Positions 1 to 64,000 of a stretch of DNA of 64,000 bases are shown here, one piece after another. The stretch lies in contig CAZMBC010000004.1 in NCBI GenBank assembly GCA_964564685.1, forward strand, positions 23,382 through 87,381, in the 5' to 3' direction. A program made the translations under genes and the position numbers. Numbering within the stretch: the first letter of the stretch is position 1; every line of letters begins with the position of its first letter. The notes beneath the pieces are model-generated. The model did not search any database. It saw only the letters and a list, made by a program, of their open reading frames with translations, and was not told the origin of the DNA. This DNA is from an uncultured Christensenella sp. GTDB taxonomy: Bacteria > Bacillota > Clostridia > Christensenellales > UBA1242.

Positions 1-887
1 TTTACAGACCTCAAGATGCCTTTGTTCCGCTTGTAAAGTCTACACTCCCTTTAACCTCCGTTAGGTTTGTCGGTAGCTTGCTAACCCCGCTAATATCAAT
101 AGTTTTGCCTTTGCGCCTTATTGCAGGAGGGTTTTCAAACGAACAAGCATTAAGTTGTATAGGAATTGCCATGGGAATGACAATGCCTATTCTTAATGTT
201 CCATCCACAATAGTTGGCTCACTTTCAATGGCACTGATACCCCAGCTATCAATGCTACAAAAATATCAAAATTCTTCAGCATTAAAAAAACAAATTTGCT
301 CAGCAATCTTGTTTTCACTAATCGCATCAGCTTGTATTTTGCCCATGTTTGCTGGTATAGGCTCACCAATTTGCAACCTTCTATTTAACAATGCAGAAGC
401 CGGCAGACTTTTGGTTAAATTTGCGTGGATAATTGTTCCTACCGCCTTAATGCAAATAAGCACTTCAATTCTTAACTCATTAGGAAAAGAAGTTTACACT
501 TTTTTTACATATGCAATTGGCGGAGTTGTGATGATTGTAGGGATTTTGGTTCTACCAACATTATTCGGAATTGATGCGCTTCTTTTAAGTATGGGCATAA
601 ATGCAATTATTGTTAGCATCTTAAACTATATTAAAATTTGGAAACTAACCCACATAAGCTATGGTTTCATAAAAAAATTTATTTCAGTTTTCATAATAAG
701 TTGGGCCTTAACATATTTTTGTCGTTTCACATTACCCCTAATAAATTATATTTTCCCTAGTTTTATTTCCATTTGCCTGGTGTGTGGTTTATGTCTAATT
801 TTCTATTTTATTTTATTAATTACATTTAATGTTGTCACAACTTCATACTTTGGTGAAATAAAGAAAAAGGTTTTTAAACAAGTATAA
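1..887 (+). CDS. MOP-superfamily (MurJ/Wzx/SpoVB-like) flippase, C-terminal part; 5' end outside window
   Basis: The frame is open from nt 3 (YRPQDAFVPLVKSTLPL...), so the TTG at 78 in the ORF track is internal. The product is a run of hydrophobic helices like the C-terminal half of polysaccharide-biosynthesis/SpoVB-type transporters. Confidence 0.5.
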   Translation, partial: YRPQDAFVPLVKSTLPLTSVRFVGSLLTPLISIVLPLRLIAGGFSNEQALSCIGIAMGMTMPILNVPSTIVGSLSMALIPQLSMLQKYQNSSALKKQICSAILFSLIASACILPMFAGIGSPICNLLFNNAEAGRLLVKFAWIIVPTALMQISTSILNSLGKEVYTFFTYAIGGVVMIVGILVLPTLFGIDALLLSMGINAIIVSILNYIKIWKLTHISYGFIKKFISVFIISWALTYFCRFTLPLINYIFPSFISICLVCGLCLIFYFILLITFNVVTTSYFGEIKKKVFKQV

Positions 888-915
888 AAATTTAAAAATT
901 ACTAAAACTTTTAGT

Positions 916-1635
916 ATGACATTTACGATAATTATAAGAAGTACAATAATTTATTTAATAGTATTGTTTTTACTCCGTTTAATGGGAAAAAGGCAAATTG
1001 GCGAAATGCAACCCTACGAGCTTGTAATCACACTGGTTATTGCCGACCTTGCAACCGTACCAATGGCAGAAACAGCGTTGCCATTAATTCACGGCATCAT
1101 CCCTTTATTAACACTTATGGTGTTGCATTATATTTTTTCATTTTTATCCCGAAAAAGCCTATTTTTCAGAAAGCTAATTAATGGAAAACCTGTTATACTT
1201 ATAACTCCAAACGGAATTGATTTTGAAGCAATGAAAAAACTAAATATGAATATCAATGACCTACAGGAAAGCTTAAGAGCATGTAACTACTTTAATCTTG
1301 AAGAAGTTTTGTATGCTATTATTCAAACAAATGGTGCATTAGTTGTAATCCCACGCGCGACATACGCTCCTTTAACTGCAAACGATATAGGTATTGAAAA
1401 GCAACAAGCATGCTTGCCTATTATAATCCTTTTAAAAGGTAAATTTATAAAGGAAAATATGCAGATTGCAGGAATTGATGAAGAATTTATAGAAAATGAG
1501 TTATTAAACGCAGGACTAACAAACATTAAAAATATTGAACTATTGACAATGAACAACGAAGGAAAAATGTATATACAAATTAAAAATGCGCCTTTTATCT
1601 CATATCAAAGTTCATTTTCAGGAGGTAAATGGTGA
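916..1635 (+). CDS. DUF421 (YetF-like) membrane protein
   Basis: 239 aa. N-terminal membrane helices carry LRLMGKRQIGEMQPYELVITLVIADLA, typical of DUF421, followed by a soluble C-domain. Overlaps the next gene by 7 nt. Confidence 0.65.
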   Translation: MTFTIIIRSTIIYLIVLFLLRLMGKRQIGEMQPYELVITLVIADLATVPMAETALPLIHGIIPLLTLMVLHYIFSFLSRKSLFFRKLINGKPVILITPNGIDFEAMKKLNMNINDLQESLRACNYFNLEEVLYAIIQTNGALVVIPRATYAPLTANDIGIEKQQACLPIIILLKGKFIKENMQIAGIDEEFIENELLNAGLTNIKNIELLTMNNEGKMYIQIKNAPFISYQSSFSGGKW

Positions 1636-2018
1636 AAAAATTTATTTCCGTATTAATAATTTCAATTATCCTTTTTGGACTTGCAATCACCGAGTTGGTT
1701 TTAGTAACAAAGTTTATAAAGGAATTAGACAGTGATGTATCAAATCTTATGATAGAATATGAAGCAAATAAGGACAACATAACAAGCGTTGTGCCAGATA
1801 TAAAAATACTTAAAGACAAATGGGATTCGCACGAGCACTCTCTTTGCCTTATGTTTAATCATAAAGATATGACTAGCATTACAGACTGCATAAGCAAGTT
1901 ACTTTCCTACACAGAAAACGGTAATTATGAGGAAGGCTATGTAGAGTTGCATTTATTAAAAGAATACAGCGAAAAAAACCCTCATATAATGGGATGTAAT
2001 TGGAATAATATTTTATAG
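1629..2018 (+). CDS. small N-terminally anchored protein (DUF4363-like partner of DUF421 genes)
   Basis: 129 aa with a single N-terminal TM helix. Translationally coupled to the DUF421 gene, a pairing common in Clostridia. Confidence 0.5.
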   Translation: MVKKFISVLIISIILFGLAITELVLVTKFIKELDSDVSNLMIEYEANKDNITSVVPDIKILKDKWDSHEHSLCLMFNHKDMTSITDCISKLLSYTENGNYEEGYVELHLLKEYSEKNPHIMGCNWNNIL

Positions 2019-2051
2019 TATAGCTGCTATGCAAAGTATTATGCAAACAAC

Positions 2052-2080
2052 AAAAAAACACCTAAATATAGGTGTTTTTT
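2052..2080. terminator. bidirectional rho-independent terminator between the convergent DUF4363-like gene and rplQ
   Basis: A-run, stem acacct (2058-2063) / aggtgt (2070-2075), then T-run. Confidence 0.7.
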
Positions 2081-2087
2081 ACTTATA

Positions 2088-2591
2088 TTAAACTAACTCA
2101 ATGATAGCCATTTCAGCACTATCGCCATTGCGTGTGCCTAATTTAATTATTCTTGTATAGCCACCCTTTGTTCCCAATGTTTCTGCGCGTTTAGCGTATT
2201 TAGGAGCAATTTCATTAAAGATTTTTTCAATTAAAGGATGTTTAATATCCTCTGTTCTTTTAACAAAATCGCTTTTGCTTTCTTTTGGTGCTCTAACTTC
2301 TTGAACACAGTGAAGTTTAGCCATAATAGCGCGTCTTGCAGCCAACTTGTTTGGACCATCGTTAACAACTTCTCTATTCACTTTATTGCCTTTTTCATCA
2401 ACAGAAGTTTTAACAACTTTAACAACATCCTCGTAACTATTAATTGCAAGAGTAACAATTTTTTCTGCATAACTTCTAACTTCTTTTGCTTTTGCTAAAG
2501 TAGTTTCAATCTTTCCGTGCCAAAGAAGATTTGTAGCTTGATTTTGAATAACTGCCATTCTTTGATCAGTAGGTCTATTTAATTTTCTCAT
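2088..2591 (-). CDS. rplQ: 50S ribosomal protein L17 (long form)
   Basis: Ends GGYTRIIKLGTRNGDSAEMAIIELV. Follows rpoA as in the alpha operon. 167 aa, with a central insertion relative to ~120-aa Bacillus L17. Confidence 0.9.
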   Translation of the reverse strand: MRKLNRPTDQRMAVIQNQATNLLWHGKIETTLAKAKEVRSYAEKIVTLAINSYEDVVKVVKTSVDEKGNKVNREVVNDGPNKLAARRAIMAKLHCVQEVRAPKESKSDFVKRTEDIKHPLIEKIFNEIAPKYAKRAETLGTKGGYTRIIKLGTRNGDSAEMAIIELV

Positions 2592-2603
2592 AAGTCCTCC
2601 TAA

Positions 2604-3557
2604 TTATTCCTCATCATTTCGAAGGCAAAGTCCGTAACTTTGTAATTTTTCAGCCACTTCTTCAAGTGAGCGTTTACCCAAATTTTTAACCTTTGCCAAA
2701 TCGCTTTCTGATTTTTTAGTCAAATCTTCAACAGTACTTATTCCTGCGCGCTTTAAGCAATTGTATGAGCGAACAGATAAGTCCATATCTTCTATAGTCA
2801 TTTCAAGAACCTTTGTTTGCTTGTCCTCTTCTCTGCTAACTAATATATCCATTTCTGCCATATTAGCAACAAGCTCCACAAACAAACCAATGTGGTCTTG
2901 AATTAATTTACCTGACAAACTAATAACTTCTCTTGCAGAAAGAGTTCCGTTTGTTTCAACTTCGATAGTAAGTTTGTCGTAGTCAATATTTTGGCCAACA
3001 CGAGTGTTTTGAACAAAATAATTAACTTTTTTAACTGGTGTAAAAATGCTATCTACTGCAATGTAGCCAATAGGAGCATCCTCGTTTTTGTTTTGCTCTG
3101 CAGAAACATAACCTCTGCCACGACCAATAAATACTTCCATTTCGAATTTTGCAGAAGCATCCAAAGTTGCAATGTGCAAGCTTGGATTTAAAATTTCTAC
3201 TTGGTCGTTTGGTTCAAAATCAGCAGCGGTAACCTCGCCAGCGCCGTATTTATTAATACGAAGAACTGTTGTAAAGTCTTTGCTGGTTTCAAATGTTTTA
3301 ACAGCCAAACTTTTAATGTTTAAAACAATGTCAACAACATCCTCAATAACACCTTTAATGGTGGAAAACTCGTGTTGAACACCATTAATTTTAATACCAA
3401 CTGGTGCTGCACCTGGAAGAGCGGAAAGAAGTGCTCTTCTTAAGCAGTTACCAATTGTAATACCAAAGCCTTTATCTAATGGTTCTACAATAAATCTTGC
3501 AAAAGTACCATTATCGGTTTCCTCACAAGTAATTTTTGGTTTTTCGATTTCCATCAT
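2604..3557 (-). CDS. rpoA: DNA-directed RNA polymerase subunit alpha
   Basis: The N-terminal domain has FIVEPLDKGFGITIGNCLRRALLSALPGAAP. The C-terminal domain has LSVRSYNCLKRAGISTVEDL. Confidence 0.95.
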   Translation of the reverse strand: MMEIEKPKITCEETDNGTFARFIVEPLDKGFGITIGNCLRRALLSALPGAAPVGIKINGVQHEFSTIKGVIEDVVDIVLNIKSLAVKTFETSKDFTTVLRINKYGAGEVTAADFEPNDQVEILNPSLHIATLDASAKFEMEVFIGRGRGYVSAEQNKNEDAPIGYIAVDSIFTPVKKVNYFVQNTRVGQNIDYDKLTIEVETNGTLSAREVISLSGKLIQDHIGLFVELVANMAEMDILVSREEDKQTKVLEMTIEDMDLSVRSYNCLKRAGISTVEDLTKKSESDLAKVKNLGKRSLEEVAEKLQSYGLCLRNDEE

Positions 3558-3589
3558 ATTAATAATTTCCTCACTTTATAAATTATTTA

Positions 3590-4210
3590 TTATTTAGAGT
3601 ATAACTCAATAATTAAGTGTTCTTGGATATTTAAGTCAATATCATCTCTTTGAGGAAGTGCATTTATTTTACCACTTAATTTTTCTGCGTTAAATTCTAA
3701 CCATTTAGGCATAACAACTTTAACATTCTTAAGTTCTTTAAACATTTCAAGTTCTTTTTTGTTTTCTTTGATTGCAATAACATCATCAACTTTAACAAGA
3801 TAAGAAGGAATGTTCACTCTTCTTCCGTTAACAGTGATGTGACCATGGTTAACAATTTGACGGCTTTCTGCTCTGGAAGCACCAATTCCCATACGGTAAA
3901 CAACATTATCCAATCTTCTTTCTAACAATGAAAGCATGTTTTCGCCTACTATGCCTTTCATTGTTTCAGCCATATCGTAGTATTTTCTAAATTGTTTTTC
4001 CAATACTCCATATGCTCTTTTAACCTTTTGCTTTTCGCGCAACTGTAAACTATATTCAGTAGGTTTCTTTCTTGCTTGTCCGTGAACGCCTGGAACACTT
4101 GCTCTTCTTTCGATAGCGCATTTTTTAGTTAGGCATCTCTCACCTTTAAGAAATAATTTGCAACCTTCACGACGGCATAGCCTACAATCGGCACCTGTAT
4201 ATTTTGCCAT
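3590..4210 (-). CDS. rpsD: 30S ribosomal protein S4 (Cys-containing N-terminus)
   Basis: [26 protein letters not shown]..., S4 RNA-binding domain, and operon position. Confidence 0.95.
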
Positions 4211-4229
4211 AGTTTTATTTTCTCCTTAA

Positions 4230-4625
4230 TTATATTCTTCTGCGTTTTGGTGGACGGCATCCATTATGAGGTATTGGGGAAACATCCTTAATTAAAGTGA
4301 TATCAATACCTGCGGTTTGAAGCGCGCGGATAGCGGTTTCTCTGCCGTTACCTGGACCTTTTACATACACCTCAACACTTTTAATGCCTTGTTCTCTAGC
4401 GTTTTTACCAGCAATTTCGCCTGCTTGTTGTGCAGCATAAGGGGTAGACTTTCTGCTACCGCTTAATCCCAAACTACCAGCACTAGACCAAGAAACAGCG
4501 TTACCAGCCTCATCGGTAATGGTAACAATTGTATTGTTAAAGGAAGCATTAATAAATGCCATTCCTTTATCTAAATTTTTAGTAGATTTTCTTTTCTTAA
4601 CAACTTTTTTCTTTGTTACAGCCAT
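4230..4625 (-). CDS. rpsK: 30S ribosomal protein S11
   Basis: The C-terminus [20 protein letters not shown] is diagnostic. Confidence 0.95.
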
Positions 4626-4644
4626 CTTTTAACTCCTTGAATTA

Positions 4645-5022
4645 TTATTTTTTGGCCTTTTTACTTTTAGAAACGGTTTTCTTTGGACCTTTTCTTGTTC
4701 TAGCGTTTTGCTTTGTGTTTTGACCACGAACAGGCAAATTCTTTCTGTGGCGAATACCACGATAGCAACCTATTTCTTGCAAACGCTTAATATTTAATGA
4801 AACTTCTCTTTGTAAATCGCCTTCAACAACACAGTTTTTCTCGATATATGCCCTAATAGCAGCCACTTCGTCTTCTGTTAGGTCTTTAACACGAGTATCT
4901 GGGTTAATATTGCAAGCGGTTAAGATTTTGTTTGAAGTTTGTTTACCAATACCGTAGATATATGTTAAACCAATCTCTACCCTTTTCTCTCTTGGCAAAT
5001 CAATTCCAGCAATACGAGCCAT
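4645..5022 (-). CDS. rpsM: 30S ribosomal protein S13
   Basis: [27 protein letters not shown] place the start at ATG 5022 (GGAGGA RBS upstream), not the ORF-track start at 5061. Confidence 0.95.
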
Positions 5023-5137
5023 TTTATTCCTCCATAAAATATAAAATATATATAAACGCAATTAGGGTATAACAAAGTTATACAGCCGCCCCATTGCAAT
5101 TATTTTTAAAGTTAGTCCAAATTTAATTTGGAAAATA

Positions 5138-5251
5138 TTAGCCTTGTCTTTGTTTGTGTTTAGGATTACTGCAAATAACACAAACAACACCGTTGCGTTT
5201 GATAACCTTACATTTATCACACATTGGTTTAACTGATGGTCTTACTTTCAT
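5138..5251 (-). CDS. rpmJ: 50S ribosomal protein L36 (zinc type)
   Basis: Absent from the ORF track (37 codons). Hand translation gives [37 protein letters not shown]. Confidence 0.9.
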
Positions 5252-5261
5252 TTTTCTTCTC

Positions 5262-5495
5262 CTAAATTTTATTAGTTTTCATACGCCAAGTAATGCGTCC
5301 TTTTGTTAAATCATAAAGCGACATTTCAACCTTAACTGAATCTCCAACCAAGATTTTAATGTTGTTTAAATGAAGCTTGCCCGAAAGATATGCAGTAATA
5401 ATGTACCCATTTTGAAGTTTTACTTTGAAATTTGCATTTCTTAAAACTTCCACCACCACGCCTTCGGTTTCAATCAACTCTTCTTTATTTGCCAC
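5262..5495 (-). CDS. infA: translation initiation factor IF-1
   Basis: S1-like fold sequence [31 protein letters not shown]. Lies between map and rpmJ. Confidence 0.95.
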
Positions 5496-5770
5496 TATTT
5501 CTTTTCCTCCAATGATTTTTTTAAAGAAATATAGTTATTAATTGTATGTATTATATCACAATCAAAAACTTTTTTAAAGTCTAATTTGCAATCATTACAC
5601 ACAATTTGAAGATGTTTTATGTTTTTTTTCTTCGGATTTGTTAAAGTTCTTGTTTTTCCATTAACTAAAAGAGCATAATTTCCAGCAACTTCAATTACTA
5701 CAAAATACTGTCCTTTTTCTCTTCCACTTAATGCAACAACAAGGTTTCCCTTACTTACATTTCTAATCAT
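5495..5770 (-). CDS. KOW-domain RNA-binding protein (L14E-like, ybzG position)
   Basis: 91 aa. [21 protein letters not shown] is KOW-like. Occupies the conserved slot between map and infA. Confidence 0.6.
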
Positions 5771-5777
5771 ACAACAC

Positions 5778-6524
5778 CTATAATGTTAAAATTTCAACAC
5801 CATTTTCAGTTATTAAAATTGTATTTTCATAATGCGCAGCAGGTAGCCCATCCCTAGTGACACAAGTCCAACCATCTGGCATAAACACAACATTTCTTAA
5901 ACCCATATTAACCATAGGTTCAATAGCAATGGTTGCATTAGCATTTAGTTTAGCACCACTGCCTGCTCTGCCAAAGTTTGGAACATCTGGGTCTTCATGA
6001 AGATGTTTACCAACACCGTGCCCAATAAGTTCTCTAACAACCGAATAACCGTTTTTCTCAACATAGTTTTGCACTTTGTGAGATATATCACCCACAAAAC
6101 AGCCACTTTTTAATCCTTTAATGCCCTCAAAAAAGCTTTGTTCTGTTACCTTAATTAAACGCTTTTTCTTTGCATCAATTTTTCCCACCGGAAAAGTTCT
6201 GGCAGCATCACCGTGAAAACCCATATAACAAGCGCCAACATCCACGCTGATTATATCACCTTCTTTTAAAACCTGCTTTTCACTTGGTATTCCGTGCACC
6301 ACAACCTCGTTAATAGAAGTGCAGATAGACGCAGGAAAGCCATTGTAATGCAAAAATGATGGTTTAGCATTACGGCTTATGATATAGTCATACGCTATTT
6401 TGTCTAATTCTTTTGTAGTAATATTAGGTTTTATATGTTTTTGTAAAAGATTTAATGTATCACGCGTAATTTCACATGCAATACGCATAAGCTTTAAATC
6501 TTCTTCGGTTTTATAATTAATCAT
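5778..6524 (-). CDS. map: type I methionine aminopeptidase
   Basis: Metal-ligand motifs VDVGACYMGFHGDAARTF, IGHGVGKHLHEDP, IEPM and YENTILITE. Confidence 0.95.
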   Translation of the reverse strand: MINYKTEEDLKLMRIACEITRDTLNLLQKHIKPNITTKELDKIAYDYIISRNAKPSFLHYNGFPASICTSINEVVVHGIPSEKQVLKEGDIISVDVGACYMGFHGDAARTFPVGKIDAKKKRLIKVTEQSFFEGIKGLKSGCFVGDISHKVQNYVEKNGYSVVRELIGHGVGKHLHEDPDVPNFGRAGSGAKLNANATIAIEPMVNMGLRNVVFMPDGWTCVTRDGLPAAHYENTILITENGVEILTL

Positions 6525-7150
6525 TTTAGGCCTTTTTTATTTAGCTCCTCAACAACAGCGCTAAAGTTTTGCTCAATAGTTCCGCTGGCGTTGATTTTGC
6601 TAAACAAACCTTTATTTTTATAAAATTCAATCAATTCAGACGATACAGCGTTGGTTAAAATTCTTGTTTTAACCACTTCTGGTTTATCATCTTCTCGTAT
6701 ATAAACCTCCCCACCACACTTTTCACACTTGCCATTAACAAGAGAACCAAGTGCGGTAGGTTGTTTACAGTTTAAACACATTCTGCGATTTGATAACCTT
6801 TTAATAATTATTTCTTCTTCCACGTCAATTAATAAAACGATATCAACCTGTGAAATTGCATCTAGAGCATATGCCTGTTTTATATTCCTTGGATAACCAT
6901 CTAACACAAAACCATTTTTACAATCATCTTCTGCTAATCGGTTTTTAACCAAGTTATTTGTAATACTTTCAGGTACAAGCAAACCTTTGCTAATATATTT
7001 ACTTGCTTGTTTACCAAGTTTGGTATTTTGAGCAATGTTTTCTCTAAATATAGCCCCTGTAGAAATATGCGGAATAGCATATTTTTCAGAAATAAGGTGT
7101 GCCATTGTTCCCTTGCCACTCCCTACAGGCCCTAGCAATACAATTTTCAT
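6521..7150 (-). CDS. adk: adenylate kinase (zinc-lid type)
   Basis: P-loop LLGPVGSGKGT. The lid has CLNC...CEKC. Confidence 0.95.
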   Translation of the reverse strand: MKIVLLGPVGSGKGTMAHLISEKYAIPHISTGAIFRENIAQNTKLGKQASKYISKGLLVPESITNNLVKNRLAEDDCKNGFVLDGYPRNIKQAYALDAISQVDIVLLIDVEEEIIIKRLSNRRMCLNCKQPTALGSLVNGKCEKCGGEVYIREDDKPEVVKTRILTNAVSSELIEFYKNKGLFSKINASGTIEQNFSAVVEELNKKGLK

Positions 7151-7159
7151 TTTTTCTCC

Positions 7160-8455
7160 TTATTTATTTAAAAATCCCTTATAACTCTTCATTAGCATTT
7201 GGCTTTCCAAAGACTTATCAAATTCAATAGCCACACTAACCACAATTAGCAAGCCAGTTGCACTAAATGCGCCAACTAAACCACCAGTAAAGGAAAGTGA
7301 TTTAAATATTAAACTTGGAACAATAGCAATTATTGCCAAGAAAATCGCTCCGAACAAGGTAATTCTATTAGAAATCTTTTTCAAATACTCAGCAGTTGGT
7401 TTACCCGGACGAATACCAGGGATAAAACCACCATTTTGCTGAATGTTTTTGCTTATGTCTTCAGGGTTAAAGGTAATTTGTGTCCAGAAGAATGCAAAGA
7501 ATGTAATAAGCAGACCAGTAAGCACAATATAAATCCAGCCACCTGCACCAAGCCAATTTGAGTACCAAACATAAAATTTGTTATCTGGTTTGCAGAACAA
7601 ACTCATAATAAGTTGTGGAAAACTCAAAAGTGACATAGCAAAGATGATTGGCATAACGCCAGTAGCATTAACCCTTATAGGGATATATGTGCTTTGACCG
7701 CCATACATTTTTCTGCCTTTAACTTGTTTTGCATATTGAACAGGCACCTTGCGTTCTGCCATATCTATAAATACAATAAAGCCAAATATGAACACAAGTG
7801 CAATTAAGAATAAGCATAATTCTAAAATACTTTCTCCAACTGCAACACCATTAAATATATTAGAAAATACACCCAATAATGAATTTCCTGCAGTGGACAA
7901 AATACCCACGAAAATTAGTAAGGATAAGCCATTGCTTAAACCTACTGCAGTAATTTTTTCACCAAGCCAATAAGTAAACATTGAACCAGCAACAAGCACG
8001 ATAACCACAATCATGCCAACCAACCATTTAGGAAGCACCAATGTGTTAAGTGCTGCGGAATAGCTGATAACAATAGCAACTGATTGAACAATAGCCAAAA
8101 CTAATGCACAGTACTTTGTATAAGTACTAATTTTTGATTTTCCTTCCTCGCCCATTTTAGAAAGTCTTTCTAGGCTAGGAATAGCAATTGTTAGTAACTG
8201 AATTATAATTGAAGCACTAATATAGGGCGAAATGCCTAGCGCTAAAATAGCGCCATTGGCAAGAGCACCACCACTTACGCTACTAATAAGCGATAAAAAG
8301 TCTTGGCTATCAACCGTCCATGCTTCACTTGCTGGATTTAAACCCGGAACAGGAATCCAACAACCAATTCTGTATATTAACAAAAGCCCAATTGTTAAGA
8401 ATATTTTTCTTCTAATATCCTTATCTTTAAAGGCATTAACTAAAGTTTTAAACAT
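7160..8455 (-). CDS. secY: preprotein translocase subunit SecY
   Basis: 431 aa, ~10 TM helices, located between rplO and adk. Confidence 0.95.
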   Translation of the reverse strand: MFKTLVNAFKDKDIRRKIFLTIGLLLIYRIGCWIPVPGLNPASEAWTVDSQDFLSLISSVSGGALANGAILALGISPYISASIIIQLLTIAIPSLERLSKMGEEGKSKISTYTKYCALVLAIVQSVAIVISYSAALNTLVLPKWLVGMIVVIVLVAGSMFTYWLGEKITAVGLSNGLSLLIFVGILSTAGNSLLGVFSNIFNGVAVGESILELCLFLIALVFIFGFIVFIDMAERKVPVQYAKQVKGRKMYGGQSTYIPIRVNATGVMPIIFAMSLLSFPQLIMSLFCKPDNKFYVWYSNWLGAGGWIYIVLTGLLITFFAFFWTQITFNPEDISKNIQQNGGFIPGIRPGKPTAEYLKKISNRITLFGAIFLAIIAIVPSLIFKSLSFTGGLVGAFSATGLLIVVSVAIEFDKSLESQMLMKSYKGFLNK

Positions 8456-8901
8456 TATAATACCTCTACTTTTCCACCAGCCTTAGTGATTTTTTCAGTA
8501 GCAGATTCAGAGAACTTGTTTGCCTTAACAATAAGTGCCTTATTTAAGTTACCATTACCTAATACTTTTAAACCATAAGGGGCAATTTTATCAATAATAT
8601 TTTTCTCTAATAGTAATTCTGCCGTAATAACAGTGTTTTCATTAAAGTTGTTTAATTGAGACACATTTATAACGTTATAAACTTTTTTAAAGTTCTTATT
8701 GTTAAACCCACGTCTTGGTAATCTTCTTACTAAAGGCATTTGTCCGCCTTCAAATCCCAAGCGAACTCCACCACCACTACGAGAGTTTTGACCTTTGGTA
8801 CCTCTACCACTTGTTTTACCTATACCTGAACCAATTCCTCTACCAACTCTTTTTGATTTAGATGTAGAATTAATTGCAGGAGACATTTGATGTAATTTCA
8901 T
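8455..8901 (-). CDS. rplO: 50S ribosomal protein L15
   Basis: [26 protein letters not shown] motif and operon order. Confidence 0.95.
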
Positions 8902-8910
8902 AAAACCCTC

Positions 8911-9357
8911 CTAGTTTAATTCTTCCACTTTTACCAAGTGTGATACTTTAAATATCATACCTCTAACGCATGCGTTATCTGGTAAAATATGAGATGAATT
9001 TAGTTTTCCAAGACCAAGTGCTTTAACAACAAGCGCTTGTTTTTTATTATAACCAATAGTACTTTTTACTAGGGTTACTTTTAATTGTTTTTCAGCCAAT
9101 TTTTTTGGCTTTTCTACAACTTTTACTTCTTTTTTAGGAGCAACCACTTCCTTAACCTCTTCAACTTTTGCTACCTCAACTTTTTTAGATGTAGATGCTT
9201 TAGTTGTTTTGGCAGCTGATTTTGCTTCACTTTGTTTGTTTGTAGTTTTTGCAGGTGCCTTTTTAGTAGTGGCCTCTGCAGTTTTTGTTGTTTTTGTAGT
9301 AGATTTTGAAGGAGTAGCTGTTGTAGATTTAGTTGTTGTTTTCTTTTCTTCTGCCAT
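8911..9357 (-). CDS. rpmD: 50S ribosomal protein L30 with ~90-aa Lys/Thr/Ala-rich N-terminal extension
   Basis: The canonical L30 core LKVTLVKSTIGYNKKQALVVKALGLGK starts near aa 91. The ATG at 9357 has an AAGGAG RBS and sits 11 nt after the rpsE stop. Confidence 0.85.
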   Translation of the reverse strand: MAEEKKTTTKSTTATPSKSTTKTTKTAEATTKKAPAKTTNKQSEAKSAAKTTKASTSKKVEVAKVEEVKEVVAPKKEVKVVEKPKKLAEKQLKVTLVKSTIGYNKKQALVVKALGLGKLNSSHILPDNACVRGMIFKVSHLVKVEELN

Positions 9358-9368
9358 AATTTACTCCT

Positions 9369-9905
9369 TTATAAAATTTCCTCTACAGTTTTTCCACGAA
9401 GGCTTGCAATTTCTTCTTTGCTTTTTAATTGAGCAAGTCCATTTAAAGTTGCTTTAACAACATTGATTTTGTTACGAGAACCATAGGATTTTGCAGTAAT
9501 ATCTTTAATTCCGCAAAGTTCTACTACAGGACGAACTGAGCCACCTGCAATAATACCAGTACCTTCCATACTTGGTAATAATTTTACCATACTTTTTCCA
9601 AATACACCAATAACTTCGTGTGGAATAGTAGTTCCATCTAAAGCAATTTTAATCATATTTTTCTTTGCACTTAATGTTGCTTTATCAATTGCGTTAGGAA
9701 CTTCAGCTGCTTTACCGCTTCCTATACCAACTCTACCTTGTTTATCGCCACAAACTACTAGGGCGCTGAAACGCATATTTCTACCACCCTTAACAACTTT
9801 TGTTACGCGGTTAACATTAACAAGTTTGCTAGCGATAGGGTCGATTTCACGATTTAAAGGTCTTCTGTCTTTTCTTTCAACAGGTTTTCTTTCATCTTTT
9901 TGCAT
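9369..9905 (-). CDS. rpsE: 30S ribosomal protein S5
   Basis: [22 protein letters not shown] motif. Confidence 0.95.
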
Positions 9906-9916
9906 ATAAACACCCC

Positions 9917-10285
9917 TTAAAACTCAAGTCCAGCTTTTCTAGCGCCTTCTGCCAATTGCTTAATTCTGCCAGTATAGATATTACCAGCTCTATCAAAAAC
10001 GACTTTAGTAATACCCTTTTTAATAGAGTTTTTAGCAACTGCTTCGCCAACTATATAAGCTGCCTCTTGTTTAGTTTTTCCTTCAATTTTTTTAGCGATA
10101 GTTTTGTTAAGAGTTGATGCACTAGCAAGTGTAACACCATTAACATCATCAATAACTTGTGCATAAATATGATTTAAGGTTTTAGTAACACAAAGTCTTG
10201 GTCTTTCAGCTGTGCCAGAAAGATGTTTTCTTATACGAAGGGCACGAACTTTTCTTTCACTATTTTTATCAATTTTACTAATCAT
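9917..10285 (-). CDS. rplR: 50S ribosomal protein L18
   Basis: [37 protein letters not shown]. Confidence 0.95.
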
Positions 10286-10298
10286 TCTTCATACCCTC

Positions 10299-10835
10299 CT
10301 ATTTTTTACCTGTTTTTCTTTCTTTTCTGAATACAACTTCGTCTGTATAATAAATACCATAAGCATGATATGGTTCAACTGGTTTAATATCTCTTACACG
10401 GCTAGCAAATTGACCAACCTTCTCTTTATCAATACCTTTAACAGTAATGATGTTTTTATCACAAGAAAGTTTAATACCTTCTTCTGCAATAACATCTACT
10501 GGGTGAGATAAACCAATATTTAATACCAAATCGTTACCCTTTTGAGTAATTTTGTAACCTACGCCATTTATTGTTAATTGTTTTTCATAACCTTTAGATA
10601 CACCAATAACCATATTGTTAATTAGTTGGCGATAAAGGCCGTGAAATTTCTTTAATTCTTTGTCGTTAGTTTTGTTTAAAACTTTAACATCGTTTCCTTC
10701 AATAACCACATCAATTTTAGGATGGATTTCTCTGGATAATTTTCCCAATGGACCATTAACTTCAACAACATTATTGTTTACATTAACAGAAACGCCACTA
10801 GGTATTGTGATTGGATTTTTGCCTACTCTACTCAT
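10299..10835 (-). CDS. rplF: 50S ribosomal protein L6
   Basis: MSRVGKNPITIPSGVSV... and operon order. Confidence 0.95.
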   Translation of the reverse strand: MSRVGKNPITIPSGVSVNVNNNVVEVNGPLGKLSREIHPKIDVVIEGNDVKVLNKTNDKELKKFHGLYRQLINNMVIGVSKGYEKQLTINGVGYKITQKGNDLVLNIGLSHPVDVIAEEGIKLSCDKNIITVKGIDKEKVGQFASRVRDIKPVEPYHAYGIYYTDEVVFRKERKTGKK

Positions 10836-10844
10836 TACTTCCTC

Positions 10845-11243
10845 CTACCACACATACGCTAGCACTTCACCGCCAATATTGTTAGCACGTGCCTGCCTAT
10901 CTGTCATTAATCCTTTACTTGTAGAAATTAACGCAATTCCTAAACCATTTAGAACTTTTGGAAGGTCTTGCGCACTAGCGTAAATTCTCAAGCCTGGTTT
11001 AGATATTCTTTTTAAGCCTTGAATAACTCTTTCGTTGTTAGGACCGAATTTAAATTCGATAACGATATTAGATGTAATTCCTTCGCCTTCAACTTTATAA
11101 GAAGCAATATAACCTTCTTGTACAAGCAATTCAACAATCGCTAATTTCATTTTGGAAGTAGGAATAGATACACTTTTATGTTTTGCTTGCAAAGCATTGC
11201 GCATTCTTGTAAGCAAATCTGCAATAGGGTCATTAACCATCAT
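10845..11243 (-). CDS. rpsH: 30S ribosomal protein S8
   Basis: [18 protein letters not shown] place the start at ATG 11243 (AGGAGG 11 nt upstream), not 11267, which would overlap rpsN. Confidence 0.9.
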
Positions 11244-11260
11244 ATTTCTCTTTTCCTCCT

Positions 11261-11446
11261 TTACCAACTCGCCTTCTTAACGCCGGGAATTTCGCCTTTG
11301 TAAGCTAATTCTCTAAAGCAAATTCTGCAAATTCCATACTTTCTTAAAACAGAGTGTGGACGACCGCAAAGTTTGCAACGAGAATATTCACGGGTAGAAA
11401 ACTTTTGAGTTTTTTGTTGTTTTTCTAATAATGCTTTTCTTGCCAT
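11261..11446 (-). CDS. rpsN: 30S ribosomal protein S14, short zinc-ribbon (type Z) form
   Basis: 61 aa. [20 protein letters not shown]. Confidence 0.95.
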
Positions 11447-11463
11447 ATTTATCTCCTAACCTC

Positions 11464-12012
11464 CTACTTTTTGAAAGGCATGCCAAGAAGCTCTAGTAAT
11501 CTCTTGGCTTCCTTATCAGTTTTAGCAGAAGTTACAATAACGATATCTAAACCACGAATTTTATCAATTTTTTCGTAACTTATTTCAGGGAATACAAGTT
11601 GTTCTGTTAAGCCTAAAGCATAGTTTCCTTTGCCATCAAATGCTTTAGCAGAAACGCCTTGGAAATCTCTTACACGAGGTAAAGCAATAGATATAACTTT
11701 ATCCAAAAATTCGTACATATGAGTTCCTCTTAAGGTAACCTTTGCACCAACTTTCATGCCTGCTCTTACTTTAAAGTTTGCAATAGATTTTTTTGCAATT
11801 GTAACAACAGGTTTTTGTCCGCTTATTTGAGCAATCTCATCTACAGCCTTGTTAAATGCTTGAGAATTATCTTTAACATCACCAAGACCACGATTAATTA
11901 TGATTTTTTCAATTTTAGGACATTCCATTGGATTTTTGTATCCAAATTCTTTAATTAAAGCAGGAATAACTGACTTTTTATATTGTTCTTGTAATCTATT
12001 TTGTTCCATCAC
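11464..12012 (-). CDS. rplE: 50S ribosomal protein L5
   Basis: [34 protein letters not shown]. Confidence 0.95.
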
Positions 12013-12021
12013 TTACTCCTC

Positions 12022-12495
12022 CTATTCTGCCTTACTTTTTGTAGTAGTTTTTTTGCTTGAAGTTGATTTTGTTGCTTTAGAAGCAGTTTTTGTAGTTTTT
12101 TCTGCTTGCTTTTCAACAGCTTTTTCTACTTTTTTAGTAGTTTTAACTTCTTTTTTAACTTCTTTTTTAGTAGCAACTGCCTTATCTAAAGAAGCGCCAC
12201 ATTTTTTACATTGACGATACTTTTTATCGCCTTCACTTGCGTGTGCAACTCTTGTAGCCTTGTTGCAAACTGGGCAAATAATCTGAACATTACTAACATC
12301 AATTTTGTTTTCACGTTTCAAAATTCCGCCTTTATCTTGTGCACTTTTAGGCTTTTGGTGTTTTGCAACAATGTTAACACCACTAACAACCACTGCGTTA
12401 TCAGATGGAATAGCGGTTAACACTTTGCCAGTTTTGCCTTTGTCTTTTCCGGCAATAACAACAACATTATCGCCTTTTTTAACATTTAGTGTCAT
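12022..12495 (-). CDS. rplX: 50S ribosomal protein L24 with Cys4 ribbon and Lys/Thr-rich C-terminal tail
   Basis: KOW N-terminus KKGDNVVVIAGKDKGKTGKV. CPVC...CKKC at aa 74-99. ~54-aa tail. 157 aa versus ~103 typical. Confidence 0.9.
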   Translation of the reverse strand: MTLNVKKGDNVVVIAGKDKGKTGKVLTAIPSDNAVVVSGVNIVAKHQKPKSAQDKGGILKRENKIDVSNVQIICPVCNKATRVAHASEGDKKYRQCKKCGASLDKAVATKKEVKKEVKTTKKVEKAVEKQAEKTTKTASKATKSTSSKKTTTKSKAE

Positions 12496-12509
12496 TCTTT
12501 ATTCCTCCT

Positions 12510-12878
12510 TTATAACACTTCTGGTGCAAGAGAGATAATTTTCATGAAGCCTTTATCTCTTAATTCTCTTGCGATAGGTCCGAAAATACGAGTACCTTTA
12601 GGTTGTTTTTGGTTATCAATTATAACTGCAGCGTTGTCATCAAATCTAATGCTTGAGCCATCTGGACGCTGAACGCCCTTGCTAGTTCTAACAATAACGG
12701 CTTTAACAACATCACCCTTTTTAACAGCGCCACCTGGAGTAGCAGATTTAACGGAAGCAACGATAATATCACCAATATTACCACTTCTTCTAAAAGAGCC
12801 ACCCAATATTCTAATACACATAATCTTTTTAGCACCGCTATTATCGGCAACTTTTAATATTGTTTGAGGTTGTACCAT
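12510..12878 (-). CDS. rplN: 50S ribosomal protein L14
   Basis: [27 protein letters not shown]. Confidence 0.95.
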
Positions 12879-12891
12879 AAATCCTTACTCC

Positions 12892-13167
12892 TTATTTTGC
12901 TCTCTCGATTATTTTTACCAAACGATAATGTTTGTCTTTGCTTAGTGGACGAGTTGCCATAATTTCAACTACATCACCAATTTTGCATTCATTGTTTTCA
13001 TCGTGAGCCTTAACTTTTTTGGTTATTTTGTAAACCTTGCCATACAAAGGGTGACGCTTGTTGTAAACAACGGCAACAGTAATGGTTTTATCCATTTTGT
13101 CACTAATAACTGTACCCATATATTCATGGCGGTTATTTCTTTCTAAAACTTTAATATCTTCCATCAC
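12892..13167 (-). CDS. rpsQ: 30S ribosomal protein S17
   Basis: [27 protein letters not shown]. Confidence 0.95.
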
Positions 13168-13178
13168 TTATCCCCTTT

Positions 13179-13385
13179 TTACGCATTAACCTTTTTATTT
13201 AGTTCACGCTCTGTAAGTATTGTTTTAATTCTTGCAATATCTTTTTTGCAAGCATTTAATTGCATTGGGTTTGTAAGTTGCCCAGTTGCATTTGCAAAAC
13301 GAAGGTTAAATAATTCTTGTTTTAAAGATTTTAACTTTGCATTAAGTTCTTCGTTGGTCATTTCTCTTAATTCAACTGCTTTCAT
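13179..13385 (-). CDS. rpmC: 50S ribosomal protein L29
   Basis: [26 protein letters not shown]. Confidence 0.95.
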
Positions 13386-13819
13386 TATTCGTTACCACCT
13401 TCGTTAGTTTCGTTTTCTTTCATAATGAATTTAGATTTACAAGGAAGTTTGTGACTAGCAAGTCTCATAGCTTCTCTTGCAACTTCTTCGTTAACACCAG
13501 ATAACTCAAACAAAACTCTGCCTGGTTTAACAACAGCAACCCAAAACTCTGGGCTACCTTTACCTTTACCCATACGAGTTCCAGCAGGTTTTTTAGTTAC
13601 TGGTTTGTGAGGGAATACATTTATCCAAACTTTACCACCTCTTTTAGTGTAACGGTTAATAGCAATCCTGGCTGCTTCAATTTGGTTTGCAGTTAACCAA
13701 CATGGTTCTGTTGCAACCAAACCATAATCACCATATGCCAAAACATTACCTTTAGTGGCTTTGCCTGTCATACGACCTCTAAATTGTTTTCTTCTTTTTA
13801 CTCTTTTAGGCATTAACAT
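13385..13819 (-). CDS. rplP: 50S ribosomal protein L16
   Basis: [17 protein letters not shown]. Confidence 0.95.
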
Positions 13820-13820
13820 A

Positions 13821-14492
13821 TTACTCGTTACCTCCTTGTTCAGAAGTTTGAGATGTTTTTTTGTTTAAGATTTCGCCTTTGCAAATCCAAACTTTAACAC
13901 CTAAAACACCAAATGTGGTGTGTGCTTCGCATAGTGCATAATCAATGTCCGAACGCAAAGTTTGTAAAGGCAAACGACCTTCTTGATAGTGCTCGCTTCT
14001 TGCAATTTCTGCGCCATCAAGTCTGCCACTAACCATTATTTTGCATCCTTTAGCGCCAGAACGCATAACACGCTGCATAGCTTGTTTCATTGCGCGTCTA
14101 AAGCTCATACGCTTTTCTAGTTGTTGTGCAATACTTTGAGCAACAACTTCTGCGTCAAGGTCTGGTTTGTTTACTTCTTTAATGTTCACATTTACATTTT
14201 TGTTTTCACAAAGTTTTGTAATGTCTTTTTTAAGTTCTTCTACACCAGCACCCTTAACACCAATTAAAACGCCTGGTTTTGAAGTATAAATATCAACTAT
14301 AACACGGTTGCTAGTTCTTGCAATTTCAACTTTTGAAATGCTGTTTGCTGCGTGTTTTTTGTTAATAAATGTACGGATTTTATTATCTTCGACTAATAAG
14401 TTAGAATATTCTTTTTTATTAGCAATCCAAGAAGAACTCCATTCTTTATTAACACCAACTCTTAAACCGTGTGGATTAACTTTTTGTCCCAT
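13821..14492 (-). CDS. rpsC: 30S ribosomal protein S3
   Basis: [13 protein letters not shown] and a KH domain. Confidence 0.95.
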
Positions 14493-14511
14493 ACTAAATT
14501 ATTAGTCTCCT

Positions 14512-14901
14512 TTATTTATTCATCACATCTAACACAATGGTTATGTGACAAGTTCTTTTTATAATTGTGTCCACACCACCACGGCCTCTGAAGGCAACGC
14601 GTTTAAATGATGGACCTTGGTTTGCATAAGCTTCTGCAACAAATAAGTCGTCTTTATTAAGCCCCTTATTGTTCTCGGCATTGGCAGCAGCAGAAACCAA
14701 AACTTTTTTAACAGCCATAGCAGAGGTGCTTGGAGTAATATCACAAATAGCACAAGCCTCTGCGTATGCTTTACCTTTAATAATGTCTAACACACGCTTT
14801 GCTTTAGAAGAACCCATTCTTACATATTTTGCAGTAGCAGAAGGACGAGTGTCTTTATTTTCAAGCCTTTTAGCGCTTTTTTCTTTCATTCTTTTAGCCA
14901 T
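14512..14901 (-). CDS. rplV: 50S ribosomal protein L22
   Basis: ARYVRMGSSKAKRVLDIIKGK-type N-terminus and operon order. Confidence 0.95.
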   Translation of the reverse strand: MAKRMKEKSAKRLENKDTRPSATAKYVRMGSSKAKRVLDIIKGKAYAEACAICDITPSTSAMAVKKVLVSAAANAENNKGLNKDDLFVAEAYANQGPSFKRVAFRGRGGVDTIIKRTCHITIVLDVMNK

Positions 14902-14915
14902 TTCTTCCTCCTATT

Positions 14916-15194
14916 TTACTTGCCTTTTGTTTTCTTATCAGCGGCGTGGCCTCTATAAGTTCTTGTTGGTGCAAATTCACCAAGTTTATGACCTATCATA
15001 TCTACAGTACAATATACAGGTATATGTTTCATACCATTATGAACAGCAATTGTATGACCAACAAATTCAGGATATATTGTAGAAGAACGACTCCAAGTTT
15101 TAACAACTTGCTTTTTATTTTCTTCGTTCATCTTAATAACCCTGTTAAGTAGTCTTTGCTCAACATAAGGTTTTTTCTTTAAACTTCTACTCAT
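14916..15194 (-). CDS. rpsS: 30S ribosomal protein S19
   Basis: [11 protein letters not shown]...[16 protein letters not shown]. Confidence 0.95.
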
Positions 15195-15205
15195 AACGCA
15201 CTCTC

Positions 15206-16036
15206 CTATTTCTTACCACGCTTAATAATAAGCTTTGTGCTTTGTTTTTTATTATTTCTAGTCTTTTTACCAAGAGCAGGCTTACCCCAAGGAGTAAGTG
15301 GAGATTTTCTACCAATTGGGCTTTTACCTTCACCACCACCATGTGGGTGATCTACTGGGTTCATAACCGAACCACGAACGGTTGGGCGAACTCCCATATG
15401 TCTTTTTCTTCCTGCTTTACCTAAAGAAACAATTTCGTGTTCTAGGTTGCCCACTTGACCAAGTGTTGCACGGCAAGTAGCAAGAACCATTCTCATTTCT
15501 CCAGAAGGAAGCTTGATTGTAGCATATTTGCCTTCTTTAGCCATTAAGCGTGCTTCGTTACCAGCTGAACGAACCATTTGTCCGCCCTTGCCTGGTTGCA
15601 ATTCAATGTTATGAATAACAGCACCAACTGGCATATCTTTTAAAGGTAAGTTGTTACCAACTTTAATTTCCGCATTGCTACCACTCATAAGTACATCGCC
15701 AACATTCAAACCTTTAGGAGCAAGAATGTATCTCTTTTCACCATCAGCATAGTGAAGAAGAGCGATGTAAGCTGAACGATTTGGATCATACTCAATGCCA
15801 GCAACTTTAGCAGGAATTCCATCCTTATTGCGTTTAAAATCAATAATTCTGTACTTAACGCGGTTGCCACCACCAATATGTCTAACAGTTATTCTTCCGT
15901 TATTATTTCTACCACCCGTCTTTTTGATTTCACTTAACAAAGACTTTTCTGGGGTCTTTTTAGTAATTTCATCATAAGAAGGTGTGGTGTAAAATCTACG
16001 AGCCGGAGAAGTAGGTTTATATGTTTTAATTGCCAT
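15206..16036 (-). CDS. rplB: 50S ribosomal protein L2
   Basis: [17 protein letters not shown] motif. Confidence 0.95.
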
Positions 16037-16056
16037 TTCGTTTTCCTCCTTTTACC

Positions 16057-16347
16057 TTACGACAAACTTTCGAAAAACTCGATGGCTTTGCTATCTTTAG
16101 TTAAAGTAACAAATGCTTTTTTGTAATCTGAAGTATAGCCTTGAGTTTTGCCTTGTCTTTTTAATTTTCCGTTAACATTTGCGGTGTTAACATTTTGAAC
16201 TTTAACACCAAATACTTTTTCAACTGCCTTTTTAATTTCAGTTTTGTTTGCATCTGGTCTAACAATAAATGTGTATTTTTTGTTTGCAATATCTGCATAA
16301 CTTTTTTCACTTAAAAGTGGCTTAATAATTACATCAAATTCTTTCAT
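16057..16347 (-). CDS. rplW: 50S ribosomal protein L23
   Basis: [11 protein letters not shown]...KYTFIV and operon order. Confidence 0.95.
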
Positions 16348-16973
16348 TATCCTTTATAAGCCTCCTCAATAGATTTGATTGCTTCCGAAGTGATAACTAG
16401 TTTGTTGCTAACAACAATGTCGTAAACATTAAGTTGACTTGCAGTAGTAACATCTGCATTAGCGATGTTGGCACATGCACGAAGAACCATTTCGTCGTTA
16501 CCTTTAGTAACAAATAGAACAGTTCTGTTTAACTTAAGGCTTTCAAGAACACTTACAAGTTCTTTAGTTTTTCCTTCGTTAATGGTCAAATTATCCAAAA
16601 CGATAATATCTTTATCTGCTAATTTAGTGCTAATTGCACTTTTGAAAGCAACTCTTTTTGCTTCTTTATTAACTTTTTTAGAGAAATCGCGTGGTTTTGG
16701 TGCAAATACAATACCACCACCCCTCCATTGTGGGCCTTTAGTAGAACCTTGTCTTGCTCTACCAGTTCCCTTTTGACGCCAAGGTTTTTTAGCATGGCCT
16801 CTTACTTCAGAACGAGTAAGAGTGCTTTTAGTACCTTGTCTTTGGTTGGCCAAGTATGCAACTATTACCTGATGAATAAGAGCTTCGTTATATTCTTGCT
16901 TAAAAACTTCATCTTTTAGTTTTAAAGTGCCACATTCTTCGCCTTTCATGTTTAAAACTTTTACGCTTGCCAT
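16347..16973 (-). CDS. rplD: 50S ribosomal protein L4
   Basis: [25 protein letters not shown]. Confidence 0.95.
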
Positions 16974-16991
16974 TATACTCTAACTCCTTCC

Positions 16992-17624
16992 TTATTTTGT
17001 AACCTTAACGCTTTCTTTAATTGCAATCAAAGCGCCTTTAGGGCCAGGGATTGCACCTTTAATAAGCATTACATTGCGGTCAAGATCAACCTTAACAACT
17101 TTTAGGTTTTGAACAGTAACTTGTTCATTACCATATCTACCAGACATCTTTTTGCCTTTAAATACCTTACCAGCAAATGTACTAGCACCAATTGAGCCTT
17201 GTTTTCTGTGAACTGGGCCATTACCATGACTCATTCTGTGACGATGGAAATTCCATCTTTTAATAGTGCCGGTATAGCCGCGACCTTTAGTTCTGCCAGT
17301 TACATCAACATTATCGCCTTCTGCAAAGATATCACAGTTGATAACATCACCTAGTTTGTATTCGCCTTCTAACTTAAATTCTTTAACGAACCTTTTTGGT
17401 GCAACTTCTGCTTTTTTGAATGCGCCAAGCTGTGCTTTGTTAACATTCTTTTCCTTAACATCACTATAAGCAACTTGAACTGCATTATAGCCATCAATGT
17501 TTTGGGTTTTAACTTGTGTAACATAGCAAGGACCTGCTTCAACAACTGTAACAGGAACCACTAGACCATTGTCAGAAAAGATTTGAGTCATACCAAGTTT
17601 TTTGCCTAATATTGCCTTTTTCAT
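16992..17624 (-). CDS. rplC: 50S ribosomal protein L3
   Basis: MKKAILGKKLGMTQIF. The start is the ATG at 17624 (GGAGGAG RBS). The ORF-track start at 17630 is a TTG. Confidence 0.95.
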   Translation of the reverse strand: MKKAILGKKLGMTQIFSDNGLVVPVTVVEAGPCYVTQVKTQNIDGYNAVQVAYSDVKEKNVNKAQLGAFKKAEVAPKRFVKEFKLEGEYKLGDVINCDIFAEGDNVDVTGRTKGRGYTGTIKRWNFHRHRMSHGNGPVHRKQGSIGASTFAGKVFKGKKMSGRYGNEQVTVQNLKVVKVDLDRNVMLIKGAIPGPKGALIAIKESVKVTK

Positions 17625-17642
17625 AATCAACTACTCCTCCTG

Positions 17643-17951
17643 TTATAGTTTAATATTTATATCCACACCAGCAGGAAGGTCTAAACGCATAAGCGCGTCA
17701 ACCGCCTTTGCAGATGGGCTATAAATGTCAATAAGCCTTTTGTGTGTTTTCATTTCAAATTGTTCTCGTGAATCCTTGTATTTATGAGGAGCACGAATAA
17801 TTGTTACCACTTCCTTATCTGTAGGAAGAGGAATTGGACCACTTATTTTAGCACCAAACTTTAAAGCAGTATCAACAATTCTTTTGCTTGCTTGGTCAAT
17901 TAGATTGTGGTCGTAAGCCTGTAACTTAACTCTAATTTTTTGTGTTGCCAT
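17643..17951 (-). CDS. rpsJ: 30S ribosomal protein S10
   Basis: [26 protein letters not shown]. First gene of the S10 operon. Confidence 0.95.
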
Positions 17952-18172
17952 TAATTTTCCTCCGTTTAATTAATTTACCTAAATGCCCTATATTTTGCAT
18001 AACTTATTTAAAAAAACACTTGACCGTGTGTTTCGCGCTGTAACTCAAAAAAAATATGCAAAGCATTAGTTGTTTATAATCAATGTATAAACTATAGTCC
18101 GCGTAAATTATCCACTTCATTTTGGCGTTTGAAATGGTAACCTTACACATCACCCCATATTACAGCAACACT

Positions 18173-18201
18173 ATTTTACTTTATAAATCTACTCTTGTCA
18201 A
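18173..18201 (-). promoter_or_regulatory. sigma-A-type promoter of the S10-spc-alpha cluster
   Basis: On the minus strand: TTGACA (18201-18196), a 17-nt spacer, then TAAAAT (18178-18173). Gives a ~210-nt leader before rpsJ. Confidence 0.6.
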
Positions 18202-18261
18202 CACTTTTTTAAAAGAAATTTTATTGAATTTACAATAATCAAATCATCTTTATAACGACAA

Positions 18262-18290
18262 TAAAAGGTGGCGATTTTTTTCCGCCACCT
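18262..18290 (-). terminator. rho-independent terminator after the 76-aa membrane-protein gene
   Basis: Stem aggtggcg (18266-18273) / cgccacct (18283-18290), followed by a T-run on the minus strand. Confidence 0.7.
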
Positions 18291-18360
18291 AATTGCTGTT
18301 TATATAATCTAAATTTATAAGGATATAATCAGTCTAAAATTTTTATTTTTCCATAGTATT

Positions 18361-18591
18361 TTATAACATAATTAGCATAATGCTATACGCAACACCCATA
18401 ACTGTTAAAAATATACAAACCCAAAACATAAACCAGTTTTTAATAGGCTTGCCCTCTTTTCCGCCTTTGATTGCTGCTAGCAAACATAGAACAGCTCCCA
18501 AAAATAATACAAACACAATGCCACCCCTTAAAACAGGGTCAACATTTCTTACAACCGTTATATAAAAGTTATTCCACATTGCTTTTAACAT
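18361..18591 (-). CDS. small two-TM membrane protein, function unknown
   Basis: 76 aa with two hydrophobic helices and its own terminator. No motif recognised. Confidence 0.4.
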   Translation of the reverse strand: MLKAMWNNFYITVVRNVDPVLRGGIVFVLFLGAVLCLLAAIKGGKEGKPIKNWFMFWVCIFLTVMGVAYSIMLIML

Positions 18592-18698
18592 AATAAACCG
18601 CCTTTTATTAATTATATTTTACAATAAAAAGTAATGAAAGTCAATCTTTTAATATATGTAAATGTGTGCAAATAAAAAACCATTAACGAATAATGGTT

Positions 18699-20231
18699 TT
18701 AATTTATTATCATGGATGACGCCGTAAATTCTGAAGGTTGGCTAATATTTAACAACTGTAATATTGTTGGCGCAATGTTTACTAACGAACCATCTTGTTT
18801 TAACTGCACATTAAGTTTGGGCTCACTAATTAAAACAAAAGGCACTTTGTTTGTTGTGTGACTTGTCACTTTGTTTCCGTTGCTATCCAACATCATTTCT
18901 GCATTTCCGTGGTCCGCAATCACAACCGCCACACCACCTATTCTTAAAATAGCGTCCACAAGCCTTTTTAATTGGATATCAACCTCTTTTATTGCGGAGA
19001 TTGTTGCAGATAGGTCACCTGTGTGCCCCACCATATCAGGATTTGAATAGTTCAGCGCCATAAAAGTATACTTTTTACTTAATATCTCTGCCACAGCGCA
19101 ATCAGTTATTTCTTTAGCACGCATTTGCGGAACCTTTTCAAACGGAGTATTCTTTATGGTTTCTATTAACACACGCTTTTCATTTTTATAAGGTGTTTCA
19201 TTTCCGCCATTTAAAAAATATGTTACATGAGCGTACTTAGTTGTTTCGGCTATTTTAAGCTGATTTAGTCCGTTTTTACTTATAACCGAAGATAAGTTAA
19301 CTCGCAAGTCGTCCTTTTTAAAAGCTACAAGCGGTTTTATAAACTTTTCATCATAACTTGTAAAAGTGCACATACAAACATTTTTAAACTTTCTAACCTC
19401 AAAACGGTCAAAGTTCTCCACCAGGCTCGCAGTTAGTTGGCGTCCTCTATCTTCCCTAAAGTTAAAGTGTATAATAGCATCACCATCGTTAATACAAGCA
19501 ACAGGCTTTCCATTTTCAGTCACTATAATCGGTTTAATAAATTCGTCCGTTTCACCCAACCTATAGCTTTCTTTAACGGCAGAAAGTGGGTCGTTAGAAT
19601 ACTTTCCTATTCCGTTTACAATGGCATTATAAGCAATTTGTGTGTAGTTATAATTTTGCTCTCTATCCATGGCGTAAAACCTACCTGTAATGCTAGCAAG
19701 TTTATAATCATTATATTTGCTTAACTCAGCCAGCAGGCTTTGCAGATACTTAACACCACTATCCACCGCAGTATCTCTGCCATCTAAAAATGCATGTATT
19801 GCCACATTTTTAACACCGTTATTTTGTGCCATTTTAAGCAAAGCAAAAAGGTGGTTTATGTTACTATGAACGCCTGCGTCACTTAACAATCCCATAAGAT
19901 GCAAAGTACCGTTATTTTCTTTTGCATGCTCCATAGCTTTGCAAAATGCGGGATTGTGAAAAAATTCCCCTGTGCTAATGCTGTTATTAATGCGTTGCAG
20001 GCTTTGAAAAACAACCCTGCCACTGCCAATATGCAAGTGTCCAACTTCACTGTTTCCCATTTGGCCATCGGGCAAGCCAACAGCCCGTCCGCTCGCCTCA
20101 AGTTCTGTGCTGGGGTACAAGTTAAAATATTTATTAAAATTAACAGGATTAGCCAGTTTAACGGCGTTTCCATATGTTTCATCCCTTAAGCCAAAACCGT
20201 CTAGGATAATTAACCCAACAAATTTATTCAT
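18699..20231 (-). CDS. gpmI: 2,3-bisphosphoglycerate-independent phosphoglycerate mutase
   Basis: 510 aa. MGNSEVGHLHIGSGR (catalytic Ser region) and VIADHGNAE. Confidence 0.95.
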   Translation of the reverse strand: MNKFVGLIILDGFGLRDETYGNAVKLANPVNFNKYFNLYPSTELEASGRAVGLPDGQMGNSEVGHLHIGSGRVVFQSLQRINNSISTGEFFHNPAFCKAMEHAKENNGTLHLMGLLSDAGVHSNINHLFALLKMAQNNGVKNVAIHAFLDGRDTAVDSGVKYLQSLLAELSKYNDYKLASITGRFYAMDREQNYNYTQIAYNAIVNGIGKYSNDPLSAVKESYRLGETDEFIKPIIVTENGKPVACINDGDAIIHFNFREDRGRQLTASLVENFDRFEVRKFKNVCMCTFTSYDEKFIKPLVAFKKDDLRVNLSSVISKNGLNQLKIAETTKYAHVTYFLNGGNETPYKNEKRVLIETIKNTPFEKVPQMRAKEITDCAVAEILSKKYTFMALNYSNPDMVGHTGDLSATISAIKEVDIQLKRLVDAILRIGGVAVVIADHGNAEMMLDSNGNKVTSHTTNKVPFVLISEPKLNVQLKQDGSLVNIAPTILQLLNISQPSEFTASSMIIN

Positions 20232-20241
20232 ATGCTTCCTT

Positions 20242-20970
20242 TTAATTGCTACAAGCTATTATTTTTGAAAAGGTGTTAACATTTAAGCATGCCCCACCTA
20301 TCAGCCCGCCATCAACATCCTTCAATGCCAATATTTCACGCGCATTATTTTCGTTTATCGAACCACCATAAAGTAGTACTATGCTATCCCTATTTGCGCC
20401 TAGTTTTTCCAACAAATTTTTAACATAAGTCGCCATAGAAGAAATCTCTTTTAGCGTAGGGGTAACACCCGTTCCTATTGCCCATACGGGCTCATACGCA
20501 TAAATAACTTTTGTAAGGTTGTTAACCCCATCTAAAGCACTTTTAATTTGTTCCTTTACAATATATTTAGTTTTTCCATTTTTTCTTTGTTCCAGCGTTT
20601 CGCCAAAGCACAATATTGGCGTAATATTACTTTCCAAAAGGGCAGAAAGCTTGTTGTTTACATCCGCATTACTTTCACTATTATAATTGCGCCTTTCACT
20701 ATGCCCCACAAGGCACAAATTGCAGTCAAAGTCTTTTAACATGTTAATGCTAACCTCGCCCGTAAAAGCACCCTTGCTTTTATGATGGCAATTTTGTGCA
20801 CCGTATCTAACATGTTTTAAGTGCTTTTCTGCTAAAAACAAATAAGGATAAGGAAGTGCTAAGCCAACAAAATTAGAACTGCTTTTTGCTAATTTATCAA
20901 CCCCTTTTAAATAGGGCTTAAACTCACTTAAAGCGCCATTCATTTTAAGGTTGCCAATTAAATATTTCAT
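20242..20970 (-). CDS. tpiA: triose-phosphate isomerase
   Basis: VGHSERR, YEPVWAIGTG and LYGGSI. Confidence 0.95.
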   Translation of the reverse strand: MKYLIGNLKMNGALSEFKPYLKGVDKLAKSSSNFVGLALPYPYLFLAEKHLKHVRYGAQNCHHKSKGAFTGEVSINMLKDFDCNLCLVGHSERRNYNSESNADVNNKLSALLESNITPILCFGETLEQRKNGKTKYIVKEQIKSALDGVNNLTKVIYAYEPVWAIGTGVTPTLKEISSMATYVKNLLEKLGANRDSIVLLYGGSINENNAREILALKDVDGGLIGGACLNVNTFSKIIACSN

Positions 20971-20981
20971 ATATCCCCCAA

Positions 20982-22169
20982 TTATTTATTTTGAATAATA
21001 TCCACACCAGGTAAAATTTTGCCCTCAAAAAGTTTTAGGCTTGCTCCACCACCTGTTGAGATGTGAGTTATCTTTTTGGCATAGCCACTTTTTAACATGG
21101 CCTCACCAGTATCTCCTCCGCCAACAATTGTTGTGCCCTTACACTTTGCCATTGCTTTAGCAACAGTAAGCGTGCCATTGTTATATGCCTCATTTTTCTC
21201 ATCGAAAAATCCTACTGGGCCATTCCAAAGTACTGTTTTTGCGCGCTTGATTGTTTTATAAAATATCTTGGCGGTTTTAGGACCAATATCCAAGCCCATG
21301 TAGCCCGCAGGAACATCTATATCGTTAATAACCTTTCCAAAAGTATCGTTACTATTTTTACCCACGATATGGTCTACAGGAAGTACAATATTAACGCCTT
21401 TATGCTCTGCAGTTTTAAGAACTTCCTTTGCAAAATCAATTTTTTCCTCTTCCAAAAGTGACTCACCTATCTCATGTCCCATCGCCTTTAAAAAAGTATA
21501 AGCCATTCCGCCACCAATTAAAATGGTATCCGCAATATCCAACAAATGACTTACTATGCCAATTTTGTCGCTAATTTTTGCACCGCCCAAAACAACAACA
21601 AAAGGATGTTTAGGATTTTCTATTGCGCCACAAATTGCTTTTAGCTCTTTTTCAATTAAAAACCCCATGCCACTTGGCAAAATCTTTGCTACGCCATATG
21701 TGCTAGCGTGTTTGCGATGAGCTGTTCCAAAGGCGTCATTAATATAAACTTCTGCAAGTGAGGCAAGTTTTTTGCAAAACTCTGGGTCGTTGGCCTCCTC
21801 ACCCGCCTCAAATCGCAAGTTTTCTAACAAAAGCACATCGCCAATATTAAGTGCTTGCGACTTTTTAACACTATCCTCGCCCACAACATCTTTAGAAAAA
21901 ATTACCCTTGTATCTGGCAACAATTCCTTAAGGCGATTGTACACCGGTCTTAAAGTGTATTTACGGTCAAACTTTCCATCTGGACGTCCAAGATGACTCA
22001 TTAAAATAAGTTTTCCACCTTTTTCAAGTATGTATTTAATGGTTGGCAATGCCTCTATAATGCGGTTGTCATCCTTAATGGTTTTATCGCTAATAGGAAC
22101 ATTAAAATCCACACGAAGTAGTACTGCTTTGCCATAAAAATCTATATCTTTTAGCGTTATTTTTTCCAT
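20982..22169 (-). CDS. pgk: phosphoglycerate kinase
   Basis: LRVDFNVPI, GGGDTGEA and ISTGGGASLKLFEGK. Confidence 0.95.
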   Translation of the reverse strand: MEKITLKDIDFYGKAVLLRVDFNVPISDKTIKDDNRIIEALPTIKYILEKGGKLILMSHLGRPDGKFDRKYTLRPVYNRLKELLPDTRVIFSKDVVGEDSVKKSQALNIGDVLLLENLRFEAGEEANDPEFCKKLASLAEVYINDAFGTAHRKHASTYGVAKILPSGMGFLIEKELKAICGAIENPKHPFVVVLGGAKISDKIGIVSHLLDIADTILIGGGMAYTFLKAMGHEIGESLLEEEKIDFAKEVLKTAEHKGVNIVLPVDHIVGKNSNDTFGKVINDIDVPAGYMGLDIGPKTAKIFYKTIKRAKTVLWNGPVGFFDEKNEAYNNGTLTVAKAMAKCKGTTIVGGGDTGEAMLKSGYAKKITHISTGGGASLKLFEGKILPGVDIIQNK

Positions 22170-22324
22170 ATAAAAACTCCTAAAAATTTAATTAATTCTT
22201 GCTTAATATTTTTAAAAAGTAATCACATTTTTCATTAATATTATTATATATATATTCTTTAGTTTTAGCAAACATTATAAAAAAATTATACAAATTTCCT
22301 TAAAATTGTAACATTTTTGACAAA

Positions 22325-22358
22325 AAAATAAAAAAGTGATTAATAAATCTTAATCACT
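22325..22358 (-). terminator. rho-independent terminator after the dus gene
   Basis: Stem agtgattaa (22335-22343) / ttaatcact (22350-22358), with a T-run on the minus strand. Confidence 0.6.
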
Positions 22359-22365
22359 ATAATAT

Positions 22366-23292
22366 TTATAACACCTTTTCAAGTTCGGCCAAAACTTCGT
22401 CCAAACTATCCAGCATACATATCTTAACCTTAATATTGTTTGCATTTTTAACGCCCTTTAAGTAATACAAAATATGTTTGCGCATATGTTTAACTATAAA
22501 TTCGTTTGGGTAAAATTGTTGCAAAATTTTAATGTGTTGTTTAATGAAGTCCAGTTTAGTTAGGTTACAACTTTTCCCTAAAAGTTCGCTGAAAATAGCA
22601 GGATTTCCAAAACTACCTCTGCCAATCATAACTGCATCACAGTGGGTATATTCCAAAATATGCTTGTATGACTGCACGTCCACAACATCCCCATTTGCAA
22701 TTACAGGTATGTTAACACTTTGCTTAATTTGTTTAATTACTTCAAGATTAACCTGACCAGAATACATTTGTTTGGTGGTTCTGCCATGCACAGTTATTGC
22801 TTTTGCACCTGCTCTTTCACACATTTGGGCAAATTGCACTCCCACAATATGATTGTCATCTACGCCCAATCGAAATTTAACAGTAATTGGCTTATCTGTT
22901 GCAGAAACACAGGCGCGAATAATGCTTTCTGCAAGTTCAATGTTTTTTAAAAGTGCACTACCCTCTCCGTTATTGTAAATTTTTGGTGCAGGACAACCCA
23001 TATTAATGTCAATAATATCAAATTTTTTTAGTGCATCACTTTTACATGCCTGTGCCATAATATCGGGCTCACTTCCAAAAATTTGAACAACCTTAATGTG
23101 CTCGTCGGGCATGGTATGTAAAAGTTCAAAAGTCTTTTGGTTGTTATACGCCATAGCCTTTGCGCTAACCATTTCGGTTACTCCATAATCCGCCCCACAC
23201 CTTACACAAAGCGTTCTAAAGCCCACATCAGTTATTCCAGCCATGGGCGCTAGTATTAAGTTGTTTTTTAGTTTAATATTTCCTATTCTCAT
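22366..23292 (-). CDS. tRNA-dihydrouridine synthase
   Basis: LAPMAGITDVGFR, DINMGCPAPKI and ITVHGRTTKQMYSG. Confidence 0.9.
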   Translation of the reverse strand: MRIGNIKLKNNLILAPMAGITDVGFRTLCVRCGADYGVTEMVSAKAMAYNNQKTFELLHTMPDEHIKVVQIFGSEPDIMAQACKSDALKKFDIIDINMGCPAPKIYNNGEGSALLKNIELAESIIRACVSATDKPITVKFRLGVDDNHIVGVQFAQMCERAGAKAITVHGRTTKQMYSGQVNLEVIKQIKQSVNIPVIANGDVVDVQSYKHILEYTHCDAVMIGRGSFGNPAIFSELLGKSCNLTKLDFIKQHIKILQQFYPNEFIVKHMRKHILYYLKGVKNANNIKVKICMLDSLDEVLAELEKVL

Positions 23293-23363
23293 GTTAATAT
23301 ATTAGCACATATTTTTAATTTTTAAAGCGTTTATAAAAAAAATATTTATTTTGTTTATTATAG

Positions 23364-23397
23364 CAAAAAAAATCACGAGGCAAATCGTGATTTTTTT
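23364..23397 (-). terminator. rho-independent (bidirectional-looking) terminator after hup
   Basis: A-run, stem aatcacga (23371-23378) / tcgtgatt (23385-23392), then T-run. Confidence 0.65.
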
Positions 23398-23411
23398 ATT
23401 TTAAATAATTA

Positions 23412-23690
23412 CTATTTGTTAACAGCATCTTTTAAAGCTTTTCCAGCCCTAAATACAGGTGCTTTGCTTGCAGGAACATTAACAATTTCCTTAGTTCTTG
23501 GATTAACACTTTGACGAGCAGCGCGTTTTCTTACAACAAATTTTCCAAGTCCAGAAATAGCTACTTCTTGACCTTTAGCTAAAGCATTTGTAACAGCAAC
23601 AATTACCTCATCAACAACAGCATTAACATCTTTTTGAGTAAGTTCAAGATTTTCTGCAACAACTTTTACTAAATCCGATTTATTAATCAT
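23412..23690 (-). CDS. hup: HU-family DNA-binding protein
   Basis: 92 aa. MINKSDLVKVVAE...GLGKFVVRKRAARQSVNPRTKE...VPVFRAGKALKDAV. Confidence 0.9.
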   Translation of the reverse strand: MINKSDLVKVVAENLELTQKDVNAVVDEVIVAVTNALAKGQEVAISGLGKFVVRKRAARQSVNPRTKEIVNVPASKAPVFRAGKALKDAVNK

Positions 23691-23810
23691 TTTAAATATC
23701 TCCTTTTAGTTTATAGCCATATTATAGCAAAAAAACGCTAAAATTCCAAGTAAATTTACCCGTTTTTTAAATTATTTATTTTTTTCAAATTTTGTAGATT
23801 TTTAGTACAA

Positions 23811-24086
23811 TTATAGAGATATTGCTTGTTTTAAATTTTTGCCAGGTTTAAAGTATGGTACTTTTTTAGACGAAATCATTACTTTCTTTTTGGTGTGTGG
23901 GTTATAAGACATGCGCTTACTGCGTTTACGCACATCAAACTTTCCAAATCCTACAAGGTTAATGCTATCTCCTTTTTTAAGCGACTGCTCAATTATTGTA
24001 GTTAATGCTGTTAAACAATTGTGGCACTCTTTTTGAGTAAGTTTGCAAACACTACTAACCTGTTTTACTAATTCTGCTTTATTCAT
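23811..24086 (-). CDS. divergent second HU/IHF-family protein
   Basis: 91 aa. MNKAELVKQV...GFGKFDVRKRSKRMSYNPHTKKKV...PYFKPGKNLKQAI retains the arm Pro and the GFGKF motif. Confidence 0.75.
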   Translation of the reverse strand: MNKAELVKQVSSVCKLTQKECHNCLTALTTIIEQSLKKGDSINLVGFGKFDVRKRSKRMSYNPHTKKKVMISSKKVPYFKPGKNLKQAISL

Positions 24087-24137
24087 AAAAACTCCTTTTA
24101 AAATTGATTTTTATGATTATTATCCTAAATATCCAAT

Positions 24138-25874
24138 TTATACATTTTCTTTACGTTTTTTAAACAATTTTTTATTAGGCAAAAACTTTAGTTCGTATTT
24201 TGTAAAGCATTTTAATAAAAATATTAGCAAAAGATACACAACCAAACAAACAAGGCCCGTTATTGCTATGCATACCCAATTTTTTACAAACGGCCTTACC
24301 AGCATTTTTACTCCATACATAGCGCCAGCCGTAAATATTGCACATAAAAGAGGACGAATAAATCCGCGGTCTATTTGAAAGTTAAAATTTAGCGTTCGTT
24401 TAACAATTACACAGCATACGATACACGAAAATACTAAAAAAACTGTGTTGCTGATTACAATTCCAAACACATTTATTTGTGGAATTTTTACAAGAAAAAA
24501 ACATAATATTGTTCGTAAAATACATCCACCCGTTAACACAAAGAAAGGCACATAAGGCTTATTTGTTGCATTTAAAATGGAAATAAATGTACTTAAAAAG
24601 CAGTTATAAATTATACTTACATTACTAATTAACAAAAGTTTAATCGCAAAACCCATTTCGTCTAGTACGCGGTTGCTTAAACCGTTGCTATACAAAAATC
24701 CTATAATATCCTTTGATAGAATTGCAAAAACAAGCACCATTGGCAAAATTAGCATCCATGTTAATTTTATATAAAAACTTCCTCGCTCTGCCACCTCTTG
24801 TTTGCTTTTGTGCACTATTAACCCACTTAAATTGGGAACAATAGCAGTAGATAGTGCGGTTGTTACTATTACTGGTAACGAAATTAGTGATGCCACTACA
24901 CCGTTTGAAATTCCATATAAACTTGTTGCTGTTGTGGTAGAAAAACCTCCCGCAACAAGCAAATTAATAACCATAAAACTATCAATAAGCGAGGTCAAGG
25001 GCAATATTATTGACGAAAGCGATACAGGCAACGAACATTTAATCAAATTGGCAAAAGCCTGACCTTTAGAAAGGTAGTTATTATCCTTAAAAAAATGCAT
25101 AATTTTTAGTTTTTGAGTAGGTCTTTTTCTGCGTTTTATCTTTGTTTTTTTGTAAACATTTTTTGTTGAAAGTTTAGTTTTAAACTCTACCCTAACAATT
25201 TTTTCGTTTGTTGCGTCTAATACAAAAAACTTATAATCCTCTTTATGCTTGTACCAGATGTAGTTAAATGACATTATAACAAGGGTGATTGCCTCGCTTA
25301 TTGTAACGCCCAGTATAGCACCCAAAACGCCATACTGTACACCCATATAAATATATTTTGTTGAGAAATACAAACCCAAAGCCAGCTTTACAATTTGTTC
25401 AAAAATTTGTGCAATTGAAGATGGAATCATATTTTCAATACCCTGAAAATATCCCTTTATTACGGAAATTACTGTTGCGCAAACAAGCGCTGGTGCAATT
25501 GCAACGTATCCAATATATGCATTTATGTTCCCTTGTGCAAATGATATTTGTTTGCTAAAAAGCATTAAGATTAGCATAAAAAAAGTACTTAAGCCAAAAC
25601 TTAAAACAAGTGCACATTTAAAATACATGCTTTCATTTCGCTTGTTTTTGCCCAAACGCTGTCCCGCAACGCACTTGCTTAAAGCCAGTGAAATTCCGCT
25701 ACTGCTAAAAACAAAAAGTAGTGAATATATAGGAAAAATTAAGTAGTAAAGCCCCATGCCATTACTACCCAATATATTGGTAAGTGGTATTTTATAGAAT
25801 GCACCAATAACTTTGGCAATAACCCCGCCTACTGTTAAAATTAAAGCACCAATAATAAACGATTGTTTTTTCAT
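24138..25874 (-). CDS. SpoVB/YabM-like MOP-superfamily flippase
   Basis: 578 aa. MKKQSFIIGALILTVGGVIAKVIGAFYKIPLTNILG is the typical SpoVB-family N-terminus. ~14 TM helices. Directly downstream of spoVT, like B. subtilis yabM. Confidence 0.75.
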   Translation of the reverse strand: MKKQSFIIGALILTVGGVIAKVIGAFYKIPLTNILGSNGMGLYYLIFPIYSLLFVFSSSGISLALSKCVAGQRLGKNKRNESMYFKCALVLSFGLSTFFMLILMLFSKQISFAQGNINAYIGYVAIAPALVCATVISVIKGYFQGIENMIPSSIAQIFEQIVKLALGLYFSTKYIYMGVQYGVLGAILGVTISEAITLVIMSFNYIWYKHKEDYKFFVLDATNEKIVRVEFKTKLSTKNVYKKTKIKRRKRPTQKLKIMHFFKDNNYLSKGQAFANLIKCSLPVSLSSIILPLTSLIDSFMVINLLVAGGFSTTTATSLYGISNGVVASLISLPVIVTTALSTAIVPNLSGLIVHKSKQEVAERGSFYIKLTWMLILPMVLVFAILSKDIIGFLYSNGLSNRVLDEMGFAIKLLLISNVSIIYNCFLSTFISILNATNKPYVPFFVLTGGCILRTILCFFLVKIPQINVFGIVISNTVFLVFSCIVCCVIVKRTLNFNFQIDRGFIRPLLCAIFTAGAMYGVKMLVRPFVKNWVCIAITGLVCLVVYLLLIFLLKCFTKYELKFLPNKKLFKKRKENV

Positions 25875-25875
25875 A

Positions 25876-26424
25876 TTAATCCAACAGTTTGCTCATAATA
25901 CAGCTTAAAGCTTGTAAAACTTTAACATCTATATTAGAATATGTAGAATTTTTATCAAAACACAATAGCACGATTGTACCCTCGCAAACGCCGTCGTAAA
26001 TTATAGGGATTATTATTTGCGAAGTAAACTTAATTTCCTCCCCCTCTACCACAGGGTACAAAGTGGTTTTATTTGATGTACTCGCCGTATAATTTTGGCT
26101 TTCTAAAATGATGTTTTTAACCTCTGGGCTTAACTGCTTGTTTAAGTATGCCTTTTTAGATGTCCCCTCACACGCAACAATTTTATTGCAATCGGTTATA
26201 AGTGTTGGAAAGTGCAAGCATGAAAACACAACCTCACAAAAAACCTGCGCAATATCTGCAACAGTGTTAATAACATTATGTTTCCTTAGTAAAATATCCC
26301 CTTCATCAGTAATATGTATTTCAAGCGGTGTACCCTCTTTTATAAACATGCTTCGGCGGATTTCTTTGGGAATAACCACTCGTCCTAAATCATCAATTCT
26401 TCTTACAATTCCAGTATTCTTCAT
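25876..26424 (-). CDS. spoVT: stage V sporulation protein T (AbrB-family regulator)
   Basis: MKNTGIVRRIDDLGRVVIPKEIRRSMFIKEGTPLEI plus a GAF-like C-domain. The start is the ATG at 26424 (GGAG RBS), not the ORF-track 26475. Confidence 0.85.
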   Translation of the reverse strand: MKNTGIVRRIDDLGRVVIPKEIRRSMFIKEGTPLEIHITDEGDILLRKHNVINTVADIAQVFCEVVFSCLHFPTLITDCNKIVACEGTSKKAYLNKQLSPEVKNIILESQNYTASTSNKTTLYPVVEGEEIKFTSQIIIPIIYDGVCEGTIVLLCFDKNSTYSNIDVKVLQALSCIMSKLLD

Positions 26425-26528
26425 TATTTTCTCCGTATTAATTTTATTATTTAAATTTACGAAAAAAATATGCAATCAAAATAAAAAAAGCATGCAAAAC
26501 TGCATGCTCATAAATTGTAATTAAAAAA

Positions 26529-27338
26529 CTATTTCTTTTTTGTATTGCGTTTAGTTTCTGTTGGCTTCTTTTCAGTTTTTGGTGCTTCACTAACAGGATT
26601 TTCCTTAACTTCAGAAGCACTAGCGTTTTGAGTTTTATTTGCTCTTTTTGCTTTCTTTTGTTCATCAATTGTTAAAATTTCTTCAAAGAAAGTTGCGTTA
26701 CTGCTATGATAATACACAGTTATAACTGCAAACAAAATCATAAATACTAAAACACCTACTACACCCACTAAAACAGCTACTACAGGGGTTTTAGCAAACA
26801 ATGCAACAACTCCCCATCCACCAAGAACACCTGCAACAATCAATATTAAATATGCTAGCCAGAAAATGCTTTTGTAGGATAATAATGCTGTAACATTGCC
26901 GCTCATTTTGCTTTGGCTTAAGTACAATGCCTCGCCAATTGTTTTTGCCTTATACTTTTCTGCCATAAACAAGGACATTGAATAGTAGCAAATAAGTATT
27001 ACGCCTGGAACAATTAAAAGCACCGTTCCTAATAAGAACATAACAATCATGCTGACGCCTAAAAAGGTTTCTAACCAACCCGTTTTAACCTCGCTGTAAA
27101 TAAGCGCCAAGCTTGGGTTTTCGCCATTAAGAACTCCCCTCATAAAACGAATGTAACCTGTTTCCATAACACCAAACAAGAACACACTAATAGCCCATCC
27201 AGCATATGGAATAAAACAAAGTGCTATTAATGGTGCAAAAGTAACTAATGTTCCAAGAAATGCTTTTGCAAATTTGCCTTTTACTTTTGTTCCGGCTATT
27301 TTAATTAAGTCAAAACCATTTTTACTTAAAGTATTCAT
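26529..27338 (-). CDS. polytopic membrane protein with Lys-rich C-terminal tail (DUF975-like)
   Basis: 269 aa, ~5 TM helices, tail KKAKRANKTQ...KKPTETKRNTKKK. The family assignment is from memory only. Confidence 0.4.
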   Translation of the reverse strand: MNTLSKNGFDLIKIAGTKVKGKFAKAFLGTLVTFAPLIALCFIPYAGWAISVFLFGVMETGYIRFMRGVLNGENPSLALIYSEVKTGWLETFLGVSMIVMFLLGTVLLIVPGVILICYYSMSLFMAEKYKAKTIGEALYLSQSKMSGNVTALLSYKSIFWLAYLILIVAGVLGGWGVVALFAKTPVVAVLVGVVGVLVFMILFAVITVYYHSSNATFFEEILTIDEQKKAKRANKTQNASASEVKENPVSEAPKTEKKPTETKRNTKKK

Positions 27339-27484
27339 ACAAGACCTCCAAACATTTATTTAATAAGTTAGCCATAAAACAAACATTACTGTATTTTTAT
27401 TACTCTTAGTATAGCAAAATTTCCTTAAAAACCAAACAATTTTAAATAAGTTTTACAATTTGTCAAATCTTCTTTTCCATGTAA

Positions 27485-30112
27485 TTATGGTTGTACAATA
27501 TTAATTTTAACAGTTACACGCGCGCTAGTATCTGCAACATAAGGTTTTTCACTAGTGCCCGCCTCAAACAATTGCACATTTAAGTTAAAGCTTCCATCTG
27601 CCTGTTGGGTGTTTATTGTAAAGCTATAAGTAATGTAATTTTCGCCCGATTTTAGTTCACTGCTTTGTGCTTGGAACACCTCGTTAAGCCTGTAATCTTG
27701 TTCAGTAATAGAAACGCACGCCTTGCCAAAATTTGTTAGATAGTTATTAAGTGCAATAAGGTTGGCTTGTGTTTCATTTGCATTTTCAGTAACAGGCGTT
27801 CCGTTTTCATTTAAAGGTATAGACGAAATATAAAACTCTCCCGATTCACCCGGAGCAAATGTTATATTTGCATCAGCAGAATTTGCAAGCATAAATGTGC
27901 CACTTTGTTTAACATATACATACAAAGTGTCCAAGTATTTAGTCACGCTAATTTGCGCTGGAGTGTTGGTATATGTAACAACGCAGTATGCATTTTCAAA
28001 AACATTTGGGTTATCTACACTAGCAATACTTTTACTTACAACATCACCCAAGCCTTCAGACAAACTTGTTTGCATAACCATTGCAAAAAGCGGAATATTG
28101 TTATTAGAAGCATATTTTGGTGAGATTGTTAAACTGTTCCCCTCACCAATCAAATAAAATTCATTTGCATCATTGTATTTTATGCGCTCACCTTCCATAT
28201 CGCACAAAACAATTTTACGTTGTATTTCTAGCACACCTGCATTATCATACGTGCTATAAAGTTCATGTTCTTCCAAGGGTGATATAATATTTTCAATGCC
28301 TGCCAGTGCTGGAACAAACCACAACACACGTTTATATTCCATTTGACTAAACAACTCACCTTTGTTTAGGTCGTTAAAATTAATATCTACGCTGTTTAAA
28401 ATAATATTGTTTCTATCTGCATTGGTTAAGTCGTGATTTAGTGCAATTTTGTAAGATGTGTTGTCAAAAGCAATTGATGATTGCGTATATGTAATCCTAA
28501 CACCCATTGGTTGAGCATATGTATATTCAATATCACCATTATTTAGTATTGTTTGCAAATAGGATATTAAAACAACATTGGATGTAACAGGTCGCAAAGC
28601 CTCAAAACTCCATAATGTTTGATTGTTACTTAAAGATTTGTTAACTTTAATACATGTGTCGTCATACACATATGTTATGTTGTTAACATAAAGATACTTA
28701 AAGTATTCAAACCCATTAGTATTTACTGTTTTATTCTTTTCATTATCTCCCAAAAGTCCATAGTCAATATCTGTATTCACATATGGTGCAATCAGCACAT
28801 CTTTCATACGGCTTTTTAAAATTTCGTTATCTTCAGTAGAATTAGTTTCTGATTGTAACGACAAACCAAAATAGTTGTCATTTTCACCCTGCTCGTCTAC
28901 TGAAATAGTGTTAACATCAAAATTTTTAATGTCAAAAATATTTGCCTCAAAATTAATCTTTTCTGTATTAATTTTTGATAGCACAATATCCGAAATAATA
29001 AATTCCGCCTTATTTATTACAAAAATATAGTTTAAACTTTGTTTCAAAGTGTCTAAATCATCATTAGCAAATTCAATTAAGCCTGTATCCGGATTTGTAT
29101 TGTCGGCAAAGAAAAGTTCAGCCTCTTCATTTGTAGCAATGTAACTATAATAGGTGTTAATGAACGCGTTAAACTCACTAAAATCGTAGTCAGCAATATT
29201 TCCGTTCATAATTGTTTCTATCCACTCATCCTTAAAAGCGTTTTGCATAATAAATGTTTTGTGAGTAAACGTTGTAAACGAAACATCATTGCCTGAAGCC
29301 AGTGGATAAAACTCAAAAGTTTTATTTGCACTAGTGGTGTTATTTAACACACTATCCAACTTTAACTGTTGACTGTTTGATGTGTAATAGTATGTTTTTT
29401 TAAACGAAAGGTTATTTATAAATGAATTAGAAAACTCTACAAAACCTGCTTGGCAGTAATATTCATTGCTATTTTCTGCACTTAAATTTAAACTGCTTTT
29501 TGTGCCATTTAACTTGGTTACCGAAAGCGCATATTTGTTTCCTATCTTATTTAAGTCATTACCCGAAAGTGTTAGCTCTTTAAGTGGACTATCCACCAAA
29601 AGTTTTAGTGTTTGTTTAACAAGGCCGCTACTATCGGTAAACACTAATTCCACTTTTCCACCAATTGGTCTGCCTTCTTCGTCTTTTGCAAACTCCAAAG
29701 TAAAAGGTCGGCCCGCAACCACGGTCTTTGGTGAATTATTAAGAACATCTCTACCCTCTTTTATTTCTACTTTAAGAATTGTTTGATTTGAATCTTCAGG
29801 CTCGTAGGAAATGTGCGTCGTATAGTTTTTATCACCCACAATAAGCACCTCGTTACCCTGCACAAAAATACCATCGGTAGAGTTATCGCTAGCTGTGCCT
29901 TCTTCAATAGTAAGCGCTGTTATGTAAATAGGTTTTGTGCTAAATCCGCCCGTTATCCATGTTACCAATACTGCCAATACTGCCACACCAAAAATACCTA
30001 GCAAACTAAAACCAACAATTTTGCCAAATCTCTTTTGCTTTGCTTTTTGTTTTAACTTTTTTTCTTCTTTCGCTTTCTTCTCTTCAGGCGAAATGTATTT
30101 ATATTTTTTCAT
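27485..30112 (-). CDS. large N-terminally anchored extracytoplasmic protein, function unknown
   Basis: 875 aa. Lys-rich cytoplasmic N-terminus, one TM helix (IVGFSLLGIFGVAVLAVLVTWI), then an Asn/Thr/Ser/Tyr-rich ectodomain. Confidence 0.6.
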   Translation of the reverse strand: MKKYKYISPEEKKAKEEKKLKQKAKQKRFGKIVGFSLLGIFGVAVLAVLVTWITGGFSTKPIYITALTIEEGTASDNSTDGIFVQGNEVLIVGDKNYTTHISYEPEDSNQTILKVEIKEGRDVLNNSPKTVVAGRPFTLEFAKDEEGRPIGGKVELVFTDSSGLVKQTLKLLVDSPLKELTLSGNDLNKIGNKYALSVTKLNGTKSSLNLSAENSNEYYCQAGFVEFSNSFINNLSFKKTYYYTSNSQQLKLDSVLNNTTSANKTFEFYPLASGNDVSFTTFTHKTFIMQNAFKDEWIETIMNGNIADYDFSEFNAFINTYYSYIATNEEAELFFADNTNPDTGLIEFANDDLDTLKQSLNYIFVINKAEFIISDIVLSKINTEKINFEANIFDIKNFDVNTISVDEQGENDNYFGLSLQSETNSTEDNEILKSRMKDVLIAPYVNTDIDYGLLGDNEKNKTVNTNGFEYFKYLYVNNITYVYDDTCIKVNKSLSNNQTLWSFEALRPVTSNVVLISYLQTILNNGDIEYTYAQPMGVRITYTQSSIAFDNTSYKIALNHDLTNADRNNIILNSVDINFNDLNKGELFSQMEYKRVLWFVPALAGIENIISPLEEHELYSTYDNAGVLEIQRKIVLCDMEGERIKYNDANEFYLIGEGNSLTISPKYASNNNIPLFAMVMQTSLSEGLGDVVSKSIASVDNPNVFENAYCVVTYTNTPAQISVTKYLDTLYVYVKQSGTFMLANSADANITFAPGESGEFYISSIPLNENGTPVTENANETQANLIALNNYLTNFGKACVSITEQDYRLNEVFQAQSSELKSGENYITYSFTINTQQADGSFNLNVQLFEAGTSEKPYVADTSARVTVKINIVQP

Positions 30113-30137
30113 TCGTCACCTTAACAATGTATGTTTG

Positions 30138-30380
30138 TTACTTCTTGTTTTTGTTAGCAACCTTAATGGTTTTAGTAGGTTTTGGCGCTAACAACTCGTT
30201 TAACTTTTCTAGCATAAGTTCCACATCCACGCCATGCACCATACTTGCTTGCTCTAGTGTTTCCATTTGGCTAAACGGACAACTAAAACAATGCATGCCA
30301 AATCCCATAAGCACCTTATCTGCATTTTTGTGTAATTTAAGCGCTTCACCAAGCGTCATATCTTTGTTAAATTTTTTCAT
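30138..30380 (-). CDS. DUF1858-type small redox-disulfide protein
   Basis: 80 aa. MTLGEALKLHKNADKVLMGFGMHCFSCPFSQMETLEQA. Confidence 0.65.
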   Translation of the reverse strand: MKKFNKDMTLGEALKLHKNADKVLMGFGMHCFSCPFSQMETLEQASMVHGVDVELMLEKLNELLAPKPTKTIKVANKNKK

Positions 30381-30492
30381 AAATTTTTACCTCTAGATAC
30401 AATTATATATTTTTTTAGCAACTTAAGCAATTTATTTAACTTTATTGTTTGCATTTTGAATATAAAAATTATAAAATATTTTTACGAGGTGA

Positions 30493-31419
<927 letters not shown>

Positions 31420-31462
31420 AACGGCATTAATATTGCTTATAACAAAATATAAATATATTTAA

Positions 31463-31494
31463 CAAAAAAAACGGCTTGATTAAGCCGTTTTTTA
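31463..31494. terminator. bidirectional terminator shared by fba and the convergent 79-aa gene
   Basis: A-run, stem aacggctt (31470-31477) / aagccgtt (31482-31489), then T-run. Confidence 0.75.
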
Positions 31495-31731
31495 TTGTTC
31501 TTCAATAATTTTTTTAATTTCCTTTAAGTTGCTTAAAGTTAAATCATCACGTATTTCTTTATAAGCATTTTTAAAGGCAGTTTTAACACTATCAGAGTAG
31601 TCAGGATTTTTTACTGCAATGTCACGCATTTTTTGCGCTAATTCCACAACTTCTTCTTTAGTAGTAAATTCTCTTGCGCAAATAATTTGCTCAATTATTT
31701 CAAACTTATATATGTTTGCATTTTGTTCCAT
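31492..31731 (-). CDS. small helical protein, function unknown
   Basis: 79 aa from ATG 31731 (GAGG RBS). The ORF-track start at 31791 lacks an RBS. No TM helix or motif. Confidence 0.45.
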   Translation of the reverse strand: MEQNANIYKFEIIEQIICAREFTTKEEVVELAQKMRDIAVKNPDYSDSVKTAFKNAYKEIRDDLTLSNLKEIKKIIEEQ

Positions 31732-31826
31732 TATTACCTCGCTTAACAATAAATCTAAGTTTATTATATTACAATTTTTTAAATATTGCAATATCCTTTT
31801 TTATTATTTATGTTTGCGCGTGCTAA

Positions 31827-34682
31827 TTACTTAAAATTATCTTCTACATGTGTAGGGTCTATAATCTGTGTACCTACTCCTCTAACCTCTTTAAACTTAT
31901 CCGCAAGTTCATTGTCAATAGTAGAAATTAGCTGTATTATTTGATTTGGAGATAGCAGTACTCCATCTTTATAGAACTGCTCTATTGCGCCATCTTGTTC
32001 ATAGGCTTTTTTGGCAATTTCAAGCATAAGGTCATCTTCTTGCTTATAGTTTTTATCAACAATATTTTTTCTAATCTCGTCATCAGCAAAATCAAGATTA
32101 TACTCATATACGCCAATTTCGCTCAAGACTTCGTGACGGGCATCGTTTCGTTTATTCTCGTCTTTTTCAGCCACGCAAATAGTTAGTTTTTTAACTAAAT
32201 CTTCTGCCTGTTTTACTTCTTCTTGCAATTTTTGTACTTCTTCCTCTGGCATATTTGCGCTAACATCCAACAAGTGACGACTATAAATTAACCAGTTTTT
32301 TGCCCTTGTTAAAGAAATTCCATACGACAAATCCACAGCAAGATTTAATACAGTATCATCAAACTTAACAACATTGTCAAGTTTTTCCGGCTCTTCCGGT
32401 TTATTTATATCAACAGGAGGCACTGGAGGTTCTTCATCTATTATTTGTTCTTGTTCAACTTCAGGCTCTTCGTTTACTTGCACATTGTTAATTATCTCAA
32501 TTTCAGGGGTAACATACTGCTTGTTGTTTGGAGATGAAGTATTAACATCTTCGTTAGCAGGTGCTGTATTATTACCATTCAATTGGCTAGTTGCTACTTT
32601 TTCATTTGGTAACGCATTCCACAAATTCATAATTCGTTCAAAACTTTTTCCCATCTCTTCAGAAGAGGTAAATGAAGGTGTAAAAGTTCCAGCCGATACA
32701 GCATTTCGAACTACTTCTTGGGTATTTTGTTGTGTTCTGCCCGAAAGTAACTTAGCAGTTTTATTTATTGCGCCAAAACATGTGCAGAATTTGCATATTT
32801 TAACAGGGTCAAAAGTAACTTGACCTTCAGAATTTTTAACAACATCTCCGTTTGCATCTTTTTGCGCAAACTTATCATTAATTACAAACTCGGTTTTATA
32901 CTGACCATTCTGTTCAGTTATGTTTATTTCACCATATGTTAAAAAAGAATTAACAACTGCCTTTTCTTGGTCCGAAAATTGATTTGAATTATCAGTTACT
33001 ATGGATTGTATGTTATTTCCTTGCGAAACATACTCACCTAACTTATCGGTCATATCAGTTAAAACTCTTATATCATTTTCTACTCTGCTATTTGCAGTTT
33101 CGTTAATGTATTTTCTTTGCTCCTCTGACAATGTAGCCATGTCATAAGAAGCAAAGTCTAAAGTAGAAATTTTATCACCTTTTATAAAATTTTCAACCAA
33201 ACTGTCATTACCATCAAATAATGCAGTGCGTAAATCCTCAGTATAATAGGTTCTTGCAATTTCATTAAAGCCATCTTTTAATGTTTCAACTCTTCTAGCC
33301 GTATCAGGAATTTTAGCAAAATTATCAAAATGAGCTTTAAGCATCTCTCTTAGTTTTGCATAATCTCTTTGAAATACCACATTTGAAGAGTTGGCTTCAT
33401 TAACAGGTTCAGGACCATCACTTTTTGGTTCTTGATTTTGTTCAGGTGTGTCATTTTCTGGCACTTGATTTTCTTCAGAGCTTTCATTTTCTTCTTCCTG
33501 AGCTTGTTCAGGGGCATGATTTTCTTGTTCCTGATTTTGTTCAGGTGTATTGTGCTCCTGTTCCTGATTTTGTACAGGGCTTTCGCTGTTATTATTTACA
33601 TTTGGTTGGCTGTTTAAATTAAATATTGATGCGTCTTTCTGTCTTATATCCTCAAAAAACATGCCACGAATTACAGTTTCTTTGTCACTTTCATCTTTTG
33701 GCAATAAATCTTTTTCTTGTTTGCCTAATTTTTTGCCTAATTTAGATTTAAAAGCATCATATTCGCTCTGATGATTTTGCAAATAATCAGTTATCCACGC
33801 AGGTTTTAGTGTTTTATTAATGCTTGAAATTATATCGAAATATGCAAAATTTTGATTTTCATTAAGTTCTGTTTTATAAAATTCTATTTTACTTGCTACC
33901 TCTGCTGCATCCATATCGTTTTGTTTACACCAGTCGTTAAACGCTTTATTGCGAAGTTCACAATATTGAGCATATTCCGCATTTGCAAAGGTTACAAGAT
34001 CCTCTTGTGTTTGAATCTCCCGAGCAGTTGCCTTGGCTTGATTTATTTTTTGTTCAATTTCCTGTGCGTATGCTTTAAGGTCAGTTGCTTCTTCTGGCGC
34101 GAAGTTGTAACTATAAACAAAGAATCCAAGTTTTTGTTCAGTCTCGGAATACTCGTAATTTCTTTCGTTGCGCTTAACGCTTTGCGACATTAAATTATTT
34201 TGTACCCACGAATCAAATTGTTCCTGATTTAACGCAATAAACTCATCAAGTGCTCTAGGATTATCACCTAACTTTTGTTGAACAAAAGTTTGATATCTTG
34301 CTAATCTAACTGAAATTTTAGAATTTTTATTTATATTTTTTGAAATTCTTTGATATGAATGCAATAGTTTTTCGTCAGCATTAATCATTTGTTCCAGTTT
34401 TGAATCCAAGTAATCATTTGTAACGGTTAGCATTGCATTTTCAAAAAAGGAATCATTTTGGAAGTTTGCTGAATTCGCAAATGCATTGCTAGTATATTCC
34501 CTTCCCTGTTTAGAGCGTGCTCTTAACTCCGTAAAATACCTTTGGGCAATACTACTTGAAATTTCATTATCTTCTGCAATCCCAAAAGTATTGCGAGCAT
34601 CTTTTTTAAATGCGTTTGCAAAAAACTTAGCAAACTCTTCCGCATAAACAGGCCAATTGTATATTTTATTTTTATATTCCAT
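31827..34682 (-). CDS. 951-aa soluble multi-domain protein with acidic Gln/Glu/Pro linkers, function unknown
   Basis: GAGGTGG RBS. No TM helix, signal peptide or P-loop. Linkers are NTPEQNQEQENHAPEQAQEEENESSEENQVPENDTPEQNQEP and EEPEVEQEQIIDEEPPVPPVDINKPEEPE. Confidence 0.7.
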   Translation of the reverse strand: MEYKNKIYNWPVYAEEFAKFFANAFKKDARNTFGIAEDNEISSSIAQRYFTELRARSKQGREYTSNAFANSANFQNDSFFENAMLTVTNDYLDSKLEQMINADEKLLHSYQRISKNINKNSKISVRLARYQTFVQQKLGDNPRALDEFIALNQEQFDSWVQNNLMSQSVKRNERNYEYSETEQKLGFFVYSYNFAPEEATDLKAYAQEIEQKINQAKATAREIQTQEDLVTFANAEYAQYCELRNKAFNDWCKQNDMDAAEVASKIEFYKTELNENQNFAYFDIISSINKTLKPAWITDYLQNHQSEYDAFKSKLGKKLGKQEKDLLPKDESDKETVIRGMFFEDIRQKDASIFNLNSQPNVNNNSESPVQNQEQEHNTPEQNQEQENHAPEQAQEEENESSEENQVPENDTPEQNQEPKSDGPEPVNEANSSNVVFQRDYAKLREMLKAHFDNFAKIPDTARRVETLKDGFNEIARTYYTEDLRTALFDGNDSLVENFIKGDKISTLDFASYDMATLSEEQRKYINETANSRVENDIRVLTDMTDKLGEYVSQGNNIQSIVTDNSNQFSDQEKAVVNSFLTYGEINITEQNGQYKTEFVINDKFAQKDANGDVVKNSEGQVTFDPVKICKFCTCFGAINKTAKLLSGRTQQNTQEVVRNAVSAGTFTPSFTSSEEMGKSFERIMNLWNALPNEKVATSQLNGNNTAPANEDVNTSSPNNKQYVTPEIEIINNVQVNEEPEVEQEQIIDEEPPVPPVDINKPEEPEKLDNVVKFDDTVLNLAVDLSYGISLTRAKNWLIYSRHLLDVSANMPEEEVQKLQEEVKQAEDLVKKLTICVAEKDENKRNDARHEVLSEIGVYEYNLDFADDEIRKNIVDKNYKQEDDLMLEIAKKAYEQDGAIEQFYKDGVLLSPNQIIQLISTIDNELADKFKEVRGVGTQIIDPTHVEDNFK
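33428..33580 (-). repeat. imperfect in-frame repeats encoding (T/A)PEQNQE(Q/P) units
   Basis: Plus-strand units gttcttgattttgttcaggtgtg (33428-33450), gttcctgattttgttcaggtgta (33527-33549) and gttcctgattttgtacagggc (33560-33580). Confidence 0.7.
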
Positions 34683-34735
34683 AAACCCACCTCATGTTGT
34701 AATTAGCAAACCAAAGCAAATCTTTTATTAATAGC

Positions 34736-34764
34736 ATTATACCACAATATTTTATATTTTACAA
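34736..34764 (-). promoter_or_regulatory. sigma-A-type promoter (extended -10) for the 951-aa gene
   Basis: On the minus strand: TTGTAA, 17 nt, TGgTATAAT. ~45-nt 5' UTR. Confidence 0.5.
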
Positions 34765-34888
34765 CATTTAATACTAATAAAATGCCCGATACAACGCTTA
34801 TTTTATGTAGTTAACTATACAAGGATAATATTGCAAATAAAAAAATAGTTTATGGAAAAACACCACAAACTAATTTTTTAATTTTAAA

Positions 34889-37534
34889 CTAAACGCGTTT
34901 TTCAAACAGTGTTCTAACAGTGGATAAAGCCTCTATTTGAACATGAGTTCTGCTCATAGGGCCTGTAATCAAAAATGCCTGACCGCGCCTTGCTGTAATA
35001 ATACTATCTTGCTCTTCCTCGTTTATTCCGCCCGCATTACGATATAGGTTAATAAGGTCGGTCATATCATTAGGAGAAAGCGAGAAAATCATAGAATATT
35101 GGCTAGCATTAATAACTGCAGTACTTTGTTGGGCAATTTCCTCCGAGCCCACAAAGTCTTTAATGTTTTGCGTAATAATTATTTGCATACCATTGTATTT
35201 TCTTATACGTTTTGCCATTTGCGCCATAAAGTCAAGCGCAATAGGGAATTTTTTGTTAATAAACACGTGCGCCTCATCTACGGCAACAATTATACGACGG
35301 TGTTCCTCTTCAAGCTCGGCATCTGCAAAATACTTAAGGTTAAAGTCCCTGTTTTTTGCAATCTCGTTATCCAAATACTTAAATACCAACAACATCTGTG
35401 CATTTGCTATTATGTCGTTTCGGTTAGAAATAAGCGAACGGAAGTTAAAGCATATAAAGTTTTCGTTTGTTTTAACGGATGTATAACCATTCCAAAGGTT
35501 GCTGTTACGTCCACCAGACGCAAACTTTTCTATAAAGGTTTTTGCAATCTGATAGTTGCGTGCATAATACTCATCTTGTTCTTTTGACATTTTTTGGTTA
35601 ATGAGATTAAGTAAATCATCAAAAATAGGAAAATCTTTCGGTTGTAATTTTGAAAAGTCTGTACCTGCATTTATGCCTTTGCTATGATACAACTCCACGG
35701 TAAGAGAGTTAAGCATTTCAAATGCGTCTGTGGAAATTCCCGGCAAAATCAGCTTATAAAACTGCTCTAAAAACTGCAAGTGTGTATTAAACGCATCCGA
35801 TTCTCCACCTTCATCTGCTTCCAAAGTGGTGTAAATATGAAAAGGGTTGAATATTCCGTTAATCGAACTTCCAACATCAATCATTTTTCCGCCCAAGTTT
35901 TCGCACAAAATTTCGTATTCGTTCTCGGGGTCCAAAATAAATATACGAGTGTTATCGGCGGCAAAGTTGGCAAGCAAAGTTTTGGTTGCAAACGACTTAC
36001 CACTACCCGACTTACCAATAACAACCATGTTGCTGTTTACGCGCTCGTTATTTCGCATAAAAAAGTTTGTAAACACAGGATACGAGTTATAGCCCAAATA
36101 AAAGCCACGCTCGTCCTGCAACATATTACTAATAAACGGATACATTGCAGCAATAGTAGATGTTTGGATGCCACGAGTATAGCTTGTTAATAAATCCAAT
36201 TTAGAAATGTTAGAACTAACAAAGCCATCCACTTGGCGACCAAAATTTTCGGTGTATCTAAAGCCATTTTGACGCAATACCGCCCTAACTTCTTTTTTAA
36301 CCTTTTCACTTGCCATTAAATGAACATTAACATCAAAAAGGTTTTCGTTGCTATTTTTAAGAGATTGCAACAATTGCAACAAAGTATTGTATTGCGTTTC
36401 GTTTTCAATTTGTTTACTATGCTTGTTGGATTTATTCATACGGATTTCCATTTCCATAATCGATTTATCCAACTGCCTTTCAGCTTTCCACCTATCCATT
36501 GGTGAAATGTTAACAACCACCCTAGTTTCCTCTAGCTGAAATAACGGATACATCCACGCATTTGGCACTTCCAAAGGATAGTCAGTTATCGTAAACGCCC
36601 TGTAAACCTCGTTATCAATTGAAAGTGTGTTGGCCTTAAAAGTAACCTCTTCTGGAAACGCCCAGCGAATTTGGTCTTTTTCGTTTAAAACCTCTAGCTC
36701 ACGCTCGTCAAAATTAGCTGAAAAAGTACTTCGCAAAAAAGATAGCCTATCTAACCCCAACACTAACTTGGTATAAATTGGTGTACTACTGCTTTCAAGC
36801 GTTCCCACAATACCATTTATTGTGCTTTCAAGCGCTTGCCTGTCACTATCGTATACAATTAAAAAATAGTGGTCCTTAACAATCTTTTGGTCAGTATTAA
36901 GATACTTAATGGCATTTAGCCTTTCTTCAAACACAGGGCTACGAGCATCCAATTCATATTGTCCGTAAAGTTCCCTATCTGCCATGTCAATAAGATTATT
37001 GTATTTTTCGTCCTCATAACGTTCCATATTATCTAATATCATTGGCATGCGTGTTTTAATAATAGTAGCTTTTTGATTGGTGGCAAGCCTTTGTATAGCA
37101 TTTGCAAGCGTGTTAATAACCATGTTTTGTTTGTCTTCAGTTAGCAAAAAGAAAGACGATGGCAAGATTTCTATCGCCATACCATAATAGCCGTTAAATA
37201 CAATAAATTTATCTGTATTTAATCCCTCAAAAGGAATAATTCTTTTTATATCATCTTTAGGCTTTTTAAAATTTTTAACATACTTTTTCTTATATGCAAA
37301 AAATTTAAATAACAACAGCAAACCATAATAAAGTTTTACACCGTCCGAAAGTGGAATATACAAACAAACATATATGCTTACAAACCCTAGCGTTAATATA
37401 GTTTTATATGGAATATTACTGGTAAAAATAAGCACCGCCAACGCTACACCAATTATCGCAACTATAAGGTCAGTAAATGTAAAGTTTCTATAAATCTCGG
37501 TTCTAACTTTGCTTCTTCTTGGAATGTATCTCAT
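34889..37534 (-). CDS. VirB4/TraE/TcpF-type T4SS ATPase with N-terminal membrane hairpin
   Basis: 881 aa. Walker A VVIGKSGSGKSFATKTLL (nt 35993-36016), Walker B RIIVAVDEAHVF, and hydrophobic segments at aa ~18-80. Confidence 0.85.
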   Translation of the reverse strand: MRYIPRRSKVRTEIYRNFTFTDLIVAIIGVALAVLIFTSNIPYKTILTLGFVSIYVCLYIPLSDGVKLYYGLLLLFKFFAYKKKYVKNFKKPKDDIKRIIPFEGLNTDKFIVFNGYYGMAIEILPSSFFLLTEDKQNMVINTLANAIQRLATNQKATIIKTRMPMILDNMERYEDEKYNNLIDMADRELYGQYELDARSPVFEERLNAIKYLNTDQKIVKDHYFLIVYDSDRQALESTINGIVGTLESSSTPIYTKLVLGLDRLSFLRSTFSANFDERELEVLNEKDQIRWAFPEEVTFKANTLSIDNEVYRAFTITDYPLEVPNAWMYPLFQLEETRVVVNISPMDRWKAERQLDKSIMEMEIRMNKSNKHSKQIENETQYNTLLQLLQSLKNSNENLFDVNVHLMASEKVKKEVRAVLRQNGFRYTENFGRQVDGFVSSNISKLDLLTSYTRGIQTSTIAAMYPFISNMLQDERGFYLGYNSYPVFTNFFMRNNERVNSNMVVIGKSGSGKSFATKTLLANFAADNTRIFILDPENEYEILCENLGGKMIDVGSSINGIFNPFHIYTTLEADEGGESDAFNTHLQFLEQFYKLILPGISTDAFEMLNSLTVELYHSKGINAGTDFSKLQPKDFPIFDDLLNLINQKMSKEQDEYYARNYQIAKTFIEKFASGGRNSNLWNGYTSVKTNENFICFNFRSLISNRNDIIANAQMLLVFKYLDNEIAKNRDFNLKYFADAELEEEHRRIIVAVDEAHVFINKKFPIALDFMAQMAKRIRKYNGMQIIITQNIKDFVGSEEIAQQSTAVINASQYSMIFSLSPNDMTDLINLYRNAGGINEEEQDSIITARRGQAFLITGPMSRTHVQIEALSTVRTLFEKRV

Positions 37535-37598
37535 TTTTCACCCTCATAAAATATTTTGCACATCAAACATTTTAAATATGTACAAATACACATACATT

Positions 37599-37627
37599 AT
37601 TATATAATACAAACTAAAATATTCCAA
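37599..37627 (-). promoter_or_regulatory. sigma-A-type promoter for the VirB4-like gene
   Basis: On the minus strand: TTGGAA (37627-37622), 17 nt, TATAAT (37604-37599). Confidence 0.45.
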
Positions 37628-37751
37628 ACTTATTTAACAACATATTTTTTAATTTAATGCATCCGCCTAAACCATAAAATTGCATTGCACAACATAAAAA
37701 AAACCAAAAAAACACTTGTATTGTTAGTTTGAATAGTATTATATTGGCAAG

Positions 37752-37780
37752 AAAAAAGTGGCTAATTTCAGCCACTTTTT
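37752..37780 (-). terminator. rho-independent terminator after the 888-aa membrane-protein gene
   Basis: A-run, stem agtggc (37757-37762) / gccact (37771-37776), then T-run. Confidence 0.65.
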
Positions 37781-37788
37781 GTGTTAAT

Positions 37789-40455
37789 CTATTTTTTACT
37801 GTACTTACCAATAAGTTTAGCAAGTTTTTCTTGATTTGCCGCCTCTGCAGCCTTGGTTGCAGCCTTTGCAGCAGATTTGCTAATTTCTTCAAACATATCG
37901 TTAATAGCTTTATTAATCCTACCAGTAGGTATTTTAAAGTCATATTTATCCATTTCTTTTGCAGCCTTAAGATATGCTTTTTTAGCACCATCGGTCATTG
38001 TAGAAATAGCATGATTAAACGCATTATTTACATTTGCTAAATAATCATTGAATTTACCATTAACTTTTGCCTCGTCTGTAAATCTAGCATTTGTAATTGT
38101 GTCTATATCGCTAACAGTCATTTTTGCTGTAACCTTGTTTAGATCTATTTCGCTGTTACTCTTGGCAAGTTCCCCTTCAATAGTAGTAATTAAGTCACTA
38201 ATTTTAGCTTCTTGATCCAAAGTATCCTCAAACCTGGTTGCAAGATTTTGATTTGTTTTAAGTCCATTTAGCACTTGTTCTAATTGTTGTCTACTAGTAT
38301 CAACATCCATAGTTTTTAATGTAATACCCTGTAAAGCATCTCTCATAAGTTGCGCTAGTTGTTCATTGTTCTGTGATAACATTGCAGTTGGTGTTAATCT
38401 AGCGCCTGCACCAGCCTGATTTACTTTTTTATAAGCCTCTGTATCATTAAGTCTTGCTATATTAGCATTTATAGAATTGCTTCCGCCTTTTTTAGGAAGA
38501 TCAGATATTAAATCATCACCTGCAGACCAAATATGTTCTCCAACGCCTTTCATGCCACTCATAAAATTACTCCATTTGGTATTATTGCTTTGTTTACTTG
38601 ATGCCGCGGTGCTAGCAACTTCACCACCAACAAGCTTTGTAGCTTTTCCATCCAGGTCTACCATGGATTTACCACCAAATGGCTCAATATATCCACCCGT
38701 AAATTTGTTAACAAACGAGCCTATTGCCGAGCCTTGAACTGCATCGTTAAACATAACATGTGTTCTTGCCAATCCTCTAGCGCCCCTTGCAGCTGAAATA
38801 GTAAGATTCTTTCTTTTGCGCTCATCAAGCACATTTTTGCGTCCAGACGCTCTATTAATAGTTTCAGTTAATTCTGAATTGTTTTCCATAGCCCTATTCA
38901 TTGTATTCAGTTTGTCTTCATCGCTCATCTTATCAAAATCAGCTTGTCCTTTTGCATCTAATGTGTTTCGATACGCATTAAGAATGTCCGCACTATGTTC
39001 TTCATTGTATGCTATATTTTCTTGATTTTTCTTAAGTTTATGCTTTGAAATACCGCCTGCAATTCCTTGTGCTATACCTATACCACCAAGTGCAAATTTA
39101 GTAGCTTTTGTTCCGTATTTTACAGCTTGTTCGGATACGCTTTTAGACATTTTTGTACCAGCATCAAGAATTTCTTCACCACCAATATAGCCCGAAATAA
39201 GTTTGGCCATATCGTTTAGCATTAAAAGGCCAACTAAAATAAAGATACATTGAACCCAGAAATTAAACGGATTCCACCCATATGCAACTGGCCAAAGGTT
39301 AATTTGCTTAATTATTCCTATTAAAAAGAAGAATAGATTAAGCGAAATTACCACTCCATAAGCACCCAATACCGCGCCAATAAAGTTTTTACGCCAAGAC
39401 TTATATGCTGCTCCGCCATCAAGCGGATGTAACGCAATAACTGCTGGAGAGATAATAAACAACGCCGCAACCTTGTAAAGCCTCATAACCAAGCCAAAAC
39501 AAGATTTTAACAAGCAAGCAAGCGCAAGACCTGACGCAAAATATATAATGAGATAATTTCCAGAGCCAAGGTTATAGAATGTTTGCACTGCTTTCGTGTT
39601 TGAATAGTGTAAAAAATAAGTTGAATTTTTATAATCAAACTTAACAGCATCACTCTTTGTTGCTGAAAAAGAAGAATCTATTGCATTAGCAAGAGTTTGT
39701 ATGTTTATTTCATCATTTCCATTTTGAGTAACATTAAATACCTCATATGCATTTTTTCTTTCTGTTGTAGTTCCTTCAGTAGCACCATTTACATCTACCA
39801 CATCTACCTCTATGGTAAAATCGCCCTTCTCATCAACTTTATTTTCAGTGCCTGTACCGCCAGACAAAAACTCATCACCCTTAACCCATTCTCGTTTACC
39901 AGTGCGAACAACATTGGTGTCACCCATGCCTGCTAAAAATATAGTGCCCGCAATGGATGAAGATCCGCCACGGCTAGTAGCACGGTCAACAGCCTCTAAC
40001 AGTGTGTTACTAACAATAACACCTAAAATACAAACAATAGGAACAAGGATAAACATACCCAAAGCCTTAATGGATGCACCAATAACAGTGCCTTTGCTGT
40101 TTTTGCTGCCTTCAGTAGTATATTCAACTCTGATTAATTGAACGATAGTGGCAATAATTAAAAGCGCAACTGCAAACAATGTCATTGTAATAACAATTTC
40201 AACAATACGATTGTTAGTTAATAAACTTAAAACCACGTCATCCTGTGGTATTGCATTTCCCGAGTCATTAACAACATACACAGATTCAAGCCCAGCCAAT
40301 TTACGAAAAGTCTCCTGAACAAAATCCAACAACTTAAAAAATATAGAGGCAAGCTCATAGAAGAACCTACCCAAGGTATAGTTTAAAACATTTATAAGCC
40401 AAGGAACTAATACTCCAATAAAAGCAACTCCTATACCAATAGCAACAACAGCCAT
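37789..40455 (-). CDS. 888-aa polytopic membrane protein with large loop and ~460-aa soluble C-terminal region (VirB6/TrbL-position candidate)
   Basis: About seven hydrophobic helices in aa 1-430, with a ~135-aa hydrophilic loop after helix 3. The tail is helical and Ala/Lys-rich. The start is the ATG at 40455 (GGAG RBS). The ORF-track start at 40461 is a TTG. Confidence 0.55.
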   Translation of the reverse strand: MAVVAIGIGVAFIGVLVPWLINVLNYTLGRFFYELASIFFKLLDFVQETFRKLAGLESVYVVNDSGNAIPQDDVVLSLLTNNRIVEIVITMTLFAVALLIIATIVQLIRVEYTTEGSKNSKGTVIGASIKALGMFILVPIVCILGVIVSNTLLEAVDRATSRGGSSSIAGTIFLAGMGDTNVVRTGKREWVKGDEFLSGGTGTENKVDEKGDFTIEVDVVDVNGATEGTTTERKNAYEVFNVTQNGNDEINIQTLANAIDSSFSATKSDAVKFDYKNSTYFLHYSNTKAVQTFYNLGSGNYLIIYFASGLALACLLKSCFGLVMRLYKVAALFIISPAVIALHPLDGGAAYKSWRKNFIGAVLGAYGVVISLNLFFFLIGIIKQINLWPVAYGWNPFNFWVQCIFILVGLLMLNDMAKLISGYIGGEEILDAGTKMSKSVSEQAVKYGTKATKFALGGIGIAQGIAGGISKHKLKKNQENIAYNEEHSADILNAYRNTLDAKGQADFDKMSDEDKLNTMNRAMENNSELTETINRASGRKNVLDERKRKNLTISAARGARGLARTHVMFNDAVQGSAIGSFVNKFTGGYIEPFGGKSMVDLDGKATKLVGGEVASTAASSKQSNNTKWSNFMSGMKGVGEHIWSAGDDLISDLPKKGGSNSINANIARLNDTEAYKKVNQAGAGARLTPTAMLSQNNEQLAQLMRDALQGITLKTMDVDTSRQQLEQVLNGLKTNQNLATRFEDTLDQEAKISDLITTIEGELAKSNSEIDLNKVTAKMTVSDIDTITNARFTDEAKVNGKFNDYLANVNNAFNHAISTMTDGAKKAYLKAAKEMDKYDFKIPTGRINKAINDMFEEISKSAAKAATKAAEAANQEKLAKLIGKYSKK

Positions 40456-40483
40456 ACACAAAACTCCTGTTTATTTTTATAAA

Positions 40484-40512
40484 ATTTTACAATATATTTG
40501 CGTTAAAGGCAA
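40484..40512 (-). promoter_or_regulatory. candidate sigma-A promoter for the 888-aa gene
   Basis: On the minus strand: TTGCCT (40512-40507), 17 nt, TAAAAT (40489-40484). Confidence 0.4.
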
Positions 40513-40649
40513 GAAAATTGCAACATTAATAAATAAAATTTATTTTAATGCGGATATATGTAAAAATATAGAGTGAAAAACAAATTAAAAGTTTTAATAT
40601 ATTTTTAACAAATGTTAAGCAAAATATTTAAATAAAGTGAATAAACTTT

Positions 40650-40678
40650 TTGACTTTAAAAGCGCAAACTTTTATAAT
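40650..40678 (+). promoter_or_regulatory. near-consensus sigma-A promoter for the VirD4-like gene
   Basis: TTGACT (40650-40655), 17 nt, TATAAT (40673-40678). Confidence 0.6.
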
Positions 40679-40701
40679 GTTAATATGAAATTAAACACAT
40701 T

Positions 40702-42726
40702 ATGTTAAAGGTGATGAAAATGGCAGAAGAAAACAAAAAATCCGGCGCTGAAAAATTGGCAATGGGAATTTTTAAATTTATAGTGGCAGTTGCAGCCCTG
40801 TTTGTGGTTGCGTTGATAGTTGTTAGCTACATAACCACAAAGTCAGTTAAGTTTGATATTAGCGTTGTGTTAGATAGCAAATTTATACTGGTATTTGGCT
40901 TGCTTTTGTTATTCTATTTCCTTATAAAACTATCAGCACTAACCAAGCCGAAAAAAAGCGACAGTGGCGCTAAACTAACTACAAAGGGCGGAGTTAAAAA
41001 ATATTACGATAGCCAGTGGCTAACGCCCGAGCAAATGAAACACACCTATGGATTTTATAGTTACGAGTATAGCGAACTTAAAAATGTTAAAAAAATAGGC
41101 ATACCTGTTAGAGCAGAAGTTGTTAATGGAAAGCTTCAGGTCAACATGTACCAAAACATCCATACAATGGTTATTGGTACAACAGGCTCGGGCAAAACTA
41201 GCCAGTTTGTTGTTCCAACACTACAAATATTAAGCGAATCGGCAGCAAAACCATGTTTTGTAATAACCGACCCTAAAAGCGAACTTTATAACAGTCATAG
41301 CGAAAAACTGAAAAAACAAGGATATAACGTTTTGGTGTTCGATTTAAGCGACCCTTTTAAAAGTACTTGTTGGAACCCTATGACAAGGGCTTATGAATTA
41401 AACGAGAAAGCAAACAATTTGCACAAAATGGTTAAAGTACACCAGAACGAAGACCCACGCAAAACCAATCTTACACTTGCAGCAAATGCTTATTACAGCG
41501 AATGGTACGAACTTAATGGTTTTGCCTTTGCAGACAAGCAATCACTTAACGCATACATTGAAAGTGTTAAACAATCTCTTAAAAACGAGGCTTTTGAGGA
41601 CTTGCGTGATATTGCAACAACCCTTTGCCCTATACAAAGCACACAAGACCCTATTTGGGAGCGCGGCGCAAAGGACTTGGTTTTGGGCACAATGCTTGCC
41701 ATGCTTGAGGATAGCGAAGACCCGCGCTTAGACATGACCAAAGAGCGATTTAACTTTTATAATTTAAGCAAAATTTTAAACCTAAAAGATAACGACCCTT
41801 ACAACCAAATAAAAAGCATTACAAACTATTTTCAGGGCAGAGATAAATTAAGCCTTTCTGCACAGCTTGCAAACCAAGTTGTAACCAATGCCGACAAAAC
41901 TGCAAAATCATACATGGGTATAGTTACTGACAGAATGTCCCTATTTTCTGACACTGGCGTGTGCTATGCTACCAGTAAGAACGAAATGGACTTAAGTTCG
42001 TTTGCAGATAGGCCAACCGCATTGTTTATAAAAATACCAGATGAAAAAACAACCCGCTACCCTATTGCAACAATGTTTATTTCACAACTTTACAAAGTAT
42101 TGGTTGAAATAGCCAGAACAAAAGGCGGAGCACTTCCTAGAGATTGTTACTTTATTTTGGATGAGTTTGCTAACATGCCTAAAATAGAAGAATTTGACAA
42201 AATGATTACCGTTGCTCGTTCCAGAAAAATTTGGTTCATTTTAATTTTACAATCGTATGCACAATTAAATTTGAGATATGGTGACCAGATTGCAACCACA
42301 GTTAAAGATAACTGCAACATCCATGTGTTCCTTGCATCAAACGACCAAAACACACTAGAAGAATTTAGTAAAAGATGTGGAAATATTAGCGTAGAAACAG
42401 AAAGCGTAACAATTAACAAGGGTAAAAAAGAAGAGCAAACAAACAAGACCACAGCAATTAATATTGATACCCGTCCACTTATTTATCCTGCGGAATTGGG
42501 CTCACTTAAAAATCAATGTATTGTTTCGATATTAAAGCAAATGCCAATTAAATCAACGTTCACACCAAGTTATTCTGGAAGTGTTAAGAACATTTACGAC
42601 TTAACTCCTGCCCCACCAAATTATTCCTTACCTAAAAACCTTAACGAACAAGAATTGTATTACGACATAAGAAAGCGTAACGAAATTGTTTTGGGTAATG
42701 TTGATGACGACTCAAATGGTTGGTAA
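40702..42726 (+). CDS. VirD4/TraG-type type IV coupling protein
   Basis: Two N-terminal TM helices, Walker A VIGTTGSGKTSQFVVPT (41176-41199) and Walker B YFILDEFANMPKI. The true start may be the ATG at 40720 (AAGGTGA RBS). Confidence 0.85.
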   Translation: MLKVMKMAEENKKSGAEKLAMGIFKFIVAVAALFVVALIVVSYITTKSVKFDISVVLDSKFILVFGLLLLFYFLIKLSALTKPKKSDSGAKLTTKGGVKKYYDSQWLTPEQMKHTYGFYSYEYSELKNVKKIGIPVRAEVVNGKLQVNMYQNIHTMVIGTTGSGKTSQFVVPTLQILSESAAKPCFVITDPKSELYNSHSEKLKKQGYNVLVFDLSDPFKSTCWNPMTRAYELNEKANNLHKMVKVHQNEDPRKTNLTLAANAYYSEWYELNGFAFADKQSLNAYIESVKQSLKNEAFEDLRDIATTLCPIQSTQDPIWERGAKDLVLGTMLAMLEDSEDPRLDMTKERFNFYNLSKILNLKDNDPYNQIKSITNYFQGRDKLSLSAQLANQVVTNADKTAKSYMGIVTDRMSLFSDTGVCYATSKNEMDLSSFADRPTALFIKIPDEKTTRYPIATMFISQLYKVLVEIARTKGGALPRDCYFILDEFANMPKIEEFDKMITVARSRKIWFILILQSYAQLNLRYGDQIATTVKDNCNIHVFLASNDQNTLEEFSKRCGNISVETESVTINKGKKEEQTNKTTAINIDTRPLIYPAELGSLKNQCIVSILKQMPIKSTFTPSYSGSVKNIYDLTPAPPNYSLPKNLNEQELYYDIRKRNEIVLGNVDDDSNGW

Positions 42727-42757
42727 AAAAAGCATATCACTAAAGATATGCTTTTTT
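42725..42757. terminator. bidirectional terminator after the VirD4-like gene
   Basis: A-run, stem agcatatc (42731-42738) / gatatgct (42744-42751), then T-run. Confidence 0.7.
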
Positions 42758-42831
42758 ATTACAATTACTTAAACAACTTATTTAAACAATTGTGTTAAAA
42801 ACAACGCAATTGTTTTTATTTTTACCGCAAA

Positions 42832-43194
42832 CTATTTGCGCGAGTTATTTATTATATCCGTAACCCATCTGCCTATAGCGCTTGAATATTTGCAAAACAA
42901 AACCAATAAAATTAACAATATTAATAACACAACAAAACCAATTATTGCATTTACCATACGCTTACGCGCTTCGTCACGCTTTTCTCCACTTTCGGATTTG
43001 GCATAAGTTACGCCAAGTACAATAGCATAAATTGAACCTGCACTTGCAACTAATATAAGTAGAGGAACAAGTATTTTACCTAGTAATTCAGTAATGGGTT
43101 CTAAAGTTTGCTTCCACCAAGACTCATTATAGCCAATTGGGTCAAGCTTTTCACTGCCCAAAAAACTTAATATCTTACTTATCATATATTTCAT
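42832..43194 (-). CDS. pilin-like two-TM small protein, paralogue 1 (VirB2/TrbC-like topology)
   Basis: 120 aa. MKYMISKILSFLG leader, TM1 ILVPLLILVASAGSIYAIVLGV, charged loop AKSESGEKRDEARKRM, TM2 VNAIIGFVVLLILLILLVLF. Confidence 0.5.
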   Translation of the reverse strand: MKYMISKILSFLGSEKLDPIGYNESWWKQTLEPITELLGKILVPLLILVASAGSIYAIVLGVTYAKSESGEKRDEARKRMVNAIIGFVVLLILLILLVLFCKYSSAIGRWVTDIINNSRK

Positions 43195-43214
43195 AAACTT
43201 TTCTCCTAAAAGTC

Positions 43215-43604
43215 CTACTTAACGCTTGTTATCCATTCAGCAATATCGTCAGCATTCGCAGAAAGCAATTTCATTAATATTAGCAATATTAACATAACAA
43301 CTATTCCTATTGCACCATTTATTAATCTTTTTTTAATTTCGCCACGTTTATCGCTATTTTCAGCCCTACTCATTTGAACACCCAGCACAATTCCATAAAT
43401 GGAGCCCGCAACACCCAATACGATAATTATTGGCAACAAGATTGCGTCTATAATATCCACAACCGGTTTTATAATTTTCATATAGTAACTATTTTTATCT
43501 GTATCTATAATTACATCAAGACCATCTTCCCCTTTAACAAGGCTTTCATCTGTTGCATTGCCTAAAAACGATAAAATTTTTGAAAGAATTAATTGAAGTT
43601 TCAT
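43215..43604 (-). CDS. pilin-like two-TM small protein, paralogue 2
   Basis: 129 aa. MKLQLILSKILSFLG. Core LLPIIIVLGVAGSIYGIVLGVQMSRAENSDKRGEIKKRLINGAIGIVVMLILLILMKL. Confidence 0.5.
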   Translation of the reverse strand: MKLQLILSKILSFLGNATDESLVKGEDGLDVIIDTDKNSYYMKIIKPVVDIIDAILLPIIIVLGVAGSIYGIVLGVQMSRAENSDKRGEIKKRLINGAIGIVVMLILLILMKLLSANADDIAEWITSVK

Positions 43605-43639
43605 GTTTCACCCTTTTCAAACTTTCTTTTGTTATTATA

Positions 43640-43668
43640 ATTTTAACAAAAAAACACAAATATAACAA
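43640..43668 (-). promoter_or_regulatory. candidate sigma-A promoter for paralogues 2 and 1
   Basis: On the minus strand: TTGTTA (43668-43663), 17 nt, TAAAAT (43645-43640). Confidence 0.35.
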
Positions 43669-43678
43669 CACTTTTAAA

Positions 43679-43707
43679 TAAAAAAACCGCAATTATATGC
43701 GGTTTTT
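43679..43707 (-). terminator. rho-independent terminator after paralogue 3
   Basis: A-run, stem accgca (43686-43691) / tgcggt (43698-43703), then T-run. Confidence 0.65.
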
Positions 43708-43720
43708 AATTTTCATGCTT

Positions 43721-44104
43721 TTATGTTGTTGTGCTTGGTGTTGTAGCTGATTCATCTACCCAACCAAAAATTGCATTAGCATTTTGAGTGAATAGTTTCA
43801 TTAAAATTAAAGCTACTAATATGATAACAATTCCAATTACGGCGTTAATCAAGCGTTTTTTAGCTTCTTCACGTTGGTCTGAACTTTCAGCTTTAGCATA
43901 TTGAACGCCAAGAACTATACCATATACTGTACCTGCCACGCCCAAAACAATAATAACTGGTACCAAAAGTTGATCTAACGCCTTAATAATTGGCACAAGA
44001 ATATTTACTATCCATTGCGGCGTATCACCATAATTAATACCATTTTGAATATTATCTTTACCTAAAAAGCTCATAATTTTCATTAATAACATCTGAAGTT
44101 TCAT
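43721..44104 (-). CDS. pilin-like two-TM small protein, paralogue 3
   Basis: 127 aa. MKLQMLLMKIMSFLG. Core LVPVIIVLGVAGTVYGIVLGVQYAKAESSDQREEAKKRLINAVIGIVIILVALILMKL. Thr/Ser/Pro C-terminal tip. Confidence 0.5.
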   Translation of the reverse strand: MKLQMLLMKIMSFLGKDNIQNGINYGDTPQWIVNILVPIIKALDQLLVPVIIVLGVAGTVYGIVLGVQYAKAESSDQREEAKKRLINAVIGIVIILVALILMKLFTQNANAIFGWVDESATTPSTTT

Positions 44105-44140
44105 ATCAAATTCTCCATAATTTCACTATTATTGTACCCT

Positions 44141-44169
44141 ATTATAGCAATTTAATTTAAAACTTCCAA
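44141..44169 (-). promoter_or_regulatory. sigma-A-type promoter (extended -10) for paralogue 3
   Basis: On the minus strand: TTGGAA (44169-44164), 17 nt, TGcTATAAT (44149-44141). Confidence 0.45.
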
Positions 44170-44314
44170 ATATTTTTACAATATTTTTAAAAAATATAAC
44201 TAAAGTTTGATTGTGAACCAATTAGGTTTTTATTGGTGCATAAGCCGAATGCAAATTGTACAAGTTATAAATGAAGAATATATAATAAATAATATATTAA
44301 ATAACTAATTATAT

Positions 44315-44343
44315 TTGTGGATTTTTTTTTAATATGGTAAAAT
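44315..44343 (+). promoter_or_regulatory. candidate extended -10 promoter for the giant surface-protein gene
   Basis: TTGTGG (44315-44320), 17 nt including TGg, TAAAAT (44338-44343). GGGAG RBS before ATG 44391. Confidence 0.35.
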
Positions 44344-44390
44344 TATATCGAAAAATGTAAAACATTGTTTTACCTTAAGGGAGAAATAAA

Positions 44391-47300
44391 ATGCGAAACA
44401 ACAAGAAGAAAGCCAATATTATTCTTTCGGCAATACTTTCAGTACTAGGTTTATCTAGTGCGTTAATTTTACCAACCTACAAAAACTCTGTAAGTGCAGA
44501 AACCGCACCTGAGGGTTTTTTTGTTGCGGGCGTAACCGAGCGAAGCGTTAATAAATTTACTTCAGAAGACACATACGGAAGTGCTGGTTGGAATTATAAT
44601 TATGCTGAAGTCAACGCTTTCTCTGATTCTCAAAACACAAATATTTTTATCCCTTATGGCAGTGCATATGACGCAGATAACGAACTTAAAACTCGCTACC
44701 CTATAAATAATGGAACTATTGATTACAATGGGCTTACCCTTAATGTAGACGGAAATACTCTTAAGTACTCAAATGGAATTGAGTGGAACTTTAAAAACTA
44801 TAGTATAGAGGCAGATGCGGTATATATTTACACACTGCAAAACGACTTACGCAACGCCAATACTCCATACATAATGCTAAACAATTTTATGAACGAGCAG
44901 AATGCTGTTAGTGAGGACGGCCAGAACATTCAGTCCTTTTATTTTGGGTTAGGAAAACTAATTACTAACGCTAGCGAAAGCATGGAAATAACAAGTGCTC
45001 AAGTATTTTTAGCAAACGACTATGTATTTTCTAAATTTAGCACAAACGAGAATTACAACAACCAAAACGACTATGGTATATATGTAAAATCACACCCTGG
45101 TATGGGTAACGAGGGTAAAATAGTTACACAAGAGCAATCTTACTTGCCAATTGGTAAAAAGAACGATACTTGGTATAACTATTTTGACTTAAGAGAGGTT
45201 TATGCCGTTACAAGCGATACTGGTACCGAGTTAATAGAAGATGCCGAGGGATTGTATACAATTGTTATATCTTACGTCTTTACAAACTCTAGCGGTGTTA
45301 GCAAAAACGACACTTTGGTGTACCAATTTTATTTAATGTCGGATAGTAGCTATTACGAAGCTCCGGACTTTAACCGCAGTAGTGATGGTTTAACTTACAT
45401 GCAAAACACAAGCGGTGCAGGAACATATTACAACGGATATCAACAAAGCAGTTATCCTACATATATTTACAACGCAACCAAATACAATGTTAGTTATACT
45501 CACGAATATAACAGTTTAACCACCTACACCACCGATTTTGCTATTAATTACAAAAACAATACCGAAACGGGTGTTGTTAATATTTACAAAAACGGCACCG
45601 CGTTTCGCACTATCGAAATGAAGTTGAATATATTAGACAACAGTGTAGCATATTACGAGGGCGGAAATCAAATTGCTAAACTAAAGTTGGTTTACAATAA
45701 TTCTAATTCCTGCACCGAATATCAACTTACGCTTTTAAATGTTCGTGATTACGAAAATGTGATTGTTAAAACCGGCCCAGCTACCAGTGATAACAAACCT
45801 ATGCCAATTAATTACTATATGCCTATAGTTGCAGACGAACTTGGCAAATACTCGTTTACTAACCACTATGTTGTTAATGGCGCAATAGAAAAGGTTAACA
45901 ACACAACAGATGAATATGTGTGCAACTTTAATATAGTTAAAAACCTTGATAACAGCCAGCCTAAAACGGTTGTTGACTTGCTTAAAAATGTTAATATTGT
46001 AGAGGGTAATACCAGTTTAAGCGGTAATCAAATTTTCAAAGAATGCACTTATAAAAACGGGTACATTACACTACCTGAAGGTTATTTTTACAAACTTTAC
46101 TTGGGCGATTTGTACACTGATGAAAACTGTTCAACCAAATATACTGGCGAATATACAATAAATAACAACATCGTTACACTTGCTGAAACTACACATAATG
46201 TTGTTGATGGACAAAACCTATACTACTCTATTGGCGACAAAAAGGTTAATGTTGCAGGCAAAGAATACGACATTATGCAAGCATTCCAACATAATGATAC
46301 AACATATTTTGTTAAAAACAATGTAGTTTTTAGTTATAAAAATACTAGCGAAGTCGTTGAAAGTAGCGCTACGGTTAACAATGATGGAACGGTGACTATA
46401 GGAGAGACTAACTATACACCCAAAAGCGCAATAAGATATCTTGACAATTCGCAATATATCGTACTATATATTAGTGACAATAAATTATGTGAGGATTATA
46501 GTTGTAATACCGAGTTTAAGCGCGAAGCATTTGATTATGGTATTATTAATGTGGCACATATTAATAAAAAACTGTATGTTAAAACGAAATTATACACAGA
46601 TGCATTAGGTAAAAACCCAGTGCCTACTAGCGTTAATTACACTATTGAAACATTACAGGTAATTTGCAATGGAGCAAGCTGCAATATCTATGTAAATGAA
46701 ATTGGAAATTATTTTTACATTAATTATAATGGTTCAGTTTACTATTTAGTGGATAAACTTTATACCGACCCAAGTTGCTTAGAAGAATATGAGGCAAGCT
46801 CTTTAAGTTCTTATAAATATAGCATTGAATATTATGGAACAAAACAAAATGGCGAAAATTATATTGGCAATCGTATTGTAACGATTAGCACCTACTCTAC
46901 AGAGTTAATGTGCGATAGCTTTGATTACTATTATATTGACGCATATGACGATAATAACATAATTTATTTAAGCAAACAGCTTTATCAAGACGCGAGAAAA
47001 GAAAATATTCTTGTTTCTTCCGAATTGAATCATGAATTTAATACTAATAGCGTTGGTGTTAGCATAAACAATGTATCTTACAAGTTAAGTGATATTATTT
47101 ACCTAACCTCTGACCCATCTGTGGATGGCAGTTATGCGCTAGTAAACTATGGAACACAAGCATATTTTTATAAAAACAATATAAAAACCGATTTTGAACA
47201 ACTTACTAGCGAGTTTGTTATTAGGTCACATATCACTCCAATTGTAAATAGTTATTCTAGTATTAGTCCGGACAATATTATTAGTGAGTTTAATAATTTA

Positions 47301-50300
47301 AAAATAGAACATAATAGCATACCTACTACCGATTTATTTTCAATATACTTTGATTATTATGGTCAGTATACTTACAACAATAACAACTACACAAGTCACT
47401 ACTACTACATTTCAAAAGACAATTACACAATTGATGGTGAAAATCATCTTCAAATTAAGGATACAGAAAGTGTTAGTCAAAAGCAAATTTTACTTCCATC
47501 AAACGGAATTAGTTCCGAGGGGTTAATAATTGCTATTACCCAAATCGATTATACAGACCTTAACAATGAAGTGCATACAGTTACACAATATTATGCGTTC
47601 ATTATTGATAACTCTGCACCTCGTGTAACATTGCAATACAAAGATTCTACAGACGGCGATGCCACAAACTTAAATAATGATACAAAATATACAAACAAGA
47701 ATATTTTGTTGGCAAATTGGACAGTTAGAACTTTCTTCCAATCAGACATTAAATGTACTGTTTCGGAATATCCATTTAACACCAACCTTAATGACCCTAA
47801 CGCTGTTCCAACAAGGATATACGACTACGAAATGGGCTCAACCATATCTCCTATTGACGGCACAGAAAGTTACACTAAAGACGGAATATTTGTTTTAACA
47901 ATTTATTACGGAAACAAGTTTGGAAGTTCAAGAGATTTTATTATCAAAAAGGATACACAAGCCCCTACGGCCGAAATATACGACGTTTTATCAGTTATAA
48001 CCGAAGACGAAAATGGCGCTGAAATAACAAGCGAAATTATTAGTGATGTAAAAAGTGAATACAATATTTTTAATAATAAATTCATTTTTACCGGCGCTAC
48101 TATAAAAGACAGCGGCGCTAGTGTGGACGCATATTATATCCGCATCGCATTTGATAATGATATTGCGTTTGCTCCACTAAAAGTTGCAGATGGTGTAACT
48201 ACTAACATTAAGTTAAACACACAAAACGAATTATTTAAAAGTGACAACTTTACGCCATTTGTTTTGCAAGAACGAAATGGCTACAACCCTACAACAAGCA
48301 AAATGCTTGGAGAAGAGGGTAGCATGCTTTACATCTTTAAACTAGTAGACTCTGCAGGAAACACAAACTATTACTACTATATTTACGACGAAAGCACCCC
48401 TTATAATGTATTTTTAGATTCAGACGGAAATACTCAAAACTTTAATTCTTCCGCAGATAACACTATTGACAAGCAAACTAGCGCTTATTGGGGAAATTAC
48501 AAAAATATCCCTCTTTCAGGCACTCCAAGTGATAGTGAGGATAAGGCTAGTTTTAACACATTTGCCGAATATTTAAATGAAAACACGCAAGCGTTTAAGG
48601 GTTTAACATTAAGTGAAAATTATTTACAGTTGCCTTTGGTAAATGCGGTTGTTACAAACACAACAACACTTACTCAAAATAACGTAAGCGTTAGCTACAA
48701 CTTTGTAGCAACAACGCCAAATACGGTCGGCTCAACAGCTTCCATACTTGATTCTCAATTTACAGCATATCTTCCTGGAGTTACACCTGCTACTGACTAT
48801 ACAAAGTGGCATATAACTGATCAAAATGGAGAAAATGTTGCTAGCGATTTTTATCCTTATGTTTTCCAAGGAAGCAAGACTTACAGTTTTGTTGTTACGG
48901 ATATATTAAACAACAAAAACAGCAACTACTTAAACATTAACACAGATAAATCACAATTTGAGTTTGTATTAACTCAGAACAACACTATATTGGGCAAAGA
49001 CTATGAAAGTGTTACGCGTAACAAAAAGGCATATAACGCAAACAAGCTACAAATACAATATAACACAATTGTTAACGGAGTTAGCGTACAATACACACCT
49101 TATGTTACATATGATTTTTATCCTTTTAGTGTAGAAAGTTACATTTCTGACGAAAGCGTTAGTTCTAAAACACAAGCGCTTACTAGCAACTACTACGAGA
49201 TAATTGACGATACTAATCAGTTGGGATACTTTATTCCAGGATATCCATTCTCGGTTACTCCAACCAAAACCAATACCGTTATTACCACTTCTACCACCAC
49301 AGATGGCAAATTTATTTCAAACACAATTAATGCTACTGATGGAACCAATTCTGACGAAGGATTATATGTGTTTAAAAGGGTTTACAAAGACCAATTAGGA
49401 AACACCTTAACTCAAAGCGATATTGATAATATAAGCGAAAATGATGTTGCTGAATTATATTTGTATGTTTATGTTGACCGCAAAGAGATTTTTTCGCTTG
49501 AATACACAGCAGAAGGCAATGTAAGCACTGTTAATTCGTTTGGCGACCTTATTAAGATAATGTTGGGATGCACAAGTGATGGAAAAAACTCAAAAACCAC
49601 ATTAGACGCTCATACCCTTTACACCTTATCACTTAACACATCATCTTCTAGCAGTTTATTTAGCACAAATAAGCTTTATTTAAATTTTGAAGTGCCTGCA
49701 GATAAGTTTGCTACTAAAAACAAATTAAGCGCAACTAGCAACACCACTTTTGAAGCTAACACAAATAACACCGATTACTTTGTAAAAGAAAGCAAACTTT
49801 ATATAGATAGCGAATGTACCGAAGAATTAACCGAATTTAGTTATAGCATTAATGGCAAATGGGCAACAATAAATTCTGTATCCTACCCTATTATAGATAA
49901 TCTTGTAAGAATTAGAGGTACACGCCAAATTGTTAACGACACAGTAACTGCAAATGCAAACATGTTTGGTTATAACCTAAAACTGGAATATGGCACAGAA
50001 GTTATTGAAAACATAAAGCTTGAAGAACTAATAAATATTGTTTTAAATAATAGTGGAGTTTATACTTTAACTTTATCCGATAACTCGTATATGCTTAACG
50101 AGTACGGAAGTGCAATTGATAAAACCGCACATACTCAATCGTTTAAGTTTGAAATAACTCACACCCCTCCTCAAGGAAGTTATTTAAGTGCAATAAATGA
50201 TAGTGTTGCAAGTGAAATACCTCTTGAAATTCGTAACCAAGCGGATGCTAGCAATGTAATTTACAGGGATATTAACAAGGATGTTCTAAAATTTAGTTTT

Positions 50301-64000: not shown

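Follow-up and report, generated by a model that had tools for sequence, protein, structure and literature searches.

Three adjacent genes of an uncultured gut Clostridium with a genome of ~1 Mb, designated here pil1, pil2 and pil3, probably encode paralogous pilin-like subunits of a domesticated, non-conjugative chromosomal type IV secretion system (T4SS) fixed in a family of ~1-Mb gut Clostridia. On the best reading of the data this domesticated T4SS, with its trio of pilin genes, stands closest to the pilin arrays of Patescibacteria. The trio lies in a window of 64 kb, i.e., the whole stretch of DNA analysed, and the features discussed below are collected in Table 1.

Table 1. Genes and sites of the pilin cluster, with the pilin of the ICE found in the same genome; positions are those of the window unless a contig is named.
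Feature	Position	Strand	Remarks
269-aa membrane protein and 875-aa N-anchored protein	26529..30112	-	syntenic neighbours of the cluster, position kept in G008 and G021; no family matches
951-aa acidic protein	31827..34682	-	downstream of virB4; no Pfam or NCBIfam match, no TM segment; poorly conserved
VirB4 ATPase with N-terminal two-TM hairpin	34889..37534	-	NF045975 (Mbov_0397 family) 600.8 vs 590
VirB6-like polytopic membrane protein with long C-terminal extension	37789..40461	-	NF045848 (MMCAP2_0566 family) 129.7 vs 90; NF045889 (Mbov_0396) 77 vs 70
VirD4-type coupling protein	40702..42726	+	convergent with the pilin genes; PF02534 185.8 bits; NF045973 (CD1115 family) 298.6 vs 250
pil1, 120-aa pilin-like paralogue	42832..43194	-	20 nt downstream of pil2; PF18895 33.0, NF045849 41.0
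pil2, 129-aa pilin-like paralogue	43215..43604	-	N-variable segment acidic and longest of the trio; PF18895 26.7, NF045849 37.4
Weaker promoter-like site before pil2-pil1	43640..43668	-	TTGTTA, 17 nt, TG-TAAAAT
Palindromic putative intrinsic terminator between pil3 and pil2	43682..43707		10-bp stem, T-run on both strands
pil3, 127-aa pilin-like protein	43721..44104	-	PF18895 39.2 bits, NF045849 40.5; C-terminal end ATTPSTTT
Promoter-like site of pil3	44141..44169	-	TTGGAA, 17 nt, TG-extended TATAAT; consensus match only
3,260-aa surface protein (signal peptide, C-terminal TM anchor)	44391..54173	+	divergent from pil3; presumed adhesin
ICE pilin, 96 aa	contig C2, 221654-221944		single short copy

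The pilin trio

An earlier note on this DNA had described three adjacent minus-strand genes whose products share a core and diverge at their ends, and the same three open reading frames were recovered. The products are ~40–51% identical in pairwise comparisons. The three paralogues agree best in the leader (64% identity) and the core (53%), much less in the C-tail (19%) and least in the N-variable segment (7%), and a contrast between core and ends as strong as that of the trio was reached by none of 5000 column shuffles (p < 0.0002), which puts the observation on a quantitative footing. Among orthologues the N-variable segment is 23%, the C-tail 39% and the core 73% identical. The motifs quoted in the note for the core, the loop and the second transmembrane (TM) helix hold overall, each with one exception: pil1 reads LILVASAG in the core and not I(V/L)(L/V)G(V/A)AG, the loop of pil2 begins with S and not with A, and pil3 carries V at one of the (I/L) positions of the second helix. 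The terminus TTPSTTT is present in one paralogue, as had been noticed. The label 'amphipathic' attached to the leader had to be dropped, as its hydrophobic moment of 0.32–0.43 was matched by 7–20% of shuffles and has no statistical support.

By simple hydropathy each of the three pilins is predicted to have exactly two TM helices separated by a Lys/Arg-rich loop with 5–6 K/R residues, a VirB2-like topology that agrees with the proposal of a VirB2-type pilin made in the note. In pil3 the predicted helices span residues ~46–64 and 88–106, and the AF2 model listed for this protein is a long helical hairpin with helices 30–71 and 75–107 and a core pLDDT above 90. The same hydropathy analysis found no TM-grade hydrophobic stretch in the first 30 residues of the trio, and no Sec-type signal peptide is evident from it, the N-terminal motif of 13–15 residues being interrupted by Lys.

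The extended -10 promoter and the terminator ascribed to pil3 were both found again, the former as a match to the consensus. Terminator-like sites number five in the region, with 1.0 expected; the frequency of promoter-like sites there is not above that of shuffles. An AGGAG Shine-Dalgarno motif precedes pil1, and the 20-nt gap between pil2 and pil1 contains no terminator, so the two genes, which had also been thought to be co-transcribed, probably form one operon. No switching elements (an invertible promoter or silent cassettes, for example) were seen at the locus.

Between species pil3 is the best conserved of the paralogues (59–69% identity) and its codon adaptation, 0.66, is the highest of the trio; the orthologues of pil2, which occupy the middle position in genomes G008 and G021, are 57–60% identical to it. 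These two genomes retain all three orthologous pairs (a, b and c), and in another subclade two deep pilin types are separated with 100/100 support. At 55–70% protein identity between pilin orthologues, dS is expected to be saturated. Gene conversion was considered as a cause of the similar leaders and rejected, because the leader DNA differs at synonymous sites throughout the trio. As judged from these comparisons, distinct paralogue lineages have been maintained for a long time.

The T4SS cluster and its place in the genome

All three pilins pass the gathering threshold of the Pfam family PF18895 (T4SS_pilin), set at 26.6 bits for the whole-protein HMM score, pil2 marginally. The curated cutoff of the equivalog NF045849 (Mbov_0395 family pilin-like conjugal transfer protein), 40 bits, is passed by pil1 and pil3, and pil2 falls below it. 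The trio has the ~70-residue core of PF18895 with its two hydrophobic helices and charged loop, and this family was matched by 100 of 100 diverse relatives. The genes for VirD4, the VirB6-like protein and VirB4 all lie within 8 kb of the trio, virB4 at a distance of 5.3 kb. Taken together, the family matches and these neighbours bear out the suggestion that the genes encode candidate T4SS pilin-type subunits. The note had also raised the possibility of a generic membrane-protein family that occurs outside T4SS contexts, and this is not what was found: a T4SS gene lies within 8 kb of the pilin in 44 of 79 related loci, and where the pilin locus is an orphan, away from T4SS genes, a matching VirB4 is encoded elsewhere in the genome (12 of 12 genomes). 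Some library proteins string 6–16 such hairpins in one chain, which is hard to reconcile with simple polymerisation of subunits unless these chains are processed. A tblastn search of 72,556 plasmids with pil3 and the ICE pilin gave no match.

The VirB6-like protein has about eight hydrophobic segments within its first 415 residues. The TM segments of VirB4, at residues 23–41 and 45–63, form an N-terminal hairpin without a Pfam VirB3 match, and VirD4 is 61–65% identical in congeners. Genes of the Mbov_0396 and Mbov_0397 types are syntenic with the pilin genes; virD4 intervenes in the window, and in the congeners G013 and G015 the pilin genes directly abut the VirB6-like gene, which gives the order Mbov_0395-0396-0397. 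The giant 3,260-aa protein is presumed to be an adhesin partner of the pilins, and a homologous giant gene adjoins the pilins in many related loci.

The cluster is not a mobile element; it is fixed in the chromosome and occurs family-wide. Genomes G008 and G021 are collinear with the locus from pgm to spo0A, and their VirB4 is 80% identical, compared with 50–65% for flanking core genes (pgm and fba ~60%). Among the 81 genomes of the family, which span 0.7–1.6 Mb, this type of VirB4 was found in 77 (95%; 52 of 54 genera) and the pilin in 78 (96%; 53 of 54 genera), with a pilin copy number from 0 to 7. Of 300 Clostridia genomes sampled, 11 have at least three pilin copies, and every one of these is 1.0–1.5 Mb in size. 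No relaxase or recombinase is encoded in the 64-kb window. Congeners were searched for MobL relaxases, and the host genome for the MobL, Rep_trans and MOB-P classes: 14 of the 15 congeners lack MobL and nevertheless keep the cluster, and the MobL relaxases of the host genome itself belong only to an ICE on contig C2 and an IME on contig C5. Recent horizontal acquisition of the cluster was rejected on account of its host-like GC content and codon usage and its deep synteny. The host genome encodes Spo0A, SpoIIR, SleB/YpeB and SipL, as befits an endospore-forming, peptidoglycan-walled Firmicute; its dnaA gene is on another contig than the cluster. Gut-metagenome DNA runs found for the organism number only three, all from one study.

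The ICE on contig C2 carries, besides its MobL relaxase, two serine recombinases and a T4SS of the same type, with VirB4 45% and VirD4 37% identical to the chromosomal ones. Its pilin belongs to the same family and is 37–47% identical to the trio in the core. It is a single copy and has neither the N-terminal leader nor the variable segment, both of which are present in the trio, and it resides in a mobile-element setting with relaxase and recombinases, unlike the relaxase-less chromosomal cluster. A 1,487-aa analogue of the giant surface protein occupies the same relative position. A near-identical pilin occurs in a genome of another family, which is consistent with horizontal spread. With an ICE and a chromosomal copy in one genome, nature provides a comparison of a conjugative and a domesticated machine.

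Relation to canonical pilins and to other T4SSs

The canonical pilins VirB2/TrbC/TraA (PF04956, PF05513) resemble the trio in several respects: a precursor of ~120 residues, two hydrophobic helices joined by a short charged loop, a gene beside those for VirB4 and VirB6, and a predicted helical hairpin. Homology to VirB2/TrbC, however, is not demonstrable by sequence comparison. In PF04956 searches only pil3 gave a score, 16.8 bits against a threshold of 27.9. Weak TrbC matches in 16 of 100 family members were fewer than those to unrelated TM families, and were rejected as evidence, being no better than generic membrane noise. Alignments with hhalign used small VirB2 and VirB3 templates from R388, R46 and R751 of three sequences each; against TrwL, R46 VirB2 and TrbC the probability was 0.2%, a weak negative in view of the three-sequence template. 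Foldseek returned no PDB match at E ≤ 0.001, only generic hairpins, with no conjugative pilin in the top 50, and profile searches of PDB sequences with the family alignments detected no relative. The canonical proteins also have a long cleavable Sec signal peptide, and the trio none that is evident by hydropathy; the loop of the trio is longer and more highly charged, and VirB5, a TraF-type cyclase and outer-membrane components are missing from its system. A pilus built from the trio is putative.

The cluster comes closest to those of Patescibacteria, in which 2–11 PF18895 pilin genes lie beside virB4 in relaxase-less chromosomal T4SSs (10.1101/2025.01.22.634366; PMC12857230). The present cluster belongs to the same Pfam family and has tandem divergent paralogues near virB4, here three genes at 40–51% identity, which share a hairpin and vary at their ends; it is chromosomal, without a relaxase and conserved over the lineage, its vertical and near-universal presence in a reduced-genome lineage being evident from synteny and the occurrence in 77 and 78 of 81 genomes. 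In both cases the host is a monoderm with a ~1-Mb genome for which a partner-dependent lifestyle has been proposed. The host considered here, however, is a walled, endospore-forming Firmicute, and its VirB4, as placed by family-model score, would belong to the Mycoplasma-ICE equivalog and not to the CPR clade. Its pilins are also matched with a giant adhesin-like protein, and no adhesins were found in the CPR study (10.1101/2025.01.22.634366). The pilin array of TM7x was described as 'Sec-secreted', unlike the trio with no evident Sec-type signal peptide, and the six-gene array of Ca. Southlakia epibionticum is essential (10.1101/2025.01.22.634366; PMC12857230).

Of the curated models, those of the Mycoplasma ICE score best with the pilins, the VirB6-like protein and VirB4, namely CDS15/NF045849, Mbov_0396 (CDS16) and Mbov_0397 (CDS17, VirB4), and the gene order there is that of the congeners G013 and G015. 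In that system, however, the pilin gene is a single one, carried by a mobile ICE in a host without a cell wall, and its product is termed VirB3-like (PMC12857230), whereas here three paralogues lie in a non-mobile chromosomal cluster; in this genome the mobile setting with relaxase and recombinase is that of the contig C2 copy only. Additionally, pil2 does not reach the equivalog cutoff, and the trio has an extra N-terminal part of 40–50 residues missing from the 80-position model. Tandem VirB2 paralogues whose exposed parts vary, which has been read as surface diversification, are also known from the effector T4SSs of Bartonella and Anaplasma (10.1101/2025.01.22.634366); these belong to diderm intracellular pathogens with canonical VirB2, and there is no relation beyond a possible superfamily.

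Possible functions of the cluster

As a domesticated T4SS the cluster may work in the following way. Each pilin would insert into the membrane so that its two ends face outward and its Lys/Arg-rich loop faces the cytoplasm. The hairpins would be pulled from the membrane by the VirB4 ATPase and the platform of the VirB6-like protein, and the extracted hairpins would stack into a pilus-like tube or a channel extension across the wall. The invariant hairpin would serve the packing of subunits, with the N-proximal segment and the C-tail on the outer face. With a strong promoter-like site and a terminator of its own, and the best conservation and highest codon adaptation of the trio, pil3 is probably the principal subunit, and pil2 and pil1 would be accessory or alternative subunits. 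The machine would most likely serve contact or exchange with partner cells, as proposed for Patescibacteria, and not the self-transfer of a mobile element.

The three proteins could instead be alternative major subunits, each forming its own homopolymer, with the array serving surface diversification (escape from phage or host immunity, partner recognition) and not one heteropolymer. The segment identities given above, with exposed parts evolving fastest among both paralogues and orthologues, are in favour of this, as are the two separate transcription units, the variable copy number over the family and the same reading given for the VirB2 arrays of Bartonella and Anaplasma and for Patescibacteria (10.1101/2025.01.22.634366). 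Orthologous sets are nevertheless kept at ~60% core-enzyme divergence, which agrees more with a fixed division of labour than with turnover, and neither gene-conversion tracts or recent duplicates in the genome nor a switching element were seen, so that this explanation appears doubtful. It is quite unlikely that the proteins never leave the membrane, as VirB3-like or purely inner-membrane assembly factors comparable to CDS13 and CDS15 of the Mycoplasma ICE. The term 'VirB3-like' given to CDS15 (PMC12857230) would agree with such a role, as would the lack of an evident Sec signal peptide by hydropathy and of demonstrable VirB2 homology, and the chains of 6–16 hairpins, which resemble integral membrane proteins. 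VirB3 (PF05101), however, is not among the 25 families most often matched by 100 members, hhalign against TrwM, TrbD and R46 VirB3 gave a probability of 0.2% (again a weak negative with a three-sequence template), and three copies are present rather than one, results that speak against the VirB3-like alternative put forward in the earlier note. Furthermore, VirB4 already has a two-TM hairpin at the N-terminus, the place taken by a fused VirB3 in some systems; arrays of several divergent copies are a trait of pilins and not of VirB3, and Pfam and NCBIfam curators alike chose 'pilin' or 'pilin-like' as the name of the family.

The retention and conservation of VirD4 and the two MobL relaxases encoded elsewhere in the genome could mean that the chromosomal T4SS still moves DNA, either by mobilising that of the IME or ICE in trans or by passing on chromosomal DNA in the manner of mycoplasma, with the pilins serving mating-pair formation; its VirB4 reaches the equivalog level of the Mycoplasma ICE ATPase, and those ICEs drive chromosomal transfer (PMC12857230). 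This is unlikely, as the congeners devoid of MobL keep the cluster, the ICE has its own complete T4SS, 37–47% identical to the chromosomal one, and a family-wide, single-copy, syntenic occurrence in genomes of this size is unlike that of conjugation modules. Highly improbable is the view that an integrated element is decaying here, with the cluster as what is left of it and the trio as functionless relics. The lack of an adjoining relaxase or integrase and the poor conservation of the 951-aa neighbour would fit it, but all genes are intact and have Shine-Dalgarno sites, VirB4 is conserved above glycolytic enzymes, both VirB4 and the pilin persist in almost every genome of the family, and the leader has remained alike as protein although its synonymous sites have diverged.

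A domesticated T4SS with pilin-like subunits thus remains the preferred explanation, and it bears on what has been written about such systems. In a review of December 2025 VirB2-type subunits were stated to be absent from Gram-positive T4SSs, Patescibacteria excepted, and Patescibacteria to be unique among monoderms in their potential for conjugative pili (PMC12857230). The locus described here places that pilin family, arrayed in tandem, in a true spore-former of the Firmicutes, where it occurs both in a conjugative ICE, as one copy, and in the relaxase-less core T4SS of a reduced-genome family. Pilin-like subunits together with a T4SS that is fixed in the chromosome and conserved family-wide are a combination for which current reviews credit Patescibacteria only. 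For what is probably the UBA1242 family, an obligate dependence on other cells has been proposed from metabolism, with 'hypothetical membrane-bound proteins' for cell interactions and no mention of a secretion system (PMC12306168); the T4SS, the pilins and the giant adhesin are an obvious candidate for that interface. Tentatively, one may go further and suppose that the whole walled, endospore-forming ~1-Mb family, probably UBA1242, depends on this domesticated relaxase-less T4SS, and that a true VirB2-like pilus of 1–7 paralogues together with the giant adhesin links the cells to partner cells for the uptake of metabolites or DNA. If true, the solution known from Patescibacteria would have a second and independent instance, pilus-forming T4SSs would not be limited to diderms and CPR, and multi-pilin arrays would mark partner-dependent, reduced-genome lineages in general.

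Three pilin-like proteins of a curated family

The three minus-strand open reading frames described in the earlier note, pil1, pil2 and pil3, were confirmed exactly in position and length. All three pass the gathering score of Pfam PF18895 (T4SS_pilin; 26.6), with scores of 33.0, 26.7 and 39.2, respectively, and pil1 and pil3 lie above the equivalog cutoff of NCBIfam NF045849 ('Mbov_0395 family pilin-like conjugal transfer protein'), with pil2 just under it. These matches and the neighbouring T4SS genes fit the proposal that the proteins are pilin-type subunits. By hydropathy, each contains two hydrophobic helices and an intervening loop with 5-6 Lys/Arg residues. Given an alignment of 39 sequences, AlphaFold2 models pil3 as a long hairpin of two helices (30-71 and 75-107, pLDDT above 90) preceded by a low-confidence N-terminal helix and followed by a short C-terminal one.

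A link to canonical VirB2 could not be demonstrated by the suggested TrbC/VirB2 profile check. The match of pil3 to the TrbC Pfam model is sub-threshold, weak TrbC matches occur in 16 of 100 family members, more rarely than matches to unrelated membrane families, and hhalign against TrwL, R46 VirB2 and TrbC, all thin templates, gave a probability of 0.2%. Foldseek with the predicted model returned generic hairpins only, and profile searches of PDB sequences found no solved structure related by sequence. The 'VirB3-like' alternative, a label also given to the Mycoplasma counterpart CDS15 in a 2025 FEMS review (PMC12857230), fared similarly: a Pfam scan of 100 family members gave no VirB3 signal among the 25 most frequently matched families, hhalign again yielded 0.2% with thin templates, and in both T4SSs of this genome VirB4 has an N-terminal two-TM hairpin where a fused VirB3 would sit. 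Judged by sequence, this label is no better supported than canonical VirB2 homology. What carries the pilin assignment is membership of curated families, the topology, the position of the genes and their habit of forming arrays, not a proven VirB2 link.

The paralogues can be aligned end to end, with 34 invariant positions, and the proposed pattern of a conserved core with divergent ends is borne out by segment identities of 64% for the first 15 residues, 7% for the next ~22, 53% for the hairpin core and 19% for the C-tail; the observed contrast between core and ends was matched by none of 5000 column shuffles. Across 35 pil3 homologues from other genomes the values are 23% for the N-variable segment, 39% for the C-tail and 73% for the core, so that the same two segments are the least conserved in both comparisons. 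The leader motif MK..(L/I)..KI(L/M)SFLG is conserved as protein despite many synonymous DNA differences, which argues that it is under selection; the same differences rule out gene conversion as the source of the similarity. A hydrophobic-moment test did not bear out its description as amphipathic, and it does not resemble a Sec h-region, being too short and Lys-interrupted. The C-terminus of pil3 is a Thr/Ser/Pro tail, echoed by SSTTTPSTT in two paralogues of the congener G012 (locus L020, 12374-12790 and 12904-13308), and is a possible O-glycosylation or linker motif of the exposed end.

As consensus matches, the promoter and terminator assigned to pil3 and the layout suggesting co-transcription of pil2 and pil1 hold. 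A weaker promoter-like site precedes pil2, the pil2-pil1 gap is 20 nt, and all three genes have Shine-Dalgarno motifs.

Features of the pilin locus and its surroundings (window positions)
Feature	Position	Strand	Remarks
pil1	42832-43194	minus	120 aa ORF
pil2	43215-43604	minus	129 aa ORF
pil3	43721-44104	minus	127 aa ORF
pil3 C-terminal tail	43721-43780		ATTPSTTT
pil3 promoter-like site	44169-44141	minus	TG-extended; consensus match
Terminator, pil3/pil2 gap	43707-43682		strong, palindromic; sequence-predicted
VirD4 coupling protein	40702-42726		profile match
VirB6-position protein			890 aa, polytopic; MMCAP2_0566/Mbov_0396 models matched
VirB4	34889-37534		881 aa; Mbov_0397 equivalog 600.8 bits, cutoff 590
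Surface protein			3,260 aa; divergent from pil3; signal peptide and C-anchor
Phosphoglycerate mutase	18699-20231		
Class II fructose-bisphosphate aldolase	30496-31419	plus	
Rho-like protein	54367-55527	minus	
125-aa ORF	37614-37991	minus	probably not a gene

A chromosomal cluster and its conjugative relative

The T4SS genes of the window do not form a mobile element. The window also contains a ribosomal-protein operon, glycolytic genes and a complete sporulation marker set (SpoVT, Spo0A, SpoIIR, SleB, YpeB, SipL), profile searches of it found no relaxase or recombinase in the cluster, and the GC content and codon usage of the cluster are host-like. The congeners G008 and G021 are collinear in the order pgm-dus-murJ-spoVT ... 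fba ... virB4-virB6L-virD4-three pilins-giant-rho-like-ypeB-sleB-spoIIR-sipL-spo0A, with VirB4 80% identical and core enzymes only ~50-65%. Phosphoglycerate mutase and fructose-bisphosphate aldolase reach only ~60% between these species; the secretion ATPase is more strongly constrained than these central glycolytic enzymes. The system belongs to the core of the family: full-length VirB4 of this type was found in 77 of 81 family genomes and 52 of 54 genera, usually as a single copy, and in none of 14 control genomes, and the pilin in 78 of 81.

Several neighbouring genes are also worth mentioning. The aldolase gene is set among genes linked to the T4SS, and congeners show the same synteny; this enzyme was reported missing from UBA1242 genomes (PMC12306168), so either this genus is an exception or its placement in the family calls for a check. 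The only Pfam matches of the Rho-like protein are to the Rho_N and Rho RNA-binding domains, the ATPase domain giving none; the protein is conserved in position in congeners at an identity of only 34-35%. The 125-aa ORF, in another frame overlapping the 3' end of the VirB6-like gene, has no family match.

A complete ICE with a T4SS of the same type is located on another contig of the genome, C2, at about 205.8-231.5 kb (L016 = C2:212000-231500). Besides VirB4 (879 aa), VirD4 (721 aa), a VirB6-like protein (462 aa) and one 96-aa PF18895 pilin, it encodes a 170-aa anchored protein, a surface protein of 1,487 aa, an ArdC-like protein, a DNA methyltransferase and two large serine recombinases; its MobL relaxase (399 aa; 112.8 bits with PF18555) is accompanied by a small accessory gene. 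A pilin-like gene is thus present in a conjugative element of a Firmicute. The two systems are homologous part for part (VirB4 45%, VirD4 37%, pilin core 37-47%), and the ICE pilin lacks both leader and variable segment. A near-identical pilin occurs in a genome of a different bacterial family, consistent with horizontal spread. A MobL search was positive in 1 of 15 congeners, and no Rep_trans relaxase was found in the genome itself. From this homology and the relaxase distribution it follows that one machine type exists in two forms, conjugative with one short pilin and domesticated with longer pilins, three of them here. Contig C5 encodes, at about 93.6-97.3 kb, a further relaxase of the MobL type (405 aa, 93.6 bits) beside an accessory gene of 153 aa and a recombinase of 455 aa; no T4SS genes were found in that region, and the element is probably mobilisable, needing a T4SS in trans.

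Copy number and age of the pilin genes

Among the 81 family genomes, 44 have one pilin gene, 26 two, 8 three or more (at most seven), and in 3 none was detected; arrays of 2-4 are common within the genus. The paralogues are old: G008 and G021 retain three positional orthologue pairs, and another subclade retains two deeply split pilin types (100/100 support). Best matches give pil3 and pil2 clear positional orthologues at 57-60%, pil1 being the most divergent. Of 300 sampled Clostridia genomes, 11 from three families have at least three PF18895 copies, and all of these are 1.0-1.5 Mb in size; genomes of at least 2 Mb with matches have only 1 or 2.

The earlier note held that paralogues found widely outside T4SS contexts would speak for a generic membrane-protein family. 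Pilin genes do lie away from any T4SS gene in some relatives, and each of the 12 genomes of this kind that were tested (0.9-1.3 Mb) encodes a matching VirB4 elsewhere. A fourth paralogue (L038, 7764-8312), from a MAG with a three-pilin T4SS locus (L036), lies at a distance from the T4SS genes, flanked by gap and eno; it is 71% identical to pil3 residues 28-120 and, with an N-terminal extension, 182 aa in total. In other lineages 1-2 pilin genes occupy a conserved site by hup, queH-like and arsR-like genes (L091, L101, L103). Library proteins P0047 (1,775 aa), P0134 (1,046 aa) and P0156 (552 aa) concatenate 16, 7 and 6 hairpin units, and about 15 others of ~200 aa have two each; in P0047, which has a signal peptide, the units are joined by linkers that contain Cys. 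Such chains represent polyprotein precursors or else membrane proteins with 12-32 TM helices, made up of pilin units.

Relation to Patescibacteria and a possible role

The closest described system is the T4SS of Patescibacteria, which is chromosomal, lacks a relaxase and has arrays of 2-11 PF18895/VirB2-like genes near virB4, with a mean identity of 25%; in Ca. Southlakia epibionticum the array is essential (10.1101/2025.01.22.634366). VirB2 has been said to be absent from Gram-positive T4SSs, Patescibacteria excepted (PMC12857230), a statement to which the present locus is, on the level of gene content, a counter-example.

The genome (1.01 Mb, 7 contigs, 94% complete), whose relatives are MAGs of uncultured human and ruminant gut Clostridia, some labelled Christensenella, appears to match UBA1242 (Christensenellales) as described: genomes of around 1 Mb or less, missing biosynthetic pathways, sporulation genes unexpectedly kept and a proposed dependence on partner cells, with no mention of secretion or conjugation (PMC12306168). 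In the proposed mechanism the pilins would be inserted N-out/C-out, and the VirB6-like protein and VirB4 would extract them to form a predicted pilus-like tube or channel extension across the wall, with pil3 as the putative principal subunit and the variable ends exposed. The structure would serve contact with partner cells or uptake, rather than conjugation.
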